Of a stretch of 64,000 nt of DNA, positions 1 to 64,000 are shown piece after piece. The notes below the pieces were generated by a model. It did not search any database and had not been told where the DNA came from. It saw nothing but the letters and a program-made list of their open reading frames with translations. Source of the stretch: Minisyncoccota bacterium. Its GTDB lineage: Bacteria > Patescibacteriota > Minisyncoccia > Phycocordibacterales > CSBR16-193. The stretch is taken from contig JBBDRA010000002.1 in assembly GCA_040905715.1 (NCBI GenBank), positions 3,746 through 67,745 of the forward strand, in the 5' to 3' direction. Numbering within the stretch: position 1 is the first letter of the stretch; every line of letters starts with the position of its first letter. A program made the translations under genes and the position numbers.

Positions 1-1043
1 CAAACCCGAGTGAATCCACTAATATCTCCCGCAAAAAACTTCTCCAGTGGGTCGCTAACGGCGAGATCCCGATCCTGATCGGGACACACTCACTTATTCA
101 AGATTCGGTCGAGTTTGAAAACCTAGCCTACGTGATCGTTGACGAACAACACCGCTTCGGCACGCTCCAACGCGCCAAGCTGCGTAAAAAAGACGATGAC
201 GTGTTCCCCCACCTGCTGTCGATGACCGCCACACCGATTCCGCGCACGCTTGCCTTGACCATGTACGGCGACCTCGACCTCACTCTGCTCGATGAGATGC
301 CCAAGGAACGCAAGCAGATCAAAACCGCAGTTGTTCCGCCGACCAAGCGTCAAAATGTTTACGCCAAGATCCACCAAGAGCTCGAGGCTGGCCGGCAACT
401 CTATGTGATCTGCCCGCGCATCGATGAGCCGGATCCTGAACAAGAGCAAGCAATTCTGGCCAAGTCAGTGACCGAGGAAGCCAAGCGGCTTAAGAAAGAT
501 ATCTTTCCCGACTACGAGATAGACATTATGCACAGTAAGATGATCCCTAAAGAGAAGAATGAGGTTATGGAGCAGTTCGATTCAGGCGAGATCGATATCT
601 TAGTTTCGACCTCGGTGGTGGAAGTGGGCGTGAACGTCCCCAACGCCACGATGATCATCATCGAAGGCGCTGAGCGATTCGGGCTGGCGCAACTTCACCA
701 GCTGCGCGGTCGAGTCATGCGATCCTCACACCAATCGTACTGCTTTGTCTTCACCGACTCAGGTTCAAAGAAAACCAAGGATCGTCTTGAAGCGCTGAAA
801 AAAGCCAAGAATGGATTCGAGCTCGCTGAGTACGACCTTGCACAACGCGGCGCCGGCGAGCTGGCCGGCAGAAAACAGTCCGGCATCTCCGACCTTGGCA
901 TGGAAGCGATCAAAAACATAAAGATGGTCGAGGCAGCTCGAGAGGAAGCAAAGACGCTTGTTGAGGCTGATGAAAAACTCAAGCACTATCCGCTACTGCG
1001 TAAACGTATTGCCTCAAAAGGCAGCGACATACATTTCGAATAA
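1..1043 (+). CDS. recG: ATP-dependent DNA helicase RecG, C-terminal portion (5' end lies outside the window)
   Basis: The frame stays open back to position 3 and reads ...IPILIGTHSLIQD...VIVDEQHRFG (helicase motif II). It then gives TATPIPRTL and a C-terminal helicase domain, with stop TAA at 1041-1043. Confidence 0.85.
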   Translation, partial: NPSESTNISRKKLLQWVANGEIPILIGTHSLIQDSVEFENLAYVIVDEQHRFGTLQRAKLRKKDDDVFPHLLSMTATPIPRTLALTMYGDLDLTLLDEMPKERKQIKTAVVPPTKRQNVYAKIHQELEAGRQLYVICPRIDEPDPEQEQAILAKSVTEEAKRLKKDIFPDYEIDIMHSKMIPKEKNEVMEQFDSGEIDILVSTSVVEVGVNVPNATMIIIEGAERFGLAQLHQLRGRVMRSSHQSYCFVFTDSGSKKTKDRLEALKKAKNGFELAEYDLAQRGAGELAGRKQSGISDLGMEAIKNIKMVEAAREEAKTLVEADEKLKHYPLLRKRIASKGSDIHFE

Positions 1044-1108
1044 GAAAACTCATCAACCCGACAGGCTGATGAGTTTCTTAAAACAAAAACTTCTGGCTTC
1101 TATCTTTC

Positions 1109-2185
1109 TTAGAACGTAAACGCGTCTCGAATAAGTGACACGTCGACAGTGTCAATTTTCTGGTCGCTATTGACGTCTAGATTGTGCTCATCAGACAGTT
1201 CATCAAAACCGGTGAACCGCTCTCGGACAGCGTCCAAAAGGATCTCCCGAACACTGTCTTGATCCTCTTCTGAGAGTGAGTCAAAGTCAGTGATCAAGCC
1301 TACGTCTACAATGTTGACCTTTCCGTCTTCGTTAAGGTCATAGTCCATCTCCGGCTGATCAGGATCGAGGTTAAAACCGGTCTGATTGTCTCTGATCTCT
1401 TGGGCGATGGCGTCCTCGATCTCAGAGTCGGATATGTCTTCTTCCTGATCTTCTTCATCAGCGTCATCGTTGTCTTCATTTGTTGCTTCATCTTCATCAT
1501 CATTATTATTCGATGATGTTGTAGAGGCATCCTCTACATCCTCTTTTTCGTTATCTTCTTCGTCATTTGTTGACGTTGCTGTGTCATCGCTGTCATCATC
1601 GTTATTTTCCGACGATGCCGTCTCGCGAAGACAGGTTGCTTGAGCAAGAGCGGCGCGCGTACGCGGACCGATCTGACCAAAGCCGGTTGTTTCAGGAGAA
1701 CCGCTGTCGACAATGCCTTTGGCCTGCTGGAACTTCTGCACTGCCTCTTCGGTTATCGGACCGAAGTATCCGGTCGCTTCCGGATACTCAAAGAATCCCT
1801 GCTCTTTGAGTGATTTCTGAACCTGCTCGACTGTGGTTCCTGCATCACCTGCTCGAAGTGTTCGACCAAGCTCCAAGCACTGCATTACTTGTTTAGCCCG
1901 ATCGCTCGCTTGCTCAGGCAAACGGTCACCGAAACTTGGTGGGCCGGCAGCACCAGGTCGGTTACCCGCACCTTCTTGATCACTGGAGGTGGCATTTTCT
2001 TCCTCATCCGTTTCTTTATTCTGCCGCAACTCCTTGATCTGCTGTTGGATCTGAGTTATTTGATTCCGCAGCTGTTCGATCTGGCCGCTATTGCCCTGTT
2101 GGGCCTGACCGACAACAGGCACACCAATCAGCATTGCAACAACTACCACAAGAGCAAGTTCGGAGAATGTTTTAAATGTACTCAT
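1109..2185 (-). CDS. secreted protein with N-terminal signal/TM, a coiled-coil and acidic low-complexity region, a putative peptidoglycan-binding domain and a C-terminal dockerin-like double Ca-binding repeat
   Basis: Hydrophobic N-terminus ELALVVVVAMLIGVPVVG. A PG_binding_1-like segment reads TVEQVQKSLKEQGFFEYPEATGYFGPITEEAVQKFQQAKGI. The C-terminus holds two repeats, DLNEDGKVNIVDVGLITDF and DVNSDQKIDTVDVSLIRDAF, which match the dockerin DxNxDGxVNxxD pattern. Confidence 0.6.
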   Translation of the reverse strand: MSTFKTFSELALVVVVAMLIGVPVVGQAQQGNSGQIEQLRNQITQIQQQIKELRQNKETDEEENATSSDQEGAGNRPGAAGPPSFGDRLPEQASDRAKQVMQCLELGRTLRAGDAGTTVEQVQKSLKEQGFFEYPEATGYFGPITEEAVQKFQQAKGIVDSGSPETTGFGQIGPRTRAALAQATCLRETASSENNDDDSDDTATSTNDEEDNEKEDVEDASTTSSNNNDDEDEATNEDNDDADEEDQEEDISDSEIEDAIAQEIRDNQTGFNLDPDQPEMDYDLNEDGKVNIVDVGLITDFDSLSEEDQDSVREILLDAVRERFTGFDELSDEHNLDVNSDQKIDTVDVSLIRDAFTF

Positions 2186-2586
2186 ACTATGTATGACAAA
2201 TTACCTCTTAATAAACACAGTAAAGGGGCACCCGCATAACGGATACCCCTTTCCATAAAACTTATTATACACCCCACCACATTTCTAACAAAGATAAATG
2301 TGGACAACTAATATACTGCTTCTATCGCAACACTGATCGGATAGTGTTCCGCTAGAGAAAATACCGACGAAGTTTGATTCCCGCTTCTTTTTCCTATAGT
2401 ATTTTCATATCAGTATGTTTGTGAAAGAAGGTCTTTCAGGACCGAACCTGCCTGCCGGCAGGCAGGTTCGGACGAAATGTTCCGCCCGAGGCGGACCGTT
2501 TCGCTCCTCACTTGCGCCCGTAAGAAAATCTTTCAAACACTGCGTTCCAAGAAAATACAAGCAAGCTTGAATTTTACTTCTCACTT

Positions 2587-2658
2587 GCGCCCGTAGCTCA
2601 ATGGTAGAGCGCGAAGCTTATACCTTCGTGGTTCCCGGTTCGAATCCAGGCGGGCGCA
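2587..2658 (+). tRNA. tRNA with anticodon UAU (putative tRNA-Ile decoding AUA)
   Basis: Folds by hand into a cloverleaf: 7-bp acceptor stem GCGCCCG/CGGGCGC, U8 A9, D-arm GCTC/GAGC, anticodon stem CGAAG/CTTCG with loop CTTATAC (U33, anticodon 34-36 = TAT), T-loop TTCGAAT and discriminator A. There is one C-A mismatch in the T-stem and CCA is not encoded. Confidence 0.7.
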
Positions 2659-2923
2659 CAAAATATGCGAAGCAGATTTTTGGTGTCTGCAAGGAGAGCA
2701 TTTCTGCTCTCCTGTCTGGATGAGAAAGGCGGAGCCATGTCGCACGGAGCGGAGCGAGTACGACGGGCGAGCCCGGCCAGGAGCCCACTTAGCGAATGAA
2801 GACCGAAGGGATGAGTGAGCTTAGTGAGCTGACGGCGAATCCAGGCGGGCGCACCAGACAATAATACAAAACAGCCTTGTGGTTAAACAGGGCTGTTTTT
2901 TGAAACTCTCATAAGACGATCAC

Positions 2924-4888
2924 CTACCCCACATGTCCTCCAACATGTTTAACGTCAGGCACTGCGTCCTCTTCTTTTTTCTTTACTTCAATACCATGGG
3001 CAACCAAGATCTCCTCGAACTCATCACGCTCGATCGTTTCAACTTCTATAAGACGATTGGTGATAACTTCGAGAACTTTTCGATGGTCCGTGAGGACCTG
3101 CTTTGCCTTATCATGAGCCTCGTTAATGATACGTGTCACCTCGGCATCAATTTTCGCATTCACTTCTTCCGAATACTCACTTCCTTCGTCCATACCGTAA
3201 TGAGGTTTGCCATCGTCCATATCATACGCAACCGGACCAAGTGTTTCCGACATACCGTACTTGGTCACCATTGCTCGCGCCGTAGCAGACAGAACCTGGA
3301 GGTCGTTCGATGCCCCGGTTGTAATATCACCGAACACCATTTGCTCGGCAACATATCCACCAAGCGACATCGAGATATCATCCAAAAATTGATTCTTTGA
3401 GTGAAGTCGTCTGTCTTCAAACGGTAACTTCAGCGTATAACCGGCAGCACGACCGCGTGAGATGATCGATATCTTGTGTACCGGATCAGTGTGCGGCAGC
3501 ACACTCGCAACAAGCGCGTGCCCTGCTTCGTGATAGGCCGTGATCTTTTTCTCACGCATCGAGAGAACATGGCTTCGCCGCTCCGGACCAAGCATCACCT
3601 TCTCGATCGAACGGATCAGATCAAACTGAGAGATGTGGTTACGGGTCTCTCGAGCAGCAAGGATCGCCGCTTCATTGACCAAGCTGTAAAGATCAGCACC
3701 GGAGAAACCGGGGGTTCGCTGTGCAATAACCTCGAAATCAACATCTTCGGCCAACGGCTTCTTCTGAGCGTGCACATTAAGGATCGCTTTTCGGTCGCTT
3801 TTGTCCGGCAGATCGATCGTAACTCGGCGATCGAAACGACCCGGGCGAAGTAATGCAGGGTCAAGCACGTCCGGTCGGTTCGTTGCAGCCATGACGATAA
3901 CTTTTTCATTTGGCTCAAACCCGTCCATCTCTACTAAGATCTGGTTGAGGGTTTGCTCCCGCTCGTCATTGCCACCACCCATTCCCGATCCACGCACCCG
4001 ACCAATAGCATCGATCTCATCCACAAAAATAATAGCCGGCGCAGCTTGCTTGGCCATCTTAAAGAGATCGCGTACTCGACTTGCTCCAACACCAACGAAC
4101 ATCTCAACAAACTCCGAACCAGAGATAGAGAAGAATGCTACGCCCGCCTCACCGGCAACAGCGCGGGCAAGCAAGGTTTTTCCGGTGCCCGGAGCACCCA
4201 TCAACATCACACCCTTGGGTATCTTTGCGCCGATCTTAAGAAACTTTTTCGGATTCTTCAGGAAGTCTACGATCTCAGACAACTCTTCTTTTGCCTCCTT
4301 CGCACCGGCCACATCTTTGAATCTGACTCGTTGTCCCTTGTCATCAGGGGAGGTCATACGCGCCTTTGACTGACCGAACGTGAATGCCTGCATCCCCGCT
4401 CCTTTCACTTGTCGCATAATAAACCAGAGAAAGATGACGATGAAAATAAGCGGGATCAAAAACGGCGCCAGGTTCATAAGCCAAAATCCAAGCCCGCCTT
4501 CCCGCTCTACTTCTATATCCACAACGGAAAGCTGCTCCGAAGAGATGTCGTAATTTCGAAATGTCTCGGAAAGCGCTGCGTCTGCTTCTTTCTGAGCGGT
4601 CTTCTTATCGCCATCGGCGTACTCAATAGCCAGGTCGTTCCCATCTATGGTAATGCCGGCGACCTGCCCGTCTCGTATGTCTTCCATGAGTTCAGAAATA
4701 GTGATCGATTCAGGCCCTTCTTGCTGATCGATCACGAACGAATACGCTGCGATAAGCAATACAAAGACCAGCAATGTCGTGAGTAAATTCACCCAAAACG
4801 GTCGTTTCGGTGCGCCGCTCCCCTTCATTGAGATCTTAACGTTTTTCTTGTCTCCCCCTTCATTATTGTCGTTTCCAAATAGTGCCAT
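2924..4888 (-). CDS. ftsH: ATP-dependent zinc metalloprotease FtsH
   Basis: N-terminal TM segments, AAA+ Walker [29 protein letters not shown], second region of homology, and zinc-binding HEAGHALV in the C-terminal M41 protease domain. Confidence 0.95.
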
Positions 4889-5041
4889 AAGAAATTATTA
4901 TACATAGAAAGTCGGTGTTTTACTAGCAAAACACCGATATAACTTGCTCTTTTCCTCAATTTGCCCAGAAGCCTTCTCATTCAAAACAATGCCATAAAGC
5001 ACATAATTATCAAGTGGCGCATTTTCTGCTATGCTTCCCTC

Positions 5042-5485
5042 ATGGCCTTGATCCAGAATAAGAAATTTCATCTTAACTTTGAAGCTCAAGAAACGTTTGA
5101 GGCGGGCATTGAACTCTTCGGCTTCGAAGTTAAATCGGTCCGCAACAAACTCGGCTCACTCGATGGCGCATATGTCATTGTCCGTGGTGGCGAGGCGTAT
5201 TTAGTGAACACATATATACCTCCCTACCAGCCGGCAAATTCCCCAGATGACTATGATCCGTATCGAACCCGACGCCTTCTTTTGAAAAAAAAGGAGATCG
5301 CGGAATTAGCCGGAGCAGAGCAACAAAAGCGATTGACAATCGTACCGAAATCGATGTATAATAGTCGAGGAAAGATCAAGGTTGAGATCGCGATCGCACA
5401 AGGAAAGAAAAAGTACGACAAGCGTGAAGACATCAAAAAGCGTGATATGAAGCGAGATGTAGAGCGCGACCTTAGAGACCTGTAG
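5042..5485 (+). CDS. smpB: SsrA-binding protein SmpB
   Basis: Reads ...NKKFHLNFEAQETFEAGIELFGFEVKSVRNKLGSLDGAYVIVRGGEAYLVNTYIPPYQ, with a tmRNA gene immediately downstream. The open frame begins at 4961; start chosen at the internal Met at 5042 to give a ~147 aa product. Confidence 0.85.
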   Translation: MALIQNKKFHLNFEAQETFEAGIELFGFEVKSVRNKLGSLDGAYVIVRGGEAYLVNTYIPPYQPANSPDDYDPYRTRRLLLKKKEIAELAGAEQQKRLTIVPKSMYNSRGKIKVEIAIAQGKKKYDKREDIKKRDMKRDVERDLRDL

Positions 5486-5519
5486 TTATTTGAAAACTGA
5501 ATAGACGTTATTTTCATAC

Positions 5520-5970
5520 GGGGATGCCAGGCATCGACAGGGTTTGGCCTCTGGTATGTGCAAAGCAGAGGGTGCGAACTTCCTCTTAAATCCGCTCGCG
5601 TCTCTACGTGCAGACAAAACAGCACAAAAGGCAAAGTCTATCGTCTCACCATTCTTTGGTCAGAACGACTTTGCTTTCAGTTACGCTACAGCCTAACTCC
5701 GACGTCATGTCGGAGTCCCGACCTTCGCGTCGGGGCTGACGTCTACGATCTTGATATCTGATAGAGATCCGTAGGCGGTATAACCATCAGGTTCGGTTCA
5801 GCCAGTCGTCTCATGGTCGGACTTAAACAACGGGACTCGGTATCAGTAGATTTTGTCTATTTCATACTACTGATCACTTAAATCGCCTATTGGCGAATGG
5901 AGATAGACTACGCTTTGTAGACTCATATCAGACCACTCCTTGCACGTGGGTTCAACTCCCACCATCTCCA
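5520..5970 (+). ncRNA. ssrA: tmRNA (ssrA)
   Basis: 5' end GGGGATGCCAGGCATCGACAGGG matches the canonical GGGGNUG...UUCGACGGG. 3' end GTGGGTTCAACTCCCACCATCTCCA gives a T-arm plus an acceptor 3' strand CATCTCC that pairs with the 5' GGGGATG. It lies directly downstream of smpB. A candidate tag frame at 5610-5696 ends ...NDFAFSYATA-TAA. Confidence 0.85.
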
Positions 5971-5982
5971 CTCGACTCCGTA

Positions 5983-6013
5983 AACCCGCACTTTAGTAAA
6001 AGTGCGGGTTTTA
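5983..6013 (+). terminator. rho-independent terminator after tmRNA
   Basis: Hairpin AACCCGCACT-ttagtaaa-AGTGCGGGTT followed by TTTT. Confidence 0.6.
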
Positions 6014-6016
6014 CTT

Positions 6017-6066
6017 CGCTCGTGGCAAGCCACTCGACTCCGTAAACCCGACTAAGGAGTCGAGTG
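6017..6066 (+). repeat. direct repeat copy of tmRNA 3'-terminal sequence (CCACTCGACTCCGTAAACCCG) plus a hairpin
   Basis: 21 nt at 6030-6050 are identical to 5968-5988 at the tmRNA 3' end. They are followed by the inverted repeat CACTCGACTCC...GGAGTCGAGTG. Confidence 0.7.
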
Positions 6067-6105
6067 CCCTGAGCGAGGTGACGAGTCGAACGGGCCTGTT
6101 ACAAT

Positions 6106-6375
6106 ATGTTTATGTATTACATCTATATGGCACGAAATAAAACAAATTATCTTTACGTCGGTATGACCGACAATCCACACCGGCGACTTACGGAGCATAA
6201 CAACGGTAGCGGTTCCATCCATACTAAATCAGGAAGATTTTCCCTAGTTTTTATTGAAGAACACCAGACATTAGAGAAAGCCCGCCAGCGTGAAATACAA
6301 ATCAAAAAGTGGACGCGTGACAAAAAAGAGAAACTTATCACTCGATACAAACAAGGTCTCCCGACCAGACCATAG
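6106..6375 (+). CDS. small GIY-YIG nuclease family protein
   Basis: YIYMARNKTNYLYVGMTDNPHRRLTEHN contains the GIY...YIG core with the conserved Arg and Glu (GIY-YIG/URI domain). The gene is flanked by repeats of the tmRNA 3' end. Confidence 0.75.
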   Translation: MFMYYIYMARNKTNYLYVGMTDNPHRRLTEHNNGSGSIHTKSGRFSLVFIEEHQTLEKARQREIQIKKWTRDKKEKLITRYKQGLPTRP

Positions 6376-6446
6376 TCAACTTTAATCCAAACCTGTCTTT
6401 TGCGAATACATGGAGCAAAAAACGTAGTGACTGCGGGATCACTCCG

Positions 6447-6517
6447 CCCATCTCCACTCGATTCGACCTCGCACAGATCGGCCTCACTCGTGGTAAACCA
6501 CCTCGACTCCGTAAAAC
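6447..6517 (+). repeat. second degenerate copy of the tmRNA 3' end / att-like repeat
   Basis: CCATCTCCACTCGA at 6448-6461 matches 5962-5975 of the tmRNA. CACTCGTGGTAAACCACCTCGACTCCGTAAAAC at 6485-6517 matches 6017-6049. Confidence 0.65.
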
Positions 6518-6551
6518 AAGCTATGGAGCTAACTCTATAACAACTCTATTA

Positions 6552-7445
6552 TTAGTGCTCGTGACCGTGCCCCTCTTCCTCATGAGCATGATCGTCGTGC
6601 TCGTCGTCATACTCATGTATTTCTTCATCATGAAATTCCTCTTCCTCATGACTGTGATCATGTCCATGCAAATCTCCCTCTTCCCCATGGGAATGCACAG
6701 CAACCTGGTTAACTCCGAACATCAGAACTAACCCGACCAAAAACCATACGAGGTGTTGTCCGTGCTGAGTTTTTGTTTGTGAACTACGTACTGAATGCGG
6801 AATAAGATCAAAGAAAACCACGACCAGAAACGCTCCGGCGGCAATTCCCAAGACCGGTGTCTCAAGAACAGCAAAAAGATCCAACAGCAATATACCGCCG
6901 ATCGAACCAACCAGAATAGTGGAAGAAATGGCAAAATTAATACTAATTGCCTTCACAACTGAATAGCCGGCCTGGCGAAGTACGAAAAATTCAGAAACCT
7001 CCTGGACCAACTCGTGAACAAAAATACTGATCGCCGTGATCACCCCTAACGCCGAACTTACGGTGAAGGCTACTGCCAGAAGCACACCGTCACCTAGGTT
7101 ATGGATCGCATCACCCATAAGGATGCGACGCGCGTCGACCCTGGTGTGACTATGGGTTTCTTCATGTTCATCATGGTGGTGGTGAAAGACCGGCAGAAGC
7201 CAGAAGACAAACCAGATACCGATGGCCCCGACTGCAACCCAAAACAATCCTGAAAAGAGATTCGTAGCGACATGCAGGGTTTCATTAACTAATTCATACG
7301 AAACCACCAAAAACACACCGGCGGAAAAACTCACCAAAAACCGTAAATTCTTCTCGATAAACCACCCCGCACGGTTCCATATCGCCAACACACCGGTGAG
7401 CGAAGCGGCCATAACCAATAATGAATATATAAATACCTCAAACAT
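6552..7445 (-). CDS. zupT: ZIP-family (ZupT-like) divalent metal transporter with C-terminal His/Asp/Glu-rich tail
   Basis: Multiple TM helices, HNLGDGV and FVHELVQEVSEF ZIP signatures, and a C-terminal tail HSHGEEGDLHGHDHSHEEEEFHDEEIHEYDDEHDDHAHEEEGHGHEH. Start chosen at 7445 (MFEVF...), which has GAGGT upstream; the open frame extends to 7613. Confidence 0.7.
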   Translation of the reverse strand: MFEVFIYSLLVMAASLTGVLAIWNRAGWFIEKNLRFLVSFSAGVFLVVSYELVNETLHVATNLFSGLFWVAVGAIGIWFVFWLLPVFHHHHDEHEETHSHTRVDARRILMGDAIHNLGDGVLLAVAFTVSSALGVITAISIFVHELVQEVSEFFVLRQAGYSVVKAISINFAISSTILVGSIGGILLLDLFAVLETPVLGIAAGAFLVVVFFDLIPHSVRSSQTKTQHGQHLVWFLVGLVLMFGVNQVAVHSHGEEGDLHGHDHSHEEEEFHDEEIHEYDDEHDDHAHEEEGHGHEH

Positions 7446-7552
7446 TATAAGTACTATAGCGCATTTCCACATCCTGACCAATAGCTGCGATTTATATGAT
7501 ATGATGCACGCCAATATGTCATCTGTGCACAGTCGCATATTAACTAAATAGC

Positions 7553-8080
7553 ATGGACGCATTGCAACGCATCTATAACTCATTTTGGCAGTGGTATGAG
7601 CGGCATTACACACTTAACGTTACTATCGCTGCTATTCTATTTACTATTCAGATCATTCACCTGATCTGGCTGTATGGCGACGTTATTATGGTGCGCCTTG
7701 GTTATGACGCACTGTTCCACGTTCACGAAGGTTTCTGGCACTACGTGATCGTATTTGTTGACTACACCGAGATACCAGCCATCCTGTCAACATCGCTTAT
7801 TTTCATTAACGGACTGCGTGAAAAATTTAATGGACGCGACCTGCTGTACCTTGTCCTCATCAATTCTCAATGGCTCCACCTGTTCTGGATCACCGACGAG
7901 TTTGTGGTTCAAGAACTGACCGGTGCTGGCACCACCTTGCCTACTTGGTTGGCCTGGTTCGCTATTCTAATTGATTATGCCGAACTGCCGGTCATCTACG
8001 CCACGATCAAAGAAGCCATCAGCTCCTATCGAGAGAAGGGTATAAAAGGATCGTTGGAAGTGATCCGTGAGAGCAATTAA
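7553..8080 (+). CDS. hypothetical integral membrane protein
   Basis: 175 aa ORF with 4-5 hydrophobic helices (IAAILFTIQIIHLIWLY, WHYVIVFVDYTEIPAIL, LAWFAILIDYAELPVIYA). No motif recognised. Confidence 0.45.
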   Translation: MDALQRIYNSFWQWYERHYTLNVTIAAILFTIQIIHLIWLYGDVIMVRLGYDALFHVHEGFWHYVIVFVDYTEIPAILSTSLIFINGLREKFNGRDLLYLVLINSQWLHLFWITDEFVVQELTGAGTTLPTWLAWFAILIDYAELPVIYATIKEAISSYREKGIKGSLEVIRESN

Positions 8081-10158
8081 GGCACTCTCACCTCGACTGC
8101 GTACTCAGCAACCGTGTCATTGTTCATGTCCTTTGCTACAAAAGTGATCATATATACTCCGTCGCTTTTCCAACTCCAATTACTGAAGTTTACATCAGCG
8201 GTCTTATAACCACCGTCAATCTCACTCATTTCCACGAGCTGACCGCTGCCAACGCGCCAGTGCATTGTGTAGGATAAAGGCGAAGTATCTACGAGACGCG
8301 CTCGAAATGTTTCGGTCTCACCCATCGTCTGCCCATCAATACTTGGAAACGCGACGTCGATCTCATCCGGCAAAGTTGTGTTGTCAGACACACTCACATT
8401 TCCAAGATCGTTATTCCACGTATACAGACTCCACGAGCCGGTAAAGATTCCAGCCTTTATCTGATATGCTCCATTTTCATTTGGCTTCCAATCAAAACTG
8501 AAATCGCGCTCATCTCCCGAACCAAACGACTGACCTGTTCTATATTCCTGATGAACCTTCACTCCTTGTTCGTTGTACACCTCCGCATCAACGATCACAT
8601 CAGAAGCAGATTCTCCGTCGTTGCGCACACGCACTTGAAGTTCGGTCGATTCTCCCAGCACAAGTGTTTCCGGCGAACTGCCTCCGGCAACACTAAAGTC
8701 CGGGTCTCCCAGCTCCTGTGTAACCGTTACCGTGCCCACACTATTCTCCCACGTATAAAGCGACCACGAATTGCTAAAGACAGCTGCTGCAACCCTGTAT
8801 TCACCGACACTTTGTGGTTGCCACGAAAAATCATACCCGCGCTGCTGACCATCCGTGAACGACTGACCTGTCTTATATTCTTGATGCACCTTTGCGCCAT
8901 TTTGACCGTAGATCTCCAGATCAACGATCGCGTTCGATACCGGGTCTCCGGTATTTTTTACATTAAATGAAATTGTTGTTGAATTCCCAACACGAGCATC
9001 AGAATCATTTCCGCTTATATCAAAAGAAGTCTCAGCAGAAGGTGGCGGAGGCGTTCCTCCGTTTCCTCCACCCGATCCGACAAACCACTCAGCCATAACT
9101 TCCTCTGCTTCTTTGTTCTGCGGTGTGAAATTTCTATCACCATCACCACCTGCATTCGGGTCTCCTTCCCAATGCCACAGCGACACTCCTTTCATGCTGT
9201 CGTGCCGATCCCAGTATTCAAACAGGGCACGGTACAGATCGGCTTGTTTTTGCTGGCTCGTATCTCCCCATCCGTCCCACGGCTGATTGTTCGCGAACTC
9301 AACACTGCGATAGCCGACCTCAGTGAACATAATAGGCATATTGCCGTTTTCTTGTTGAAACGGGCGTATGTCGTCGCTATACCGTCTACCCCACGCATCC
9401 ACGTAGTCGTCTTTGCTACTCCCGGTCAGCGGGTAGTACGCTGAAATACCGAGATAATCAAGGGCATCCCAAAACTCTATACCGGTTTTTTCGTTCGCAA
9501 AACTACCGCTTCCCCAATTAGCACTGTACGTAAGCCATCCACTAAACTCTTCCCGAACTGCGGATATCATTTCACGCCAGCGCCGTTCGTTGTCGCTATT
9601 CTCTCTTGAAGATGCGACCTTGATCAGCTCCGAGCCAATAATCATCCCGTCGACATTTTTTTCCTGAGCAATGCGCGCGTAGTGAACAAGCATATCCTCG
9701 TAGTTTCGGTACCAGGTATCGCGGTCGTTCGGTTTGATATGTGCTCGCCAGGTTCCATCTTCCGGATCAATGTGGGGTTTTAACACCACATCCAGATCTT
9801 GTGAATGAATATAATCGATACCGTCTCGGAGCGTCGCGTCACTAGGTGTACGCCAGTGACGATAAAACAAACTATTGCTGGTCCCATCTTGTTTAAACTC
9901 CAGAACGATCGATACATGCGTTACACCGACTTCTTTCAGGTTCCGGATCGATTGCTTGAAATTATCGCTCCGCAACTGACTTTCATACTCAGAAACAATG
10001 GTAACTCCCTGATGCCAATCAGCAACTGCAGCTTGAGCGGATGAAGGAAACAAGCCAAAACCGATAGCGACTACAATGGCTATTGCTAATACACGAAACA
10101 ATAGCACTGAGCGATTTTTTTGGGATGCAAACAGACCATAAAAATGAGAGATATTCAT
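8077..10158 (-). CDS. secreted/anchored clan GH-A-like glycoside hydrolase with two tandem ~100-aa beta-sandwich repeats and a C-terminal domain
   Basis: N-terminal TM/signal VLLFRVLAIAIVVAIGFGLFPSSAQA. A TIM-barrel-like region carries MIIGSELIK (candidate acid/base Glu) and MPIMFTEVGYRS (candidate nucleophile Glu). Two tandem repeats follow, ...VKNTGDPVSNAIVDLEIYGQNGAKVHQEYKTGQSF... and ...VRNDGESASDVIVDAEVYNEQGVKVHQEYRTGQSF... Confidence 0.55.
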   Translation of the reverse strand: MNISHFYGLFASQKNRSVLLFRVLAIAIVVAIGFGLFPSSAQAAVADWHQGVTIVSEYESQLRSDNFKQSIRNLKEVGVTHVSIVLEFKQDGTSNSLFYRHWRTPSDATLRDGIDYIHSQDLDVVLKPHIDPEDGTWRAHIKPNDRDTWYRNYEDMLVHYARIAQEKNVDGMIIGSELIKVASSRENSDNERRWREMISAVREEFSGWLTYSANWGSGSFANEKTGIEFWDALDYLGISAYYPLTGSSKDDYVDAWGRRYSDDIRPFQQENGNMPIMFTEVGYRSVEFANNQPWDGWGDTSQQKQADLYRALFEYWDRHDSMKGVSLWHWEGDPNAGGDGDRNFTPQNKEAEEVMAEWFVGSGGGNGGTPPPPSAETSFDISGNDSDARVGNSTTISFNVKNTGDPVSNAIVDLEIYGQNGAKVHQEYKTGQSFTDGQQRGYDFSWQPQSVGEYRVAAAVFSNSWSLYTWENSVGTVTVTQELGDPDFSVAGGSSPETLVLGESTELQVRVRNDGESASDVIVDAEVYNEQGVKVHQEYRTGQSFGSGDERDFSFDWKPNENGAYQIKAGIFTGSWSLYTWNNDLGNVSVSDNTTLPDEIDVAFPSIDGQTMGETETFRARLVDTSPLSYTMHWRVGSGQLVEMSEIDGGYKTADVNFSNWSWKSDGVYMITFVAKDMNNDTVAEYAVEVRVP

Positions 10159-10596
10159 AGTAGATTTACTCCTTCAAATGATAAACATGACCACTATCGT
10201 TGCATGCTGTGCCCATCCGTCTTTCAAGCAATACGTAAGATCCTTACTATAAAGTAAAGATGGCTATTACTGACTTTTTATTACACTTCACTCAAAAAAC
10301 AACTGCCAAAAAAGATCTATTAGTACGTATTTCAAAACCGATCAGCACTCAAACAGCACACTGAAGTAAAGCAAAAGTAAAGATAGCGGCAACCATAAAA
10401 CCACGCTAAAAGCATGGACTATTCGACCGATAAACCTTAAGACAACAAACAAGGCACATTTAAAAAAACTCTTTATATAAGGCATATTTTCCCTTATATA
10501 ACACCTTGTCCCGTCAGAAACTATTGACATTCTTGCGCATAAAGGCACAATAGTAGAGTCTAAAACCCGCGAGGTTTTTTCATTTTCCCCCGGTGT

Positions 10597-11874
10597 ATGC
10601 CGTCTACTCCAGAAACAAATATCGTCCTTTTTGTAGGTCTCACTCCAGCATTGCTTGGACCTATTCAGGCACTCAAAAAGAAGAAGGGTGTGAATTATCG
10701 CTATGCGATCATTCACGACACAAAAACACCCACTCCGGAACAAAAGGAGGTTCTGGATGTTTTTGATATTGAGATCAAAACGAATTTTTCCTCACGAGAC
10801 ACACTCACCAAATCTCTTCAACCATATGAGCACGAACTCCTTGCGATCACTTCCCGCTCAGAATCCAATATCCCCTATTTTCAAAAAGTGATCCCGCACG
10901 TACCTTACCTCAGGACACCTACGACCGAATCACTAACGTGGGCAACAGAAAAACTGAAGATGCGCCAACAACTTAACTCATATGACAAGAACATTGGCCC
11001 GGCCTTCATGATTGTTCATGATTCAGCAAAAAAAACGATCAAGGAAATCGAGGAAAAAGTCGGCTTCCCTGTTGTTATAAAGCCTACGGGACTTGTTCGA
11101 GGTCTTTTGGTCACAGCGGCCTATCATCACGAAGAACTTGAAAAGGAGCTTAACCGGGTTTTCTGGAAAATAAATAAACTTCACCGTGACACAAACGGCC
11201 GCGGAGAGCCCTCTGTACTTGTGGAGCAACTTATGGACGGAGAAATGTACTCTGTCGACGCACACGTCACCTCACGTGGCACTATTCACTTTAATCCATT
11301 CGTACACGTTAAGACCGGTCGATCGATCGGGTTCGATGATTTCTTCTCGTACCAGCAGATAACACCGACCAGACTCAACAAGCAAAGTGTTGCTGATGCA
11401 CAAGAAGTTACCGAAAAAGCGATCAGGGCACTTGGTTTACGAAGCACCACGGCTCATGTTGAGCTCCTCAAAACCGAAGACGGTTGGAAAGTAATAGAGG
11501 TTGGCCCACGCATCGGCGGATTTCGCCATGTAATGTACAACCTTTCCTACGGGATCGATATCACTGAAAATGATATTAGAACACGTATTCCCCGCCCTAT
11601 CACTATCCCTCGAACGGTAAAAGGACATACTGCCCTTATTAAAATTTACGCACCGAAGGAAGGCGTTATCACCAAGATAACAGGCGCGAAAAAAGCACAG
11701 CAACTTAAATCATTCCATTCGATCAGTGTTCACAAACAAATTGGTGATCGAGCGTATTTCGCAAAAAATGGTGGTCGTGACATTTTCCATGTCACCTTCT
11801 TTAACAAGGACCGCCCCAAACTCCTGGCTGATATTCGACGATTCGAAAAGATGGTTGAGATCACCACCAAGTAA
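10597..11874 (+). CDS. ATP-grasp domain protein (putative amino-acid/peptide ligase)
   Basis: ATP-grasp fold signatures GFPVVIKPTGLVRG, LVEQLMDGEMYSVDAHV and AHVELLKTEDGWKVIEVGPRIGG. Confidence 0.6.
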   Translation: MPSTPETNIVLFVGLTPALLGPIQALKKKKGVNYRYAIIHDTKTPTPEQKEVLDVFDIEIKTNFSSRDTLTKSLQPYEHELLAITSRSESNIPYFQKVIPHVPYLRTPTTESLTWATEKLKMRQQLNSYDKNIGPAFMIVHDSAKKTIKEIEEKVGFPVVIKPTGLVRGLLVTAAYHHEELEKELNRVFWKINKLHRDTNGRGEPSVLVEQLMDGEMYSVDAHVTSRGTIHFNPFVHVKTGRSIGFDDFFSYQQITPTRLNKQSVADAQEVTEKAIRALGLRSTTAHVELLKTEDGWKVIEVGPRIGGFRHVMYNLSYGIDITENDIRTRIPRPITIPRTVKGHTALIKIYAPKEGVITKITGAKKAQQLKSFHSISVHKQIGDRAYFAKNGGRDIFHVTFFNKDRPKLLADIRRFEKMVEITTK

Positions 11875-11963
11875 CGTATCTCCATTCTCATCTCCATAAA
11901 ATGTCTTTGTGGAATTTATTCAAAACATCCGAGGGATCGCCTACGGAATAACAATAGGTATTT

Positions 11964-12818
11964 ATGAAAATAGCGTTTATCTCTAAGAAAAACAGTACTC
12001 AAATTCTTGAATTACAAAAAAAGGCCGAGGAGCGTGGACATGTTTTTGATCTTGTTGATCTCAACGACATCCTCATCTCTTCACTGAATTCTTCAGACGC
12101 CATTTCCTCGCTTGGTAAATACGACCTTATTCATTATCAAGCAAGCGTCGGTCACGTTATGACCCCCATTCTTACTGAATGGTTGAGCACAAAAAACATA
12201 CCTGTCGTCAATAACAGGTACAACCTCCTCCCATTTTTTGAAGATAAACGCTATCAAGTTTTCCGATGCGCATCAGCAGGTATCACCACGCCCCGAACAT
12301 ATCTATCGGCAACAAAAGAATTCGAAGATATAGACCGACTATTGGGCACACCATTCATTCTGAAAGGCGCCGTCAGTGCTCAAGGCAAGCATGTATTCCT
12401 GATCAATAACAAGAGCGAATTCGACGAGGTGATCGAGCAATGCGAAAAACCCCTGTTCCAAGAGTACATACCTTCTCGAGCAGATTACCGCGTTCACCGG
12501 ATAGGCAACGATCTTCCTATTATTTATAAACGCTGTGCGTCAGGAGAGGATTTCCGATCAAACGTATCGCGTGGCGGAACGATCGAGCCGATAACCGACA
12601 CAGACGAACGTGAAAAACTCGCATCATTTGCTCGTCTAGCCTCTGACGCGATGGAAATGGAGTATGGTGGAATCGACATAATGAAACACCCCGAAAACGA
12701 ACAACTCTACTTTATAGAATCAAACCGAAATCCCGGCTGGGCACAGGTAAATGACCTGCTCGGAATAAACACCGAAGACCATATACTTGATTTCTACGAG
12801 CAAAAAATAGCTGCATAA
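11964..12818 (+). CDS. RimK-like ATP-grasp ligase (alpha-L-glutamate ligase family)
   Basis: PFILKGAVSAQGKHVFLINNKSEF, ...EYIPSRADYRVHRIG, and GGIDIMKHPENEQLYFIESNRNPGW, which is typical of the RimK/GshB ATP-grasp C-terminal half. Confidence 0.65.
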   Translation: MKIAFISKKNSTQILELQKKAEERGHVFDLVDLNDILISSLNSSDAISSLGKYDLIHYQASVGHVMTPILTEWLSTKNIPVVNNRYNLLPFFEDKRYQVFRCASAGITTPRTYLSATKEFEDIDRLLGTPFILKGAVSAQGKHVFLINNKSEFDEVIEQCEKPLFQEYIPSRADYRVHRIGNDLPIIYKRCASGEDFRSNVSRGGTIEPITDTDEREKLASFARLASDAMEMEYGGIDIMKHPENEQLYFIESNRNPGWAQVNDLLGINTEDHILDFYEQKIAA

Positions 12819-12894
12819 TCTTGATATACACCGCTTTACGTGCTATATTTTGCTCATAGACCACATACGTATTTACCGATAAAGAAACCTATAC

Positions 12895-13437
12895 TTGCCA
12901 AGACCACGAAAAAAACAATTTAAACGCCCGCCGCCACGAATTCGAACGAACGAGCAGATTCGTGTCCGTGAGTTGCGCGTTATCGGTGCTGAAGGTGAAA
13001 ACATCGGCACCATCTCAAGCGACGAAGCGCTCGCCAAAGCCAAAGAAGCCGGTCTCGATCTCATCGAGATCTCCCCGAACGCCAAACCGCCGGTCGCTAA
13101 AATAATGGATTTTGGGAAGTATCTTTACGACCAGAAAAAGAAACTCAAGCAGCAGAAAGCGAGTACACAGACGGTCGAAGTGAAGAACATTCAGGTAAAG
13201 CCGGCAACAGGTGAACACGACCTGGAAATGAAGGCGAAACAAGCTTCTAAATGGCTTAAAGAAGGCAACCGCGTAAAGGTTGAGCTCTTCTTACGAGGTC
13301 GATCTAAGTACATGGATCAGAAGTTCCTTCGCAGCCGCCTGGACCGATTCTTTAACCTTATTACCGAAGAGTTCAAGATCGCTCAGGAACCAAAGAAAAG
13401 CCCGAAGGGTTTGACCGCGATCCTCGAGAAAGCGTAG
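12895..13437 (+). CDS. infC: translation initiation factor IF-3
   Basis: EQIRVRELRVIGAEGENIGTISSDEALAKAKEAGLDLIEISPNAKPPVAKIMDFGKYLY, followed by the C-terminal domain. Apparent TTG start with a basic N-terminal extension; non-AUG starts are common for infC. Confidence 0.85.
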   Translation: MPRPRKKQFKRPPPRIRTNEQIRVRELRVIGAEGENIGTISSDEALAKAKEAGLDLIEISPNAKPPVAKIMDFGKYLYDQKKKLKQQKASTQTVEVKNIQVKPATGEHDLEMKAKQASKWLKEGNRVKVELFLRGRSKYMDQKFLRSRLDRFFNLITEEFKIAQEPKKSPKGLTAILEKA

Positions 13438-13440
13438 TCG

Positions 13441-13549
13441 TATTCGGTATCCAGGTCTTCCCGCTACTTTTTGCCAACCCCAGGGGTTGGCAAAAAGTAG
13501 GCGTATCCTGTATGGACCATGTCGCCTATAGATACTGAATACCGAACAT
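13441..13549 (+). promoter_or_regulatory. nested perfect palindromes in the infC-rpmI spacer (candidate L20-responsive leader or attenuator)
   Basis: CTACTTTTTGCCAACCCC/AGGGGTTGGCAAAAAGTAG is an 18-bp perfect inverted repeat. It is enclosed by an outer inverted repeat CGTATTCGGTAT...ATACTGAATACCGAAC. Confidence 0.45.
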
Positions 13550-13618
13550 AGAGCATTGACGCCATTCCCTTAATTTGCTAGGGTTATCTCCATCATCTGA
13601 TGTGAGAAATATATCATC

Positions 13619-13804
13619 ATGAAGACAAACAACGCATTTAAAAGTCGATTCAAGGTAACAAACAACAAGAAAGTTCTGACCCGCAAAGCCGGCCAGAACC
13701 ACTTCAACGCGAAAGAATCGCGTCGTTACCAGATCACTCAGAAAAAGAAACTCCAAGACTTCGACATGTCTAACAAGTCAAAGCATCGTTTTCTAAACGT
13801 CTAA
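13619..13804 (+). CDS. rpmI: ribosomal protein L35
   Basis: 61-aa basic protein (MKTNNAFKSRFKVTNNKK...) in the conserved infC-rpmI-rplT position. Confidence 0.55.
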   Translation: MKTNNAFKSRFKVTNNKKVLTRKAGQNHFNAKESRRYQITQKKKLQDFDMSNKSKHRFLNV

Positions 13805-13843
13805 TTTTCTACAAGTTACAGACCGCAAGCTAACACTTAAACC

Positions 13844-14194
13844 ATGGCCAGAGTAAAAGGAGCAAAACACGCCCTCAAACATCGCAAAACAATCCTAAAG
13901 CAAACCAAAGGATTCCGTTTTGGACAATCAACCAAAGAGCGACAGGCTCGACAGGCACTCTTCCATGCCGGCCGAAGCGCTTTTCAAGATCGACGCAAAA
14001 AGAAAGGTCAGTTTCGACGTCTTTGGAATATCAAGATCAATGCTGCACTTGATCAGATCGAGTCTTCCCTTTCCTACTCGAAATTCATAAAGGCACTTAA
14101 GGACGCCGAGATCGGACTGGACAGAAAATCACTTGCCCACATCGCAGAACACAAACCGGAAAGCTTTAAACGAATTGTTGAAAAAGTCTCCTAA
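13844..14194 (+). CDS. rplT: ribosomal protein L20
   Basis: MARVKGAKHALKHRKTILKQTKGFRFGQS...FQDRRKKKGQFRRLWNIKINAA matches the L20 consensus. Confidence 0.9.
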   Translation: MARVKGAKHALKHRKTILKQTKGFRFGQSTKERQARQALFHAGRSAFQDRRKKKGQFRRLWNIKINAALDQIESSLSYSKFIKALKDAEIGLDRKSLAHIAEHKPESFKRIVEKVS

Positions 14195-14230
14195 CGTAAA
14201 AAGACGGTCAGAAACAATGAGATCACATAA

Positions 14231-14267
14231 AATAAACGGCTCACACTACGTGTGAGCCGTTTATTTT
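14231..14267. terminator. bidirectional terminator hairpin between rplT(+) and RNase J(-)
   Basis: AAATAAACGGCTCACAC-tac-GTGTGAGCCGTTTATTT has perfect 17-bp arms and is flanked by A/T runs on both sides. Confidence 0.65.
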
Positions 14268-14295
14268 ATGTTCTACGTAGTTCAATCAAATATAT

Positions 14296-15672
14296 CTAAA
14301 GATCAAGCGTGTACTTCTTCCCCTGCTGCGGGCAGATCGCTTTTACACCGATCTCGTCGTTGATACGTTGAGCAAGTACGCTTGAGGATTTTGGCTCTCC
14401 CATTGCCAGAAAAACCGTTTCGAGCGTTTCGGCTGCTGAATCAACAAAGTCCAGCAACTGGTCCTGGTCAGCATGTGATGAGTAGCCGCCGATCTTCTCT
14501 ATTCTTGCTCGAACAGGAATTCGCTGATCGAATATCTCAACCTCTTTCGCCCCTTCTTCGATCTGCCGACCAAGCGTACCGGCAGCTTGGTACCCGACCA
14601 GAAGCAGCGTACTGTTCGGATCCGGCAGGTAGTCAAGCTCGTGGTGGAGCACGCGTCCGCCGGTCGACATACCTGAGCCTGCGATAATTATCTTTGGGTT
14701 CGGTGCATCCTCTATGGCTTTTGATTCAGGGACCCGTTCGGTCATCTTAAGATTTGGAAACGAGAACGCATCATCGCCGTCAGCAATATCACCTTGTATC
14801 TCATCATTATAGGGCTTCACGATACTACGATAGATCTCAGTCAACTTGATCGCCAACGGAGAGTCAAGAAATACTCGTACTGACGGAATTATGTTTTCAC
14901 CGATCATGTGATTTAGCTCATGCAAAACGATCTGAGTACGCGCGAGCGAGAACGCCGGTATAACCAACGTTCCACCCCGTTCTATACTTTCTTTAACGAT
15001 CCGGCGGAACTTCTCATCCCTCTCACTCGCCGACTCATGTTGCCGATCGCCATACACACTGTCCATAACCAAGTAATTGGTACCGGGAATCTTTTCAGCA
15101 TCTCTCAAAAGCGGAGACGGGGAATTACCGAGATCGTCGGCAAACACTAGCTTCTTCTGCCCTGTCTTACCCTCAAGCGTAAACTCAACAAGAGCCGAGC
15201 CAATAATATGCCCGGCGTCCTTGAATTGAACAGACAAGCCATCTGCAAGTAAATGTGGCTCGTGATACCTAAGATCCTGCCACTGGGAGAGAGCGCGAGC
15301 CACGTCATTTTTCTCATACAGAGGCGCCGTGCCGTCGTCCTTTTGCTTATACGCCATAATACCGAGCGCGTCCTCGTACATTATCTCAACAATACGTTTC
15401 GTGATCCCGGTTGAGTAGATAGTGCCACGAAAGCCATCCCGTACAAGCTTTGGAATGCGCCCGATGTGATCGATGTGAGCATGGCTGACGAACAGCGCGT
15501 CAACAGATGCCGGCTCATACGCAAACGGCTCGCGATTGAGCTGGTCCGCTTCTCTGCTACCTTGAACAAGCCCACAATCAACAAGCACACTAAAATCTCC
15601 ATACTCAAGCAAAAAGTTAGCGCCAGTAACATGCTCAACGCCGCTATAGAATGTCAGTGTCGCCTGGTTCAT
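14296..15672 (-). CDS. rnj: ribonuclease J (beta-CASP metallo-beta-lactamase RNase)
   Basis: MBL motif VSHAHIDHIGRIP with a downstream beta-CASP region. Start chosen at 15672 (MNQATLTFYSG...); the open frame extends to 15729. Confidence 0.8.
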   Translation of the reverse strand: MNQATLTFYSGVEHVTGANFLLEYGDFSVLVDCGLVQGSREADQLNREPFAYEPASVDALFVSHAHIDHIGRIPKLVRDGFRGTIYSTGITKRIVEIMYEDALGIMAYKQKDDGTAPLYEKNDVARALSQWQDLRYHEPHLLADGLSVQFKDAGHIIGSALVEFTLEGKTGQKKLVFADDLGNSPSPLLRDAEKIPGTNYLVMDSVYGDRQHESASERDEKFRRIVKESIERGGTLVIPAFSLARTQIVLHELNHMIGENIIPSVRVFLDSPLAIKLTEIYRSIVKPYNDEIQGDIADGDDAFSFPNLKMTERVPESKAIEDAPNPKIIIAGSGMSTGGRVLHHELDYLPDPNSTLLLVGYQAAGTLGRQIEEGAKEVEIFDQRIPVRARIEKIGGYSSHADQDQLLDFVDSAAETLETVFLAMGEPKSSSVLAQRINDEIGVKAICPQQGKKYTLDL

Positions 15673-16099
15673 ATAAAGGATCGTGATGATGCGTAGTGGG
15701 TGTAGATCGTGGGTGAAAATGCCACACATACCAACCGGCCAAAATAGCTCCGAGCAGATTCATGAGCATATCAAGTGTTGTATCAAGCACAATATTAGCA
15801 GCCGGACCTCTCGTACTGGTATACCACTCAAAAAGCTCCCAGAGAGCACCTACAGCAAGCACAGAGATTATACTGGTCATCACAAACTGCCACGGCGCAC
15901 GATACCTCAAGGGTGCCCACGATGAGAACAACAGCACCCATAAGACAAGTATCCCTAATCCGACACCGGCCAGTAAATGCACGAACAGATCGAGCCACAC
16001 AAAATGATAATAAAGAAAATACTGTTGAGCGGTAAAGTGAACCGTTGTTGTAACGGCAAGCAGCACAACAAATGAAAGCAGGAATGGATGTCGTTTCAT
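15644..16099 (-). CDS. hypothetical membrane protein
   Basis: 151 aa with four hydrophobic helices. It overlaps the rnj start by about 29 nt. No motif recognised. Confidence 0.4.
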   Translation of the reverse strand: MKRHPFLLSFVVLLAVTTTVHFTAQQYFLYYHFVWLDLFVHLLAGVGLGILVLWVLLFSSWAPLRYRAPWQFVMTSIISVLAVGALWELFEWYTSTRGPAANIVLDTTLDMLMNLLGAILAGWYVWHFHPRSTPTTHHHDPLYEPGDTDIL

Positions 16100-16164
16100 G
16101 AACTCTATGGTACCACGTCCTCACTATTGCCCCAATAACACCTCTTCTTGAACCACATAATAAA

Positions 16165-16200
16165 AGAAAAACCTACCACGTGAGTGGCAGGTTTTCTGGA
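16165..16200 (-). terminator. hairpin plus T-run
   Basis: AACCTACCACG-tgag-TGGCAGGTT has one mismatch. The minus-strand RNA ends in UUUUUCUUUU. Confidence 0.4.
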
Positions 16201-16387
16201 TCCTTCAAGGCTACTACCCTAGCAGAGATGCCAGGTGGGTGCTCGCAACACGCGCCGATCTGTTTCTCCGAAGAGATGCATCACAGCGTGGTGATATTGA
16301 ACTCCCTAAAAGCGTGTTAGCTAGAGAATATGACCTCAAAGGACCCACTTATATTATACACCCGGCAGGATGTAATCGCAAAAACAA

Positions 16388-16420
16388 AAATACGGCTAAT
16401 TAAGGCCGTATTTTGCACAT
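16388..16420 (-). terminator. terminator immediately after the ndk stop
   Basis: AAATACGGC-taattaa-GGCCGTATTT with UUGUUUUU following on the minus strand. Confidence 0.5.
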
Positions 16421-16430
16421 CTCTCAATTA

Positions 16431-17033
16431 CTATTCGAGAATGCCATCAAGGTTCACATCGTAGAGTATCTCTTCTTGAATAAGTCGGTAGCTTACCAAT
16501 TCATCCTTAGAGAACCAGTGCTCGATTTCTCGCTCTGCCTCCTCCGGTGAATCCGAGCAATGAATAAGATTACGTACTGCTCGATCATCTGATGAGCAAA
16601 TAGCATACGAATCTACCGTAAAATCTCCGCGAATGGTACCCACGTCAGATGTAGCCGGCTCAGTCTCTCCCACCAACTTCTTAACCACTGCAGCTGCTTG
16701 ATTGCCCTGGAGCGCCAACATAACAACCGGACCTGAGGTCATGTAATTAATAAGAACCTTGATAATATTTCGCCCGTACTCGATCGCCTCCTCCTCGATC
16801 GGCAGTCCGGCCTTTTTTCTATCTTCAACGATCCGTTCACCTTTTTCAGTAAACCACGCATCATCTTTGTTATAGTGCTCGAGAAGCTTCTTTTCGTCAG
16901 CCAAGGTAAACTTGAGTCCGATAATCTTCAGCCCAACGCGCTCAAACCGCTTGATCACTTCTCCGACGAGTGAGCGCTGAATACCGTCTGGTTTTATAAT
17001 AACGAATGTTCGTTCATCTTTGTGATGAGCCAT
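16431..17033 (-). CDS. ndk: nucleoside diphosphate kinase with C-terminal extension
   Basis: ERTFVIIKPDGIQRSLVGEVIKRFERVGLKIIGLKF matches the NDK N-terminus. The 200-aa product is longer than a canonical NDK. Confidence 0.75.
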   Translation of the reverse strand: MAHHKDERTFVIIKPDGIQRSLVGEVIKRFERVGLKIIGLKFTLADEKKLLEHYNKDDAWFTEKGERIVEDRKKAGLPIEEEAIEYGRNIIKVLINYMTSGPVVMLALQGNQAAAVVKKLVGETEPATSDVGTIRGDFTVDSYAICSSDDRAVRNLIHCSDSPEEAEREIEHWFSKDELVSYRLIQEEILYDVNLDGILE

Positions 17034-17132
17034 ACTAGATTTAATTACGTATACAAATTCTTACAAATGAATATGGACATACTAACGCATGCTGCGTCAT
17101 TTTCCTAGCGTATCCAGTATACGGAATACTGA

Positions 17133-19901
17133 TCATTTCCGATATCGCTTTTGGATCATCTCCTCTACAACTGTCCGATCTTCGCCATACGTCAGATACG
17201 AGAGCTGCTTCATTCTCTCAGCATGTTCGTAATCACCCTCTGTAGGTGCCTGGGTCGCGATCGAGAAAGGCTTGACCGGTTCACCACCGACCAGCATACG
17301 AATGTAGGCATTGCGATTCTGCACGTTCATGAGGTCCTGCGAATGTACGGTTGGTTGGAATTGATGCTCAAGAAACTCTGCATCATCCGAACCAATACGA
17401 AATGAACACATTGAACCCACGTTACCAAAGATAGAGTCTTTAATTCCTTCGTCAAGCTGCGCAATGTACTGGTGAGCAACGTTAAGGCTGAGCTTGTACT
17501 TACGCGCCTCCGAAAGGATCGTTGAAATAGAATCAGTTGTTACATTCTGAAACTCATCAATATAGAGATAGAACGGATCGATCTCACCTTTACCGTACCG
17601 GTCAACCCGTGAGAGTGTTGCCATTAAGATCTTGCCGACAATAATAAGTCCAAGCAGGTTCGCGTTCAAGTCGCCGAGTGTTCCCTTCGCCAGGTTCACC
17701 AAAAGGATCTTTCGGCTGTCCATTACTTCACGAAAATTGAAACTCGAGTATTCCTGAGAGATGATCGGTCGCATGATGTCGTTTGACATAAAGACATCGA
17801 ACTTACTGGTGATGTATGGCACGATATTCTGCAAGCTCGCCTCACCGCCTGCTTTGCCGGCTACTTCCTCCCAGAACTGGTTAACCACTGAGTTGTTGCT
17901 ATTGGCGATCTTTTGTTTACGAAACGCATCATCAGTCAGAACTCGTGAAATGTCGAGCATTGTGTTCCCACTATCCGGATGTTCCACAACCAACATCGCC
18001 GCATTACGAAAATACTGTTCGAACATCGGCCCCATCGACTCCGGCACGCTCGAGTATAGTTTCTGGAATATTTTGAAAAGCTCATTGACCACGAACGTCT
18101 TCTGCTCCGGGTGTGCCGGATCGTACTCAAGCATATTGAGACCCATCGGTCGCTCGGTATAACTAGGGTCAAAGTAGATCACATCCTGCATACGCTCTTT
18201 GGGGACCGCCGAAAGAACATCCTGGACATCAGCCCCATGAGGATCGATAAAACAGAGACCTTCCCCGTTTTGTATATCCTGCACCATCATATTTTTCAAC
18301 AACGTGGTCTTACCGGTACCGGTCTGACCGATAACGTAGAAGTGACGCAGACGATCATCGGCACTCATCTTTATCTCCTGCTCCTGATTTCGGTGCTTAT
18401 TCACGCCCAAAAGGATCCCTTCTTTTGAAAGTCCCGCCGGAGCCGGCACACTCACCCCTTTAGTCTCTTTAAGCTGAGATGGCCCTTTAAGACCCAGAGT
18501 CTCAAAGTGAATAATGCTCGTAAGTTCGGTCGTGTTAAGCGGAAGGCTGGACGCATCCTCAAATTTACGAAACGCAAAATTATTGATCAGTTTCTGCATC
18601 TTGCCCCGCTTCATACGCCGAAAACCAAACGTGTTACCGTTGGTGTTCTCGAACTGATTGAACGCTGATTCCATGTCTGAAAGGATCGTCTCAGCCTCGT
18701 GCTGCGTGCGAGACGATGCGATCAGACGAATGTTAGTGCGCATCAATGGGCTGGCGATCTTTGTCTCGATCTGCTCTATAGCGTTTTGATCAACCTCTTT
18801 CGGCTCATCCTGTTTTTCGTCGTCCTTTTTCTTGGTTGAACTAGAGAAAAATTCAAAGAAGCCGCTCGCAACATCTCGAGTCATCTCGCCGACCACATTA
18901 AGCATCGCATTCTTTGTTGCATCGTTTACCGACACACCTTTCTTTATCGCGGAAATTGCCTCGTCATATTTGCTTTTAATATTCGCAACTCCTTCCGTGG
19001 AGATCACTATCTGTACCGCCGCACCTTCACCATCGCGGTCAACGTTCGTAAAGCTGTTGAGGATCACGTTCATCGGGTCGTGATCGAACGATTCATAGGT
19101 TTTGATCGGATACGCGGGATTATGCTCAAAGACCGCAACCGAACCGGCGGTAGCACCCTCGTAATTAAAAATATTGTAGTCGTCCGGCGCCTCGCGTACT
19201 TGTGCGTCTGAATACACCGAGAGGATCTGCTTATGAAAAAGCTCGGCCTTCTCGCTCGGCACAGAGACATAGAAACTATACTCATCGGCACTGTCCGGCA
19301 ACGCAAGCTCAATCGTGAATGACGACTGCCCGGTCTCAGATCGGGTTGCAGAGCGCATACCGGCAAAGAACTGCTCCATTGACGAGAGCAGGTCTTGAAG
19401 AGGTTTTTGATTGTCTTCCTCGTTGTATTCACGAGGAAGAACGACCTCATAGAGCGTATGCCGAAGCGAGCGCGCCAGCGGGGACTTGGGTTTCAAGCCA
19501 TTAATGCTATACCCCTCTCTAAGGTACTCCACCAAAAAACGATGGAAGTCGTCCTCAAGGTGCGGATTATTCATCTTTTCGATGATCGCCAGCGTATTCT
19601 TAACCCCCTTCTCGTGGACCATCTCAATGAATTCGGCCATCTGTGTATCGTGCTCTTCCGGCGCAAGGTCAAGCGCGATCTTTTCAGCACCCTCGTCTGA
19701 TTCTTGGAACTGACGAATCACGACGCCGTCCGCGCTCTCTGCACGGTATTCACGAACAACGTCATTTGCCGCCTCATCCGTATCTTTGCCTGCTTCAGCG
19801 TATGAGCGCTCACGCTCCGCCACCTCACGCCGGAGGTGTTCACGCTCTTCGCTCAAAGATCGAAACGGCTGTTCCGGTTTTTTTAGGTGCGCATCTTCCA
19901 T
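17133..19901 (-). CDS. large soluble P-loop ATPase of the TraD/VirD4/FtsK-HerA type (coupling-protein-like), with an uncharacterised ~480-aa N-terminal region
   Basis: Walker A FYVIGQTGTGKTTLLKNM, then CFIDPHGADVQDV, Walker B-like YLYIDEFQNVTT and a TraG-D_C-like NVAHQYIAQLDEGIKDSIFGNVGSMCSFRIG. There is no N-terminal TM segment. Confidence 0.6.
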   Translation of the reverse strand: MEDAHLKKPEQPFRSLSEEREHLRREVAERERSYAEAGKDTDEAANDVVREYRAESADGVVIRQFQESDEGAEKIALDLAPEEHDTQMAEFIEMVHEKGVKNTLAIIEKMNNPHLEDDFHRFLVEYLREGYSINGLKPKSPLARSLRHTLYEVVLPREYNEEDNQKPLQDLLSSMEQFFAGMRSATRSETGQSSFTIELALPDSADEYSFYVSVPSEKAELFHKQILSVYSDAQVREAPDDYNIFNYEGATAGSVAVFEHNPAYPIKTYESFDHDPMNVILNSFTNVDRDGEGAAVQIVISTEGVANIKSKYDEAISAIKKGVSVNDATKNAMLNVVGEMTRDVASGFFEFFSSSTKKKDDEKQDEPKEVDQNAIEQIETKIASPLMRTNIRLIASSRTQHEAETILSDMESAFNQFENTNGNTFGFRRMKRGKMQKLINNFAFRKFEDASSLPLNTTELTSIIHFETLGLKGPSQLKETKGVSVPAPAGLSKEGILLGVNKHRNQEQEIKMSADDRLRHFYVIGQTGTGKTTLLKNMMVQDIQNGEGLCFIDPHGADVQDVLSAVPKERMQDVIYFDPSYTERPMGLNMLEYDPAHPEQKTFVVNELFKIFQKLYSSVPESMGPMFEQYFRNAAMLVVEHPDSGNTMLDISRVLTDDAFRKQKIANSNNSVVNQFWEEVAGKAGGEASLQNIVPYITSKFDVFMSNDIMRPIISQEYSSFNFREVMDSRKILLVNLAKGTLGDLNANLLGLIIVGKILMATLSRVDRYGKGEIDPFYLYIDEFQNVTTDSISTILSEARKYKLSLNVAHQYIAQLDEGIKDSIFGNVGSMCSFRIGSDDAEFLEHQFQPTVHSQDLMNVQNRNAYIRMLVGGEPVKPFSIATQAPTEGDYEHAERMKQLSYLTYGEDRTVVEEMIQKRYRK

Positions 19902-19956
19902 TACCTCCCTATTGTACCGCAGATCCGCGCAACCGTATGTTGAAAACCATTCAAAT

Positions 19957-19990
19957 AAAAACAGCTCGGTAGCACCGAGCTGTTTTTATT
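19957..19990. terminator. bidirectional terminator
   Basis: AAAAACAGCTCGGT-agca-CCGAGCTGTTTTT. Confidence 0.6.
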
Positions 19991-20004
19991 TACCTTATTT
20001 TCAT

Positions 20005-20301
20005 TTACTCATCATCTTTGTCGTAATCCGTCTCATCAGGATTTTCTTCATCACTGAACAATTCTCCCCCGAAATACGCTTCATCCAACACTTTTGCCAT
20101 ATCCTGAAGCTTAGAATCCCCTTCCTCTCCGGCCTGTTTGATCAGACCCATGATCTCTTCTTTACTCTTACCGGATTCCGCAATGAGCTCATCTAGATCA
20201 GGCGTCCTGTGATCATAGAGCTCAAAAAGCATCTCAATATTTGCTTTCGTGCCTTCGTAAACTTCAACACCTTTATCTAATGACATTCCATCGATACTCA
20301 T
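20005..20301 (-). CDS. small acidic hypothetical protein
   Basis: 98-aa ORF in an apparent operon with the ATPase. C-terminal DEENPDETDYDKDDE. Confidence 0.4.
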   Translation of the reverse strand: MSIDGMSLDKGVEVYEGTKANIEMLFELYDHRTPDLDELIAESGKSKEEIMGLIKQAGEEGDSKLQDMAKVLDEAYFGGELFSDEENPDETDYDKDDE

Positions 20302-20404
20302 GTGCCCAAATGTTATTTGCTTCTGATAACTTAGTCAACGATTCTAACAAAGAAATCAGTAAAGTAAAGAAAGGTGGGGATAACCTAGTGTGACAATCTA
20401 AAAG

Positions 20405-20437
20405 TTTAACGGCTCACATTACATGTGAGCCGTTAAA
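20405..20437. terminator. palindromic hairpin of the same family as 14231-14267
   Basis: TTTAACGGCTCACAT-tac-ATGTGAGCCGTTAAA. Confidence 0.45.
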
Positions 20438-20458
20438 TCCTCTCGAATATTCTCTTAT

Positions 20459-20746
20459 TTATGAATTTGAGGCCTTTTTTTCTTCCCGATCCAGCTCTGC
20501 CATCGCCTCACTTTCCTGCTTATCAATATCGCCCAGAAGCTTCATAGCCTCATCGAGTGTTTCGGCGTACTCTTCATTAAGATCGGTCATATACTGCATA
20601 TACGCGACCAGCATCTTCACCACCTGCTCACCCTGCTCCTTATCGCTTATCGGCCGGGAAACCAGCTCCTGGATCGCGACCTTCGCTTCGTCAAACTTCT
20701 CTTGTTCTAGAAGCGCTTTAACATCTTGAGTGACAGTGTTACTCAT
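20459..20746 (-). CDS. small alpha-helical hypothetical protein
   Basis: About 95 aa. The start at 20746 (MSNTVTQDVKALLEQ...) abuts the stop of the upstream 957-aa gene. Confidence 0.4.
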   Translation of the reverse strand: MSNTVTQDVKALLEQEKFDEAKVAIQELVSRPISDKEQGEQVVKMLVAYMQYMTDLNEEYAETLDEAMKLLGDIDKQESEAMAELDREEKKASNS

Positions 20747-23612
20747 GTTTATTTTGCTTATCGATACGGGCAATATGTTCGTTTATGATATCTATTTTAC
20801 AATCACGGCATTCATCTTCAGCGAGTTTCTCGTCCTCAAGCATCTCGCGTAATGCCACTACAACCTCATCGCGGTACCTTCGCACGGTCGCTGCATCCTT
20901 TCCTTCTGCTCGATCAGTAACACGTCTCAACCTGGCAGAAAGACCGTTTCCGAAGAAAGGATGCACCGGAGTATTCAAAACAGTATTCCTCACATCTTCC
21001 TTCACTAGCGGCAAAAACAACTTCTCGTAGTATTCCTTCAGGAACTTTTTCTCTTCAGAAGTTAGCTCATTCTTTGCTGCAATATCACGGGCTTGAGCCT
21101 TAAGAGCTTCCTTCTCTTTATCGCTCATTTCACTTGCCTCACTTTGACTCAGTGTGTGATACGCTTCAGCAAAAGACTCACCGGCAGTATCATGAACCTG
21201 TCGAGCTCCAGTGACCATATCAGCCGCTTTCCTCCGCAGGTTCTGGAACTTTTCGTGAAGAGCTTCGCGCTCTGACCCTTCTATTCTATCTGATCTGGTC
21301 GGCCACTCGCCGCGATCCTGAAGCTCCAGCTGAACGAGTCGCATCTCAGCGCGTATCTCTCGTACATCCTTTCGACGCCACGCACCGATACCAAGAACGT
21401 CGTGCACGGTTCGTTGAGCTTCCTGCTGTGCTTTGTATTTCTTAGAGAAGAGAGCGAAGACCGGAAGCATGAACCCGACACCGCTAAGAAATTCCATTGG
21501 CTTCTGCGCATCATCCAGAAGCTTGTGTCGTTTCAAGAGCTCCTTAACCTGCATCTCCTTGCGTGCGACCGTCGCGATAGATTCAGTATATCGCTGAGTG
21601 ATACCCTCAAGTTTTTGAGCACGTTCCGGATTACTCTCGGCGAGTGCTCTCAAATACTCTTTTCCTTTTTCCAGCTGTTCTGGAGAAATTCCGACCTGCT
21701 CACCAAGCTCATCGAACATCTGTTCCAAACTCACCGGCACGGATTCAGCCCTACTCTCCCCGTTACCCGGAGTACCTTCTACACCAGATTCTCCATCCGG
21801 AGCACCTTCTTTCGAAGACTCCTTCAAACCGCCAGCCTCACGGCCCATCATATTATCCTCCTCGAAGAGCGCGTTGTAGTCGGTTTTCTTTTGAGGTTCT
21901 CGTGGCAACTCCTTCTCCTTGTCTTTGTCCGGCTCGGCTTTCTCTTCCGCCCCCCTTTCTATTTTCTCGCGCATCTGCTTTTCGAGGGCTATTACGTTTT
22001 TCACGCACTTTTGTATCTCAGCAGGAACATCTTTTGTGAGTCTGTTTTCGTCTCGCCGACTTAACGCAGCATACACCGAGCTGAACACACGTCGTTTGTT
22101 CAATGAGTGCGGAAACTGATCCGCGTCGATCCGCAACACCGCGTCGATCACATCTTCTCGAGTGGGATTCACCATGTTTTCAAACGCTTCAGGTCCATAC
22201 CCTTTGCGCTCCCCTTCGGCTGACTGTTCTGTTGGCCCTTTCTTTTCTTGTACTTTTTCCCCTTTCTCACTTGTTTCTTTATCTCCACGCTGTTCCCACT
22301 CGTCCCATCTCATCATCTGTCCTTGTTCACTAAAACGATTCGGCCAGACGATCTTACCGCGCCCTCCGGAAGAAGGCTGATCCAGCTTAATCTCGGCAGC
22401 TTCATCAGTATCTGGCTGTGTCGACTCTTGATGCCCCGTTCCTCCCTCGACATCTCCTGTTTCAACCTCAAGATCAGCAACGGTCTGCGCTTTGTTTTTA
22501 TCAATAACTTCCTGCACTTTTTGTCGAAGCGCGCCAAGCGGCGGCGTCCTACGTACCACCTCATTACCAAGATCCTCTCTCACCGCAGACCATATAACGT
22601 CAGGCGATACCTGTACATCCTCGGGATCGGTTTCTATGGTTGTAACGTACTCTCTTGCTATCGGACCTACCTCATAAATAGTATCTTTGATCTTTTGTGG
22701 GGACGGATATTTCATCCTATCAAATTCATAGAACGGTCCGTCTTTCATCCATGGTTTCTCTTGCACGCCGCGCGGCCCACCCTTCTTTGAGGGCGGAGTA
22801 GTATCAATAACAACATCCTCATGCTCACCATCCGGCAACCTGACCTGCGAACGTCGCTTCACATATATCGTTGACCTTCGGGCATTATAAAGCACAGTGA
22901 GTAAGGCACCCGCCTCAACGGTCACATGAACATCTTCCAAATTTTCTACGATCCAGTGCTCTCCTGCGGGAACCGTTTCCCCATCAGGAATTTTAGTAAA
23001 TTCTTGTTTCTCTAACAGGTCATCAGTCTTCTCTTCCTCTGGCTCTGGCCCTGTATTTTGATTTGTTTCATTACCCAAAGACCGCTCTCTGCCCTCACTC
23101 TTCGGTGGTTTCTGTAGGTTATGACGACGAACGGGCCGCACCAGCTCCCGTGCCTCTTTAGCGTCGGGTGATTCATGAAACGGCACGGCGCGAGTCCATG
23201 CATGTATACCACCATGCTTTTCTTTATTTTCTCCTCCTTCGTTTTCTTTCTCTTGTGCAAGCTTTTCTTTTAGTTGCTGTCGTTTATTTTCGATCGCCGT
23301 TCGCAATAGTGGATATAGCGACCCCGGTTGTGGATTCATCTCTTCAAGCTCGATATCCTTATCTAAATCAGAAATATTTTTTTCTACCTGTTCATCAATA
23401 AACTCATTCCACTTTTCTTTTTCATCATCATTAAAATCAGCAGCTTTATCTATTGCAGCATGGATGCTTTCTACAGTGGCTTCCTCCACATTCCACAACT
23501 GCTCCTGAAACCCGTCAGGGATTCGCTTCCTCCCCGACTCATGCTGAATAGCGAGTTTCTTTTCACGGTTGATGTTTACCGGTCGGCCTTCCGGTTTTTC
23601 TGGAGATGTCAT
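20739..23612 (-). CDS. 957-aa highly charged (E/K-rich), predicted coiled-coil/disordered hypothetical protein
   Basis: Long uninterrupted ORF with one short hydrophobic segment (FLSGVGFMLPVFALFS). No catalytic motif seen. It lies immediately downstream of map. Confidence 0.55.
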   Translation of the reverse strand: MTSPEKPEGRPVNINREKKLAIQHESGRKRIPDGFQEQLWNVEEATVESIHAAIDKAADFNDDEKEKWNEFIDEQVEKNISDLDKDIELEEMNPQPGSLYPLLRTAIENKRQQLKEKLAQEKENEGGENKEKHGGIHAWTRAVPFHESPDAKEARELVRPVRRHNLQKPPKSEGRERSLGNETNQNTGPEPEEEKTDDLLEKQEFTKIPDGETVPAGEHWIVENLEDVHVTVEAGALLTVLYNARRSTIYVKRRSQVRLPDGEHEDVVIDTTPPSKKGGPRGVQEKPWMKDGPFYEFDRMKYPSPQKIKDTIYEVGPIAREYVTTIETDPEDVQVSPDVIWSAVREDLGNEVVRRTPPLGALRQKVQEVIDKNKAQTVADLEVETGDVEGGTGHQESTQPDTDEAAEIKLDQPSSGGRGKIVWPNRFSEQGQMMRWDEWEQRGDKETSEKGEKVQEKKGPTEQSAEGERKGYGPEAFENMVNPTREDVIDAVLRIDADQFPHSLNKRRVFSSVYAALSRRDENRLTKDVPAEIQKCVKNVIALEKQMREKIERGAEEKAEPDKDKEKELPREPQKKTDYNALFEEDNMMGREAGGLKESSKEGAPDGESGVEGTPGNGESRAESVPVSLEQMFDELGEQVGISPEQLEKGKEYLRALAESNPERAQKLEGITQRYTESIATVARKEMQVKELLKRHKLLDDAQKPMEFLSGVGFMLPVFALFSKKYKAQQEAQRTVHDVLGIGAWRRKDVREIRAEMRLVQLELQDRGEWPTRSDRIEGSEREALHEKFQNLRRKAADMVTGARQVHDTAGESFAEAYHTLSQSEASEMSDKEKEALKAQARDIAAKNELTSEEKKFLKEYYEKLFLPLVKEDVRNTVLNTPVHPFFGNGLSARLRRVTDRAEGKDAATVRRYRDEVVVALREMLEDEKLAEDECRDCKIDIINEHIARIDKQNKHE

Positions 23613-23658
23613 ACTACGGTAAGTATATCAAATGAAGGCCTATTATGATGAGGATAAC

Positions 23659-24444
23659 TTATTCTGTTGTGTCAGGCACTCGGGTCAGCACCTCCGGACC
23701 GTTCTCAGTTATAGCAATAGTGTGTTCAAAATGAGCTGAAAGAGATCCGTCAGCAGTTCGTATAGTAAAGCCGTCGCTGTCGGTTGAGATATCATCCGTA
23801 CCCATTGTGAGCATTGGCTCGATCGCGATCACGAGTCCCGCCTCAAGGCGCTCGCCGTGCCCCGGCGTACCGGTGTTTGGCACAAACGGCTCTTCATGCA
23901 CCTCGTGGCCGACACCGTGGCCGGCCAGACCACGCGAGAGTGCGTAGCCATGGGGGCGCACGAATGTCTCGATCGCGCTACCGATATCACCGGTTGTTGC
24001 GCCTTGCTCCGCCGCCTGAATACCATGCTCCAGTGATTCCCGCGTCACCCGCAAAAGATCTTCGGCACTCGGGTCGATCTTTCCCACACCCAACGTTACT
24101 GCTGAGTCGGTGATCAGATCATTATATACCAGCCCCATATCAATAGTTACAATATCTCCTTCTTGAAGAGTGTAATCCCTCTCATTGGGTATGCCGTGAA
24201 CGATCACGTCGTTGACGGATACACACAACGCGGCCGGATACGGACGAGGGGCACCCGAAGGTTGGTACTTGAAAAACGCCGGCGTACCGCCATGCTTTTC
24301 GGCGAGAACATGAGCATGCTCATTAATGGACGACGTAGTTACTCCCGGCCCTATTTCTTCGGCGAGCGTCGATAAAATTTGAGCGAGCCGCCCTCCTCCT
24401 TCGCGCAGTTCTTTGATCTCGGCAGGTGTTTTTAGTTGAATCAT
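23659..24444 (-). CDS. map: methionine aminopeptidase type I
   Basis: VIVHGIPNERDYTLQEGDIVTIDMG, then the metal ligands GHGVGHEVHEEP, and IAIEPM. Confidence 0.9.
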   Translation of the reverse strand: MIQLKTPAEIKELREGGGRLAQILSTLAEEIGPGVTTSSINEHAHVLAEKHGGTPAFFKYQPSGAPRPYPAALCVSVNDVIVHGIPNERDYTLQEGDIVTIDMGLVYNDLITDSAVTLGVGKIDPSAEDLLRVTRESLEHGIQAAEQGATTGDIGSAIETFVRPHGYALSRGLAGHGVGHEVHEEPFVPNTGTPGHGERLEAGLVIAIEPMLTMGTDDISTDSDGFTIRTADGSLSAHFEHTIAITENGPEVLTRVPDTTE

Positions 24445-24530
24445 GATCTATGTATTATACGTCTTTGCTGTCACAATCCGAATACTCCCTACAATCTAGC
24501 ACAGACAGCCACGTCCAAAAAGAAAAAGTC

Positions 24531-24586
24531 AATAAAATATTAGAGTTATATTAGAGTTAACTCTAATATAACTCTAATATTTTATT
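24531..24586. terminator. 56-nt perfect palindrome (TATTAGAGTTA motif x2 on each arm) abutting the kinase stop
   Basis: AATAAAATATTAGAGTTATATTAGAGTT / AACTCTAATATAACTCTAATATTTTATT. A U-rich tail follows on the minus strand. Confidence 0.6.
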
Positions 24587-25291
24587 TTACACACGTCCAT
24601 CGTTTCGAATCACCGTGCCGACGAAATTGTTACCTTCGAAGTAATCACGTACATTCTCGATCCGACCGTTTAAAATGCCTACTTCAAGGTCAAATTCTTC
24701 TGCTGCTTTTGCGGCAATGGGGTCAAACGGCGCGCTGAGACCGGGGTCCCACGTAGTCGGCAAAAGGGTGCGGAACCGGGCCCAGTCTGTCTTCTCTATC
24801 TTTACCGCATCAGCATGCTCATTTGGATCCTTATCATATACATACTCAACATTTGAAAGGTTCAATACTCTTCTGGCGCCGAACTTCTTAGCGAACTGGA
24901 CTGCAACATAGTCCGTACTCCAGCCCGGCTTCCAGCCGGCACCGATCGTGATCGGTTCATTCGGCCGTACAATCTCCTTTTCCGGATCGAACAGTATATC
25001 CGAGTGTGCCCGGTCACCAAACGCCATTTTGAGGAACTGCGCATTGAGACGTGTAGCGTGAATACCTATCCAGTCCAATTCTGTATTTTCTACACTCCGA
25101 ATGTGGGACAAAGCCTCTTGATACCGTCGCGCAACCTTTCCCCCACCGGTGATAATAAAAAATCGTTTACCCTGATCAGTAAACGATGAAACGAGATCTA
25201 CAAATTGCCTCACAAAATCTGAATCGACAGTGTCAGGAGCAATGAGTGATCCTCCGAGTGAAATGACAATTGTTTCAGATTCTGATGACAT
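24587..25291 (-). CDS. amino-acid-kinase-family protein (putative archaeal-type UMP kinase or related nucleotide/isoprenoid phosphate kinase)
   Basis: TIVISLGGSLIAP, then IITGGGKVARRY, and GWKPGWSTDYVAVQFA, which matches the carbamate/amino-acid kinase fold. It sits next to adk. Confidence 0.55.
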   Translation of the reverse strand: MSSESETIVISLGGSLIAPDTVDSDFVRQFVDLVSSFTDQGKRFFIITGGGKVARRYQEALSHIRSVENTELDWIGIHATRLNAQFLKMAFGDRAHSDILFDPEKEIVRPNEPITIGAGWKPGWSTDYVAVQFAKKFGARRVLNLSNVEYVYDKDPNEHADAVKIEKTDWARFRTLLPTTWDPGLSAPFDPIAAKAAEEFDLEVGILNGRIENVRDYFEGNNFVGTVIRNDGRV

Positions 25292-25293
25292 AC

Positions 25294-25890
25294 TTAGACA
25301 AGCGCTAGTGATCCCATTAACTCCTGGTGAACCTCCTCTACTGATTGTTCACCGTTGATCTCATGGAACTGATAATAGTCATCTTCCCGATAAATATCAA
25401 TGGCCGGCTTAACTTCGCTTTCGTACCAGCTCAAACGATTAGAGATGCCCTCTTCGGTGTCGTCAGTGCGCGCCCGCTCCAGAAGCCGTCGCTTTGCTTC
25501 TTCGACACTTACATCGATAAGAATAATTTGAGGTTTTTTCCTCTTATAAAACTTCATGGCTGAATCAAGTGCCTGAGCCTCAGTTATTGTTCGTGGTGTT
25601 CCATCGATTATCAAATGCTCTTCGCCAGTGAAATTCTTTACCAACTCCTCTGCCCAAAGCCAAATAGCTAGAAATGGAGGTTGGAGTCCGCCTACGCTGT
25701 TTATCTCGGTCGAGATTTGAGCAGCCAAGGTATCTGCCTGGTTTTTCATGTACGCTCGGAAGTGGTCGCCGGTATAAAAGTGAAACTGCTTTCGATCGTC
25801 TGCCTTTGAAAGAGCTTCTCTGAGCAACTCTACCTGTGTTCCTTTACCGCTTCCGGACGGGCCGGCAAAAATAAACGTTTGTGGGTCCAT
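25294..25890 (-). CDS. adk: adenylate kinase-like nucleoside monophosphate kinase
   Basis: P-loop IFAGPSGSGKGTQ at the N-terminus, with the canonical secY-adk-map position. Confidence 0.75.
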   Translation of the reverse strand: MDPQTFIFAGPSGSGKGTQVELLREALSKADDRKQFHFYTGDHFRAYMKNQADTLAAQISTEINSVGGLQPPFLAIWLWAEELVKNFTGEEHLIIDGTPRTITEAQALDSAMKFYKRKKPQIILIDVSVEEAKRRLLERARTDDTEEGISNRLSWYESEVKPAIDIYREDDYYQFHEINGEQSVEEVHQELMGSLALV

Positions 25891-25950
25891 GCTTACTATA
25901 TTTTATTAGTAAAACTCAACGTAGAAACAGCGCCCGAGAGGCGCTGTTTA

Positions 25951-27222
25951 CTAATACTGTCTAATACTTACTTGGGCATCCATTCTCTTCACCATATCAA
26001 CGACAACCGACACGACAATAAGCAGTGCCGTACCACCGATCGCAAACATAGGGTTGCCGGTTGCAGACTGCAGTGCCAGTGGCAATACCGCAACAACACC
26101 CAAAAACATTGCACTCACCAGCGTCAGTCGTGTCACAATAGACCCGACATACTGGGCGGTTGCCTGTCCGGGTCGAATGCCCGGCACAAACGCTCCTGAT
26201 TTCTGAAGATTAGTCGCAATCTTATCAGGATCGAAAGTTATAGCAGTGTAGAAGTACGTAAAACCGATCACCAAAAGGAAATAGAACGCCGCGTACAACC
26301 AACCGATCTCCATAAGCTCAAGACCTTGCTGGGCAATATTAGCGATAAATAGATTATTCACTCCGGCCAAAAAGTTGAAGATCATCTGCGGGAACAACAG
26401 GATAGAAAGCGCAAAGATGATCGGGATCACTCCGGCCTGATTTAACCGAAGCGGTAGATATGTTGAAACACCGCCGTATGTTTTCATGCCGCGCACCTGC
26501 TTCGCGTACGTGATCGGCACCGGCCGCTCGGCTTCGGTTACGATCACTACCGCTAATATGACCGCGAACGCGGCAATAGCGAAGCCAATGTACATCGGCA
26601 ACTGAGTGGTATCAAACGTTTGGTACAGATCGCCAACAGCACCCGGAAGGGCGGCGATAATACCGGCGAAGATCAGAAGAGATACACCGTTACCAACTCC
26701 GTACTCAGTGATCAACTCACCCAGCCACATCAGCAATAGCGATCCAGCGGTAATAACGATCACGTTTGTGACCGTGTCAAACGTGCCGAGACCTTGAACA
26801 ACTCCTTGGTTTGAAAGGAGTGTTAAAAATCCAAAAGACTGAATGAACGCCAGCGGCACAGTCAGTGTTCGTGTGTATTGACCAAACTTGCGTCTTCCGG
26901 CGTCACCTTCTTCGTGATACAGCTGCTTTACCTTGGGCGACATCACGGTCATCAACTGCATGATGATAGATGCAGTAATGTATGGACCAAGTCCAAGCAT
27001 TACAATAGAGAGGTTCGCCAGTCCACCTCCTGAAAATATATTGAGAAGTCCGAGGAATTGGTTATTGGAGAAAAGATTCTCTAACTGCCTAGCGTCAATA
27101 CCCGGGATCGGGATAGTAGCCAATATTCGAAATAAAATAAGAATACCGAGCGTAAAGAGAACTTTGCCGCGCAGAGTTGTGTCTTCAAAGATGAGACGGA
27201 TTTTTGTAAAAAAGGTTTGCAT
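25951..27222 (-). CDS. secY: preprotein translocase SecY
   Basis: Ten TM segments, GLGPYITASIIMQLMTVMSPKVKQLYHEEGDAGRRKFGQYTRTLTVPLAFIQSFG. Confidence 0.95.
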   Translation of the reverse strand: MQTFFTKIRLIFEDTTLRGKVLFTLGILILFRILATIPIPGIDARQLENLFSNNQFLGLLNIFSGGGLANLSIVMLGLGPYITASIIMQLMTVMSPKVKQLYHEEGDAGRRKFGQYTRTLTVPLAFIQSFGFLTLLSNQGVVQGLGTFDTVTNVIVITAGSLLLMWLGELITEYGVGNGVSLLIFAGIIAALPGAVGDLYQTFDTTQLPMYIGFAIAAFAVILAVVIVTEAERPVPITYAKQVRGMKTYGGVSTYLPLRLNQAGVIPIIFALSILLFPQMIFNFLAGVNNLFIANIAQQGLELMEIGWLYAAFYFLLVIGFTYFYTAITFDPDKIATNLQKSGAFVPGIRPGQATAQYVGSIVTRLTLVSAMFLGVVAVLPLALQSATGNPMFAIGGTALLIVVSVVVDMVKRMDAQVSIRQY

Positions 27223-27266
27223 AGCTTACGTAATATAGTCTCTTTCCTCCATCCTCCAGAGCCATA

Positions 27267-27320
27267 GGAAAGTGTTCTTAAAGTGGTTGGGGGAGGGTCT
27301 GGGCTTTAAGAACACTTTCC
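27267..27320 (-). promoter_or_regulatory. 17-bp-stem hairpin in the rplO-secY spacer
   Basis: GGAAAGTGTTCTTAAAG...CTTTAAGAACACTTTCC. The adjacent polypyrimidine CCTCCATCCTCC gives a GGAGGATGGAGG SD for secY on the minus strand. Confidence 0.4.
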
Positions 27321-27332
27321 CTATTGCGACTT

Positions 27333-27773
27333 CTACTCTACTGTACCACCCGCTGCCTCGATCTTCTCGCGAGCTGTCGCCGAGACAACACAGCCGGTGA
27401 TCACCAATTTCTTCTTCAGATCACCGCGTCCGAGCACCTTCACTATCGGAACCTTTTTCCTAACCGGGGCAACTAACTTCATCTCCACCAAAACGTCCGG
27501 CGTCACGCTCTCACCGCTCTTGAATGCCTCTTGAAGCACATCAAGGTTAACAACTGCCGACGCTTCGCTTCGAGGAAGCAAGCGATGGGTGCTACGACCG
27601 CGCAGCTTAGGCAAACGCTTCATCTCGTCGCGTATCTCCGGACGGATCTTGTGGCCTGCCCGTGCCTTCTGACCTTTGGTGCCACGACCGGAGGTTTTAC
27701 CACGTTTGCCACCACGCCCAACCTGGCGGCTGGTTTGGTTTGGATGATTTCGTTGAATGTCGTGAAGTTGCAT
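27333..27773 (-). CDS. rplO: ribosomal protein L15
   Basis: MQLHDIQRNHPNQTSRQVGRGGKRGKTSGRGTKGQKARAG. Confidence 0.9.
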   Translation of the reverse strand: MQLHDIQRNHPNQTSRQVGRGGKRGKTSGRGTKGQKARAGHKIRPEIRDEMKRLPKLRGRSTHRLLPRSEASAVVNLDVLQEAFKSGESVTPDVLVEMKLVAPVRKKVPIVKVLGRGDLKKKLVITGCVVSATAREKIEAAGGTVE

Positions 27774-27803
27774 AATACTAGGTTCTGACCACTGGCCTCA
27801 AAT

Positions 27804-28472
27804 TTATTTTATATCGCTCTTCGTATCACTTGAAGCCGCGCTTTCTGTTGTTTGTTCTTTTTTATCTTCGCCACCGCTCTTTTTCACAGCCGGAAGTTTC
27901 TTTAACGCCTCAACTGTAGCACGGGCATTATTTAAACTATTCTTGCTTCTTGAAAGAAGCTTTGCACTGATATCCTGCAGTCCGGCAAGCTCTACAACCG
28001 GTCGAACAGCTCCTCCCGCGATGATCCCTTTTCCGGGTGATGGCATCAATAACACTCTTGAGGCGCTATACTTCGCCTCTGTCTCACACGGAATGGACAT
28101 TTCTTTCGTGGTTGTCACCGTTATCATGTTGCGCTTTGCGTTACGAAACGCTTTTTCGATCGCAACCGGAGTGTCACCGGCCTTACCCATCCCCACCCCA
28201 ATACGCCCTTTCCGATCACCGGCAACAAGTGTTACCCGGAAGCTAAATCGACGGCCTCCTGATACCACACGTGTCACACGACGAATATCCAGTACGTTGT
28301 GGTCGAACTCCGGCTTTGCCCGCTCTTCGCGACCGCGACCTCTTCCACGCCCTTTACGCCCGCCCTTAGCACCACCGCGCGCACCTTGGCCGCCGCGAGA
28401 TCCGGCCTTACCGGACACAGGCTTCTGTGATGTGGTTGTCTCTGTTTTCTTGTCAGTACTTGCTGTTGGCAT
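27804..28472 (-). CDS. rpsE: ribosomal protein S5 with Gly/Arg-rich N-terminal extension
   Basis: RVTRVVSGGRRFSFRVTLVAGDRKGRIGVGMGKAGDTPVAIEKA. Confidence 0.9.
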   Translation of the reverse strand: MPTASTDKKTETTTSQKPVSGKAGSRGGQGARGGAKGGRKGRGRGRGREERAKPEFDHNVLDIRRVTRVVSGGRRFSFRVTLVAGDRKGRIGVGMGKAGDTPVAIEKAFRNAKRNMITVTTTKEMSIPCETEAKYSASRVLLMPSPGKGIIAGGAVRPVVELAGLQDISAKLLSRSKNSLNNARATVEALKKLPAVKKSGGEDKKEQTTESAASSDTKSDIK

Positions 28473-28495
28473 AATATAAATTTAGAACTCAGTAT

Positions 28496-28840
28496 TTAGA
28501 ACGTGAGGCCGCCCTCACGAGCACCGTCAGCCAGTGCCTTGACCTTACCGGTGTAAATATAACCTCCGCGATCGAACACCGCCTTGTCTATCTTGTGTTT
28601 CTTCGCTGCTTCGGCAAGTTCTTTGCCCGCAGCGGCGGCGCGCTCAACGCCGGTCGCCTCTTTCTTGCCACGCGTGGTCACAGAAGCGATCGTCTGGCTC
28701 TCCTCATCGTTGATCAACTGAGCTGTAATAGCCGTGTTTGACTTGAACACAGCCAATCGAGGCCGCTCAGCAGTTCCCGCCACCTTAGCGCGAATACGCC
28801 GTCGACGTCGTTCTCGTTGTGTGTGGATCGTAGGTGCCAT
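28496..28840 (-). CDS. rplR: ribosomal protein L18
   Basis: RPRLAVFKSNTAITAQLINDEESQTIASVTT. Confidence 0.9.
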   Translation of the reverse strand: MAPTIHTQRERRRRRIRAKVAGTAERPRLAVFKSNTAITAQLINDEESQTIASVTTRGKKEATGVERAAAAGKELAEAAKKHKIDKAVFDRGGYIYTGKVKALADGAREGGLTF

Positions 28841-28845
28841 ATGTA

Positions 28846-29382
28846 TTAAACGCTTGTCTTACCTTCCTTGCGACGGATAACTTCGTCTTCATAACGAATA
28901 CCCTTGCCCTTGTACGGCTCCGGTTTCTTCGTGCTTCTGACACGAGCAGCGAACTGACCGACAAGCTCCTTATCAGTACCATTGATCGTAATAATATTAT
29001 CTGCTGCGGTAACAGTAAGCCCCTCCGGTACCGGAAGCACAACGGGGTGAGAAAAACCGATAGTCAGTTTCAAATTGCTCCCCTGAACCTCTGAGCGAAA
29101 TCCAACACCCTCAACTATCAGTTTCTTGGTAAAGGTCTCGTTTACTCCTTGGATCATGTTCGCGATATGAGATGCATATGTGCCCCAGAGAGCGCGAACC
29201 TGACTACCGCTCCCTTTGGGAGCAAGCGTAACCTTACTATCTTCAATAGTGATAGCAATAGAGGGCTTAAAGGATCGCGAAAGCTCTCCTTTCGGACCTT
29301 TTACCGTAAGCACACCGTTATCATCCTGAGCAACCTCAGTCTGAGAAGGAATTTCTATAATTTGTGAACCAATACGGGACAT
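28846..29382 (-). CDS. rplF: ribosomal protein L6
   Basis: MSRIGSQIIEIPSQTEVAQDDNGVLTVKGPKGELS. Confidence 0.9.
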   Translation of the reverse strand: MSRIGSQIIEIPSQTEVAQDDNGVLTVKGPKGELSRSFKPSIAITIEDSKVTLAPKGSGSQVRALWGTYASHIANMIQGVNETFTKKLIVEGVGFRSEVQGSNLKLTIGFSHPVVLPVPEGLTVTAADNIITINGTDKELVGQFAARVRSTKKPEPYKGKGIRYEDEVIRRKEGKTSV

Positions 29383-29392
29383 AATTTTAAGT

Positions 29393-29490
29393 TCTAGGCG
29401 CTAGGCGCTAGGCTTTTTGTAGTAGATCCTGAGACACATCCTCTCACAGGAGGTATCAGCTTAATACAAAAAGCCTAATTCCTAAACGGT
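29393..29490 (-). repeat. structured intergenic element, family E (GGCGCTAGGC tandem repeats plus AGGCTTTTTGTA...TACAAAAAGCCT hairpin) in the rpsH-rplF spacer
   Basis: CTAGGCGCTAGGCGCTAGGCTTTTTGTAG...ACAAAAAGCCTAAT. A related element sits at 43964-44034. Confidence 0.55.
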
Positions 29491-29495
29491 TACTG

Positions 29496-29885
29496 TTACC
29501 AGATGGTGAACAGTATCTCGCCACCAACATTTTCTTTACGAGCCTCCTCTGCGGTCATAACTCCTCGAGGAGTTGAGAGGACCGCGTGACCATAGCCGTG
29601 GCGGACCGGTCGAAGGTTCTTTGATTTCTCATACACTCGACGAGACACCTTTGAGATACGATTCGTTCCTTCGATCGCACTCTTACCCTGCTCGTCCTGA
29701 CTCATGTGAATTTCGATCACCTTTGTAGGCTGGCTCCCCTTGTGATCAGCACCACTAATGTACCCGTGCTTAGCAAGTGTTTCCGCAATTGCCATCTTCA
29801 GCTTCGAATACGGAATAGTCACCGACGGCTTTCCGGCGGTGTTCGCGTTCTTGATCTGAATTAGCATGTCAGCGATAGGATCCAT
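29496..29885 (-). CDS. rpsH: ribosomal protein S8
   Basis: MDPIADMLIQIKNANTAGK... The open frame extends to 29912 but would then read through the repeat element, so the start is set at 29885. Confidence 0.9.
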   Translation of the reverse strand: MDPIADMLIQIKNANTAGKPSVTIPYSKLKMAIAETLAKHGYISGADHKGSQPTKVIEIHMSQDEQGKSAIEGTNRISKVSRRVYEKSKNLRPVRHGYGHAVLSTPRGVMTAEEARKENVGGEILFTIW

Positions 29886-29904
29886 AGATGAATTCGTTGT
29901 TATT

Positions 29905-30001
29905 GAGAGCAAGCTTTGCTTACTCTAACAAGTGAGGAGCGAAACGGGAATGCGTCAGCATTCACATTTCGTCCGAACGCAGTTAGAGCAAGCTTTGCTT
30001 A
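29905..30001 (-). repeat. structured intergenic element, short variant of family R, bounded by an 18-nt direct repeat AGAGCAAGCTTTGCTTAC
   Basis: Direct repeats at 29905-29922 and 29984-30001. The core ACAAGTGAGGAGCGAAACGGGAATGCGTCAGCATTC resembles the 5' part of the 31352 and 37183 elements. The second repeat copy overlaps the rpsN stop codon. Confidence 0.55.
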
Positions 30002-30184
30002 CCAACTTGCTTTCTTAATACCGGGCACTTCACCGCGGTTCGCTCTCTCACGAAAGCAGATGCGGCACAATCCAAAGTCACGCATGTACCCGCGAACTCG
30101 ACCGCACAAAACACATCGTCGAATTGTTCGAGTTGAGTATTTTGGCGTCTTTTTTGATTTTGCGATGAGTGCTTTACGTGCCAT
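29999..30184 (-). CDS. rpsN: ribosomal protein S14 (zinc-ribbon type Z)
   Basis: 61 aa with [20 protein letters not shown]. Confidence 0.9.
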
Positions 30185-30214
30185 AGATACTTCGTTTGTT
30201 CTTCCTTCTAGCTC

Positions 30215-30300
30215 TCCAAATAAAAATGCCCTTTCGAGCCGCGCTTATTTCAAAGCTTGTCCAGAACAATGAGGAGCATGCTTGCATGCTATCCTCGATC
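30215..30300 (-). repeat. intergenic element, family F (AAATAAAAATGCCCTYTCGAGC ... CATGCTATCCT) in the rplE-rpsN spacer
   Basis: Shares two blocks with 34388-34445. The surrounding rplE-rpsN spacer is 291 bp, which is unusually long for this operon. Confidence 0.45.
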
Positions 30301-30475
30301 GTCGTCACAGACATATCCGGCATAAAACGGTTTCTCACTGATAGACGTATACTATGCGTCTATCACTTCGGCACCGTTTTCTGCCACGAATCTGTCTGCA
30401 ACTTTGGATCGAGACAAGGCTTTTCAATAAGCTCCCGCCATCCTAGCAGGACATGTACCCAATGTCAACGCGAGA

Positions 30476-31024
30476 CTACGCCTTAACTTCCTCCTTTTGG
30501 AAAGGGAATCCAAGGTGTCGGAAGAACCCTTCAGCAGTTTCGCGATCATTCGAGGTAGTAACGATCGTGATACCCATTCCAAAGACATTCCTCAACTCCT
30601 CATCACTGGTTTCCGGGAAAATAGTGTGCTCCTGGATACCAAGCGTGTAGTTGCCCATCTCATCGATCGGCTTTGTTGGAATGCCGTGAAAGTCCTTCAT
30701 GCGCGGCATCGCCAAGTGAATAACCTTATCGAGAAAGTTATACATTAACTCGCCACGCAGTGTTACCTGGTAGCCTACCGGCGTACCCTCACGAAGCCCG
30801 AATGCTGCGATCGACTGCTTTGCCAATGTCCGCACCGGTCGCTGTCCGGTGATACGGGCCAATCGATCCTCAATGATCTCAATCTTCTCTTTGTCCTTAG
30901 TTGAACCGGTGCCGATATTGACCACGATCTTCTCCAGACGAGGCGTTTCCATTCGATTAGTATAACCGAATTGGTCTTTCAGTGCGTCAAACGCGGTTTG
31001 TTGTTTTTGTTTTACTGATTCCAT
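30476..31024 (-). CDS. rplE: ribosomal protein L5
   Basis: RMETPRLEKIVVNIGTG...GMGITIVTT. Confidence 0.9.
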   Translation of the reverse strand: MESVKQKQQTAFDALKDQFGYTNRMETPRLEKIVVNIGTGSTKDKEKIEIIEDRLARITGQRPVRTLAKQSIAAFGLREGTPVGYQVTLRGELMYNFLDKVIHLAMPRMKDFHGIPTKPIDEMGNYTLGIQEHTIFPETSDEELRNVFGMGITIVTTSNDRETAEGFFRHLGFPFQKEEVKA

Positions 31025-31032
31025 ACTATAAA

Positions 31033-31341
31033 CTAAATACTTTTGCCGCTTTTTTTGCTTATCCGAACTTTTTTCCCTTTATCGTCTGTCTTATAACCAA
31101 CGCGGGTTGGTTTTCCGGAATCCGGGTCAACAAGAGCAACATTTGATACATCGATCGGCTGATCGATCTCAATGATCTCGCCGTGCTTGTTCGACGCCTT
31201 CGATCGTTGATGCTTTTTCTTAGTATTAACACCATCGACGACCACTTTGTTCTCAGCAGACAGCGTTTTAGACACGACACCTACGGTGCCCTTGTCTTTG
31301 CCTGCTATCACTATTACGTTGTCATTTTTTTTGATTTTCAT
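31033..31341 (-). CDS. rplX: ribosomal protein L24
   Basis: MKIKKNDNVIVIAGKDKGTVGVV (KOW motif). Confidence 0.9.
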   Translation of the reverse strand: MKIKKNDNVIVIAGKDKGTVGVVSKTLSAENKVVVDGVNTKKKHQRSKASNKHGEIIEIDQPIDVSNVALVDPDSGKPTRVGYKTDDKGKKVRISKKSGKSI

Positions 31342-31351
31342 ATATCGATTA

Positions 31352-31484
31352 CTTCGACAAGCGAGGAGCGGTCGGGAGCTTACCTGCGAATCAGGATGCT
31401 CCCGATTTCTTAGCTTCGGAGAAGCTGTAGAAATCGCAGTCCTGTGCTCCCGTTGTGTCCGAGCGCCGTCGAAGCAAGGTTTGC
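31352..31484 (-). repeat. ~130-nt structured repeat, family R copy 1, in the rplN-rplX spacer
   Basis: About 90% identical to 37183-37310. It contains terminal inverted repeats CTTCGAC...GTCGAAG and internal hairpins GGGAGC...GCTCCC and AGCTTC-gga-GAAGCT. It abuts the rplN stop codon. Confidence 0.65.
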
Positions 31485-31856
31485 TTACAAGATCTCCGGC
31501 GCAAGCGACGCAATACGCTGAAAACCCTTCTCGCTTATCTCGCGCGGAATCGGTCCGAAGATACGGCCACCGATAGGCTCAACTCCTTTATCATCAACCA
31601 ATACAACCGCATTCTCATCGAATCGGATATACGAGCCGTCTTTTCGTCGATAGGCGTCCCGCTGGCGAACAATAACCGCTCGCATAACCGCTTTCTTCTT
31701 TACCTGCTTACGAGGCTCTGCCCGCTGAACCGCCAGCACAACCAGATCCCCGACTCGCGCATACCGGCGACGTGATCCACCAAGAACCTTGAACACCTTG
31801 CCGATGCGAGCGCCTGAGTTATCTGCGATTTTTACTATGCTGCCTTCTTGGATCAT
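31485..31856 (-). CDS. rplN: ribosomal protein L14
   Basis: MIQEGSIVKIADNSGARIGKVFKVLGGSRRRYARVGD. Confidence 0.92.
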   Translation of the reverse strand: MIQEGSIVKIADNSGARIGKVFKVLGGSRRRYARVGDLVVLAVQRAEPRKQVKKKAVMRAVIVRQRDAYRRKDGSYIRFDENAVVLVDDKGVEPIGGRIFGPIPREISEKGFQRIASLAPEIL

Positions 31857-31865
31857 ATAAGTATA

Positions 31866-32156
31866 TTATTCTTCGGACGACGTGTTATCGGTTTCTACCG
31901 GCACTCGATTCACAACGACAAAACGTTTGTCCTTTGAGATCGGTCGCGACTCCTGAATGGTCACCTTGTCACCTACCCGGCACTCGTTCTTTTCATCGTG
32001 TGCTTTGTAACGCTTGTTCGGCGCAATGTACTTTTTGTACCTTGGGTGCTGCACAAAACGAGTAGTTTCAACCACGATCGTTTTGTTGCTCACATCTGAT
32101 ACAACCACCCCTTCCAGAGTGCGTCCTGTATTCTGTTGTGCCGTTGTAGATTCCAT
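31866..32156 (-). CDS. rpsQ: ribosomal protein S17
   Basis: [33 protein letters not shown]. Start set at 32156 (MESTTAQQ...) to avoid overlapping rpmC; the open frame extends to 32204. Confidence 0.85.
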
Positions 32157-32160
32157 ATGA

Positions 32161-32352
32161 TTAAGATGTGACGCGCTGGTTGAGCTCAGTGAGTATTCGA
32201 GCAATATCTTTACGAAGATTGCGCCCCTCCTTCACGTCTCGTGTTTTGGTCCCGGCAATATTAAAACGAAACTCACGCAGTTCCTTGCGCTTTTCATTCA
32301 ATGCCTTGCCGAGTTCGGACTCGGCCATATCTGTATAGTTCTGCTGGGACAT
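32161..32352 (-). CDS. rpmC: ribosomal protein L29
   Basis: 63 aa, [34 protein letters not shown]. Confidence 0.85.
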
Positions 32353-32406
32353 AAATCGAAATTTAAGCTATCACACAATTACGTTACAAGCAACTTTACA
32401 CGCTCC

Positions 32407-32823
32407 TTAGTGTCGGCCCACGAACCTCGTGCGCACCGGCAGCTTTGTGCCAGCCTTTCGAAGAGCCTCACGTGCTGCCTCTTCTGAGATACCGTCGACC
32501 TCAAACAGTACCTGACCGGGACTGATCGGGGCACAGTACCCTTCCGGATCACCCTTACCCTTACCAAGCTTCACCTCCGCCGGTTTTTTGGTAAACGGCA
32601 TATCCGGAAATATACGGATCCAGACCTTACCCATTTTGCCAACATTTCGAGACAGCACTTTACGAGCTGCTTCGATCTGACGCGATGTTATCCGTTCATG
32701 GTCGACCGTTTTCATGCCGTACGCACCGAAGTTTACTTCAGTACCACGGCTGGCCATACCACGCTTTGCAGGGTGCTTGCGCGCTGTTTGCCATTTTCGA
32801 AATTTTACTTTTTTGGGAAACAT
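32407..32823 (-). CDS. rplP: ribosomal protein L16
   Basis: MFPKKVKFRKWQTARKHPAKRGMASRGTEVNFGAYGMKT. Confidence 0.92.
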   Translation of the reverse strand: MFPKKVKFRKWQTARKHPAKRGMASRGTEVNFGAYGMKTVDHERITSRQIEAARKVLSRNVGKMGKVWIRIFPDMPFTKKPAEVKLGKGKGDPEGYCAPISPGQVLFEVDGISEEAAREALRKAGTKLPVRTRFVGRH

Positions 32824-32834
32824 AATACTAAAAG

Positions 32835-33515
32835 CTATACACTTCGGACTGAACGCTGATCTTCTTCGAACACCTCACCTCGATAGATCCAAACTTTTAT
32901 ACCGAGGTGTCCGTACGGCAACCACGCCTCAATAAGTGCGTAATCAATATCCGCGCGAAATGTCTGAAGTGGGATCTGCCCCTGCTGAGTCTTCTCTACT
33001 CGTGACATTTCTGCGCCACCTAATCGACCGGATAGTTCGATTCGCACACCACGCACATCTTTATTCGCCATAACCTTCTCGGCTGTTTGCTTCATCACCC
33101 GACGGAACGGCATACGCTTCTCAAGTCCCTCACGGATCATCTGACCAACAATAGCCGCGTCTGACTCCGGAGAACGAACCTCTTTCACATCAAGCTTTAA
33201 CTCTGCGGTAACCGGAACTTGGTTGCGACGAAGCATTGCTTCGATCTCTTTCTTGATCTTGACCGCTCCCTCACCGTTACGACCGATAATAACACCCGGA
33301 CGTGACGACTCAACAATAACCGTAAGCTCTTTTTCGTTGCGTTCGATGTTGATAGAGCTTACATACATGTTCGCAAGCCGCTTTTTCAAAAACTCACGGA
33401 TCAAAAGATCACCTTTAAGGTATTCACGGTATTTTTCTTTCGCCCCAAACCAACGTGACTTCCAGTCACGGAGAATACCGAGGCGATGTGAATATGGGTG
33501 AACAATGTGAGTCAT
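32835..33515 (-). CDS. rpsC: ribosomal protein S3
   Basis: MTHIVHPYSHRLGILRDWKSRWFGAKEKYREYL...GVIIGRNGEGAVKIK (KH domain). Confidence 0.92.
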   Translation of the reverse strand: MTHIVHPYSHRLGILRDWKSRWFGAKEKYREYLKGDLLIREFLKKRLANMYVSSINIERNEKELTVIVESSRPGVIIGRNGEGAVKIKKEIEAMLRRNQVPVTAELKLDVKEVRSPESDAAIVGQMIREGLEKRMPFRRVMKQTAEKVMANKDVRGVRIELSGRLGGAEMSRVEKTQQGQIPLQTFRADIDYALIEAWLPYGHLGIKVWIYRGEVFEEDQRSVRSV

Positions 33516-33550
33516 ATATCAATACTTAGTAATTCGTAGATCGTATAAAA

Positions 33551-33967
33551 TTAAGCAGCTGCTTTTGCGGTAGTCTTCTTTTTAGGTGCCTTCTTTTCAG
33601 TTTTCTTTGTCTCAGCTTTCTTATTGGTTTTTTTGGAAACGAATTCTTCAAGCTCAACAAAAACATGAGAATTGCGCTTGCGAATGACCTTCGCCTGCCC
33701 CTGAGCTGCCGGCATTCGGCGGAAAAGGATCAACCCGTCATTTACTGTTGCCTCCTTAACTCGAAGCTGCCCGTCAATACCGCGCTGTCGGGCATTTGCC
33801 TGAGCAGATTCAATAAGCTTTCTCACCGGTTCAGCCGCACGCTTTGTGGTAAAACGCAGAATAGCAACCGCCTCATCGGCTGACTTACCTTTGATCAGAT
33901 CTGTCACCAGCCGTGTTTTACGCGGGGCGATCCTAAGGTTTTTTAACTTTGCGGTTGTTGTTTTCAT
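33551..33967 (-). CDS. rplV: ribosomal protein L22 with Lys-rich C-terminal tail
   Basis: LRIAPRKTRLVTDLIKGKSADEAVAILRFTTKRAAEPVRKLIESA. Confidence 0.9.
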   Translation of the reverse strand: MKTTTAKLKNLRIAPRKTRLVTDLIKGKSADEAVAILRFTTKRAAEPVRKLIESAQANARQRGIDGQLRVKEATVNDGLILFRRMPAAQGQAKVIRKRNSHVFVELEEFVSKKTNKKAETKKTEKKAPKKKTTAKAAA

Positions 33968-33988
33968 AATACTATTCTACACAGCGCT

Positions 33989-34312
33989 CTACGCCTTTGA
34001 GGCCTGTGCCGCGGCTATTGCGCTCTGTTTCTTCTGCTGCTCAAGCTCTTTCTGGATCTTTCCACCGTGACGAATGAACTTACGCGTTGGCGCAAATTCA
34101 CCGAGACGATGACCAACCATATCCTCGGTGATAAAAACATCTACATGCACTTTTCCTTGGTGAACACCAAAGGTATAGCCAACCATTTCCGGTGCGATCT
34201 GACTATCGCGTGACCATGTCTTAATAACCCCAACCTGTTTTGGGTCTTTCCCTTCGATCTTTTTCAAGAGCTTGGGGTCAACGTATGGTCCTTTTTTAAG
34301 TGATCGTGTCAT
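33989..34312 (-). CDS. rpsS: ribosomal protein S19
   Basis: [19 protein letters not shown]...[18 protein letters not shown]. Confidence 0.92.
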
Positions 34313-34387
34313 GAATTAGCTTATAGGTTATAACTTGCAGCTTATAGTATAGAAGAGAAAGGAATCTACTATCAGCGGTAAAGTATA

Positions 34388-34445
34388 CCCTAAATAAAAA
34401 TGCCCTCTCGAGCTCATGCTATCCTACCAGAGCAATGAATGAAGT
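34388..34445 (-). repeat. intergenic element, family F copy 2, in the rplB-rpsS spacer
   Basis: CCTAAATAAAAATGCCCTCTCGAGCTCATGCTATCCT matches blocks at 30215-30300. The rplB-rpsS spacer is 154 bp. Confidence 0.45.
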
Positions 34446-34466
34446 CAAGCGCAAATTAACCGTTTT

Positions 34467-35306
34467 CTAGCGCTTTTTAGACTTTCTTCGGGAAACAATA
34501 TTCTTATCAGAATATTTCTTCGAGGTGCGGGTTTTCTGACCAACATTGACCGGCTTGCCCCACTTGCTTTTGCGTCGCTTGCGTGCACCTCGCGCATGTG
34601 CCTCACCACCACCCATCGGGTGATCAACGGCGTTCATCGAACGACCGTTTACCTTCGGTCGGCGGTTCATCCAGCGCGCTCGTCCTGCTTTACCGATCGT
34701 CTCCAGGTGATGTTCCTCGTTCGACACTTCACCAATAGACGCCCAGGCACCGGATGGAACCCGTCGAACCTCGCTCGACGGCATCTTAACGTGCACAAAT
34801 CCCTCTTCTTTAGCAGCCACCTCAGCGTGAATACCGGCTGATCGGGCGATTCGTGAACCGCCATATGGCTTGAGCTCCACGTTGTATACAAAGGTACCAA
34901 TAGCTATATTCTTCAGCGGCAATCGATTGCCAGGCTTCAACGGCGCTTGTTCAGAGACGAGCAGTTGGTCGCCTACAGAAACGCTCTGCGGAAGTACAAT
35001 GTACCGCTTTGCTCCGTCCGCATACACAACCAGACCGATGTAAGCACTTCGGTTCGGATCATATTCAACCGTGCGAACAGTCATTGGAATATTAACCTTC
35101 TCCATTACAAAGTCGACGTCCCGATGTCGCCGCTTGTGACCACCACCTCGACGACGAGAAGTGATCCGTCCGTGAGCATTACGACCGCTTGAGCCTCGCT
35201 TACCCTTTGTAAGAGACTTGAGTGGCTTGGATGCCGTAAGCACACCTCGTGTGGATGCGGTGGTCATCTGGCGTCGTGATGGTGTTGTAGGTTTATAGTG
35301 CTTCAT
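34467..35306 (-). CDS. rplB: ribosomal protein L2
   Basis: GRNAHGRITSRRRGGGHKRRHRDVDF and the C-terminal GGGEAHARG. Confidence 0.95.
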   Translation of the reverse strand: MKHYKPTTPSRRQMTTASTRGVLTASKPLKSLTKGKRGSSGRNAHGRITSRRRGGGHKRRHRDVDFVMEKVNIPMTVRTVEYDPNRSAYIGLVVYADGAKRYIVLPQSVSVGDQLLVSEQAPLKPGNRLPLKNIAIGTFVYNVELKPYGGSRIARSAGIHAEVAAKEEGFVHVKMPSSEVRRVPSGAWASIGEVSNEEHHLETIGKAGRARWMNRRPKVNGRSMNAVDHPMGGGEAHARGARKRRKSKWGKPVNVGQKTRTSKKYSDKNIVSRRKSKKR

Positions 35307-35310
35307 AATT

Positions 35311-35673
35311 CTACATTAACTCGATCTTGTCTCCTTTCTTCAAATAAACATAAGCCTTCTTTCCACCGCGCTTAACACCGCGAATACCTCGTCGTGAAAC
35401 CGGTTTGGTAGGTATTGTGACGACATTAACCTTCGTCACCGTTACACCGTACACCCGCCGTACTGCGGCAGCGATCTCCGGCTTCTTCGTACCCGGTCTC
35501 ACATTAAATACATACACATTATCGCCGGTACCGATCGCCGCCTTCTCGGTAATACGAGGTCGCATAAGCACATCCTCAACTGCCGGCATAAGTGCGCGCT
35601 TAGCAGCATCAGAAGCACTGGTAGCTGCCTTCGAGTCTTTGCCTTCCTGTTTTTTTGATCCGAATAAAGCCAT
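35311..35673 (-). CDS. rplW: ribosomal protein L23
   Basis: NVYVFNVRPGTKKPEIAAAVRRVYGVTVTKVNVVTIP. Start set at 35673, abutting the rplD stop; the open frame extends to 35712. Confidence 0.88.
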   Translation of the reverse strand: MALFGSKKQEGKDSKAATSASDAAKRALMPAVEDVLMRPRITEKAAIGTGDNVYVFNVRPGTKKPEIAAAVRRVYGVTVTKVNVVTIPTKPVSRRGIRGVKRGGKKAYVYLKKGDKIELM

Positions 35674-35674
35674 G

Positions 35675-36355
35675 TTATGTGTTTGAAGTCTCACTTTCAA
35701 CTGAACCCTCAAGCACCTTAAGCGCCTGTTCAGGGTCAGAGATGATCACGTACTTGTACTGAGCAACATCGGTTGCGTTCAGATTACGCACCTCGTCAAA
35801 CTGCACGTTTCCAAAGTTATGAAAGCTGCGCTTTGCACCAGGAGTTGTTGATCCTACCGCAACATATGCGGCGTTCTTTCGTTTTGTTGCAAGGCTTTCA
35901 AAGCCCTTCACACCGCCAAGCGCTTCAAGTGTGCGCTTGGCCTCGGCTGTCTTTGCCTCATCAAATACAAGAGAATCGACGAACAAAACCTCGCCTTCAC
36001 GAAACTTGCGTGACAGCACAGTATACAGCGCCTTTCGTTTCATCTTCTTGTTGATCTGTCGCTGGAAGTTTTCCTCGTTGCGCGGACCATGAGTTACTCC
36101 ACCGGTTCGCCAAATAGGTGAACGTGAAGACCCGTGTCGAGCGCGACCGGTTCCTTTTTGACGCCACGGCTTTTTACCACCACCGCTCACCTCACTTCGG
36201 TCTTTCACGAAAGCCAAGTGCTGACGACGATTTGCTTGCTGAGACAGAACAACCTGATGAACCAAGTCACCGTTCCAGGCAACTCCAAAAACGCTCTCGG
36301 GAAGGTCGATCTCCCCTTTTTTAGTGCCTGCTTGTGTATAAACTGGTGCCTTCAT
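35675..36355 (-). CDS. rplD: ribosomal protein L4
   Basis: GGGKKPWRQKGTGRARHGSSRSPIWRTGGVTHGP. Confidence 0.92.
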   Translation of the reverse strand: MKAPVYTQAGTKKGEIDLPESVFGVAWNGDLVHQVVLSQQANRRQHLAFVKDRSEVSGGGKKPWRQKGTGRARHGSSRSPIWRTGGVTHGPRNEENFQRQINKKMKRKALYTVLSRKFREGEVLFVDSLVFDEAKTAEAKRTLEALGGVKGFESLATKRKNAAYVAVGSTTPGAKRSFHNFGNVQFDEVRNLNATDVAQYKYVIISDPEQALKVLEGSVESETSNT

Positions 36356-36366
36356 ATATTAGATCA

Positions 36367-37011
36367 TTACTTACCTTGTATCTCAACAAGACATCCTCGT
36401 CGACCTGGAACCGCCCCTTTAACGGCGATCACTTGCTGCTCTGGGTCAACATACACTACATCGAGGTTAGTGACCGTAACACGGTTTGAACCCATTCGTC
36501 CAGGCATCTTTCGACCTTTAAACACACGCTGAGGCCCGGTTGCTCCAATAGAACCAACTTCACGATGAGCGTGTTTCGTACCGTGAGACTTCGATGCTCC
36601 GCTGAAACCGTGACGCTTCACGCCACCCTGAAATCCTTTACCTTTCGTAATACCGGATACACGAACCTCGTCACCAACCGCAAACACTGACACATCGAGT
36701 GTATCGCCTACTGAAGCAGATGACTCCGTCTCATCCTGACGAAACTCACGTAGCCATCGAAAGCTGGTTTTCTCAGCATCTTCGCCAACCGCTTCAAGCG
36801 CTGCTTTAGAGTGCCCACGGACCGGCAAGGATGTAGTGTGTGCCTTACGACGTCCAAAACCAACCTGAACCGCTGAGTAGCCGTCGGAGGTATCACTCTT
36901 CACCTGTGTAACCACAGCTGGCCCGGCACGAAGTATGGTTACCGGCACCATTTCACCTTCTTCGGTGAAGATCTGAGTCATATATTCTTTTGTTCCTAGC
37001 AGAAATTTCAT
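36367..37011 (-). CDS. rplC: ribosomal protein L3
   Basis: GITKGKGFQGGVKRHGFSGASKSHGTKHAHREVGSIGATG. Confidence 0.92.
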   Translation of the reverse strand: MKFLLGTKEYMTQIFTEEGEMVPVTILRAGPAVVTQVKSDTSDGYSAVQVGFGRRKAHTTSLPVRGHSKAALEAVGEDAEKTSFRWLREFRQDETESSASVGDTLDVSVFAVGDEVRVSGITKGKGFQGGVKRHGFSGASKSHGTKHAHREVGSIGATGPQRVFKGRKMPGRMGSNRVTVTNLDVVYVDPEQQVIAVKGAVPGRRGCLVEIQGK

Positions 37012-37182
37012 ACATCGAGATTATACCTTCGCTCTAAACGAACGAGGTGTTGAAGGCAGACCATCGTTGATGATCCAAACCTTACAATGAATTCACATCC
37101 TTAGAGAAGTGGACCGCCGCCAAGCGTACCATTTTTATCTCAGATTCACAATAAATTTAGACGAGCTTTACATCAATACTCA

Positions 37183-37310
37183 CTTCGGCAAGCGAGGAGC
37201 GGTCGGGAGCTTATCTGCGAAGCAGTATGCTCCCGATTTCTTAGCTTCGGAGAAGCTGTAGAAATCGCAGTCCTGTGCTCCCGTTCCGTCCGAGCGCCGA
37301 CGAAGAAAGC
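37183..37310 (-). repeat. ~130-nt structured repeat, family R copy 2, in the rpsJ-rplC spacer
   Basis: Near-identical to 31352-31484 (CAAGCGAGGAGCGGTCGGGAGCTTAYCTGCGAA...GCTCCCGATTTCTTAGCTTCGGAGAAGCTGTAGAAATCGCAGTCCTGTGCTCCCGTT...). The rpsJ-rplC spacer is 343 bp. Confidence 0.65.
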
Positions 37311-37354
37311 TCCCTTTCTACGCCGTCGAGCGAACAACATCGCACAAACTTTGC

Positions 37355-37735
37355 CTATACTAATTTCACGTCAATGCTTACACCCGACGGAAGCGACAGG
37401 TTCGATAGTGACTCGATCACCTTCTGAGATGGGTTGAGAATATCGATCAAACGCTTGTGGATCCGCATTTCAAACTGCTCCCGAGAGTCTTCGTACACGA
37501 ACGCAGCGCGATTTACCGTGTACGACTTCACTCGTGTGGGAAGCGGGACCGGTCCAACCACCTCAGCATCGTAGCGGATCGCTGTATCAATGATCTGTTT
37601 TACTGACAGATCAAGGATCTTATACTCATACGCGCTAACCCGAATACGAAGCTTCTGTGTTGTGCCGTCCGAATCTTTTGAAGATGCTTTCTTTTTCGAA
37701 GCTGGTTTTTTTGTTTTTTGTGTACTATCTGCCAT
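37355..37735 (-). CDS. rpsJ: ribosomal protein S10 with Lys-rich N-terminal extension
   Basis: [39 protein letters not shown]. Confidence 0.92.
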
Positions 37736-37808
37736 ATTTTAGGCGTTTTGCTCTGAGCCCTAGGTGCAGGAGACGCTCGTAAGTGTCTCAAGCCAGACTA
37801 CAGACTAC

Positions 37809-39002
37809 TTATTCAACGATCTTTGTCACTACTCCAGCTCCCACAGTCTTACCCCCTTCGCGAATAGCAAAGCGCTGCTGCTCTTCGAGTGCAACCGGTG
37901 CCTGCAAACTTACGCTGAACGTAGTTGTGTCACCTGGCATTACCATCTCTACTCCTTCCGGAAGGGTTACCTCACCGGTAACGTCAGTGGTTCGGATGTA
38001 GAACTGTGGCTTGTATCCGGTTAGGAATGCTGTGTGACGACCCCCTTCCTCCTTCTTAAGGGTGTACACCTCAGCCTCAAACTTGGTGTGCGGGGTAACT
38101 GAGCCCGGCTTTGCCAACACCTGACCGCGGTGAACCTCTTCTTTCTTGAGTCCACGGATCAAAATACCGGCGTTGTCACCTGCTTTTCCTTCCTTAAGTG
38201 ACTTGTTGAACATCTCAATACCGGTCACTGTGGTCTTCTGTGTATCTTTGATACCGACGATCTCGATCTCTTCACCAACAGTGATCTCTCCTCGCTCAAT
38301 ACGGCCTGTTACTACAGTACCGCGACCTTCAATCGAGAAGATATCCTCAACCGGCATAAGAAACGGCTTGTCGGTCTCACGCTGAGGTGTCGGAATGTAG
38401 TCATCCAACGCCTTCGCAAGCTCAAGGATCTTTGCAGCATACTCTTCGCTTGCGTCTGAAGACTCAAGAGCCTTTAGGGCTGAACCTCGAATGACCGGCG
38501 CGTTTTCTCCGTCGTAATCGTACTGAGTCAAAAGCTCACGCACCTCTTCTTCAACAAGGTCGATAAGATCAGCGTCATCAACCATGTCGCACTTGTTTAG
38601 GAAGATGATGATCTTCGGCACTCCAACCTGCTTAGCGAGCAGGATGTGCTCTCGCGTCTGCGGCATAACACCGTCAGTTGCGGCAACTACTAATACAGCA
38701 CCGTCCATCTGAGCGGCACCCGTAATCATGTTCTTCACATAGTCGGCGTGACCCGGCGCATCGATGTGCGCATAGTGACGAGCATCTGTTGAATACTCGT
38801 TGTGAGACAATGCGATCGTAATACCGCGAGCCTTCTCCTCAGGCGCGGCGTCGATCTGGTCTACGTTCTTCTCTGACACGTCCTGCCCCGAAAGGTGGAG
38901 AACGTGCAGAATAGCAGCGGTTAAGGTCGTCTTCCCGTGGTCAACGTGACCAATGGTACCGACATTAACATGCTCTTTTGATCGATCAAATTCTGCAGCC
39001 AT
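37809..39002 (-). CDS. tuf: elongation factor Tu
   Basis: [52 protein letters not shown]. Confidence 0.97.
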
Positions 39003-39397
39003 AATGACGTACTACTAAAAGTATTGATAATAATTGCGTTTTGCCCCCACACCTATTTGTCCCAAACCTCCACTATAGAGAGAAACAAGTGTGGGGGTGT
39101 GTACCTCGATTGCACACCACATCCTGTGTATTCACAACCCTTCGGGGCTCATGAAAGACAAGAAAAAAGCGCACAATTGCGATGAAGACTATCCTAACAG
39201 ACCGCTGATAATAGTCAAGCGACTTTGTTTTCTTTTAAGCGAAGCCTTGTGCATTTTTTTCAAAATGCACGGAGCGGAGCGAATTAAAAAACACAAAATA
39301 CCCTGGTGACACGAAGGGAGGGCGAAAAAACGTTCTACATACGTGATTCGGTGATCCGTGAGCGTTTCTTCGACCACTCTCTTCTTCTCTTTCTCTT

Positions 39398-39586
39398 CTA
39401 TTTTTCCCAATCTCGGATGATAAACCGTTTGTTTGCCGGATCAACTTCGGCAACCACCCGCTGACCGTCCTGCCAGCCCAACTCACGAATACCACTGATC
39501 GGTAGGGTGAGACTGTAACTCACGCCGCCGACCTTGCTCAACACCCGCACCTCTTCTTCACCTGATTTACCTCGCGCCATACGCAC
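39398..39586 (-). CDS. small AbrB/MazE(SpoVT)-like swapped-hairpin DNA-binding protein (putative)
   Basis: 62 aa. LTLPISGIRELGWQDGQRVVAEVDPANKRFIIR resembles the AbrB-N/MazE fold consensus. It sits directly downstream of a TATTAGAGTTA palindrome. Confidence 0.4.
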   Translation of the reverse strand: MRMARGKSGEEEVRVLSKVGGVSYSLTLPISGIRELGWQDGQRVVAEVDPANKRFIIRDWEK

Positions 39587-39606
39587 TTGAAAGGTTATAC
39601 ATGGAC

Positions 39607-39641
39607 AATATTAGAGTTAAATTAGAGTTAACTCTAATATT
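39607..39641. promoter_or_regulatory. TATTAGAGTTA-containing palindrome (partial copy of the 24531-24586 palindrome)
   Basis: AATATTAGAGTTAAATTAGAGTTAACTCTAATATT, with the perfect core ATTAGAGTTAACTCTAAT. Confidence 0.5.
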
Positions 39642-39720
39642 GAGTATACACCAACAGGACGATCTTGTCGTTTGACCGGTAAAGAGCATCTCAAGTACGC
39701 CTTCCACCAGTGTTCTGCTG

Positions 39721-41679
39721 TTAATCAACAATAACCACCTCGTTATAGTCCCAGCTTCCCCGGCGATAAGGCGCAGTATCACCAAGCTTGGTATTTTCAA
39801 TATAGATATCCTTCACCGGTAATTCGGTCACGCCGAAGACTCGGCCGTGGAACCACGAATCTTTCACTACAAGATGGTCAGCTGATTCAATAGTGAGCGA
39901 GTGTGGCCACCACTTATCTTTTTCCTCGTGTCGATTTGAAAGCTCGATATTAACAAAGGCAATATCTTTGTCTGTGTCCCCTCCCATAAAGAACCCTTGG
40001 GAATGAATATCCTTTGTTGCTGTCACGCCGTATGCGATCTGATTCTTTGATGAGCCCAAAAGTTGATACACGTCGGGGTGTGCGGTTGGTACACCAGACT
40101 TATCACGGTCGACATCTTCCACTGAACTATTGAGCAGCAGTCGAGCATTAGTGAACGAGTCCTCACCGATACGATGAAGGTCCGTATTTCGCACAATGTT
40201 CCCGCTAAATCCTTTAACATTGTTCGTCAAAGAAGAATTCGTAATATGCGTACTAACCACGTCTGCGGACCAGCGAACACTGTTTGACCGCTCATTGCCG
40301 ACAATATTCAGATCATCCATCCAAATATGCCGGGCAAAACGCCCACCAGCAGAATGAGCATGGAAAAGGATCCCTACATCCGGCAACTGAAAGCGAATGC
40401 CACTGACCAGTAAATGATTATTAGTAAAACGTTCCTTTAAATTGTTCGTAACAATAACGTCATTCCGTGATGTGCCGGGAGCACCGGAAACGACCACCCA
40501 GGTATCACTATCAATACCTTCCAGTCTAAATCCGTCATACGTACCTGCCTGTAGATATATCACCGGCGCTCGACTACCATCGTTTTTGGCTGCCACGCTC
40601 GCCTTCCATACGGTCTTATACGGGTTATTTTTTGAGCCGTCACCGCTCTCATCCGACCCCCCAGGCGATACATAGTAGTGATCGGGGTCATACGTTCCAT
40701 TCTTGTTAACCACTAGCTCAATGCCATGCTCGCCGCGCGGAGCACCATTAATATCTCCGGCCAACACCCGTGCCACCCCTTTATTTGGATATACCACCGC
40801 CCGCACTTCAACCGGGCCATCTACGCTGAACTTAGACGCATCAAGAGTTGCCCAGTATTCCTTCACATCAGTGCGCGGATTATGAGTCATTGTAGAGACT
40901 GAAGTCCATGGACCGCCATCGACCGAAAACTCAACCCGATCGATGCTGTCTTTATGAAAAGCAACAACTCCCACATTAAATATATTGGAAAATGACTGGA
41001 ACGGCACCACATCCCACCGAGCGATCGCCTGGGCATCTTCATTCCCGATCTGGTCAGGTTGAGGGGTCTCTCCTGCAAAACCATTTCCAGGAACGAGAAC
41101 TTTTCCTTCCGGAGCAGAGGTGTCTCTTTCCTTCTCCTCTTCTTCTCTCGTATCTTCTTGTTCATCGTCACCCTGCCCACTAACACCATCGTCTTTCTTG
41201 TTGGCAGTATCGTCGTTCTCTTCTTCGTTATTTTTTTCTTTGTCTGACTCCTGATCCTCCTTATCTTCCTCGTCCGCTTCGTCTCTAGAATCTCTCTCAT
41301 CCTTCGATCCATCATCTTCCGACTCCTCTGAGTCTGGTTCATCCTGCTTCTCAACGTCGTCTTCAGATCTATCTTCACTCTCATCTGCTTGATCCGGCTT
41401 AGTATCATCTTCCTCATCATTCTGTTCCTCTTCACGACCTTCTCCATTATCAGCCGAATCTCTAGACGTTTCTTCCACTTCCTCCTCAGTTTCATCGTCC
41501 TTTAAAGCGGTCTTCTCCTCTTTGCTACTATCATCAGACTCACGTTCCTCGTGCGGCACCACCGTTAAAGAGTTAGTGTCGTCGTTTTCCGTCCCAGAGG
41601 GGTTTGATGCACCAGAAACACCCCCGGCAAGTAAAACGAGGAGGAGCATTGGAAACAGGACTGAGTTTTTGTTTGCCAT
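39721..41679 (-). CDS. secreted right-handed parallel beta-helix (pectate-lyase/DUF1565-like) protein with long acidic low-complexity linker and Ig-like domain
   Basis: Signal peptide MANKNSVLFPMLLLVLLAGGVSGAS, then a D/E-rich linker of about 170 aa. YYVSPGGSDESGDGSKNNPYKTVWKASVAAKNDGSRAPVIYLQAGTY is the hallmark start of a beta-helix domain, followed by repeated N/S-rich beta-helix rungs. It is inserted between fusA and tuf. Confidence 0.6.
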   Translation of the reverse strand: MANKNSVLFPMLLLVLLAGGVSGASNPSGTENDDTNSLTVVPHEERESDDSSKEEKTALKDDETEEEVEETSRDSADNGEGREEEQNDEEDDTKPDQADESEDRSEDDVEKQDEPDSEESEDDGSKDERDSRDEADEEDKEDQESDKEKNNEEENDDTANKKDDGVSGQGDDEQEDTREEEEKERDTSAPEGKVLVPGNGFAGETPQPDQIGNEDAQAIARWDVVPFQSFSNIFNVGVVAFHKDSIDRVEFSVDGGPWTSVSTMTHNPRTDVKEYWATLDASKFSVDGPVEVRAVVYPNKGVARVLAGDINGAPRGEHGIELVVNKNGTYDPDHYYVSPGGSDESGDGSKNNPYKTVWKASVAAKNDGSRAPVIYLQAGTYDGFRLEGIDSDTWVVVSGAPGTSRNDVIVTNNLKERFTNNHLLVSGIRFQLPDVGILFHAHSAGGRFARHIWMDDLNIVGNERSNSVRWSADVVSTHITNSSLTNNVKGFSGNIVRNTDLHRIGEDSFTNARLLLNSSVEDVDRDKSGVPTAHPDVYQLLGSSKNQIAYGVTATKDIHSQGFFMGGDTDKDIAFVNIELSNRHEEKDKWWPHSLTIESADHLVVKDSWFHGRVFGVTELPVKDIYIENTKLGDTAPYRRGSWDYNEVVIVD

Positions 41680-41789
41680 AGAATAAAATATGTGGCTGAA
41701 ATAACACATCAATCTATACTATAAAAAAAGACAAAGCGCAAGGGCTTTGTCTTTTTTGTATCTTGGTTTCTCTCTTGATCGGGCGAGAT

Positions 41790-43943
<2,154 letters not shown>

Positions 43944-43963
43944 GATCTAAAAAATTAGGAAAT

Positions 43964-44034
43964 GAGGCGCTAGGCCTTAAAAAATTATAATAACTTACTT
44001 TATAGAGCGTAAGAAAACTAGACTCTAAAGCCTA
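43964..44034 (-). repeat. structured element, family E copy 2 (GAGGCGCTAGGCC...AAAGCCTAGCTC hairpin), between rpsG and fusA
   Basis: Shares the GGCGCTAGGC and GCCTAG/GCCTAA blocks and the hairpin architecture with 29393-29490. Confidence 0.5.
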
Positions 44035-44049
44035 GCTCTTAAACCCTCC

Positions 44050-44520
44050 TTAAACAGCGAAGTGAGCAAAAGCTTTGTTTGCGTCTGCCATTCGGTGCAG
44101 GTGATCTTTCTTAGTCACCGCATCCCCTTCGTTGTTGTACGCGGCAATGATCTCTGTTGCAAGCAGGTCTGCCATAGGCTTACCGCTCTTAGAGCGCGCA
44201 GCTTCAATAATCCATTTCATCGAGAACGCCTGTCGACGACTCGGCTTCACTTCACGCGGTACTTGATAGTTCGCACCACCAACACGACGAGAGCGAACCT
44301 CCATGGTCGGCGTTGTGTTCTTAAGAGCTGCCTCAAAGATCTCGAGGGGGTTTTCGACTTTCATATCTTTGCCAACTTTTTCCAAAGCACCGTAAACAAT
44401 CTGGCGAGCTCGCTCTTTTTTGCCTTCCCACATCACGTAGTTGATGAACTTCGCGACGGTCTCGGAATTATAGACGACGTCAGGCTTCAGCGTATGTTTT
44501 TGAGTGATCGGTTTTCTCAT
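44050..44520 (-). CDS. rpsG: ribosomal protein S7
   Basis: KFINYVMWEGKKERARQIVYGALE...RRVGGANYQVP. Confidence 0.93.
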   Translation of the reverse strand: MRKPITQKHTLKPDVVYNSETVAKFINYVMWEGKKERARQIVYGALEKVGKDMKVENPLEIFEAALKNTTPTMEVRSRRVGGANYQVPREVKPSRRQAFSMKWIIEAARSKSGKPMADLLATEIIAAYNNEGDAVTKKDHLHRMADANKAFAHFAV

Positions 44521-44539
44521 GACTTTCTCAGATAGCGTA

Positions 44540-44944
44540 TTATTGTTTCTTCGTACCGTAACGACTTCGCGCAGATGTTCGCCCCTCTACGCCACCGGCA
44601 TCGAGTTTTCCACGAACAACTGTGTATCGAACACCGATATCTTTCACTTTGCCTCCGCGAATAAGCACCACTGAGTGCTCCTGTAAACCGTGCCCTTCAC
44701 CTGGAATGTATGCGGTCACCTCGAGACCGTTGGTAAGTCGAACACGTGCCACTTTACGAATAGCCGAGTTTGGTTTCTTCGGTGTCTTTGTGGTTACTTT
44801 CGTACACACACCACGCTTGAACGGTGATGAGTAATGAGTAGGCTTGTTCTTGAGCGTATTAAACCCACGCGAAAGTGCCACCGATTTTGATTTTCGGAGC
44901 TTAGGAGTTCGTCCTTTGCGAATAAGTTGATTGATCGTTGACAT
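44540..44944 (-). CDS. rpsL: ribosomal protein S12
   Basis: [85 protein letters not shown]. Start set at the internal Met at 44944; the open frame extends to 45001. Confidence 0.95.
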
Positions 44945-45086
44945 AAATTTAAATCCGAATAGCAGACACTGTCTGCTGCCAATTAAACAAAAATGCCACA
45001 CGGCATTAAGATACGCACTACTTTATTACAAGTTGCGAAATATTGCAAGAACTTTTCCTAAAGAAACTCAAGGAAGGCTTCAGAGA

Positions 45087-45737
45087 TCAGAAAAGCGCGT
45101 TCAGGGTTTGAAAGAGGATCTGTGGATCACCGACCAGCATTCCAAAGACCGTGAAAATAGCATAGCCCAGTATATTGGTTGAGAAGAGAATAAAGATCAC
45201 CGCGATGATCAAAATAAAGCTGTACTGCTCCATGAATCGCCGGATTCCATAGTATCGTGCCGGCAGAAAGGCGAACAATACCTTCGATCCATCAAGTGGC
45301 GGCACCGGGATCATATTGAAGAGCGCAAGAACAATATTGATCAAAACGATCATTACCGAGATCTGCACCACGGCCGGTGAGAGGGTGTCGAGGGGGAGGG
45401 TGAATCGCAGAAAAAGACCGAAGACGATCGCGATAGAGATGTTAGTGACCGGACCGGCGATAGCCACCCAGAGCTCTCCCCAGCGCTGATCGCGGAAATT
45501 ATATGGATTATACGGAACCGGCTTGGCCCAGCCGATCAGAAACGGAGAGCTAGTGAGCAACAAAAGCCCTGGCAACAGAACCGATCCGACCATATCGAGA
45601 TGTACAATAGGGTTAAGCGTAAGGCGGCCCTGATACTTCGCGGTCGGGTCACCCTGCATCAGAGCAACGTATCCGTGGGCCACCTCATGAATAACCACAG
45701 ACATAATAAGAATAGCGATAAGAAAGATGATCTCCAT
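45087..45737 (-). CDS. site-2 protease family (M50-like) membrane zinc metalloprotease
   Basis: HEVAHGYVA HExxH motif within TM1, further TM helices, and GPVTNISIAIVFGLFL. Confidence 0.7.
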   Translation of the reverse strand: MEIIFLIAILIMSVVIHEVAHGYVALMQGDPTAKYQGRLTLNPIVHLDMVGSVLLPGLLLLTSSPFLIGWAKPVPYNPYNFRDQRWGELWVAIAGPVTNISIAIVFGLFLRFTLPLDTLSPAVVQISVMIVLINIVLALFNMIPVPPLDGSKVLFAFLPARYYGIRRFMEQYSFILIIAVIFILFSTNILGYAIFTVFGMLVGDPQILFQTLNALF

Positions 45738-45864
45738 ACAGGATCTTTAAAGAATTACAAAATGAGTTACGTACTTTGTTTGTTACATTCATTATTGCCG
45801 TTCCTTCTTGGCAAAAAGTTTAGCTTATGATAGCATAGCGAAGCATAAAGAAGAAAGAAAACCT

Positions 45865-46107
45865 ATGGCTAAATCTTGCCCAATAACTGGAAAAACATCA
45901 CAAGTCGGCGGAGGATACTCCAACGACGTTCGTGCTACGCAGTACAACCCGACAGGAAAACGTCGTCGAAGTGTCAACCTACAAAAAAAGACGATCTTCG
46001 TTCCCGAACTGGACCGCTCTGTTACCCTGCACCTCTCCACCAAGGGTATTAAGACCATAAACAAGAAAGGGGCGTACCAAGCACTCAAAGACGCCAAGGT
46101 GATCTAA
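45865..46107 (+). CDS. rpmB: ribosomal protein L28
   Basis: MAKSCPITGKTSQVGGGYSNDVRATQYNPTGKRRRSVNLQKK matches the L28 consensus. The open frame begins at 45808; start set at the internal Met at 45865. Confidence 0.75.
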   Translation: MAKSCPITGKTSQVGGGYSNDVRATQYNPTGKRRRSVNLQKKTIFVPELDRSVTLHLSTKGIKTINKKGAYQALKDAKVI

Positions 46108-46132
46108 GATATCAAATGTAGGATTGAATAAA

Positions 46133-46170
46133 AACACCGCGACAGCTAAAGCTGTCGCGGTGTTTTTCTT
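46133..46170. terminator. bidirectional terminator
   Basis: AACACCGCGACAGC-taaa-GCTGTCGCGGTGTT followed by TTTTCTT. Confidence 0.65.
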
Positions 46171-46187
46171 GCTGTTTGTCGGTGTTT

Positions 46188-49100
46188 CTAAAACTCCTCG
46201 TACCGTGGATCCACAGAAATATTGATCTTGTTGTTAGCACTACCAGGCACTTCACATTCAGTATACGTACCACCGTCACTGGATACTTCGGGTGAATCTT
46301 TCTCTCCAACCGTACTGTACCGAATGTCGATCTCATCTCCGCTGGAAGAAACTTCGGATCCTTCAGGAACAGACCATATATATGTTTCCCCGCCAGGAAT
46401 CACAACCCATGTCACTGACGTATTAACAGGATAGGTATATGTTCCGTCTTCGTTTGGAAGTGGCTCACAGCTGAGAGTGGTTGACGTTTCGCAACTATTG
46501 GTCGTGACCGTAACCGAATCAGATCCATACGATTCACTCGTATTATCGCTGTTGACCGCCTCTACTTTATAAACATACTCTGTAGAAGTTGCAATTGTTG
46601 GAGGTGATGACACTGCCGGGTCTCTATATTCCGTATCAGCGACTGTCTCAAGAGATGAGAACGCTAAATCCGGTTCCGTTGACAACTTCCTAAACACCTC
46701 ATACCAGATCCCTGCTGTAGTTCCGTCCCAATCCAATTCTACGTACGCATCGTTTGCATCACAGCTTTCTGTAGCCTGTAGGTCAGTCGGCTCAGGCTCA
46801 CATACCGAAACTGATGCCGTATCTTCCACCAAAGTACCGTCTGATGCCGCCGCGCATTGCAATGTGTACTCGTATAGTGACTCGGTATTTGTTAGACCGA
46901 CCTGCGTATCGCTTCCCCCAGCAGAACTTTTGTTTCCTGTCCAATCCCCCGAGGAGGAAGAAGCGGAACAAAACTCTTCAAGCGCACCGGCGGTTTCCCA
47001 CTCCAGATCAATATCGCTTCCATATGGCACACACCCGCCCCCGTCTCCTACTGAGTTTCCGCCACTAAACGCCTCCAGATCCACAGATTCCTCTTCAAGA
47101 TAGAGGAAAGCCACGTGCGTTATCAAACCTTCCGGAATAGACGGAGAAACATTCGTCACTGAGCACCACCCACCACTGCACGTCGGCGTTATCGTGTAGA
47201 GCGCCGGATCAGAGAAGTCACAAGATTCTGTGATCTCGATACCTGTTTCAGGACTCATCTCGTATTCATCTACACACGTCGCCGCCCTAATAGTCCTGTC
47301 CGGATCGTCTTCGGCTTTAACGGTATAGGTGTACTGTTCACCGGTCGCAAGATCGCCGGCCGGTAGATCACTCCAATTCTGTGGATTCCCGTCGTACACA
47401 CCATCCGGAATGTTCATCTCTTCGTCAGGTGTGAACTCCGGCTCGAGCTGCGTATTCATCGGGACACGCACACCTCCTTCATCAACCCGGTGAGAGCTAA
47501 TATCCCCGGCAAGCGGACACAGATCGGAACCCGCTACATCTGCACTGTTTGAAATACAGATATCCATGATAACTCGGCCGAGCGCGCTAGGGAGATTAGC
47601 GTCTAACTCAGACTGACTCATCGAAGCGTAGTCATCCGAACTATATTCTACTTCAATGTAATATTCCTTGATTCGAACTTCTTTGCCTTTTATCAAAGGG
47701 ATCTCACCTTCTACAGTATCCGGTTCGAACTGTGGCTGACCGGTAACAGTATATGTCCGGTCTTCGAGGTGTTCCCACGCCGCATCAGGATCAGACAGAT
47801 CTCGCTGTTCAAGTACAATGACAAAATCATGACTTTTACCGGGAACCAGATCATCTACTTCAAATGAATACTCAACCTCACGCGCATCGACCTCGTAGAG
47901 GTCCATCCGATGAGCTTTGATATACGTACTTGCAGCGCCGTCATAAGTGGTGGTATATTCTCCGCCACTACTCCGAACATGATCAAGTCGGTTTTTTGCG
48001 TCGTTATAAAGATCGTCCGTTGTTCTTTCATCTAAGAAATCTATCTTTCTGTCGAAAGTCCAGTCAAGATCATTAGGGTCTGTGTCATCAGTTATGTTCG
48101 AACCACATCGGCCGTACAAACCGGCCCGCTCTAGATGAGAAACATATTCGGTGTACCGATCCTGATAGACATCTGGCTGACACTCGCCGTCTTCTGTTCC
48201 TTTAGTACACGAGCTTCTACTCGCCCTCCTGGCAGGACCCGTCTCACCATCATCCCGCACTGTTACCAACCTACCATCCTCATCATACTCATACCCAAGG
48301 TCCCAATCGAACTCTCGGTGTATACTACAATATCCCCACGTTCTATTTCCCGCATTATCTTCTCGCTCCCCTTCATCATACCCGACCCCACTATACTCAT
48401 CGGTATCTAAACACCTGTTTTCCCCCACATCATATTGTTCCTGCTGAGTGCGTAACCTGTCTCGATTACCTGAACTAAACTCATATCGACTTTCGTTTGT
48501 GTAAACCTGAGCATCTTGTTCATAGAAGAGATCTTCTTCCCAGGTCTCGAACCGACGCGGCTTCATATCTTCCGAAAAATGATATGTATATGCACCGCTC
48601 CAGTCCGACTGCTCAAGCTTCTCATTTATAGTCATGTCACCCCAAGAATCCATACAACTATCTATGCACTGATCATATTCATTAGAACCCCACTCATACC
48701 CTTGCTCCCAACAATGGGTATCGCAAGCATAGTATGCGTCATCCCACACTTGAAACTCTTCATTTTCATCGTAATAACCATAGCCCTCTTCAAGCCCCCT
48801 AAACCCACAGACCGGAATTTCATCTCTCACGATCGTATATTCACGTGAAATTCTCGGGTCGGGTACAATATAATTATTTGCCGACACCATTACAGGGAGA
48901 ATAGCTGCCTCACCCCACGCACCGTTTGGCGCGAGGTACTCCCCCGGCTGTGACTGGTGTTGCGAATTAAAGTAATAATATGTATGCGAGAAGCCTTCAT
49001 ACGAACTCGACCCATACCAATACCCCCACCCGTAGTAACCATACGGATCACATGTTCCGCTAGAGAATCCATCCGGTCCTAGAGCACGATCCTCATTAGA

Positions 49101-50837
49101 GCGAAGGTGGTTAACTTTCCCACGAACTTCGTGACAGAGAGTGTCTTTGGTCAAAACCGTATACGCACCACTAACGGTAAAGCTGTCATTAGGTCCATAC
49201 GCTTCTTCGGTATACGGTTTAGGGTTATTTATATGAATAACCGGAGAGAAGGTCTCGCCAAACATTAAAGCGCGCAGTGATATTTCATCAGGACCGAGAA
49301 TTATTCTTTGATCATCGATATTTATTTCAAACCCACCTACGCCGGTATCATTCCACCCACAACCGGTACAATCGCTATCGTGATCGGAAAACACCGTCTG
49401 CACCGCAACAAACGCAGCTCCGGCTACGATCAGAGCCGCAAAGAGAAGCGCGACAGGAATAGAATTTTTACCTTTTATCAATAATCCCTTTAGCTGAAGC
49501 ACAACAAGGACAACGAGTACGAGAAGTAAAACACCGACTGTTACTACAAAACCACCCCCTTCTGTATCTGTTTGCACACCAGAAACAGGGAAGAAGGTCG
49601 TGTATTCACCAAGCACTTCACCATTTTTTTCGATCTTCACTTCTACTGTTACGTCCTCATCTATCGAATTTATGAAAGACACAGGCAGCGTAACGATCTG
49701 AGAGTCACTTGTCAGATGTACCCCCTCTTGTTTTGTGTGTGCAACCTCATTTCCGGATGAGTCTTTCATACTCAAGATCATCTCAGCGTTGGTTATCTCG
49801 CTTGATGTTCCGTCTCTATTACTTCGCACGAACTCACCTTCTTCATTTCGCGTATATCGAATTCTTCCGGAGGTATCCGGAAGAGATTGTGGCCCCACAA
49901 AAAGGACGTTTATTTGAGACTCTCTTTCTTGAGGTGGCCACACTTCAGGGGTGATGCTGTAAATAGTAGCGCTCGGACCGGCAACACTGAATTGACCTTC
50001 TACAAGGGGTGTCCGCGAGACACCATTCTCATCTCTAAACTCTACACGAAACGCAAATGTTCCGGGAGCATCAGTTGGAAGTGGTATTGAAATAGTCTGT
50101 TCTTCTCCCTTCGAAAACGCAACGGTTTCCACTTCTGTCTCTTCAATAATATCACCGGCGACCGAGACCTTAAAAACCTGAAGATGTGGGGTAAGCTCTA
50201 TCGCTTCTTCTTGCTCATTTTCCAGTGTGACTGCTATTTCTAGGTCGTCAGAGCTTGTAACCACACCTCCAGCCTGAGGCGGCGCGCGGTCTTGTGAATT
50301 TCGAATTAATTCTGCTGAATCAATACGAACCTCCCCGCCACTTCCCCGGACCTCTACGCGAACATCTTCCCACCCCAGCAATACACCTTGTCCGGTCATT
50401 GCCTGGACCTGGATCGCGGTGTCGCTTCGGTCTACCGCCTCCGGAATCGTGTACGAAAATTCAATTTCTCGCTCTTCGCCCGGCAAAAGAAAGATCGGTC
50501 CTTCAATTATAGAACTGTATACACGATCGGCTACCTCGCCTTCACGCTCATCAAAACCGGCCACTAATGAAATACGATACTGAATATCTGTGGCAACGCT
50601 GTCGGACGTATTCTTTAGTAGTGCGGTGCCAACTGCGCGCTCTCCCGCTTCAAATACTTTAGTTTCGTTTTCAAGCTCAAGACCGATAACATGCACTGAT
50701 GGAACCACGGAACGAATTGAGTTCTGCTGTTGCGCTGCTGCTTCAGTTGTATTCGATACAACTAAAAATGTAAAAAGGAGAAAAAATATCACTACAAGAA
50801 AAGCAACAAACGAAAGAACGGGGGTTTTAAAGATCAT
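46188..50837 (-). CDS. giant (1549 aa) surface protein: N-terminal signal/anchor, ~420-aa domain, two-helix TM hairpin, large Cys/Tyr/Asp-rich region with FN3-like domain, conserved C-terminal domain ending VDPRYEEF
   Basis: Uninterrupted 4.65-kb ORF. N-terminal hydrophobic VLSFVAFLVVIFFLLFTFLVV. Central VVTVGVLLLVLVVLVVLQL-KGLLIKGKNS-IPVALLFAALIVAGAAFVAV forms the TM hairpin. An FN3-like segment reads AYVELDWDGTTAGIWYEVFRK. The C-terminal ~95 aa are homologous to the C-terminus of the adjacent 1223-aa ORF. Confidence 0.8.
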   Translation of the reverse strand: MIFKTPVLSFVAFLVVIFFLLFTFLVVSNTTEAAAQQQNSIRSVVPSVHVIGLELENETKVFEAGERAVGTALLKNTSDSVATDIQYRISLVAGFDEREGEVADRVYSSIIEGPIFLLPGEEREIEFSYTIPEAVDRSDTAIQVQAMTGQGVLLGWEDVRVEVRGSGGEVRIDSAELIRNSQDRAPPQAGGVVTSSDDLEIAVTLENEQEEAIELTPHLQVFKVSVAGDIIEETEVETVAFSKGEEQTISIPLPTDAPGTFAFRVEFRDENGVSRTPLVEGQFSVAGPSATIYSITPEVWPPQERESQINVLFVGPQSLPDTSGRIRYTRNEEGEFVRSNRDGTSSEITNAEMILSMKDSSGNEVAHTKQEGVHLTSDSQIVTLPVSFINSIDEDVTVEVKIEKNGEVLGEYTTFFPVSGVQTDTEGGGFVVTVGVLLLVLVVLVVLQLKGLLIKGKNSIPVALLFAALIVAGAAFVAVQTVFSDHDSDCTGCGWNDTGVGGFEINIDDQRIILGPDEISLRALMFGETFSPVIHINNPKPYTEEAYGPNDSFTVSGAYTVLTKDTLCHEVRGKVNHLRSNEDRALGPDGFSSGTCDPYGYYGWGYWYGSSSYEGFSHTYYYFNSQHQSQPGEYLAPNGAWGEAAILPVMVSANNYIVPDPRISREYTIVRDEIPVCGFRGLEEGYGYYDENEEFQVWDDAYYACDTHCWEQGYEWGSNEYDQCIDSCMDSWGDMTINEKLEQSDWSGAYTYHFSEDMKPRRFETWEEDLFYEQDAQVYTNESRYEFSSGNRDRLRTQQEQYDVGENRCLDTDEYSGVGYDEGEREDNAGNRTWGYCSIHREFDWDLGYEYDEDGRLVTVRDDGETGPARRASRSSCTKGTEDGECQPDVYQDRYTEYVSHLERAGLYGRCGSNITDDTDPNDLDWTFDRKIDFLDERTTDDLYNDAKNRLDHVRSSGGEYTTTYDGAASTYIKAHRMDLYEVDAREVEYSFEVDDLVPGKSHDFVIVLEQRDLSDPDAAWEHLEDRTYTVTGQPQFEPDTVEGEIPLIKGKEVRIKEYYIEVEYSSDDYASMSQSELDANLPSALGRVIMDICISNSADVAGSDLCPLAGDISSHRVDEGGVRVPMNTQLEPEFTPDEEMNIPDGVYDGNPQNWSDLPAGDLATGEQYTYTVKAEDDPDRTIRAATCVDEYEMSPETGIEITESCDFSDPALYTITPTCSGGWCSVTNVSPSIPEGLITHVAFLYLEEESVDLEAFSGGNSVGDGGGCVPYGSDIDLEWETAGALEEFCSASSSSGDWTGNKSSAGGSDTQVGLTNTESLYEYTLQCAAASDGTLVEDTASVSVCEPEPTDLQATESCDANDAYVELDWDGTTAGIWYEVFRKLSTEPDLAFSSLETVADTEYRDPAVSSPPTIATSTEYVYKVEAVNSDNTSESYGSDSVTVTTNSCETSTTLSCEPLPNEDGTYTYPVNTSVTWVVIPGGETYIWSVPEGSEVSSSGDEIDIRYSTVGEKDSPEVSSDGGTYTECEVPGSANNKINISVDPRYEEF

Positions 50838-50984
50838 ACTAAAACATAAAGATTATCTTCCATACTATCTATAGTAATACTATTTCAACACATTACCAAT
50901 AGCATTATCCACTACTCATTGTGGCCAACATTTCCTTAGACAGTGCAAACAGAACCTAGCATTATTATAAATTTTAAAAGAAAT

Positions 50985-51024
50985 CACAAAAGAACCCCGC
51001 AGGATCCTGCGGGGTTCTTTTGTG
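50985..51024 (-). terminator. strong terminator after the second giant gene
   Basis: CACAAAAGAACCCCGCAGG-atc-CTGCGGGGTTCTTTTGTG. Confidence 0.65.
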
Positions 51025-51041
51025 ATATTATGCGTTTGTTC

Positions 51042-54000
51042 TTAAAATTCCTCGTAACGCGGATCAACAAAGATCTGTATTTCACCTTCGCATCTACTTC
51101 CATCATCTAGCACTGCATCAGCATCTATTGTACCTACTGTACTATATCTAATTATTATATTGTTCTCAGTTTCACCATCAATTTTACTTTCGTCTTCGTT
51201 ATCACTCCACTCTACAAATTTACTGTCGGGGCTCGCCACCCAGGTAACTTGTGAGTTAACCGGCGCACGGCCGTCTTCTATCTCATTTCCGTCACTGTCT
51301 TTGAAGGTCACCGTACATCCTCCACCAATTGGCGGCACAGGGCAGGACGGATCCTCTTTTTTACACGGACCCCAACCCTGCCAATCCCCCCAATCCCCAC
51401 CAGAGGAGCACTCTCTCACACGGGTCTGGTCACCATCACACCCGTCTATGGTACATTTCTCAGTTTCGTCCTGTGTTTTCCCTGGTGTACACTCATCGTC
51501 AGGGACCCCATCATCACCATCGCCATCACCATCACCGTTATCATCATCGTCATCGTCGATCGGACAGTCGGGATTAACCTTTTCAAGACCCTCACACTCG
51601 CCCCAAGCAAATGAGCCATCACCATTCTTCGGCCAAACTCCGTCCGCTGTACACACAATGGTCTGGCTCCCTTCCAAGTCGCAACCATCACCATCTTTTT
51701 CTCCACATGAGCGCTGCATTGTGTCACCAGGCTCACACATATCATCGCCGGCGATCGTCAACCATCCCACATGATGTCCGACGGGTTCATCGAGCCACGG
51801 CATGGTCTCGTCACTAAATTCTTCGAAGTACGCGTCACCTATGTACATCTCCATTACATTTGAGTCAGGCTCGAGTGAGTCCGTAACATAATCATACCCT
51901 TCTTCGTCACCTACCATTGTGTAACTTCGCTCTTGGGTTTGATAGTCCGGATACCCCCATGGGTCACAGTACTCTTCTCCATCGTATTCATAGCAGTACT
52001 CAGAATACGTGCCATCCCATGTAATGATCTCTACTTTAAGAGTTTCTTCTACATTTTCAGCTAAGCGTCGAGCTCTGATAATGAAATCCGATCCGTTTGC
52101 GTTCGCCGACGACCGATTTCTCAGATATTCAGGAAGATAATAGTATGCGTATCCGCCGCCGCCATCACCATACGAGAGATACTCAGCCTCGTCTTCGCTG
52201 TACCCCTGATCTAGGCGATCAGCTTTTCGATCGGCGCGTTCACTGGCCACCCTACTCCTGTCGCTTGCAAGGTCCCCCTCTAGTTCATCTCTGGCATCTT
52301 CTAACGTAAGCTCATCCGAGAGCTGAATATCACTGAAACCACTATGAGAACTCCAAACACAGTTTCCCCAAACACATGAGGAACCGGAGTGCTCTCCTGA
52401 AAATCTGCGTCGAGTTTCAGTTTCAATACGATCATTTTCTTCATCTATATCGCTATGCCCCTCTCCTATATACACACCATTGTACATAGGTGCGGTGTCG
52501 TTAGTGGTACCTGAGTCTATAACTTCACCTCGACTTATGCGTTCCCAAGAACAGGATATGTCAAGTTTGCCTTCTTCAAGATCCTGCCCTACATCACTAC
52601 AATCCGATTCCCTTACACCCGTTCCTCCATACGATTTTTTAAAAACATCGTAACTACCAGAACCGGACACATTCGTAATCACACACCTATCTTCCTCTTC
52701 ATCGAAACTCCACTCCCGAGTAAGATTACCTGAGTGAGTTCCTTCCCGAGACCCATCAGCCCACGACCTTTCAAACGTATCCGAACCGGATTTAGCTTCT
52801 GTCTGAAACAATCGCCGACTGTCTTCTCCGTCAACCTCAAAACCGTTACGCCCACAAAATGTCGGTCTGGCGTTATACGGATCATGCCTGAAGCTCACAG
52901 TGGGACGAGGGATCGCGATGTTCTTAATATCGATCGTCACATCATAACGACCGATATTAGGAGGAAGTCCGTAAATAGAACCTCGAGGAGCCCGGTACTT
53001 CCAAAGACCACCGTACGTGCTGTAACGATCGAACTCTTCGTTTACATACCTGCTTTCGCTCGGCACGTACATACCTTTCCCTTCCACCTCAACTCGCTGG
53101 CCTGCGCCGCCAGATATCGGAGGCCGCTCGATGAAGACCCGTATGGCCGTAGTTTGATCGCCCGATAAATGAACGGTTTTACTTGGAGCAACATCAACCA
53201 CCTCGATCGGGATCAGGTTTACTCCAAGAGGATACTCGAGCTCAAAGAACATTCTATACGCTGACCCATGATCAGCGAAAACAAAAGAGTAAGAAACCGC
53301 GAAAACAACAAGGATCCCGAGTCCAGCCATCGTTTTTTTGAGACCACGACGCAGTAAAGCCAGGAGAGTAAGAGCAAAGAGTAGTCCTGCCAGAACAACA
53401 GCGGTCCAAAAAATAAATAGCCAATAGCTTCCATTAAGTCCTTCGCCGGTAGAAGAAGAAAGGTCTACGCTTTTCTCACCAATAACTGATCCGTCCTTAT
53501 AGATCTTTAGTTGTACACTATTTGCGGTGGCGAGTTCAGTTACCGGAACATCAAGCTCCATCAACCCCTGTCCTGAAAGATCCAGACTCTCAAATGTCTC
53601 TTCATGTACCACATTTTTACTTTCATCAAATAAAACAAGTGTGGCGGCAACCGAGCTTACGTCCCCGTGATCATCGGGATATACAGGGTTGTTATTATCA
53701 TCTACGATAATAACTGACCCCGGTCTGCCAATATCTGCAGGAGGTCCTTCATACACAGCGGTCACTATCCCACTTCCGGAAGTCGATATGTCTTCCTTGT
53801 TTGACCCAAGTAAATGAAGTGTCACGAAATCACCTCGCACAATATACCGAAAATTAACCGCCGGGGAACGAACTTCGCCCGTCTTGGCATCAACAAATCT
53901 TAATTCACCGGCATACACCCCAGACTCATAGAGATCTCCTCCGTTGAGCTGAGAGGTTGGCAGCTCATACAAGTATGAATAACTATCACCTGAGGAAACT

Positions 54001-54713
54001 GTTATTGAGTCACGGGTGGTGGTATGCGGGTCGCCGGCTGGGTGAACATCATACAGCCGTATTTCTGGAACAACCTCGATAGACTCATCGTATGGATTGT
54101 GTATTGACCCCTCTATGGCAGGTCGGTCACCTCGTGACTGGTACACGCTCGGTATATCAAAAATGTCATATTCTGAAACCCTGTTTCCCGGATGACGCAC
54201 AACTAATGACGCACTCTCTGCTGGAAGCAGGGAGTTCTCCCCGTCAACAATGATGTTCTGCTCTGCATATGAGCGCACCTGCCCGCTCGGGAGTGCCGCG
54301 AGAACCGAGAGAACGACCTGATCGCCGGCAACATGCCGGGGAAGTTTATATGAGAAAGAGATCGTTTTACTCTCATTCGGACTCAAAGAAATCGGCTTAC
54401 TTGAAACATATTCGATGACCGAGTGTCCTACCCCTTCCACAGGAGCTTCAATGCCCACGTAGTACACTGCGTCTGGAATTGAAAATGAGTTGGGATTTTC
54501 TACAACCAATGACCCTTCGATCGTATCGCCGGAAGCGAACGTATTTGTAGGTAAGGGCTCAATAGCAACTTCCAAACCTGGAAGCGATTCGGCACTCTCG
54601 CTTTCTGATACCTGTCCGTACACCGGTAGCGTAACGGTGATAAGCGTGATCACCGCAAGAGCAAGACTGATCAAAACAATATTCAGTCGAAAAAGAGAAG
54701 CGAGGGAGTTCAT
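51042..54713 (-). CDS. giant (1223 aa) surface protein, paralog of 46188..50837: same N-terminal anchor, TM hairpin at the same position, Cys/Asp-rich modules including a poly-Asp/Gly-Asp stretch, and a conserved C-terminal domain ending VDPRYEEF
   Basis: N-terminal hydrophobic segment. KTISFSYKLPRHV matches REIEFSYTIPEAV in the paralog. TM hairpin LFIFWTAVVLAGLLFALTLLALL-RRGLKK-TMAGLGILVVFAVSYSFVFA at aa 429-480. DCPIDDDDDDNGDGDGDGDDGVPDDECTPG. C-terminal ...IRYSTVG...VDPRYEEF. Confidence 0.8.
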   Translation of the reverse strand: MNSLASLFRLNIVLISLALAVITLITVTLPVYGQVSESESAESLPGLEVAIEPLPTNTFASGDTIEGSLVVENPNSFSIPDAVYYVGIEAPVEGVGHSVIEYVSSKPISLSPNESKTISFSYKLPRHVAGDQVVLSVLAALPSGQVRSYAEQNIIVDGENSLLPAESASLVVRHPGNRVSEYDIFDIPSVYQSRGDRPAIEGSIHNPYDESIEVVPEIRLYDVHPAGDPHTTTRDSITVSSGDSYSYLYELPTSQLNGGDLYESGVYAGELRFVDAKTGEVRSPAVNFRYIVRGDFVTLHLLGSNKEDISTSGSGIVTAVYEGPPADIGRPGSVIIVDDNNNPVYPDDHGDVSSVAATLVLFDESKNVVHEETFESLDLSGQGLMELDVPVTELATANSVQLKIYKDGSVIGEKSVDLSSSTGEGLNGSYWLFIFWTAVVLAGLLFALTLLALLRRGLKKTMAGLGILVVFAVSYSFVFADHGSAYRMFFELEYPLGVNLIPIEVVDVAPSKTVHLSGDQTTAIRVFIERPPISGGAGQRVEVEGKGMYVPSESRYVNEEFDRYSTYGGLWKYRAPRGSIYGLPPNIGRYDVTIDIKNIAIPRPTVSFRHDPYNARPTFCGRNGFEVDGEDSRRLFQTEAKSGSDTFERSWADGSREGTHSGNLTREWSFDEEEDRCVITNVSGSGSYDVFKKSYGGTGVRESDCSDVGQDLEEGKLDISCSWERISRGEVIDSGTTNDTAPMYNGVYIGEGHSDIDEENDRIETETRRRFSGEHSGSSCVWGNCVWSSHSGFSDIQLSDELTLEDARDELEGDLASDRSRVASERADRKADRLDQGYSEDEAEYLSYGDGGGGYAYYYLPEYLRNRSSANANGSDFIIRARRLAENVEETLKVEIITWDGTYSEYCYEYDGEEYCDPWGYPDYQTQERSYTMVGDEEGYDYVTDSLEPDSNVMEMYIGDAYFEEFSDETMPWLDEPVGHHVGWLTIAGDDMCEPGDTMQRSCGEKDGDGCDLEGSQTIVCTADGVWPKNGDGSFAWGECEGLEKVNPDCPIDDDDDDNGDGDGDGDDGVPDDECTPGKTQDETEKCTIDGCDGDQTRVRECSSGGDWGDWQGWGPCKKEDPSCPVPPIGGGCTVTFKDSDGNEIEDGRAPVNSQVTWVASPDSKFVEWSDNEDESKIDGETENNIIIRYSTVGTIDADAVLDDGSRCEGEIQIFVDPRYEEF

Positions 54714-54937
54714 GGTTATATATTTAAATGTAAATAAACGAAAGTCTTTGATTAGTATACTAGTAGTATAACTTACCTCTTAAGGAGCGCACGATAAGCT
54801 GTCCACACATAGGCGCCACGAGAGACGCTGTCCAGTCATAGTACGAGCAACCACCCTTTACTTCTTGATGTATACGTTGTTTTATTATAAACTACGATCG
54901 GCACCAATATAGATCTTTCTCAAAAAAGGAGCGTGCG

Positions 54938-55849
54938 ATGAACCAGAGTCAATGGAGTGTACTGATATTGCTAATGATGATCATTGCTATACCGCCTACT
55001 ACGTACGGTCAACAGCAACCAGAAGTGATCGACGGACGCAGGTATGTCCGAAGAAATCCGGACTTTATTCCCACCCTTCTTGTCAACGACCCTCAACGGA
55101 TACAAGGGTACGTGGATATCCAACTTATTGGGGTTAGCGATGACAGGTTTTCTGACAATCCGGTGTACGGACATCCTATTGCCGATAAAGATATTCGCGA
55201 AATGGTCGAGCGGATATTTATTCAGGCAGGCATTGCTGTAAATTGGCTTCCACCGAAGAAATGGAACCACTCCCCGATCGAACACCGAGACATTGACCCA
55301 TTCGAAAACTCGATCGAATTCTTTCAACTCGCGGATCGACACGGAGAACGTCATCCAAGAGACACCGTGCTGCACTGGTACGTCATCGATCACTGGGACG
55401 ACCACCCCGAACGATGGGGTGCGGCAAGACACGCTATCAGTCCGCCGGAAAGCCCGATCAAGGGTATCGTGTACCATGTGGACATAGAAAACCACCTCAA
55501 CAGACATCCTGGCGCAACAGACATGAGGCGCGAACGCATGATCATTGCCCGCGCACTTGCCCAAGGACTATGCTTCGTTATGGGGCTCGAACCGTACAAA
55601 AAACCGGAGGACCCTGATAATGAAAGCTGGAGGGACAACCTTGAGCAAAACCTGATGGGGGTGCGTCCGGCAAGTTATATGTTGGCAAGCTACATGCTTG
55701 TGAACGGAAGACCGCCACGACCTCACGAGATGGAGCGCACAGAAAACGGTGTACCCAAAATTTTTGCCAACCCGGAGATATTTGCCAAAATTGAAGAAGA
55801 GCAAGCAGGAAAACTTCGGGAAAGTGAACTCGTACGCCCGGCTCAATGA
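54938..55849 (+). CDS. secreted hypothetical protein
   Basis: Signal peptide SVLILLMMIIAIPPTTYGQ, AAGGAG SD 7 nt upstream. No catalytic motif recognised. Confidence 0.5.
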   Translation: MNQSQWSVLILLMMIIAIPPTTYGQQQPEVIDGRRYVRRNPDFIPTLLVNDPQRIQGYVDIQLIGVSDDRFSDNPVYGHPIADKDIREMVERIFIQAGIAVNWLPPKKWNHSPIEHRDIDPFENSIEFFQLADRHGERHPRDTVLHWYVIDHWDDHPERWGAARHAISPPESPIKGIVYHVDIENHLNRHPGATDMRRERMIIARALAQGLCFVMGLEPYKKPEDPDNESWRDNLEQNLMGVRPASYMLASYMLVNGRPPRPHEMERTENGVPKIFANPEIFAKIEEEQAGKLRESELVRPAQ

Positions 55850-55870
55850 AATTCGCAAGCACCTCACCCC

Positions 55871-55903
55871 CCCCGCTTATTCTTCGGAATAAGCGGGTTT
55901 TTT
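55871..55903 (+). terminator. rho-independent terminator
   Basis: CCCGCTTATTC-ttcg-GAATAAGCGGG followed by TTTTTT. Confidence 0.65.
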
Positions 55904-55925
55904 ATACTCGATCATTTTCATCGAT

Positions 55926-56813
55926 CTAACACGTCACACATCTCACCTCTTTTCCGTCACTTTCGAACGTCACCGTTCCAACTTTTGCTGTTTGCACCAC
56001 TTCGATCCCGAACTGTGCCAGCCGATCAAGAACCTCCTGGTGCGGATGCCCATAACTATTATCTTCTCCCGCCGAGATCACAGCGTATTCCGGCTGACTC
56101 CAGCCAAGCCAGGACAGGGCTGTTGAGGTGTCCGAGCCGTGGTGGCCGACCTTGAGTACGTTGCTTTTAATATTTTCCCGGTAGGTGCGGGCAATATATC
56201 TCTCTACCACCTTGGGCGCATCGCCGGAGAGGAGAAACGCCGTATCTCCATACACCAACCGCCCTACGATCGAGGCGTCATTGGGGTCCATACCCTCAGG
56301 GTCGACCGGCGGGAACAGCACATCGAAATGAACCCGGGGCGAAAGACGAATGCTATCGCCGGATCGAAGCTCGCGCACCCGCACGTTCTGCACCTCTGCG
56401 TCGTTCAACAAAGCATCATCAAGTGAACTTTCACTTGAAACTCCTGAGTGTAAAAGAGACCCAACCGAGTAGCGACCGATCACTGCCGGTAAACCACCAA
56501 TATGGTCAGCGTCCGGATGGGTTGCTAATACAACATTGATCGACCGGTCCCAGAACGGCATCGCCCCACTCAGACCGTGTGTTACTCGCACGCTTCTGCT
56601 GCCGTCTATCAACATTTGATTACCGTTCGGAGCTTCAATATAGATGGCATCACCTTGGCCGACATCGAGAAAGGAAACAACGAGCGTATCTTTTGTAGAT
56701 TCATTGAATAAAACATAATATAAAAATGCGGTGAGAACGATCAGTGCTATCGTCACAATAATGAGCGGATTCTCTTTCAGCAAGGACGCACTTTCTTTTC
56801 GGGGCATGTTCAT
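55926..56813 (-). CDS. membrane-anchored metallo-beta-lactamase-fold protein resembling the C-terminal domain of ComEC/Rec2
   Basis: N-terminal TM LIIVTIALIVLTAFLYYVLF. VSFLDVGQGDAIYIE, LATHPDADHIGG and VGHHGSD match the ComEC-type MBL motifs. Confidence 0.7.
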   Translation of the reverse strand: MNMPRKESASLLKENPLIIVTIALIVLTAFLYYVLFNESTKDTLVVSFLDVGQGDAIYIEAPNGNQMLIDGSRSVRVTHGLSGAMPFWDRSINVVLATHPDADHIGGLPAVIGRYSVGSLLHSGVSSESSLDDALLNDAEVQNVRVRELRSGDSIRLSPRVHFDVLFPPVDPEGMDPNDASIVGRLVYGDTAFLLSGDAPKVVERYIARTYRENIKSNVLKVGHHGSDTSTALSWLGWSQPEYAVISAGEDNSYGHPHQEVLDRLAQFGIEVVQTAKVGTVTFESDGKEVRCVTC

Positions 56814-56939
56814 ATTGTATCACCGGCAGACACACAGGGATCATGTCTATTGATAAAAGATCGTATATGCTATAAACATATAAGTTCGAAAGTGCCAGTT
56901 CACTCGTAGTAACCCACACTACCCCTAAGGAGGTGTGCA

Positions 56940-57611
56940 ATGCGTTATGTTGCTCTTTTTATTATGCTCCTTGGCATTGGTATCCAAAGCAGCTGCACCA
57001 CCACGACGCTGTATATTGCCCCGGCGCAGGAACGCAACCGTCACGCGAATCGTGCGTATGCAACCGTGATCATCCGCAGCGACGACGGAAACGCTACCGG
57101 GGTCTGCATCACACCGACCCACATCCTCTCGTGCGCGCACGTTATTGGAGAGCGAGACACGATCGAGATCGAGTATCACAGTGGTGAGCGAGTAGAAGCA
57201 AAGGTCGTTCACACAAACACCGAGGACGACCTCGCGCTTCTCTCAACGCCCGGCAGGATACATCCGTTCTATGCCCGGACGATCGGCGAGCTCCCGGCGA
57301 ATGGAACAGAGGTGTATACCGTTGGTCACCCTCGCCCTGTTAGATTCGGCTACAGCGCGGGAACGCTTATGCGCGCGACCAACAGCGAGATGCTTATCAG
57401 TACGTACTCGAACAAAGGTGCCTCCGGAAGTGGTGTGTGGCACGAGGATCGTCTTATCGGAATACTGTACGGAAGCTCGTTCTTTGCCGGTACTACTATC
57501 CGAGAGGGCTCGCTCTGCACACCGTCGTCAGCTATCATCCGTTTTCTTGAGCACGCGCAAAAGAATGGAATGGTTTCACCGACAGCGTTCGATGCTCTTT
57601 TGTCAAAATAA
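56940..57611 (+). CDS. secreted trypsin-like (S1) serine protease
   Basis: Signal peptide. Catalytic triad context ITPTHILSCAHV (His), DLALL (Asp) and GASGSGV (Ser). Confidence 0.7.
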   Translation: MRYVALFIMLLGIGIQSSCTTTTLYIAPAQERNRHANRAYATVIIRSDDGNATGVCITPTHILSCAHVIGERDTIEIEYHSGERVEAKVVHTNTEDDLALLSTPGRIHPFYARTIGELPANGTEVYTVGHPRPVRFGYSAGTLMRATNSEMLISTYSNKGASGSGVWHEDRLIGILYGSSFFAGTTIREGSLCTPSSAIIRFLEHAQKNGMVSPTAFDALLSK

Positions 57612-57740
57612 CTACCCGAGCAACCTGATCGTACACACTCACGCCTTGCGCGTGAGTGTTTTATGTAATCTCTATTTCATACTCATACCATTACTCTTGA
57701 CACTGGATAACAAAGATGATATAAAACACTCAGAGGCACG

Positions 57741-58175
57741 ATGAATCGTGCTCAACCAGTACCCTTTTACTCCGGGAAAGGTAGTGTTATGAGACCCGTA
57801 TACATTCTCATTGTCGAGGATCACCAAGCTGTACGCGAGGCAATGACCGACGGGCTGACCAGAGCCGGCTTCACCGTGCGAGGTGCATCTACGATCGAAG
57901 AGGCGCGAACGCTACTCTTTACCGACAAACTCCCCTTTACGGCGATCGCGCTTGATCACAAGATCGGCTCCGACAACACAGAAACATTCGTCAGGGAGGT
58001 CCGTGAAAGCGGTTTCACCGGCCTCATCCTGGGAATGAGCCTCGAGATGGAGTTATCGATCAGGATCGAACGCGCCGCGTATCAAGCCGGCGGAGAAGGA
58101 CACACGCTTTCCGTTGAAAAACTCGAAGCGGTCGACGTGTTGCGTAAGATCCTTGCTCCATGCCAAGACGAATAA
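57741..58175 (+). CDS. stand-alone response-regulator receiver (REC) domain protein
   Basis: YILIVEDHQAVREAMTDGLTRAGF...AIALDHKIG...LILGMS resembles a CheY-like receiver. An alternative start is at 57789. There is no output domain. Confidence 0.55.
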   Translation: MNRAQPVPFYSGKGSVMRPVYILIVEDHQAVREAMTDGLTRAGFTVRGASTIEEARTLLFTDKLPFTAIALDHKIGSDNTETFVREVRESGFTGLILGMSLEMELSIRIERAAYQAGGEGHTLSVEKLEAVDVLRKILAPCQDE

Positions 58176-58303
58176 CGTTCAAGATCAGTTGTACCGCCCG
58201 CCACCTTTCAGGTGCCGGGCGGTTTTTTGTTTAAAGGGTTACCTTCGTAATCTAACCTGATACAATTGGGTCATTACGTGTATTATCCCTAACCCTACTC
58301 CTT

Positions 58304-58909
58304 ATGCCCCACTATAAAGAACAATCATTTAATTTACCCGATGAATTTCACGGGAAGCTTTCACGCAAAAGTGTTGACGAACACCTCAAACTCTACGGCG
58401 GATACGTCAAGCACACGAATACCATACTTGAAAAAGTTGAGGAACTTGAGCGAGACGACCTGGAGGGCAACAAATTTACGATCGAGTCACTTCGACGCCG
58501 ACTCGGATTTGAATTCGACGGCATGCGCAATCACGAGATCTACTTTGCCCAACTCGAGGACGGACCACAAGAACTCACCGACGACAGCAAGCTAAAGAAT
58601 GCGATCAGCTCGTACCATGAAGACTTCGATACCTGGCTCGCGGACTTTAAACAGATGGCGAAGACGCGTGGTATCGGTTGGGCCGTACTCTACTACGACC
58701 AACACGCCGACCAGCTTTTGAACGTATGGGTGGACGAGCAACACCTTGGACACCTCACTGGAGTCGAGCCGATCCTAATGCTCGATATGTGGGAGCACTC
58801 GTTCGTCTTTGACTACCAACCGTCCGGAAAAGGTGAATATATCGATGACTTCTTTGCTAACCTAAACTGGTCAGTTATAGAAGAAAACTTTGCGAATGCA
58901 AAGAAATAG
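58304..58909 (+). CDS. sod: Fe/Mn superoxide dismutase
   Basis: The C-terminal LMLDMWEHSFVFDYQ matches the SOD DxWEHAYY motif. N-terminal helical hairpin with conserved His residues (HHDK context...NHEIYF). Confidence 0.8.
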   Translation: MPHYKEQSFNLPDEFHGKLSRKSVDEHLKLYGGYVKHTNTILEKVEELERDDLEGNKFTIESLRRRLGFEFDGMRNHEIYFAQLEDGPQELTDDSKLKNAISSYHEDFDTWLADFKQMAKTRGIGWAVLYYDQHADQLLNVWVDEQHLGHLTGVEPILMLDMWEHSFVFDYQPSGKGEYIDDFFANLNWSVIEENFANAKK

Positions 58910-58981
58910 TATTTATGCTCAATGTTTAGAAAGCCCGCTCGGCCTTGCCGGACGGTTTTCTGTTTTCTAATGTCGCAACCT

Positions 58982-60526
58982 CTAGGAAAGTCGATCTGCC
59001 AACGACGACATACCGAGCTTGAGTTGACCGCGGCTATATAAGTAAATACACCACACACCAAAAAGCAGGTAGACACCGATCGGTATCCAGATCGATATCG
59101 GCGGCACGGTAACATGAGAGAGTGGCAGCGCGTTGAACGTTTCCACGACAAACAATACGTAGCTAAGAAAAACATACGCGAGACCGGCAACCGGCAGCGC
59201 GAGCACAGGTGAAACCATTCCAGCCAACCCGGCAAGAAAACTAAACAGCATTGCTCCGGCGACTGCCGGAAGCGCCAATAAGTTCACGGGTATAGAAACA
59301 AACGAAAGGGAGCCGGTCATATAAATAAGGAGCGGCCACACCCCGAACTGCGTAGCGATAGTCGCTGTCGCGATCTCCCGCAAGCCCAGCGTCTGTGGAA
59401 CAAACCACAGCCACCGCTCGACAACCGAACCCAACAAGACCAGTCCAAGTGTTGCCAGTGCAGAAAGTTGAAAGGAAGGATCGTGAAGAAGTATCATCGG
59501 ATTGATAAACACCATCACCATTGCCGCGAGCACAAGCGCCCGAAGTGCATGCGAGTGATGTCCGGAGAGATGAGCCACAACAACCAGCGCCGCCATGATC
59601 GACGCACGCACTACCGTTGCTCCCCCGCCGACCATAATGGCAAATAAAATAATACCGCAGACACCGGCGAGTGATCGCCATCGTAAACCCACCCGCGCAT
59701 GTTTAAGAAATGAAATAAGCGCGACCGCGATCAGTGTTACATGAAATCCTGAAAGCACTACTATGTGTACCAGTCCGGTGTCGCGGAACAACTGCTCCAC
59801 CTCATCGTTTAGTGTGTCACGAGCGCCCACCAACATACTGTTGGCAAGCGATGCGTGCGGATCAGGAAGTACACGTGTAACACCGCTCATGAACGTATGC
59901 TTTATAAAAAGAAGAGAGGCGACAACAACATTTTTTTCATCTGAACCAATACGCTCGATCCGCGGAAAATACATCACGTGGAAGATACTGTCTTTTGCAA
60001 GAAACGTATCGTACTTAAATACCCGACCGGTATCTGTCTCGAACGGTTCGGGTGCTCGAAGCTCTCCGATTATCTTAAGGCGATCACCGTACGAATACGT
60101 TGAGTGAGACTGTGCGGAAACGCGTACCCGAGTCCCGGCCGGAACTTTCTTTATTTGGCCATCTTCTTGATGTAGTTGATCGATCGAAACTATGAGCGTC
60201 GAACTATTTCCACCTGCCACCACCTCTTCGTCCACCACGCCTGAGAGTACAACCTCATCACCAACCCACCTGTCGAGTTCTGACTCTTGGGACCACACGC
60301 TCATGAGTGTATACCGACCGACACCGATCGAGACGCACACAAGCAAAACGGCAACAACTAAAATTGCGGCACCCTCTGCACGCACAACCGTTCTTCGGTA
60401 AACCAGAACACCAAACGCGATCACCAAAAGTGCTCCGGCAAAATACCACGCAAACCCGGCCAGCGTCGCTACGGTAACACCGGTCAAAAATCCAACACAG
60501 CTTCCGTAAAACAAATACGCATTCAT
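58982..60526 (-). CDS. comEC: ComEC/Rec2 DNA-uptake channel (DUF4131 + competence domain), lacking the MBL domain
   Basis: Multiple TM helices with competence-domain signature DTGLVHIVVLSGFHVTLIAVALISFL. An N-terminal OB-like region precedes it. Confidence 0.8.
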   Translation of the reverse strand: MNAYLFYGSCVGFLTGVTVATLAGFAWYFAGALLVIAFGVLVYRRTVVRAEGAAILVVAVLLVCVSIGVGRYTLMSVWSQESELDRWVGDEVVLSGVVDEEVVAGGNSSTLIVSIDQLHQEDGQIKKVPAGTRVRVSAQSHSTYSYGDRLKIIGELRAPEPFETDTGRVFKYDTFLAKDSIFHVMYFPRIERIGSDEKNVVVASLLFIKHTFMSGVTRVLPDPHASLANSMLVGARDTLNDEVEQLFRDTGLVHIVVLSGFHVTLIAVALISFLKHARVGLRWRSLAGVCGIILFAIMVGGGATVVRASIMAALVVVAHLSGHHSHALRALVLAAMVMVFINPMILLHDPSFQLSALATLGLVLLGSVVERWLWFVPQTLGLREIATATIATQFGVWPLLIYMTGSLSFVSIPVNLLALPAVAGAMLFSFLAGLAGMVSPVLALPVAGLAYVFLSYVLFVVETFNALPLSHVTVPPISIWIPIGVYLLFGVWCIYLYSRGQLKLGMSSLADRLS

Positions 60527-60567
60527 AAAATAAAAAACGCCGACAGGCGCTTAGTTCAATACTACCT

Positions 60568-61419
60568 TCATTTACCCGCCACTGATTTAAATTCAGTAAT
60601 GATCTCTCTTTCATTTTCTGCCGAGACCGCCTTACGGAATTTTGCATTCTTTCCGTGCACGCGCTTTTTACATTCATCCCAACTCGAGTGTGTTTCTATC
60701 TCGCCATCCACCATTGAGACATATGAATATGTTTTCATGTTTTTTCGCGCGGAACCATTCTCAAAACCCTTGCCAGAACTCTTATCAAAACCCTTGTCAG
60801 AACTTTTACCTGCAAACATTTTTTTTCGCGCCAGCGCCTTTTCATCATGCGTAACATCAGTCAGGTCGATAGGGTACTCTTCGAGAGGGGCGGTAGCGAG
60901 CGATACTTTTTTATCATCAGCAAACTCAGTAGCTATCACGTCGGCTCGTTCATTTCCACCGATCCCGATGTGCCCGCCAACGTATTCCCACGTAACTTCG
61001 AAGTGCTCTGTGAGTCGAACAAGCTCGCGCCAGAGATCCTGATTCAAAACAGCTTTCTTGTTTTTTGTGCGCCAGTCATTTTTTTGCCATCCGGCAACCC
61101 AGCGCGTCACTCCGTTGATAAGATACTTAGAGTCAGTGCGTACCACTATTTTATATTCCGCATCGCGAAGCTTCGCACTCGACTCAATAAAACGCAGTCC
61201 TTCGATAGCCGCGGTCAATTCCATTCGGTTATTTGTTGTTTCCTCTTCACGTCCACCAAGTTCCGCTACGTGCGTATCATTGTGTTCGGCCGATCTGTCT
61301 GCGCCTGTCCGCGCCCGTCCGCGCGGGCGGGCAGGAAACATTACGATCGCACCCCATCCACCCGGACCGGGGTTCCCGCGCGATGATCCGTCGGTAAAAA
61401 TTATAATTTGTTGTTCCAT
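60568..61419 (-). CDS. rnhA: ribonuclease HI with an internal insertion and a C-terminal RNase H1 HBD-like (hybrid-binding, Cauli_VI-type) domain
   Basis: IIIFTDGSSRGNPGPGGWGAIV, ...NNRMELTAAIEGL, VRTDSKYLINGVTRWVAGWQKNDWRTKNKKAVLNQDLW, GHIGIGGNERADVIA. C-terminal YSYVSMVDGEIETHSSWDECKKRVHGKNAKFRKAVSAENERE. Confidence 0.8.
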   Translation of the reverse strand: MEQQIIIFTDGSSRGNPGPGGWGAIVMFPARPRGRARTGADRSAEHNDTHVAELGGREEETTNNRMELTAAIEGLRFIESSAKLRDAEYKIVVRTDSKYLINGVTRWVAGWQKNDWRTKNKKAVLNQDLWRELVRLTEHFEVTWEYVGGHIGIGGNERADVIATEFADDKKVSLATAPLEEYPIDLTDVTHDEKALARKKMFAGKSSDKGFDKSSGKGFENGSARKNMKTYSYVSMVDGEIETHSSWDECKKRVHGKNAKFRKAVSAENEREIITEFKSVAGK

Positions 61420-61423
61420 ATAA

Positions 61424-63139
61424 TTATTGTATATCAACTATGCGAAGACGTAGTTCGGGTCGACCGCGGAAATACGATCGCTCCATCGATGCGATAAGTG
61501 TGACCGGTTGATCCTTACGAATGTTCGCTGAGTAATCGTCAGCCGAAGCGAAGAATCCGATAGCCTTCACTTCTCGTCCGGTCGACGTGTGGAACACCAG
61601 CTCAAGATGATTGTTCTGCTTACCAAACGAGCGGACCCGTCGAATAATAATGTTCGGAAATCGAAATGTCGGCTTGGCATTACCAACCCCGAACGGCGCG
61701 AGCTGACTTAGTTCACTGTAGACCTCATCGGTGACATCATCAAGCGTCAGGTCGGTATCGATCAGTTCAGTCGCCGGATTCAACTCCTCCTCGCCAACTG
61801 CCTTCGCTGCGTCGATAAGCGCATCTTCGAGCATATGGATCTTCTCGTGAGAGACCGCGAACCCGCCTGCCTGCTGATGACCGCCGTAGGCGTCGAGTAC
61901 ACTACGCGCTTTCTCCATCACCTTGACCAGATCGACACGGCCGTTTGAACGAGCCGAACCTTTGAGCGCTTCGCGTCCGTCCCGTCCCCACAAAAACACC
62001 GGACGGTCATATTCCTCGGCGAGCGCGTTTGCCGCAAGTCCTAAGAGTGACGGCTTCCACTCCGGATCACCCGCCACGATAACCTCCTTCGCTCCGTTGC
62101 TGTTGTTCTTTTTTAGTTTCTGTTTGATCGCCTTGGCCATCGAGGCGACCACGCCTTTGCGCTCGTCATTGATCTCGTTGAGATGTTTGACCGCACTGTC
62201 GGCAACACTCTGATCCCGTGTCGAGAGAAACGTAAACGCATCCATCGGCACACCCATTCGCGAGGCGGCATTGATCCGCGGGGAGATCATAAAACCGATA
62301 TCGTCTTCGCTTAAGTGTTGCTGATTCATTTTCAAAACGCGGATCATTTTTTGCAGACCCGGACGACGTGATCGCTGCAGCACCTTCAGACCATAGCTGG
62401 CAAAGACACGATTCTCACCGACGAGCGGCACCATGTCCGAGAGCGTCGCTAGTCCGACCATGTCCAGATACCACTTCTCTCTTCCTTCGGTCACACCAAA
62501 GTTTCGTGTTGCGAGTACACCCTGCACCAACTTAAAAATAACGCCGGATCCGCAAAGTTCTTTGAATGGATAGTTACACTTTTTTTGCTTTGGATCCAAC
62601 GTCGCGACCGTGTCCGGCTCTTTTCCATTCGGCTCGTGGTGATCAGTAATGATCACATCGATTCCGTGCTCGCGCGCGCGAGCAACTTCATCGACGTCAG
62701 CGATCCCGCAGTCGATCGTAATAAGAAGTTGCACACCGTCTTTCTCAAACTGATCGATCGCATCAAGATGCACCCCGAACCCCTCGTCATGTCGATGTGG
62801 AATATAATTTGTAAAATTCTCAAACCCGATCTCTTTGAAAAAGTCATGCAGTACGACCGCGCCGGGAATACCGTCTGCGTCGAAGTCGCTGTAGATCAGC
62901 ACCTTCTCATTGTTGTCTATCGCCTGAAGCACTCGCTCGACCGCCTCCTTCATCCCCAACATTAAGAATGGATCATGAATGTGCTCGTCGTAGTTCGGCT
63001 TCAGGAACCGCTCGGCATCCTCGGGTGTCGTGATCCCGCGGCGTTGAAGCAAATGATTGATCAGCGGCGAGTGGTGGAGTGCAGCGGTAACGGTATCTTC
63101 GGACACTTCTTTTGCGTCATCAGCAGTGAGTTTGATCAT
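61424..63139 (-). CDS. recJ: single-stranded-DNA-specific exonuclease RecJ
   Basis: DHH motifs VLIYSDFDADGIPGAVVL, ITIDCGI and IITDHHEP, followed by a DHHA1 region. Start set at 63139 (MIKLTADD...); the open frame extends to 63412. Confidence 0.85.
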   Translation of the reverse strand: MIKLTADDAKEVSEDTVTAALHHSPLINHLLQRRGITTPEDAERFLKPNYDEHIHDPFLMLGMKEAVERVLQAIDNNEKVLIYSDFDADGIPGAVVLHDFFKEIGFENFTNYIPHRHDEGFGVHLDAIDQFEKDGVQLLITIDCGIADVDEVARAREHGIDVIITDHHEPNGKEPDTVATLDPKQKKCNYPFKELCGSGVIFKLVQGVLATRNFGVTEGREKWYLDMVGLATLSDMVPLVGENRVFASYGLKVLQRSRRPGLQKMIRVLKMNQQHLSEDDIGFMISPRINAASRMGVPMDAFTFLSTRDQSVADSAVKHLNEINDERKGVVASMAKAIKQKLKKNNSNGAKEVIVAGDPEWKPSLLGLAANALAEEYDRPVFLWGRDGREALKGSARSNGRVDLVKVMEKARSVLDAYGGHQQAGGFAVSHEKIHMLEDALIDAAKAVGEEELNPATELIDTDLTLDDVTDEVYSELSQLAPFGVGNAKPTFRFPNIIIRRVRSFGKQNNHLELVFHTSTGREVKAIGFFASADDYSANIRKDQPVTLIASMERSYFRGRPELRLRIVDIQ

Positions 63140-63154
63140 TGCCGGTATGATATC

Positions 63155-63562
63155 ATGAAGCCATCTATGACAAACGACAAACAAACAAATTGTACTTTCT
63201 GTAAAATTGTTGCCGGTGACGTGCCGGCTGAAAAGATTTATGAAGACGAGCATTTTCTCGCCTTTCTTGATATCAACCCGCAGGCGCCGGGGCACGCGCA
63301 GGTGATACCAAAAGAACACTACCGCTGGGTCTGGGACCTGCCCGCCGAAAAAGACACGCTCGAAAATGCGGGAGATTATTTTCGTGTAGCACAGAAGATC
63401 GCCAAAGCACAACAGAAAGCTTTCAGCACAGAATGGATCCTTTCAAAAATTGTCGGCGACGAAGTTCCCCACGCCCACATCTGGGTCTTCCCCGGTGACG
63501 CAAAAGGAGGCAAGCAAGACATCGCGGAGAACGCCGAGAAGATCCGCCAAGCACTCGAATGA
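63155..63562 (+). CDS. HIT-family (histidine triad) nucleotide hydrolase
   Basis: CTFCKIVAGDVPAEKIYEDEHFLAFLDINPQAPGHAQVIPKEH, then HAHIWVFP. The open frame begins at 62975; start set at the internal Met at 63155, which is divergent from recJ with a 15-bp spacer. Confidence 0.75.
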   Translation: MKPSMTNDKQTNCTFCKIVAGDVPAEKIYEDEHFLAFLDINPQAPGHAQVIPKEHYRWVWDLPAEKDTLENAGDYFRVAQKIAKAQQKAFSTEWILSKIVGDEVPHAHIWVFPGDAKGGKQDIAENAEKIRQALE

Positions 63563-63597
63563 TACGAATCGAACCTCCGCTACCAAAGATCTAAGTG

Positions 63598-63648
63598 AAC
63601 ACCTCACACCTATTTAGTTAACTAAATAGGTGTGAGGTGTTTTAAAAA
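63598..63648. terminator. bidirectional terminator
   Basis: A 22-bp perfect inverted repeat AACACCTCACACCTATTTAGTT/AACTAAATAGGTGTGAGGTGTT followed by TTTAAAAAA. Confidence 0.7.
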
Positions 63649-63736
63649 ACCGCAGGTATTGCTACCGACGGTTTTGTGGTTTTGGTCTTCGTTCTCCTCA
63701 CTGAATGATCAAGCCCACCTAGCTCCTGCCACACGA

Positions 63737-63994
63737 CTACTCGCCGTCAATAAACTTGAGTCGGCGAGAGAGGTTCCTGATCCTGGAAAGAACTTCGTCG
63801 ATCTCTTTGATCATTTCCGCAAGCGGAGCAGCTTGGTCATGCTTCTTCTGTTTCACGAACTCGTCTTTTCGTTTGCCGATCTCGTTTCGCTTTTCTTCGA
63901 GACCTTTTATAAGTTCGGCGACCGAAGTGTTATCTGCCCAGCGAGCGAATGCTTCTACCGCTTCGTTTGTCGGTTGATCTGCCTGAGTCATCAC
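63737..63994 (-). CDS. small hypothetical alpha-helical protein
   Basis: 85-aa ORF. Weak call. Confidence 0.3.
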   Translation of the reverse strand: MMTQADQPTNEAVEAFARWADNTSVAELIKGLEEKRNEIGKRKDEFVKQKKHDQAAPLAEMIKEIDEVLSRIRNLSRRLKFIDGE

Positions 63995-64000
63995 GCTACT

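Follow-up and report, generated by a model that had tools for sequence, protein, structure and literature searches.

What are the near-identical, hairpin-forming sequences that fill spacers of the S10-spc ribosomal operon in this genome of a Paceibacteria (CPR) bacterium, and how did they get there? Genomes of CPR/Patescibacteria are small and gene-dense, and they are generally held to be repeat-poor. In the window, by which we mean the whole analysed stretch of 64 kb, the ribosomal operon lies on the minus strand, and an earlier note on the same DNA had read a spreading family of structured repeats from its spacers. Our analysis bears this out, with the same gene assignments, and extends the family beyond the three loci seen at that time, to a fourth copy on the plus strand and to other genomes. 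The interspersed repeats of family R are non-coding, form hairpins and occur in Paceibacteria; they were previously undescribed, and a literature search found no description of such repeats in CPR/Patescibacteria. The family is defined by its structure with an invariant internal-loop core, not by conserved termini. We see about an even chance that it is a new REP/MITE-like structured interspersed repeat which behaves much as a selfish mobile element does, is co-transcribed with its neighbours and, being a compact hairpin, is tolerated or even of slight use.

Four intact copies (c1 to c4) lie within the window, together with one clear degenerate copy (c4b) and two possible fragments (Table 1); across the family, elements measure 65-130 nt. 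Individual copies were scored with a covariance model derived from the window copies, which confirmed c3, the shorter relative already suspected in the rpsN/rpsH spacer. The pair c1 and c2, formerly estimated at ~90% identity, is in fact 94% identical over 128 gap-free nt (window 31351-31478 vs 37182-37309), and the identity extends into the tip, a part that is variable in other copies; this marks a recent duplication. Searches with the two-part core pattern hit 4 places in the window, whereas shuffled sequence would be expected to give 0.00. Located 63 nt upstream of tRNA-Ile(UAU) and oriented like it, c4 is also found in independent assemblies of the same species. The 3' core end of c4b (CUCACUUG) reaches into base +1 of this tRNA, and a 16-nt direct repeat, CTCACTTGCGCCCGTA, is shared by c4 and c4b (2507-2522 and 2580-2595). 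The 18-nt direct repeat described around c3 proved exact: AGAGCAAGCTTTGCTTAC occurs at 29906-29923 and 29985-30002 of the plus strand, and the former unit is missing in a sister species.

Table 1. Copies and remnants of family R in the window, with associated features
Feature	Position	Strand	Score
c1, long form, fills rplN/rplX spacer	31352..31484	-	77 bits (covariance model)
c2, long form, rpsJ/rplC spacer	37183..37320	-	79 bits (covariance model)
c3, short form, rpsN/rpsH spacer	29923..29998	-	89.7 bits (covariance model)
c4, short form, subfamily of c3	2455..2524	+	66 bits (covariance model)
c4b, degenerate copy	2534..2597	+	10.5 and 13.8 bits
tRNA-Ile, anticodon UAU, downstream of c4 and c4b	2587..2659	+	
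Second copy of 18-nt repeat, a solo 5'-hairpin unit downstream of c3	29906..29923	-	
Possible 5'-half remnant directly after rpsJ stop (GCAAAGTTTGTGCGATGTTGTTCGCTCGAC...)	37321..37354	-	weak (21, local alignment to 5' part of c3)
Possible 3'-half remnant (…GCAUGCUCCUCAUUGUUCUGGACAAGCUUUG…), rplE/rpsN spacer	~30246..30301	-	weak (local alignment)
Relic second copy of the last 8 codons and stop of rpsJ (VSIDVKLV*)	37157..37183	-	

All copies follow a common design: a variable, covarying outer stem, the invariant internal-loop core GYUCGGAC ... CGCUCCUCRCUUG (8 + 13 conserved nt) and a tip that varies and measures 20-86 nt. In most copies a small hairpin stands 5' of the main one, and UAA or GUAA(G) is present at both flanks of most copies. 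For example, c1 is composed of the 5' hairpin GCAA-ACC-UUGC, the outer stem CUUCGAC/GUCGAAG, the core and an 86-nt tip; it begins directly after the TAA of rplN and ends 10 nt 5' of the rplX ATG. Directly after the rpsN TAA begins c3 (5' hairpin GCAA-AGC-UUGC, outer stem CUCUAAC/GUUAGAG, core), and the 5' hairpin of c2 is AGAAAG-GGAG-CUUUCU. The suggestion that the element supplies the stop codon does not hold, since the elements only abut it and rplN of element-free relatives ends at the same TAA.

The internal hairpins noticed earlier are supported by folding energies of the transcribed strand that go beyond dinucleotide shuffles (z = -4.9, -3.7 and -7.4, the last value for c3). In the structure alignment 83.7% of cells are paired and 11 of 19 pairs change on both sides, a result matched by 0 of 500 shuffles. 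Outer stems (CUUCGAC, CUUCGUC, CUCUAAC, UAUUCC, GAACAAC; none in c4) are changed on both sides in 6 of their 7 pairs, and such covariation needs selection on pairing.

These properties bear on the idea, also present in the earlier note, of a MITE with terminal inverted repeats. In the classical case, a DDE transposase would cut and paste the element via these repeats and leave a short TA or TAA target duplication. Inverted-repeat ends, small size, lack of coding capacity, patchy distribution and the TA or TAA at both flanks of most copies would all be accounted for. However, recognition of ends predicts the opposite of what is found within one genome, where terminal stems differ and the interior loop is conserved. 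Stems under selection for pairing, an asymmetric element with its small hairpin at the 5' end only, and flanking repeats that are long and variable (4, 16, 18 and 27 nt) and seem at odds with a fixed target duplication are further misfits. No transposase, recombinase or reverse transcriptase turned up in the protein/Pfam scan of the 64-kb window, and none was seen on the short contigs with other copies. Nor was there a related autonomous IS with matching ends, in the window or in any locus searched with the models. We thus consider a classical MITE quite unlikely. Two of these observations also count against our preferred reading: no mobility enzyme is encoded in the window, and the comparison of empty and filled sites yields no clean pair that would define a fixed target duplication.

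Correia elements of Neisseria and ERIC/IRU are similar to family R in being ~100-150 bp non-coding inverted repeats, transcribed between operon genes, with TA-containing flanks and insertion polymorphism between relatives. They nevertheless possess conserved terminal repeats recognised by transposase, whereas the termini of R vary and covary around a constant interior core. Mycobacterial MIRU are likewise intercistronic operon repeats, often tandem and oriented with transcription, which stretch from the upstream stop to near the downstream start. MIRU carry small ORFs overlapping the neighbouring stop and start codons, whereas R copies are hairpins; three-frame translation of the c1, c2 and c3 spacers gave no start-codon ORF bridging the genes and no conserved reading frame, and we rejected a MIRU-like repeat on this ground.

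Because no promoter-like or terminator-like site separates the genes flanking c1 or c3, these two copies must be co-transcribed with the neighbouring ribosomal-protein genes, as previously proposed. The premise that such spacers normally span a few nucleotides is valid for rplN/rplX and rpsN/rpsH; it fails for rpsJ/rplC, a junction at which the operon breaks in this clade, often with kilobases of other genes in between. Unrelated long hairpins occupy other spacers of this operon, as well as the rplN/rplX spacer of other Paceibacteria, so hairpin-forming inserts seem to be what these junctions accept. The insertions agree in orientation with transcription in about 10 of 11 independent cases. 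The orientation of c4 follows its tRNA and not the direction of replication. A purely DNA-level selfish element need not be oriented in this way, and the bias therefore speaks against our preferred reading.

The bias would be natural for a dedicated cis-acting structured RNA, the internal loop of which is bound or cleaved by a protein, e.g. an RNase or RNA chaperone. Transcripts of housekeeping genes, among them those of the translation apparatus, would be processed or stabilised by that protein, and the regulon would grow through duplications of the element. There are several arguments in favour of such a role. The core stays invariant on covarying stems across distant hosts, and c4 is in sense orientation although it lies on the opposite DNA strand. 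Many copies adjoin translation genes (S10-spc in three species, tRNA-Ile, rpsS, a hibernation factor), and the distance from the 3' end to a start codon without Shine-Dalgarno sequence is 9-13 nt in many cases. For the 3' half of the small 5' hairpin there are two alternative pairing partners, its own 5' half and the 3' flank AGUAAG. On the other hand, sense RNA is not favoured by wobble statistics (6 G-U vs 10 A-C cells), the antisense strand of AT-rich copies folds better, and one copy is antisense. With Rfam release 15, the whole window contains only tmRNA and tRNA at gathering score; permissive scans (29400-37800, and c3 and c1 alone, E up to 10) returned only chance-level matches with E > 1, and nothing relevant was matched at loci with other R copies. 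The loops are pyrimidine-rich, whereas those of RNA tertiary motifs are usually purine-rich. Furthermore, the associated genes are heterogeneous, the same junctions are element-free in sister species, and one would not normally expect near-identical tips, fragments or nested remnants in a regulatory RNA. A cis-acting RNA is in our opinion possible but doubtful.

Could the element be a new type of small self-cleaving ribozyme, cutting the polycistronic transcript or the tRNA leader? In favour are the conserved nucleotides, all of which lie in internal loops on a scaffold that covaries, and the occurrence of tandem copies and of several copies per genome. However, none of the known ribozyme models gave a match, neither a pseudoknot nor a multi-helix junction is apparent, the short loops are rich in pyrimidines, and the strand statistics are neutral. 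This makes a ribozyme hardly credible.

Comparison with relatives revealed both filled and empty sites. The window species carries the element at rpsJ/rplC, rplN/rplX and rpsN/rpsH and also 5' of tRNA-Ile; each of two sister species has a single site, GCA_040879455.1 only rpsN/rpsH at the orthologous position (L132:5719-5801) and GCA_040880645.1 only tuf/rpsJ. The rplN/rplX site is empty in relatives (spacers of 7-19 nt), and rpsJ/rplC is devoid of the element in two sister species. Among 47 more distant S10-spc loci just 2 match, namely L046, a locus of GCA_040880645.1, and L017, a degenerate match upstream of rpsS. In distant Paceibacteria, whose Ndk is 56% identical, the same core precedes genes that have nothing in common (ndk, a cyclophilin, one divergent from an aldolase and an unknown gene), and a copy in L060 is downstream of a hibernation-factor gene. 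Tandem copies are present at L054, L076 and c4/c4b and a head-to-head inverted pair at L060, besides fragments and the solo 5' unit. Assemblies made independently for this species have breaks precisely within R copies, as is to be expected for a true repeat. With non-allelic copies, a covarying fold and presence/absence polymorphism, family R is a structured interspersed repeat.

The two orthologous rpsN/rpsH copies share their flanks and, apart from one compensatory change from A-U to G-C, their outer stem; the interior in the sister species, however, is that of the other subfamily, a sign that copies have exchanged sequence. The persistence of this copy through the species split, with its compensatory change, favours a cis-acting RNA and counts against our preferred reading, and so does a core that is invariant despite deep divergence. 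The swapped interior, together with the local tandem duplications, would also suit a family with no dedicated mobility, spread by ectopic recombination or gene conversion and by transfer of segments between strains, and then inherited vertically. The relic of rpsJ, which abuts the 3' end of c2 exactly, is of the same kind: 9 of its 27 bases differ from the real gene end, all of them synonymously, as if recombination with a diverged allele had brought in a segment bearing R. Such processes can hardly explain the same core before unrelated genes in hosts as distant as those above, or the non-homologous junctions, whose flanks share only UAA or GUAA. As the sole explanation we find them very unlikely.

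With which known repeats, then, can family R be compared? The REP/BIME of enterobacteria and pseudomonads, mobilised by RAYT, a Y1 HUH transposase, are extragenic imperfect palindromes that are co-transcribed within operons, come as single, tandem or inverted-pair copies and have positions partly conserved between related species. The small 5' hairpin of R, preceded by GUAA or GUAG, resembles a REP unit, in which a short conserved GTAG stands beside a hairpin; REPs are known to stabilise upstream mRNA. There are differences as well. R is longer (65-130 nt vs 20-40 nt), its conserved part is an internal loop inside a long hairpin, it is strongly biased in orientation relative to transcription, and no RAYT gene is seen with it; a transposase domain was found neither in the scanned window proteins nor in annotated proteins of neighbouring loci. 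Rickettsia palindromic elements (100-150 bp) are selfish palindromic repeats that spread in very small, reduced genomes, and they persist at essential genes because they are structurally harmless. They insert in frame into coding and RNA genes, whereas R copies are intergenic.

Integron attC sites (57-141 nt) share with R the location between a stop codon and the next start, the single-strand fold, an outer 7-bp box, an unpaired spacer, a mismatched inner box with an extrahelical base and a variable terminus. The attC sites, however, conserve the outer box and R the inner one. The consensus RYYYAAC/GTTRRRY is approached by c3 only (CUCUAAC/GUUAGAG, 6/7 each) and misfits c1, c2, L055 and L060. 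The genes on either side of R are those of core ribosomal proteins, their order is conserved, and there is neither an integrase in the window nor a cassette array; attC identity was therefore rejected.

We propose the following course of events for a REP/MITE-like family R. New copies would arise by duplicative insertion at gene junctions containing UAA or GUAA(G), and recombination would swap interiors between copies. A putative trans-acting enzyme may recognise the folded core, probably on single-stranded nucleic acid. Once inserted, the element is transcribed within the operon mRNA or the tRNA leader and is presumably tolerated because it folds into one compact hairpin, which would hold the upstream stop near the downstream start and leave little unstructured RNA. 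The hairpin may further shield flanking mRNA from exonucleases, for example from the RNase J-like enzyme encoded in the window. A different and rather unlikely reading is that R represents a CPR-specific class of functional motif. A dedicated protein would bind the invariant, pyrimidine-rich internal loop of the element, or the tandem G-A pairs formed on the other strand, and would either process and stabilise transcripts of the translation apparatus or mobilise the element as a single strand in the manner of attC. Single-strand recombination of the latter type is not yet described in this phylum.

In sum, the cell's most conserved operon harbours a repeat that is active over times comparable to the divergence of sister species, and even CPR genomes therefore host proliferating non-coding elements. 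Tight junctions of ribosomal genes (7-19 nt or overlapping) can take more than 100 nt if the insert folds. In practical terms, family R breaks metagenome assemblies in the very ribosomal-protein block that is widely used for CPR phylogeny; since its elements differ between sister species, they could serve as markers separating close lineages. Little is known in CPR of the biology of such trans-acting factors, and the invariant core on its covarying scaffold should help in tracing the enzyme or RNA-binding protein by which it is recognised.

The minus strand encodes the S10-spc ribosomal-protein cluster (tuf 37809-39002, rpsJ, rplC ... rpsH, rplF ... secY), whose 13-kb block holds three of the four intact copies of family R in the window (Table). 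The earlier note had described near-identical elements in the rplN/rplX and rpsJ/rplC spacers (c1 and c2) and a shorter relative with an 18-nt direct repeat at rpsN/rpsH (c3). Both descriptions hold: c1 and c2 share 94% identity over 128 nt, ungapped, and the repeat around c3 is exact. The internal hairpins it proposed are found as well, each element forming one long irregular hairpin whose stability on the transcribed strand far exceeds that of shuffled controls (z = -4.9, -3.7 and -7.4). When a covariance model of the window copies was run over the 64 kb with filters off, exactly four strong matches resulted, the fourth being c4 upstream of tRNA-Ile(UAU); a two-part core pattern also matches four times against 0.00 expected. 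With c4 and the loci of other hosts, the family extends beyond the three operon sites.

Coordinates of family R copies and of other features (window positions unless a locus is named)
Feature	Position	Strand	Remarks
c1	31351-31478	minus	fills rplN/rplX spacer (143 nt)
c2	37182-37309	minus	takes up part of rpsJ/rplC spacer (343 nt)
c3, shorter relative	rpsN/rpsH spacer (113 nt)	minus	between exact 18-nt direct repeats 29906-29923 and 29985-30002
c4	2455-2524	+	63 nt 5´ of tRNA-Ile(UAU), same orientation as tRNA
c4b, decayed tandem copy	between c4 and tRNA-Ile	+	with 16-nt repeat at 2507-2522 and 2580-2595
Possible 5´-half remnant of R	directly 3´ of rpsJ stop		weak alignment
Possible 3´-half remnant of R	rplE/rpsN spacer		candidate only
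R in metagenome contigs, convincing	L054; L055 (= L059); L060 (= L067); L076		all AT-rich
Second S10 C-terminus	37157-37183	minus	beside c2; encodes VSIDVKLV-stop
Promoter-like sites (C)GCTTGAC(A/T)-16/17-TAGGAT	30440-30468, 34421-34448, 39191-39218	minus	within or before ribosomal cluster
Near-perfect hairpin, 125 nt	30290-30432	minus	rplE/rpsN spacer; -61.6 kcal/mol, z = -7.8
Unique long hairpin	29383-29495	minus	rpsH/rplF spacer (113 nt); z = -3.6, 14-bp perfect stem
Unique long hairpin	27223-27332	minus	rplO/secY spacer (110 nt); 18-bp perfect stem
CUC/CUC-loop hairpin	L015:11996-12147, L032:2641-2797, L036:3569-3713, L045:1733-1874		rplN/rplX spacer; kept in four genomes
Words TATAAGCT/ATAGCT, CCTAGCG, GTAGTCT	34313-34360, 29383-29410, 37736-37760; L085 and L132 spacers		5´ of start codons
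AT-rich palindromic repeat, 34 nt (AATATTAGAGTTAAATTAGAGTTAACTCTAATAT)	24536-24581, 39607-39641		two occurrences
tRNA-Ile	2587-2659		anticodon UAU
Repeated 5´ part of long-arm tRNA (GGAGAGGTGCCAGAGCGGTCGAATGG...)	L130:7700-8043		same species, past left end of window; twice, ~290 nt apart; contigs end there
tmRNA	5520-5973		454 nt against 374-position model
Small GIY-YIG nuclease gene	6106-6375		adjoins tmRNA; smpB nearby
Very large genes without Pfam match	39721-41712, 46188-50837, 51042-54713		adjoin translation genes

Same-species contigs come from the Logan assembly and GCA_040881535.1. Two of them (L081 and L082) terminate inside c1, and L081 starts inside c2; such breaks at stretches identical between c1 and c2 are expected of a genuine genomic repeat. 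Both c4 and c4b are found in three same-species assemblies, and the 16-nt repeat beside them takes in the first nine bases of tRNA-Ile. In the retrieved sequence beyond the window, where same-species contigs reach a few kb past the left end and none passes the right end, no further copies were found. A tRNA-Ile with anticodon UAU is uncommon in bacteria. The repeated tRNA part on L130 may represent an insert-interrupted tRNA or a partial duplication. As for the host, a search with ribosomal protein S3 returned Paceibacteria/Parcubacteria MAGs at 55-66% identity and one partial match at 84%, and MAGs labelled Candidatus Paceibacterota encode proteins identical or near-identical to those of the window. 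Exact matching of the window's L24 and S14 proteins retrieved no record.

Aligned on the transcribed strand, the copies follow one shared design. The 5´ edge is UAA or GUAA(G), and in four operon cases the stop codon of the preceding gene lies within it (UAG at rpsJ). Then comes a small covarying hairpin of 4-7 bp (GCAA/UUGC, AGAAAG/CUUUCU, AAGC/GCUU, AAAAGGU/ACCUUUU, AUCG/CGAU), followed by an outer stem of 6-7 bp with variable sequence. Further inside lie an asymmetric loop with NNC opposite UU, a 2-bp helix in which G-Y pairs with R-C (C-G, U-A and U-G are all seen), a symmetric UC/UC loop, and GGA paired with UCC. The 3´ strand carries a bulged C, the inner stem begins with C-G, and the variable tip leaves 28-86 nt between the core halves, which are conserved as GYUCGGAC (5´) and CGCUCCUCRCUUG (3´). 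Two subfamilies can be told apart: c3 and c4 have identical core-proximal sequence (GUUCGGACGAAAUGU ... CCGUUUCGCUCCUCACUUG), and c1 and c2 have GCUCGGAC(R)NAACGGGAGC ... GCUCCCGACCGCUCCUCGCUUG with a longer tip.

The proposed check by folding and covariation supports a conserved structure. In an 11-sequence alignment, fitted to the model and therefore somewhat favourable to structure, standard pairs fill 83.7% of cells, compared with 70% in shuffles and ~40% with slid partners. Changes on both sides occur in 11 of the 19 pairs, covariation is seen in 6 of the 7 pairs of the outer stem, and none of 500 shuffles reaches the observed values. Neither pair counts nor folding energies single out the sense strand: modelled pairs include 6 G-U and 10 A-C cells, and AT-rich copies fold 4-11 kcal/mol better as antisense, whereas c3 and c4 fold ~5 kcal/mol better as sense. 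The antisense counterpart of the UC/UC loop is tandem G-A/A-G in Y-GA-R context, a stable motif.

Rfam release 15 gives no match to the elements at gathering or permissive thresholds, and no published description of similar elements was found in the literature searched. Compared by eye with known motifs, R resembles HDV-like, hammerhead and hairpin ribozymes in part, and the same is true of the K-turn, T-loop, Ro-binding stem of Y RNA, boxA and the S8 site of 16S rRNA; we set these candidates aside. A viral origin was likewise dropped, since none of the 43 matches to a looser core pattern in IMG/VR is convincing by the model.

Among relatives, the element comes and goes. The sister species GCA_040879455.1 (S8 83%, L24 78% identical) and a second relative, GCA_040880645.1 (S3 84%), have rplN/rplX spacers of 19 and 7 nt, respectively, so the empty and filled sites sought by the earlier note do exist. 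The 146-nt rpsJ/rplC spacer of the sister species contains no R element. Its rpsN/rpsH spacer holds a strong copy (L132:5719-5801, 57.9 bits) that is orthologous to c3. The flanks of the two are conserved (left UGGUAAGCAAAGCUUGCUCU, right UCAAUAACAACGAAUUCAUCUAUG) and their outer stems differ by one compensatory change (CUCUGAC/GUCAGAG vs CUCUAAC/GUUAGAG). The interior of the L132 copy is of c1/c2 type, without the 52-nt block bounded by CGGGAGC repeats in c1 and c2, and the second 18-nt repeat unit is missing. The comparison implies that the rpsN/rpsH junction kept its element across the species split, with interiors exchanged or remodelled. In GCA_040880645.1, a diverged copy begins directly after the tuf UAA in the tuf/rpsJ spacer, which in the window is 73 nt long and has no R copy; the rest of that contig (L046), including the 170-nt rpsJ/rplC spacer, gives no match. 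Applied to 728 kb from 47 S10-spc loci of more distant Paceibacteria, an improved model matches only L046 and, 5´ of rpsS in L017, a degenerate relative that again starts GUAAGUAAACUUGCUUGC.

An exact-pattern scan of metagenome contigs yielded 26 loci, six of which are convincing by the model (four distinct sequences). The L055 element reaches to within 9 nt of the ndk ATG; this Ndk is 56% identical to that of the window, where the region upstream of ndk has no R element. In L060 a sense copy stops 9 nt before a cyclophilin gene, with a second, minimal copy head-to-head on the opposite strand. Tandem pairs occur in L054, where the linker UAAGCAGAGCUUG equals that of the window's direct repeat, and within a divergent promoter region in L076. 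The core is thus invariant between far-apart hosts, with sparse distribution and varying gene context.

Spacers of this operon harbor other hairpins too. The rplN/rplX spacer measures 83-152 nt in 9 of 42 other Paceibacteria (median 20 nt) and contains other hairpin families of 120-150 nt: the CUC/CUC-loop family (GCAUUGCYUCGUUGC ... GCCUCGCACUGC) and one common to L001 and L042 with a GCAUUAGGRAAGCA tip. These junctions seem to admit, or make use of, hairpin-forming inserts. The long hairpins in the rplE/rpsN, rpsH/rplF and rplO/secY spacers of the window are unrelated to R, the first of them lying just downstream of a promoter-like site. Gaps of 0.1-9 kb, usually >1 kb, separate rpsJ-rplC, rplB-rpsS and rplE-rpsN in L002, L017, L047 and ~30 other Paceibacteria loci; the same junctions have long promoter-bearing spacers in the window. 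The repeated words before start codons are common to the window and the sister species. Of the two AATATTAGAGTTAAATTAGAGTTAACTCTAATAT palindromes, one follows the uridylate-kinase-like gene next to adk and the other precedes the tuf promoter region; the repeat may represent an operator or a bidirectional terminator. Acidic and of low complexity, the large gene separating fusA from tuf is exchanged for a different gene in the sister species.

How the elements arrived can be partly read from their flanks. UAA or GUAA(G) stands left of c1, c3, L046, L054, L055 and L017 (UAG left of c2) and right of c1, c3, c4, L054, L055, L060, L076 and L017. At the place of c1, 8 nt separate UAA from a conserved (G)UAAUCG in the sister species. 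The longer flanking repeats measure 16, 18 and 27 nt, at odds with a target duplication of fixed length. The second S10 C-terminus beside c2 differs from the real rpsJ end in 9 of 27 bases, all synonymous, so both ends evolved as coding DNA. The R segment therefore came in together with a gene end, through recombination involving a diverged allele, and displaced the resident end. Recombination as the only process receives a small share of our belief, divided with the ribozyme and the classical MITE.

The earlier note had also considered a MITE, and as an end-recognised one R is unlikely: the terminal stems vary and covary, and the internal loop is what stays constant, which argues against end recognition by a DDE transposase. 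By analogy with REP/RAYT, IS200/IS605 ends and attC sites, in which a folded structure is recognised, the stems and core argue for recognition of the folded structure of R. No candidate gene for a mobilising enzyme is encoded in the window.

The copies c1 and c3 must be co-transcribed with the ribosomal-protein genes, as first supposed, because the promoter scan shows no promoter-like site in the rplN/rplX or rpsN/rpsH spacers. Such sites (TTGAC(A/T)-16/17-TAGGAT) precede tuf and also occur in the rplE/rpsN and rplB/rpsS spacers, two of the three being followed by a shared block GCTCGARAGGGCATTTTTATTT, and the cluster therefore seems split into tuf-rpsJ, rplC-rplB, rpsS-rplE and rpsN onward. 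The copy c2 closes the tuf-rpsJ unit and is followed by a conserved promoter-like block, CGCTTGGCGGCGG. R itself was rejected as a promoter: the 3´ core CGCUUG does look like the local -35 box CGCTTGAC, but there is no suitably spaced -10 box, and promoters are placed elsewhere by the scan. Peptide coding was rejected as well, as antisense GAGGAG-ATG mini-ORFs fall in differing frames among copies, the sense frame is open into ndk (L055) and the cyclophilin gene (L060) but not in the window, and MIRU-like coupling ORFs are absent.

About 10 of 11 insertions are oriented with transcription (tandem and orthologous copies counted once; binomial p ~0.006, our own arithmetic). As c4 is on the plus strand, though GC skew indicates one replichore throughout the window, orientation follows transcription, not replication. 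The bias may reflect an RNA-level role of R; it may equally reflect counter-selection, as an antisense R would give the mRNA a strong Shine-Dalgarno-like GAGGAG. The window encodes an RNase J-like beta-CASP nuclease, which makes protection of mRNA ends by R hairpins plausible. We consider it rather unlikely that R is a dedicated cis-acting RNA element.

Taken together, near-identical copies, gain and loss, tandem, inverted and fragment copies, interior swaps and sparse spread show that R behaves as an interspersed repeat. That it is a structure-defined selfish or semi-domesticated one seems to us evenly balanced between true and false. R is a real, previously uncatalogued family among bacterial interspersed palindromic repeats, and it stands out by its CPR host, by sitting within the S10-spc operon and by combining a conserved core with a covarying scaffold.

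Follow-up and report, generated by a model that had tools for sequence, protein, structure and literature searches.

In E. coli and Salmonella, fusA and tuf share a single operon (rpsL-rpsG-fusA-tufA); in Salmonella the genes bfd-bfr-hopD are inserted between the str and S10 operons (Brandis et al. 2019, PMC6735719). In the DNA analyzed here (a stretch of 64 kb, called the window), fusA and tuf are ~2.8 kb apart, and the contiguous classical str order (rpsL-rpsG-fusA-tuf) is interrupted by two genes, called here the large gene and the small gene. As in the Salmonella case, accessory genes unrelated to translation are found at what appears to be a transcription-unit boundary of a conserved translation cluster. 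Unlike the Salmonella case, the boundary is between fusA and tuf, the host is a small-genome bacterium of the Candidate Phyla Radiation (CPR; Paceibacterota), and one of the inserted genes codes for a putative DNA-binding protein with its own candidate operator. Taken alone, the insertion is a modest curiosity, and none of the findings overturns a known principle.

Three kinds of described proteins are relevant to the inserted genes. The genes for AbrB and MazE are autoregulated and have a symmetric DNA site upstream. The controller (C) proteins of restriction-modification (R-M) systems are helix-turn-helix proteins. Glycanases, lyases, and epimerases of the beta-helix fold are typical of polysaccharide clusters (AlgG/AlgE, WceF, and RbmB). 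We consider it fairly probable that the fusA-tuf junction is a unit boundary carrying an independent gene for an exported beta-helix protein and an autorepressing AbrB-fold gene, the product of which has a second target near map. The junction would divide one transcription unit from the next, and a pair of unrelated accessory genes would have settled at it.

Table 1. Features of the fusA-tuf junction and its surroundings; positions are those of the window.
Feature	Position	Strand	Remarks
rpsL, then rpsG	rpsG 44050-44520	-	ORF list
fusA (EF-G)	41790-43943	-	717-aa ORF; closes the rpsL-rpsG-fusA unit
Predicted intrinsic terminator 3' of fusA	41723-41759	-	14-bp stem, 6-nt loop, 3' arm enters U-tract
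Gene for 652-aa secreted beta-helix protein (large gene)	39721-41679	-	ATG 41679; ORF spans 39721-41712
Signal peptide of large protein	41605-41679	-	aa 1-25
Polyacidic linker of large protein	41095-41604	-	aa 26-195
Ig-like domain and right-handed beta-helix of large protein	39724-41094	-	aa 196-652
TATACT, candidate -10 box of small gene	39643-39648	-	promoter scan, ACGACA-N17-TATACT
Candidate operator, three half-sites (site 1)	39607-39641	-	TATTAGAGTTA / ACTCTAATTTA ACTCTAATATT, 11-bp phasing
Gene for 60-aa AbrB/SpoVT-fold protein (small gene)	39398-39580	-	ATG 39580; ORF spans 39398-39586
Candidate tuf promoter	39191-39218	-	TTGACT-N16-TAGGAT (scan; N17 by manual count), inside ~65-nt conserved block
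Long hairpin in tuf leader	39044-39096	-	RNA fold; CCCCC...GGGGG base
tuf (EF-Tu)	37809-39002	-	ORF; rpsJ and rplC (S10 cluster) come next
Second candidate operator, 56-bp perfect palindrome (site 2)	24531-24586		motif scan; four TATTAGAGTTA-type half-sites

The start of the large gene was taken from the NCBI record, and that of the small gene is the start common to all homologues. Pfam domains of EF-G are on record for the identical fusA gene in loci L001/L002. The large gene, co-oriented with fusA, is 110 nt 3' of it, and 395 nt separate the small gene from tuf. Scans for tRNA and Rfam families (the window; 38900-39800) gave nothing beyond chance-level matches (E > 0.5), so that neither an RNA gene nor a known leader was found between fusA and tuf. 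The ORFs upstream of rpsL had no Pfam match. No evidence for a prophage or defence locus was obtained: there was no match with PADLOC, and those with PHROGs were only marginal (a tail protein at E = 5e-4 and a family of unknown function at E = 1.4e-3). The C-terminal 239 codons of the large gene show pN of 0.11 against pS of 0.78 in comparison with one relative, and the small ORF shows dN/dS of 0.05-0.08 with synonymous sites near saturation. Judged from the sequences, both ORFs are real genes. An earlier note on this DNA had described two genes here, a large one for a protein with signal peptide, acidic linker, Ig-like domain and beta-helix, and a small one for an AbrB/MazE-fold protein next to a palindrome. 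Two minus-strand ORFs of 652 and 60 aa are confirmed and the palindrome is present; the domain reading is supported by composition, model, and fold matches, and the fold of the small protein by family Pfam matches, AF2 model, and Foldseek.

Residues 1-25 of the large protein have, as read by eye, the n/h/c layout of a signal peptide, and Asp and Glu constitute 46% of the 170-aa linker at residues 26-195. Only sub-threshold Pfam matches were obtained, to Big_7 and to DUF1565 (PF07602). The DUF1565 match scored 17.3 bits against the cut-off of 20.3 and covers profile positions 3-39 of 257, which represent the N-terminal cap motif. The structure model is confident and predicts a right-handed parallel beta-helix in which three-strand rungs are stacked, and in the structure search the best fold matches of the model are enzymes. 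In the family, the signature of the Ig-like domain is RWD..P.Q, H242, W258, E274-Y275, R293, and R304, and that of the helix is W453, T480, R497, D507, H534-P-D536-V-Y-Q539, and N546, on successive rungs. Invariant or near-invariant polar residues recur at 27-residue intervals (W453, T480, D507, H534, and Q561), suggesting, by the secondary-structure string of the model, that they share one face of successive rungs.

Next to the closest homologues, three of which were examined, are genes for glycosyltransferases (GT2/GT4), a Wzx-type flippase, sulfotransferases, and a methyltransferase, and the homologue family is otherwise found in other phyla, in clusters for exopolysaccharide biosynthesis. 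Because its closest beta-helix homologues are in such clusters, the large protein is probably an enzyme that cleaves or modifies glycans. It would be exported through a Sec-type signal peptide, be held on the long polyacidic tether, and cleave or modify an extracellular or cell-surface polysaccharide. It is rather unlikely that the protein has no enzymatic role and, with the acidic linker as its tether, is instead an adhesin or coat component of the surface: besides the enzymes among the top fold matches, invariant Asp, His, Arg, and Gln are aligned along successive rungs, and the clusters where the homologues are found are the typical home of enzymes with this fold. RbmB from Vibrio (9ozd), WceF from Pantoea (6tgf), the alginate C5-epimerases AlgE4/AlgG (2pyg and 4nk8), and the PL6, PL9, and PL31 lyases are only 8-16% identical to the large protein, and the sequence match is limited to the cap motif. 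Unlike these exopolysaccharide-modifying beta-helix enzymes, the large protein has an invariant HPDVYQ motif, a strongly conserved N-terminal Ig-like domain, and the polyacidic linker, and its gene stands alone with no polysaccharide cluster nearby. The GC content of the large gene (0.479 vs. 0.483 for the window) gives no compositional sign of recent transfer. The large protein extends a large and uncharacterised family, one linked to exopolysaccharide clusters, to a new phylum and a new context.

The small protein itself has a sub-threshold match to the Pfam family MazE_antitoxin/SpoVT-AbrB (PF04014), with 18.1 bits against a cut-off of 24.7. In 39 of the 43 aligned family members, the same match is found at E ≤ 0.01, the best being 1.7e-10, and the family profile matches PDB chains of the AbrB family with E-values of 0.02-0.03. 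The AF2 model, calculated for the monomer (pLDDT 85.9), shows the order b-b-a-b-b with strands at residues 14-17, 21-24, 42-47, and 52-57 and a helix at 28-34, and it is predicted to have the swapped-hairpin fold (b1-b2-a-b3-b4). SpoVT, MazE, AbrB, or Sso7c4 represent 15 of the 16 top PDB matches with Foldseek, led by SpoVT (2w1t), MazE (2mrn, 1ub4, and 1mvf), AbrB (1yfb and 2k1n), and Sso7c4 (5itj and 2l66), with probability up to 1.0 and TM of 0.5-0.66.

The AbrB/SpoVT/MazE domain (PF04014; Sso7c4 2l66, 5itj, and 5itm) is the best PDB match of the small protein in both sequence and fold, and the predicted topology is common to both. They also share a small basic N-terminal arm, and the small gene has a symmetric DNA site upstream, as do the autoregulated AbrB and MazE. 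Unlike these proteins, the small protein consists of the domain alone, with no C-terminal part for oligomerisation, toxin binding, or sensing, and it belongs to a distinct Parcubacteria/Paceibacterota family characterized by long perfect palindromes and 11-bp-phased half-sites that change with the subclade. The model suggests a minimal AbrB/SpoVT-fold DNA-binding protein, for which we infer the binding from the palindromes.

The profile search for this family yielded at least 167 cluster representatives, ~60 aa each. The relatives are named hypothetical proteins of Parcubacteria/Paceibacterota, and some are named PrlF-type antitoxins in JGI. Full-text literature searches on AbrB together with Patescibacteria, the Candidate Phyla Radiation, or R-M controllers gave no description of such a family. 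These AbrB-fold proteins apparently constitute a widespread, undescribed family of Parcubacteria/Paceibacterota. A perfect palindrome whose arms measure 8 nt or more was observed within 100 nt upstream at 43 of 65 family loci and in 11 of 650 control windows (66% vs. 1.7%), and the operator classes covary with protein subclades. The fusA-tuf junction was rejected as the typical position of the family, because none of the 69 family loci from metagenomes contains EF-G or EF-Tu.

The palindrome ATTAGAGTTAACTCTAAT (39621-39638) is part of the three-half-site element; it is 3' of the stop codon of the large gene, directly after TATACT, and 5' of the small gene. TATACT and the operator are the sole conserved island in the spacer among the window and two related lineages, L007 and L006, whose small proteins are 88% and 78% identical, respectively, to that of the window. 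The element is identical in L007, although synonymous sites differ at pS of 0.66. In L006, all half-sites are altered in concert to CTCC/CTCG-GAGTTA, making the sites CTCCGAGTTA. The changes between lineages keep complementarity. The half-sites begin 3 nt past the candidate -10 box of the small gene itself, suggesting self-repression. As a dimer or tetramer, the small protein would bind the 11-bp-phased TATTAGAGTTA half-sites and repress its own transcription from the TATACT promoter.

The second site begins right after the stop codon of an AA_kinase gene and is 86 nt before the start codon of map. In the 64 kb the motif is confined to these two loci, with 7 matches against 0.87 expected; none of 100 shuffles reached 7. 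The four-half-site copy upstream of map is likely a second target of the small protein. Conservation of this operator in relatives was rejected for L087, where map is 77% identical and overlaps with AA_kinase, leaving no spacer.

Both palindromes are also predicted to form very stable RNA hairpins. Site 2 folds at dG of -35.4 (z = -8.6), opens right behind a stop codon and has U-rich sequence after it, and the complementarity kept between lineages would suit an RNA stem as well. It is nevertheless improbable that the palindromes serve as RNA hairpins for termination, processing, or stability and are near the small gene only incidentally. The direct 11-bp repeats in each arm are needless for a hairpin, all four half-sites shift in concert in L006, and site 1 has no U-tract. 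In L006 and L007, the site already has canonical G+C-rich terminators upstream. The palindrome, moreover, tracks the small gene throughout the family at the frequency given above and covaries with the subclade.

In another reading, the small gene would be either an orphan antitoxin or what is left of a mobile cassette (toxin-antitoxin or R-M controller), would have lost its partner, and would have a current regulatory role limited to itself. The MazE/AbrB fold and the PrlF-type names of some relatives point in this direction, as do family members that directly precede RhuM-Fic, restriction endonucleases (NgoPII and Eco47II), a methylase-endonuclease fusion, or GmrSD. We regard this origin as quite doubtful. 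In place of a cognate toxin next door, the small gene is flanked by ORFs of 73 and 77 aa with no Pfam match, and tuf comes next. In L006 and L007, conservation of the 3' flank is seen only from the tuf promoter onwards, and no conserved toxin-like ORF adjoins. The fold fills residues 14-57 of 60, and there is no C-terminal extension for binding and neutralising a toxin. Strong purifying selection, the operator perfectly kept across lineages, and its second copy elsewhere in the window also argue against a remnant, and for many family members the gene that follows is a housekeeping one, such as that for TsaD, RecO, RpiB, or CofD.

A same-strand gene is found within 150 nt downstream at 29 of 53 family loci, and many members are first genes of operons of diverse content. 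The family resembles C proteins, in which a small autoregulator with its own palindromic box is followed by same-strand cargo; the palindrome together with a co-oriented endonuclease gene downstream is seen only in the members L041, L047, L071, and L079. Instead of the helix-turn-helix of C proteins, the small protein has an AbrB-type beta fold. In the window, the palindrome is present but no endonuclease gene follows, and tuf, the next gene, has its own promoter.

The predicted hairpin after fusA has dG of -17.4 kcal/mol (z = -5.9), and none of 200 shuffles folded as well; a simple terminator pattern scan did not pick it up. In L006, a terminator of different sequence but equal strength is at the same place. 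The tuf promoter block of ~65 nt is conserved in the three lineages. The tuf-leader hairpin is at the same position with different sequences in L006 and L007 (fold z-scores of -3.3, -8.0, and -4.9) and matches no Rfam family. Owing to the fusA terminator and the conserved tuf promoter and leader, the junction looks like a transcription-unit boundary, an inter-operon spacer rather than an operon interior. The predicted terminator and the separate tuf promoter argue against co-transcription of fusA and tuf. Read-through of the terminator into the large gene is possible; as the only promoter found for this gene by eye is a weak match (TTGATG-N16-TATTTT, 8/12), such read-through may matter. In this lineage, the fusA-tuf junction would behave as an operon boundary tolerating insertions.

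The gene content of the relatives indicates that the two genes are independent. L006 has fusA, terminator, operator, small gene, and tuf without the large gene. In L007, the large gene is followed by a terminator and then by the operator and the small gene; in the window, no canonical terminator is found between the two genes. Only in three related lineages is the small gene located between fusA and tuf, at least two of which have the large gene. Synteny therefore indicates a lineage-restricted insertion and not a widespread ancestral one. A search with the large-protein profile against the neighborhoods of 69 other members of the small family gave no match. With L006 having the small gene alone, a conserved two-gene module was rejected. 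Part of the clade alone appears to have gained or kept the large gene; among the three genomes compared, a gain in one branch fits as well as a loss in L006.

These observations bear on the earlier note's proposal that the beta-helix gene rides on str transcription for high expression and is regulated by the small AbrB-like protein via the palindrome. The orientation and proximity of the large gene to fusA, the lack of a strong sigma-70-type promoter, and a possible fusA-large-small read-through transcript in the window would be compatible with it. The proposal is very unlikely, however, given the strong predicted terminator after fusA, also present in L006, and the conserved promoter and leader of tuf. 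The palindrome is found 3' of the large gene, the 64-kb motif scan found no copy near the start of that gene, L006 retains the small gene and operator in its absence, L007 has a terminator between the two, and the two families are not associated elsewhere. The position of the operator just past the TATACT of the small gene fits autoregulation, not control of the beta-helix gene, of which the small protein does not seem to be a specific controller.

The genomes of CPR bacteria (Patescibacteria) are commonly considered to contain few recognisable transcription factors, and the control of their gene expression is almost unknown. There is a small chance that minimal AbrB-fold regulators across Parcubacteria, co-evolving with their own operators, are portable self-limiting promoter modules for any downstream gene, one of which has been wired into the translation supercluster. 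Their cargo would then include glycosyltransferases and housekeeping genes as well as restriction endonucleases, for which the regulators would be the counterpart of C proteins with an AbrB fold. The promoter of the module would feed towards tuf-S10 while the second operator fronts map, and one tiny repressor would modulate part of the translation apparatus in a regulator-poor organism. As the operators are readable from DNA and covary with the protein, the family may offer a tractable system for regulator-operator specificity, and it supplies candidate cis-elements for annotating CPR promoters.

A scan of the whole collection for the four-half-site architecture returned the L006 contig, four loci from Saccharimonadales/Saccharibacteria, and one Prevotella contig. 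Outside L006, no small-protein homologue was present in the flanks retrieved, and these loci therefore add nothing to the definition of a regulon. The GAGTTAACTC arrays in genomes of Saccharimonadales are similar, also with 11-bp phasing, but the 4 kb around them contain no member of the family, indicating that such arrays can exist apart from the small gene.

The source of this DNA is a metagenome-assembled genome of Candidatus Paceibacterota (CPR), and an identical locus is present in GCA_040881535.1 and several Logan assemblies. Between fusA and tuf lie a gene for a putatively secreted beta-helix protein (the large gene) and a gene for an AbrB/SpoVT-fold protein (the small gene). The tRNA and Rfam scans detected no tRNA and no Rfam family in this interval. 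Therefore, the interruption by two genes is correct as the earlier note stated it. Its domain calls were also right: the models show an Ig-like domain and a beta-helix for the large protein, and an AbrB-type fold for the small one. Upstream of the rpsL region are two very large ORFs without Pfam match at E<=1e-5. They could be assumed from their position to be rpoB and rpoC, but they are not.

Coordinates of the features in the window and in the compared loci
Locus	Feature	Position	Strand	Remark
Window	1223-aa ORF	51042-54713	minus	
Window	1549-aa ORF	46188-50837	minus	
Window	rpmB	45808-46107	plus	between the two very large ORFs and rpsL
Window	Peptidase_M50 gene	45087-45737		between the two very large ORFs and rpsL
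Window	rpsL		minus	first of rpsL-rpsG-fusA
Window	rpsG	44050-44520	minus	
Window	fusA	41790-43943	minus	
Window	predicted terminator	41723-41759		directly after fusA
Window	candidate large-gene promoter	41685-41712	minus	ends 6 nt before ATG
Window	large gene, long ORF	39721-41712	minus	652 aa from ATG 41679; between fusA and small gene
Window	202-aa ORF	40887-41495	minus	other frame
Window	candidate operator, 35 bp	39607-39641		before small gene
Window	small gene, short ORF	39398-39586	minus	60 aa from ATG 39580; between large gene and tuf
Window	non-coding DNA			395 nt; between small gene and tuf
Window	tuf promoter block and leader	39003-39230	minus	
Window	tuf	37809-39002	minus	then rpsJ, rplC, remaining S10 cluster
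Window	second palindrome, 56 bp	24531-24586		before map
Window	957-aa ORF	20739-23612	minus	directly downstream of map
Window	tmRNA gene	5520-5973		93 bits
Window	tRNA-Ile (anticodon TAT)	2587-2659		
L006	tuf promoter block and leader	2570-2846		
L007	tuf promoter block and leader	1085-1278		
L088	repeat array	760-868		AA_kinase-map spacer
L041	family member and conflict-type gene	720-1886		
L047	family member and conflict-type gene	369-1422		
L071	family member and conflict-type gene	5001-6742		
L079	family member and conflict-type gene	5001-6409		
L025	family member and conflict-type gene			
L037	family member and conflict-type gene			
L009	phased array	3705-3736		
L010	phased array	2581-2612		
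L011	two phased arrays	6855-6890; 7831-7862		
L013	phased array	4828-4859		

The more interesting product of this follow-up is the family of the small protein, with its readable, covarying candidate operators, and a second candidate operator before map. Alone, the small protein scores 18.1 bits against Pfam MazE_antitoxin/SpoVT-AbrB (cut-off 24.7), and a word-based search yielded no more than two relatives, in L007 (88% identical) and L006 (GCA_040880645.1; 78% identical). The profile search found 167 proteins at E<=1e-3 among 1.84 billion cluster representatives, nearly all of 56-65 aa, with the consensus MARRKLEERNIRKLTKxGGxSYxVTLPIExIRxLGWxExQKVVVE...IKDWKK. PF04014 was matched by 39 of 43 aligned members, and among solved sequences the AbrB-family proteins of Sulfolobus are the closest. 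The AF2 model of the small protein has the b-b-a-b-b topology, and 15 of its 16 top Foldseek matches in PDB are SpoVT, MazE, AbrB or Sso7c4. Strong purifying selection on the ORF (dN/dS 0.05-0.08, synonymous sites near saturation) shows that it is a real gene. Members named by the sources are Parcubacteria/Paceibacterota hypothetical proteins or carry automatic "PrlF-type antitoxin" labels. In a limited full-text collection, searches on AbrB together with Patescibacteria, the Candidate Phyla Radiation or R-M controllers yielded no description of such a family.

Upstream of the small gene, 43 of 65 family loci have a perfect palindrome (arms of at least 8 nt) at a distance of up to 100 nt; among control windows on these contigs, 11 of 650 do. 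The operator classes follow the protein subclades; examples are ACAGAG-TTAA-CTCTGT, ACAGAG-ATAT-CTCTGT, TGAAT-TAAT-ATTCA, TACGTA arrays and GC.CTAG...TTTAAA. A same-strand gene starts within 150 nt downstream in 29 of the 53 loci with enough sequence, often after a few bases. The products include enzymes for glycans or small molecules (GT4/GT2 glycosyltransferases, methyltransferase, radical SAM, PLP decarboxylase), housekeeping proteins (CofD, TsaD, RecO, RpiB) and conflict-type proteins (RhuM-Fic, NgoPII- and Eco47II-type endonucleases, methylase-endonuclease fusion, GmrSD). Palindrome, covariation and close same-strand genes together are the signature of small autoregulated DNA-binding proteins, which would usually head an operon.

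The small protein resembles autoregulated AbrB/MazE-type repressors in its modelled fold, and is likely to work similarly in the proposed role. It does not qualify as an R-M controller: it is not helix-turn-helix and no endonuclease is encoded at this locus, though some relatives occupy the position of C proteins. Neither does it qualify as a type II antitoxin, lacking an adjoining toxin gene and a C-terminal tail. Six members lie directly upstream of the conflict-type genes, each with its own palindrome; in known R-M systems this position belongs to helix-turn-helix C proteins, whereas here it is held by AbrB-like members.

At the centre of a 35-bp element with three 11-bp-phased half-sites lies the palindrome of the earlier note. 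The element begins 3 nt after a TATACT hexamer, for which the promoter scan gives ACGACA as partner at a spacing of 17 nt. Hexamer and element form a conserved island, and the spacer has no other. L007 has exactly the same element despite pS of 0.66 at synonymous sites. In L006, its architecture is unchanged while every half-site ATTA-GAGTTA is replaced by CTCC/CTCG-GAGTTA. With up to one mismatch allowed, the 11-mer is confined to two loci in the 64 kb (7 matches where 0.87 are expected; none of 100 shuffles reaches 7). The position of the element is consistent with autorepression of the small gene and inconsistent with control of the beta-helix gene upstream. As L006 also has no large gene, the proposal that the small protein regulates the beta-helix gene is mostly unsupported.

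The second locus, with the same motif, is a 56-bp perfect palindrome with 28-nt arms and four TATTAGAGTTA-type half-sites. Within the secY-adk-map section of the ribosomal cluster, it is flanked on one side by the stop of an AA_kinase (pyrH-like) gene and on the other by the start of map. As a caveat to the regulator model, both palindromes are also very stable potential RNA hairpins. In L087 (map 77% identical) the AA_kinase gene and map overlap and the whole spacer is absent, so the second site is not conserved, a further caveat. In L088 (map 61% identical), the same position is occupied by ACGAAT/ATTCG repeats, direct and inverted, in an array whose motif differs from that of the second palindrome. 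The 957-aa ORF after map is rich in charged residues and has no Pfam match.

Saccharimonadales/Saccharibacteria MAGs contain 11-bp-phased CTCGGAGTTAA arrays resembling the L006 operator. The fetched flanks of these arrays (phased GAGTTAACTC type) contain no homologue of the small protein, which also speaks against the regulator model. The array of L010 is inside a large ORF whose N-terminus appears UvrC-like by eye, and the two arrays of L011 flank a 283-aa ORF.

The terminator predicted after fusA is a hairpin with a 14-bp stem that continues on its 3' side into a U-tract (dG -17.4 kcal/mol, z -5.9); at this position L006 has an equally good one of different sequence. Upstream of tuf, a ~65-nt block with TTGACT-N17-TAGGAT, taking in the spacer and the first ~30 transcribed bases, is kept in three lineages within unconserved DNA. 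The ~190-nt leader has a long hairpin whose position and CCCC...GGGG base are kept while its sequence differs between lineages. It has no Rfam match and may be an undescribed leader of the tuf-S10 unit. Thus, the junction appears to separate an rpsL-rpsG-fusA unit from a tuf-S10 unit, and embedding of the two genes in the str operon for high expression is mostly unsupported. Small insertions of unrelated genes at operon boundaries are documented in the translation supercluster of Proteobacteria (PMC6735719). The candidate large-gene promoter, TTGATG-N16-TATTTT, is weak (8 of 12 positions, read by eye, below the promoter-scan threshold). Its mRNA would have no leader or almost none, and a Shine-Dalgarno sequence is not visible at the start. 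Expression of the large gene may partly depend on read-through from fusA.

The order in L006 is fusA, strong terminator, candidate operator, small gene and tuf, with no beta-helix gene between fusA and tuf. In L007, a partial beta-helix gene (its 3' end, 80% identical to the large protein over 239 aa) is followed by terminator, candidate operator and small gene. Therefore, the small gene is common to three lineages and the large gene to at least two; on three lineages, gain of the large gene in one branch cannot be told apart from loss in L006. None of 69 more distant metagenomic family loci has EF-G/EF-Tu or a large-protein homologue nearby. The two genes occupy one spacer independently of each other, and the fusA-tuf position of the small gene is peculiar to this small clade, not a widespread ancestral arrangement.

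The large protein starts with a Sec signal peptide-like segment (residues 1-25, by eye), followed by a polyacidic linker (residues 26-195; Asp+Glu 46%, hydrophobic 9%). The 202-aa Lys/Arg-rich ORF overlapping this linker was rejected as a gene; it is a by-product of GA-rich codons. All Pfam and NCBIfam matches were below threshold (Big_7, the first 39 DUF1565 positions and a Leptospira surface-protein family). The AlphaFold2 model, from an alignment of 51 homologues, is confident (pLDDT 89.6, pTM 0.91) and shows a beta-sandwich domain and then a multi-rung beta-helix. By predicted structure the protein belongs to the pectin-lyase-fold superfamily, whereas by Pfam threshold it is outside DUF1565. 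Foldseek matches in PDB are weak, and sequence similarity to solved structures is confined to the N-terminal cap motif YVS..GSD..GDGS...P.

With residues 188-652 as query, over 315 homologues were retrieved from the database (top non-self match 45% identical). Named ones are from Phycisphaerae, Sumerlaeota and Hydrogenedentes, several with dockerin or FN3 modules. Invariant or near-invariant positions densely cover the Ig-like domain, and those in the helix include W453, T480, R497, D507, H534-P-D536-V-Y-Q539, N546 and Q561. W453, T480, D507, H534 and Q561 follow a 27-residue spacing, equal to one rung, and lie in or beside the first strand of consecutive rungs, going by the secondary-structure string of the model; they may form a conserved groove. 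Neighbours of the three closest homologues looked up include a Wzx-type flippase, GT2/GT4 glycosyltransferases, a methyltransferase and sulfotransferases. Our reading is a putative secreted enzyme that cleaves or modifies polysaccharide; the main alternative is a non-enzymatic adhesin.

The window also contains a tmRNA gene and a tRNA-Ile with anticodon TAT, an uncommon bacterial way of reading AUA.

Follow-up and report, generated by a model that had tools for sequence, protein, structure and literature searches.

We propose that two adjacent giant genes of a Candidatus Paceibacterota MAG, here termed A and B, encode anciently diverged bipartite surface proteins, in which an N-terminal anchor half precedes a cargo half placed behind an internal signal peptide; we put the probability of this reading at about 0.6. 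In the proposed pathway, the N-terminal half would serve as the anchor, with a cleavable signal peptide and three extracellular, cysteine-free beta-sandwich domains, followed by TM1, a strongly hydrophobic stop-transfer helix, and a short, basic loop in the cytoplasm. The second helix (TM2) would then restart Sec translocation as an internal signal peptide, and a signal peptidase I cut behind it, following VFS (A) or VFA (B), would free the cargo, a hypervariable, disulfide-rich and acidic polypeptide ending in a PKD-like domain and a conserved free tail. Retained at the cell surface, the cargo would most likely serve as an adhesin or in some other contact function.

Results

Layout of genes A and B

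A (46188-50837, 1549 aa) and B (51042-54713, 1223 aa) lie in tandem on the minus strand in the ORF list of the analysed 64,000-nucleotide stretch (the window), and the NCBI record lists A as a hypothetical protein. An intrinsic terminator after B (50983-51026, minus strand; 20-bp stem with 10 GC pairs, then a T run) indicates that the two are separate transcription units, and a bidirectional terminator hairpin after A (46130-46167, not assigned to a strand; 17-bp stem with 9 GC pairs) is shared with a convergent L28-like gene.

Both proteins, whose features are all on the minus strand, open with a 33-residue signal peptide, in A at 50739-50837 (...SNTTEA↓AAQQQ, the arrow marking the predicted cut; hydropathy peak 3.28) and in B at 54615-54713 (...LPVYG↓QVSE, predicted from hydropathy). 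The N-module, residues 34-429 in each, follows at 49551-50738 in A, where BLASTP to B, the family profile and the lack of cysteine delineate it, and at 53427-54614 in B. It comprises three beta-sandwich domains, located at about residues 48-157, 165-292 and 298-417 of B and assigned in A by homology to B. Residues 31-420 hold zero cysteines, and 28 (A) and 22 (B) are found after the hairpin. In A, the hydropathy profile places TM1, a very hydrophobic stop-transfer helix, at residues 430-449 (49491-49550; KD peak 3.50), the basic cytoplasmic loop KGLLIKGKNS at 450-459 (49461-49490) and the signal-peptide-like TM2 at 460-484 (49386-49460; KD peak 2.72), ending ...QTVFS↓DHDS at a candidate signal peptidase I site. 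The hairpin of B (residues 430-480, 53274-53426) consists of TM1 (430-454), the loop RRGLKKTM (455-462) and TM2 (463-480), ending ...SFVFA↓DHGS. Neither protein has a later hydrophobic segment by hydropathy.

The variable, acidic cargo region of A, rich in Cys, Tyr and Trp (residues 485-1456, 46470-49385), includes a post-hairpin domain that is conserved and, towards its end, FN3/Ig-like modules; the N-module HMM match reaches about residue 582, and searches of the region against Pfam, PDB and B gave no match. Its Cys-rich, acidic counterpart in B spans residues 481-1132 (51318-53273). The C-terminal PKD-like domains occupy residues 1457-1549 of A (46191-46469), where the C-domain HMM matches at the extreme C-terminus, and 1133-1223 of B (51045-51317), with the tail VDPRYEEF at 46191-46214 and 51045-51068, respectively.

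An old duplication

The resemblance of A and B is far beyond chance, and the picture drawn in the preliminary description, of paralogues with similar ends and divergent middles, holds. By BLASTP, residues 2-411 of A align with 7-413 of B (22% identity, E=4e-15), including the early segment REIEFSYTIPEAV / KTISFSYKLPRHV, which corresponds to a FSYxLP motif found family-wide. The C-terminal domains align over ~80 aa (43% identity, E=5e-9), the middles lack significant similarity, and the helix pair lies, as described, at nearly the same position in both proteins with a short basic loop in between. VDPRYEEF-stop ends both, and a six-frame translation of the window contains no further copy of the octapeptide.

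As A and B are adjacent, on the same strand and alike at both ends, the preliminary description had set as its null a recent tandem duplication of an orphan gene, the shared ends reflecting recent common ancestry or gene conversion. This is exceedingly improbable. Synonymous differences have reached saturation, with pS at or above 0.75 across all aligned regions, so the duplication is old; VDPRYEEF is conserved despite synonymous differences at 4/8 codons and IRYSTVG despite 5/7, and the same codon is used at only 10 of the 33 identical non-M/W residues of the C-domain, where dN is lowest (0.54 vs 1.02 in the N-domain). Together with the unalignable middles and the hundreds of homologues with the same features in other genomes, where the conserved C-terminus also occurs, this refutes a simple recent duplication.

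A large family of Parcubacteria-group surface proteins

A and B are two members of a large, undescribed Parcubacteria-group (Paceibacteria-type) surface-protein family, which has no Pfam or NCBIfam entry. An exhaustive profile search yields 551 cluster representatives at E<=1e-3, 54 of them at E<=1e-30, and nearly all matches cover the N-module and the hairpin, located N-terminally in proteins of 400-3000 aa from Paceibacterota, Yanofskybacteria, Nomurabacteria, Taylorbacteria and other Patescibacteria MAGs. Both A (N-module HMM E=2.5e-95, C-domain HMM E=1e-17) and B (2.1e-88 and 1.6e-14) combine the N-module match with a mid-protein TM pair separated by a basic loop and a C-terminal P/G-x-Hy-x-E-[FI] tail.

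The order in the family is signal peptide, three Cys-free beta-sandwich domains, basic-loop hairpin, variable Cys-rich region, PKD-like domain and tail. An N-terminal signal or hydrophobic segment is present in 129/152 sequences and two mid-protein hydrophobic segments in 136/152, with a later segment almost never seen. The N-module is devoid of cysteine in 114 of 115 members, whereas cysteine makes up a mean of 3% of the cargos, in which PKD, CARDB, Flg_new, SprB and BNR-like modules occur, in keeping with a role at the surface or in adhesion. The AlphaFold2 model of B (pLDDT 88) shows three beta-sandwiches and a helical hairpin, whose two long helices span 426-455 and 459-489. In 111/115 members the net charge of the hairpin loop is +2 or higher (median +3), and such a basic cytoplasmic loop places both large parts, N-terminal and C-terminal, outside the cell, as had been suggested for A and B.

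TM2 resembles an internal signal peptide

An A-x-A motif occurs within 18 residues at the TM2 end in 67/126 sequences (53%), comparable to the N-terminal signal peptides of the same proteins (65/141, 46%) and about 9-fold over controls (7/126 after TM1, 5-7% in random windows; Fisher p=8e-18). The family consensus at this position is A-x-A↓[FYW]-T-[VI]-T. TM1 is the more hydrophobic helix in 89 of 94 members, and TM2 is somewhat longer and more hydrophobic than the N-terminal signal peptides (median 2.54 vs 2.25). In the window, TM2 of A, with its basic KGLLIKGKNS, 25-aa h-region and V-F-S↓D, and TM2 of B, with RRGLKKTM, an 18-aa h-region and V-F-A↓D, both have the features of a Sec signal peptide with a signal peptidase I site (a basic n-region, a hydrophobic h-region and small residues without charge at -3 and -1), and V at -3 and S at -1 of the A site fit the signal peptidase I rule. 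However, V-F-S and V-F-A are not the family's commoner A-x-A, and a conserved aromatic residue is placed differently relative to the putative site in A and B, and the motif may thus be due in part to the first strand of a juxtamembrane domain.

At three independent locus sets (L018/L019, L020 and L021/L022), the gene is naturally split in the loop: gene 1 closes with TM1 and a K/R tail, while gene 2 begins 1 nt downstream or with an 8-nt overlap, opening on a classical signal peptide. Gene 2 of L018 contains the family post-hairpin domain (E=4e-11) and has the C-terminus NPGYREI. By these sequence comparisons TM2 is the equivalent of a signal peptide, and signal peptidase I probably cuts behind it (VFS↓ in A, VFA↓ in B), in which case each gene would encode an anchor-plus-cargo pair; given the A-x-A enrichment and the split genes, such a pair, fused in the window, is the best reading. 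The preliminary description had pointed to a two-helix membrane hairpin; the helices and their topology are borne out, but A-x-A at 53% and the split genes suggest that the hairpin is probably not just an anchor.

The conserved element is a short tail

The tail consensus is P/G-x-[FYW]-x-E-[FI]-COOH. Among 130 long family representatives, E is penultimate in 98 and P/G stands at -5 in 91, and position -3 is aromatic or hydrophobic. Relative to internal positions, the true C-terminus shows a ~1245-fold enrichment of the motif. The ending extends beyond A and B: P0032, from another Paceibacterota MAG, terminates in the identical VDPRYEEF, although A, B and P0032 are pairwise only 22-25% identical in the N-module, and P0003 ends DPRFQEF.

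The domain ahead of the tail is not an orphan fold; at the family level it appears to be a divergent PKD/Ig-like domain. Pfam returns only PKD_6 for the domain of A (E=0.069) and nothing for that of B, and PKD_4 is matched by 9/43 aligned family C-domains (best 1.1e-7). With PKD membership defined as a score above the Pfam gathering threshold for PF18911 (PKD_4) or PF00801 (PKD), P0003 (37.8 bits) and P0028 (30.5 bits) exceed the PKD_4 cut-off of 27 bits. The family C-domain profile also matches T4 Hoc Ig domains (E=4.7e-5) and, less closely, the ColH PKD domain (0.06). Of the dedicated C-terminal sorting signal suggested earlier, what stands is a conserved element that matches no curated signal, as no sorting-domain model of NCBIfam matched A, B or any of 43 family C-termini and no hydrophobic segment follows the motif; however, with the domain PKD-like, only the ~6-residue tail is special.

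The tail had also been seen as a possible tag on giant secreted proteins. A secreted Glug-repeat protein without anchor or hairpin does bear it (C-domain HMM E=7e-15, ending NPNYIEL), but it is the one tail-bearing protein without the N-module found, in searches of low sensitivity for such proteins. The N-terminus, hairpin and C-terminus jointly define one family, so a tag common to many unrelated proteins is not (yet) shown. In the P0032 genome, the tail NPNYIEL of the Glug protein stands beside DPRYEEF of the family member, a difference that speaks against one shared receptor with strict sequence specificity. The best candidate for a retention or sorting element is the conserved tail together with its PKD domain, which could conceivably hold the cargo by docking to the conserved anchor module or another envelope partner.

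Genomic neighbourhood

A gene order of nusA | member-pilB-pilC-pilins is found at L010, L012, L015 and L017, with members of 764-3024 aa. A single sequence motif had guided part of the choice of these loci, and they may all belong to one orthologous lineage. At L009, two tandem members follow a pilB-pilC-pilin-pilD-pilins operon. No pilus genes are within reach of A and B (in the 64-kb window), P0032, P0003, the P0150 locus or L011. Type IV pilins and pseudopilins are recognised by the N_methyl motif (a short basic leader closing on G, F/M-T-L-I-E and a hydrophobic helix). Pilin or pseudopilin identity of the family is rejected, as the loop-TM2 junctions lack G↓FTLxE and the prepilin regex matches only small neighbouring pilin genes. 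No sortase or dedicated secretion component was found adjoining the genes.

Discussion

The LPXTG, PEP-CTERM, PGF-CTERM, PEF-CTERM, GlyGly-CTERM and MYXO-CTERM signals likewise show a short, conserved stretch at the very C-terminus of surface proteins that are otherwise unrelated or hypervariable, with several copies per genome. However, the sortase, exosortase, archaeosortase and rhombosortase signals are tripartite (motif, transmembrane helix and basic cluster), whereas the family motif is a free C-terminus after a folded PKD-like domain. LPXTG/sortase substrates are rejected, since A and B lack a hydrophobic segment after ~485 and end ...DPRYEEF, and a late TM is present in almost no member; exosortase, archaeosortase, rhombosortase and myxosortase domains are rejected by the missing NCBIfam matches and terminal TM. 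The T9SS CTD is likewise a C-terminal Ig-like beta-sandwich of 80-100 aa on large secreted or surface proteins, where it serves as the signal, but the conserved element of the family is the terminal hexapeptide after a PKD-type domain. T9SS is confined to Bacteroidota and needs an outer membrane and PorU/PorV, and the bacteria hosting the family are generally regarded as lacking an outer membrane. A T9SS CTD is rejected, as Por_Secre_tail gave no match and the MAG belongs to Paceibacterota; the scanned ORFs of the window included no T9SS gene. Membership of the N-module in CARDB (PF07705) is rejected because Pfam CARDB matches neither A nor B, and CARDB/NEW3-type C-terminally anchored proteins and the V. 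cholerae matrix scaffold RbmA show low TM-scores (0.2-0.4) and, unlike the family, no coupled cargo.

The hairpin has a parallel in the flavivirus C-prM-E-NS1 polyprotein, whose internal signal sequences are cut by signal peptidase and in which a stop-transfer helix is likewise paired with a signal-like helix, the cut on the outer side separating two ectodomain proteins that stem from a single translation product. Unlike in this viral, eukaryotic-ER system, the cleavage in the family is predicted. We know of no described bacterial surface-protein family with an internal-signal-peptide design. In overall character, A and B resemble the large Cys-rich extracellular CPR/DPANN proteins proposed for attachment in Peribacteria (PMC4736985) and Huberarchaeum (PMC6792436), which are giant, signal-peptide-bearing, strain-variable and functionally unannotated. 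As far as the descriptions in these two reports extend, on which the comparison is based, that class is defined by size and composition, and a conserved N-module, hairpin, internal signal peptide and C-terminal tail go unmentioned.

The topology signals are equally compatible with an uncleaved adhesin presenting two ectodomains from one hairpin, with the tail capping the last PKD domain or binding a ligand there rather than acting in sorting or retention. The imperfect A-x-A of A and B and the greater length and hydrophobicity of TM2 would fit such a protein, as would the predominance of the fused form (about 136/152 sequences). We nevertheless consider it unlikely, because A-x-A after TM2 reaches the level of real signal peptides, the natural splits show that the halves work as separate polypeptides with TM2 as an N-terminal signal peptide, and the tail is strongly specific to the exact C-terminus, also on a hairpin-less protein. 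Even less probable is that the family acts as a type IV pilus component or passenger, e.g. a pilus-presented adhesin whose tail is recognised by pilus proteins. The gene order conserved at four loci despite the widely differing member lengths and the members behind the L009 pilus operon point in this direction, as does the central role of type IV pili in host binding by cultivated Patescibacteria described in PMC11623550; however, several members, A and B among them, have no pilus genes within reach, family members show no prepilin motif, the extreme length and sequence variability is atypical of a machine component, and the synteny may trace to one lineage.

The bipartite anchor-plus-cargo reading can be taken further, to a new kind of self-contained display system, in which a membrane-anchored triple beta-sandwich receptor and its cargo arise from one precursor that signal peptidase cuts at the internal signal peptide, and a new, TM-less tail tag docks cargos, including separately encoded ones such as the Glug-repeat protein, onto the anchor or a pilus/envelope partner. 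This we regard as possible but tentative. If true, the tag would be to the Parcubacteria group what LPXTG or the T9SS CTD is to other bacteria, and would be a main determinant of host attachment.

To our knowledge, little is known about host attachment by Patescibacteria outside Saccharibacteria. The Patescibacteria (Candidate Phyla Radiation) have been estimated at about a quarter of bacterial diversity (PMC11452946), and all the cultivated ones are described as growing attached to host cells (PMC11623550). A link of A and B to an episymbiotic lifestyle is plausible. Two orphan giant genes are now placed in a definable family of several hundred sequence clusters, whose architecture is clear, whose processing can be predicted and whose short C-terminal signature can be searched for. 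The conserved position of one lineage beside pilB/pilC ties the family to the type IV pilus, the only attachment organelle whose importance has already been shown in cultivated relatives. An internal signal peptide parting anchor from cargo would be an unusual route of bacterial surface-protein biogenesis, for which the natural fused and split gene versions represent a ready-made evolutionary test. Should the tail prove to be a retention or sorting tag, it would allow a simple listing of the surface-displayed proteome and add a type of sorting signal that does not need a transmembrane helix.

Tandem giant surface proteins with conserved ends

The two giant paralogous proteins prove to be genuine members of a family that is broader than the preliminary description could reveal. 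Their genes adjoin each other on the minus strand, A at 46188-50837 (1549 aa) and B at 51042-54713 (1223 aa), and represent separate transcription units, as a strong terminator hairpin of its own is present 3' of each. The earlier account of the pair, drawn from the sequence alone, was accurate in its description of the ends, the membrane hairpin, the terminal motif and the cysteine distribution. In BLASTP, A and B align over the first ~410-430 residues (22% identity, E=4e-15) and the last ~80 residues (43% identity, E=5e-9), with nothing alignable in between. Hydropathy analysis reveals an N-terminal signal-type segment in both proteins, and two hydrophobic helices (TM1 and TM2) at residues 430-449 and 460-484 in A and 430-454 and 463-480 in B, connected by the basic loops KGLLIKGKNS and RRGLKKTM, respectively; no hydrophobic segments follow downstream of this hairpin. 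Residues 31-420 of either protein, which make up most of the N-terminal region termed the N-module below, are devoid of cysteine, while the remainder contains 28 (A) and 22 (B). Both end in VDPRYEEF-stop, a motif absent elsewhere in the window, where no paralogues or internal repeats besides the A-B pair were detected. Full-length A and B gave no significant match to Pfam, NCBIfam or PDB sequences.

The only records of protein A are a hypothetical protein of a Candidatus Paceibacterota MAG and two Logan assemblies. The latter (L001 and L002) break at the same point, window position ~50996, in the loop of the palindromic terminator at 50983-51026 between B and A, and public records consequently place the two genes on separate contigs. 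Being located inside a perfect hairpin, the shared break is probably an assembly artefact.

A simple recent duplication, which the preliminary description had raised as a possible source of the similarity, is ruled out by saturation of the synonymous sites, the proportion of synonymous differences between A and B being at least 0.75 in every aligned region. Recent gene conversion of the shared tail is rejected for the same reason and by synonymous differences at 4 of the 8 codons of VDPRYEEF and 5 of the 7 codons of IRYSTVG. Combined with dN values that are lowest in the C-terminal domain (0.54, against 0.79 for the hairpin and 1.02 for the N-domain), this indicates that the shared ends have been kept by selection on the peptide.

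A conserved anchor half with a variable cargo

HMMER was run exhaustively against 1.84 billion cluster representatives, with a profile of the N-domain, hairpin and C-terminal domain, and retrieved 551 proteins at E<=1e-3, of which 355 reach E<=1e-10 and 54 reach E<=1e-30. Nearly all of the best matches span profile positions 1 to ~460, i.e. the N-domain and hairpin, which sit at the N-terminus of 400-3000-aa proteins. The named members originate from Paceibacterota, Yanofskybacteria, Nomurabacteria, Taylorbacteria and unclassified Parcubacteria/Patescibacteria MAGs, and are annotated as hypothetical or "fibronectin type III domain protein". A metagenome scan yielded three short loci only.

Architectures were counted in the top 150 representatives together with A and B (152 sequences in total). 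Mid-protein hydrophobic segments number exactly two in 136/152, and almost none has a later one. At the median, the loop in-between is 9 residues long and carries a net charge of +3, reaching at least +2 in 111/115, and the N-module lacks cysteine in 114/115 members, with a mean Cys content after the hairpin of 3.0% in the top representatives. Ten further members were also compared to Pfam: no model covers their N-module or hairpin, and their variable parts occasionally match PKD, CARDB, Flg_new_2 or SprB. Residues 30-490 of B were modeled confidently by AlphaFold2 from a 67-sequence alignment (mean pLDDT 88.1, pTM 0.79), as three beta-sandwich domains (~48-157, 165-292 and 298-417) and, C-terminal to them, two long helices (426-455 and 459-489). 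Comparison of the N-terminal alignment to the CARDB/BatD region of the GH113 protein encoded in the window was not significant (hhalign).

In the family alignment, most fused members have an extra conserved domain ~100 residues in length after TM2 (A ~485-582), with the consensus P..F..N.P......PG..F...G......C.N ... F..G.FTAP..PG.Y. In the second gene of the split locus L018 it occupies a mid-protein position, after BNR-like repeats. Contact with the anchor could alternatively be made by this domain.

TM2 as a probable internal signal peptide

The sequence immediately following TM2 often reads A-x-A and then [FYW]-T-[VI]-T. Scored in an 18-residue window at the end of the hydrophobic segment, A-x-A occurs after TM2 in 67/126 (53%), close to the 65/141 (46%) after the N-terminal signal peptides of the same proteins, as compared to 7/126 (6%) after TM1 and 5-7% in random windows (TM2 vs TM1, p=8e-18, Fisher's test). 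Median 17-residue Kyte-Doolittle peaks are 3.24 for TM1, 2.54 for TM2 and 2.25 for the N-terminal signal, and TM1 exceeds TM2 in 89/94 members, the pattern expected of a stop-transfer anchor followed by a signal-like segment.

Several representatives terminate just after TM1 and a K/R tail, predicting that the next gene starts with a signal peptide and carries the cargo. This was borne out in three independent sets of loci. In L018 and L019, from two samples, gene 1 (P0147, 479 aa) ends in ...LVSLVYKRRFTYKRK-stop, and gene 2 (704 aa) starts 1 nt later with MKINRSNLVKRLLK-ITFFSALFISIGFYVY-KEAVPTFA/TT, contains the post-hairpin domain of the family (E=4.4e-11) and ends in ...CRSNPGYREI. In L020, gene 1 ends in ...LVYLIYKRK-stop and gene 2 again starts 1 nt later, with MNRIKHFFTRK...SIISSVSA/DAY. 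In L021 and L022, gene 1 ends in ...AFVINKRHG-stop and overlaps by 8 nt with a gene 2 of 3251 aa, the N-terminus of which is MDNYRYQQWLGWGRSLIGALFAVTVLWLATPTPVQA/YAS. P0095, known without its DNA sequence, represents a fourth case with an overlapping downstream gene. The family hence exists in fused and split forms, with the break located exactly in the cytoplasmic loop. These loci show that the anchor and cargo halves can be separate polypeptides, with TM2 as the equivalent of an N-terminal signal peptide. An internal signal peptide is thereby implied for the fused forms, and we infer that these are cleaved after TM2; the -3/-1 rule agrees with predicted sites in A (V-F-S/DHDS) and B (V-F-A/DHGS), directly after which the sequences read DHDSDCTGCGWNDTGVGGFEINIDDQR and DHGSAYR, respectively. 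A prepilin-like nature of TM2 was rejected, as the G/FTLxE motif is missing.

The C-terminal domain and its tail

Alignment of the last 100 residues of family members yields the consensus C..P......VN..VTW.........Y.W..G.......Y[ST]T.G.K...V.V.....C.....V...P.[FY].E[FI]. Pfam PKD_4 matches 9/43 members, 2 of them over the gathering score, and the derived profile also picks up the phage T4 Hoc Ig domains (E=4.7e-5) as well as the ColH PKD domain, which is evidence for a putative divergent PKD/Ig-like domain. AlphaFold2 prediction of the C-terminal domain from a two-sequence alignment was unusable (pLDDT 34).

The long family representatives (n=130) close with F in 38 cases and with I in 34, the residue before it being E in 98 of the 130; further upstream, position -3 holds F, Y or I in 67, position -5 holds P in 59 and G in 32, and position -9 holds V or I in 74. 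E plus a hydrophobic residue ends 52% of the long representatives, against 1.1% expected by composition. The tail hexapeptide occurs 45 times at the exact C-terminus and 37 times in 133,072 internal positions, a ~1245-fold enrichment, and is therefore not a feature of internal PKD repeats. Such ends extend beyond the two genes: P0032, from a different Paceibacterota MAG, terminates in the identical VDPRYEEF, and P0003 in DPRFQEF. Since the N-modules of A, B and P0032 share only 22-25% identity, the tail stands out as the best-conserved element of this clade.

The tail also occurs outside the family. Two genes downstream of P0032, in L003, a Glug-repeat protein with an ordinary N-terminal signal peptide (...LHSAYS/FEG) and with neither N-module nor hairpin is matched by the C-domain profile at the very end of its sequence (E=7e-15), which reads RFNPNYIEL; a 10-N scaffold gap breaks the gene. 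In a set of 290 ORFs (150 aa or longer) from the loci available for this comparison, this protein alone shares the tail pattern with the family members, suggesting from a single example, with other searches partly insensitive, that the tag is separable from the anchor.

A word-indexed homology search with the C-domain returned nothing; the same search missed P0001, a database protein that ends in VDPRYEEF and contains the exact 105-aa query, and word-indexed negatives with short domain queries are accordingly unreliable and not evidence of absence. Repeating it with a 43-sequence C-domain profile gave two fragments only. When GTDB genomes were scanned for the patterns VDPRYEEF and PVN[TS][SQ]VTW, 33 chance matches and no confirmed relative were obtained.

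LPXTG and exosortase-type tripartite signals are ruled out by the lack of a hydrophobic segment after the tail motif, and no match to a known sorting domain was obtained when A, B and the family C-termini were compared to NCBIfam, which includes curated C-terminal sorting-domain models. The preliminary description suggested that the conserved C-terminus could be a dedicated sorting or anchoring signal; as a candidate function, this has withstood the comparison to known sorting domains and the test for a simple recent duplication. We consider a new TM-less sorting or retention system possible though rather unlikely, with a probability of about 0.3.

Genomic context

Sortase, signal peptidase and secretion genes are not consistently located beside family members in the neighbourhoods compared. 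An M50 peptidase (45087-45737) and a trypsin-like protease (56940-57611) were considered as processing enzymes due to their proximity to A and B, and were rejected, as the neighbourhoods of other members lack them. Tandem pairs recur in L009 (1359 and 1806 aa, both with a profile-confirmed N-module), and the member P0150 has an unannotated 1544-aa neighbour. In L010, L012, L015 and L017, a divergent nusA is followed by a family member (764 to 3024 aa), pilB, pilC and pilins, and in L009 the two members follow pilB-pilC-pilin-pilD-pilins. No pilus genes are within reach of A/B, P0032, P0003 or the L011 and P0150 members. The pilus link is hence real for part of the family but is not apparent for A/B, and as several of the syntenic loci were retrieved with the single motif FRYIV[AG]GD, they may be orthologues.

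The pilus locus of member P0167, L017, also encodes a giant modular pilin of 968 aa (24335-27241, plus strand), in which Flg_new and Fib_succ_major modules come after a prepilin N-methylation motif. In L004, a diversity-generating-retroelement-like pair (4746-6154; bAvd accessory protein and reverse transcriptase) lies ~4 kb upstream of member P0162.

The window includes the S10-spc-str ribosomal protein region. The str operon, conserved in other respects, harbours between its fusA (EF-G) and tuf (EF-Tu) genes a gene for a 665-aa secreted protein (39724-41718, minus strand) with only weak DUF1565 and Big_7 matches; the same gene in Logan contig L001 is called as 642 aa, without a Pfam family. 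A 950-aa TraG/VirD4-like coupling-protein ATPase (17136-19985, minus strand), matching TraG-D_C and TrwB_AAD_bind, adjoins a 962-aa ORF without any Pfam match (20742-23627, minus strand). The two may be part of a monoderm-type type IV secretion system, as reported for Patescibacteria (PMC12102498). ComEC is apparently split into a 295-aa metallo-beta-lactamase gene (55926-56813) and a 522-aa gene for the Competence/DUF4131 channel part (58985-60550), 2 kb apart on the minus strand, with plus-strand genes for the trypsin-like protease and a response regulator in-between. Divergent from gene B, a 303-aa signal-peptide-bearing orphan (54938-55849, plus strand) has no Pfam match and no similarity to A or B. 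Two further secreted envelope proteins are encoded on the minus strand (1112-2200 and 8080-10173). The first carries a dockerin-like C-terminus together with a peptidoglycan-binding domain; in the second, a GH113 glycoside hydrolase precedes BatD- and CARDB-type sandwiches.

Proposed mechanism

Giant variable surface proteins with Ig-like domains are a known general kind in ultrasmall bacteria. Full-text literature searches returned no description of the anchor module, the hairpin/internal signal peptide, the fused/split organisation or the C-terminal tail of this family, and the anchor module, hairpin/internal signal peptide and tail are not represented in Pfam or NCBIfam. The fused/split anchor-cargo organisation is the most informative new result.

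We propose the following mechanism. The precursor would be exported by Sec via its N-terminal signal peptide, with cleavage presumed from the signal-type segment, and the three-sandwich module would then fold extracellularly, in agreement with the predicted fold and the topology signals. TM1 would halt translocation, leaving the basic loop in the cytoplasm, as the positive-inside signal suggests, and TM2 would resume it for the Cys-rich cargo, compatible with the signal-peptide equivalence displayed by the split genes. Signal peptidase I probably cuts after VFS in A and VFA in B. The cargo would subsequently be retained at the surface, for which the PKD domain and the free C-terminal tail are the best candidates; these may bind either the conserved anchor module or some other partner in the envelope or pilus. 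As judged from domain content, variability and the CPR surface-protein literature (PMC4736985, PMC6792436), the hypervariable cargo would contact host cells or surfaces.
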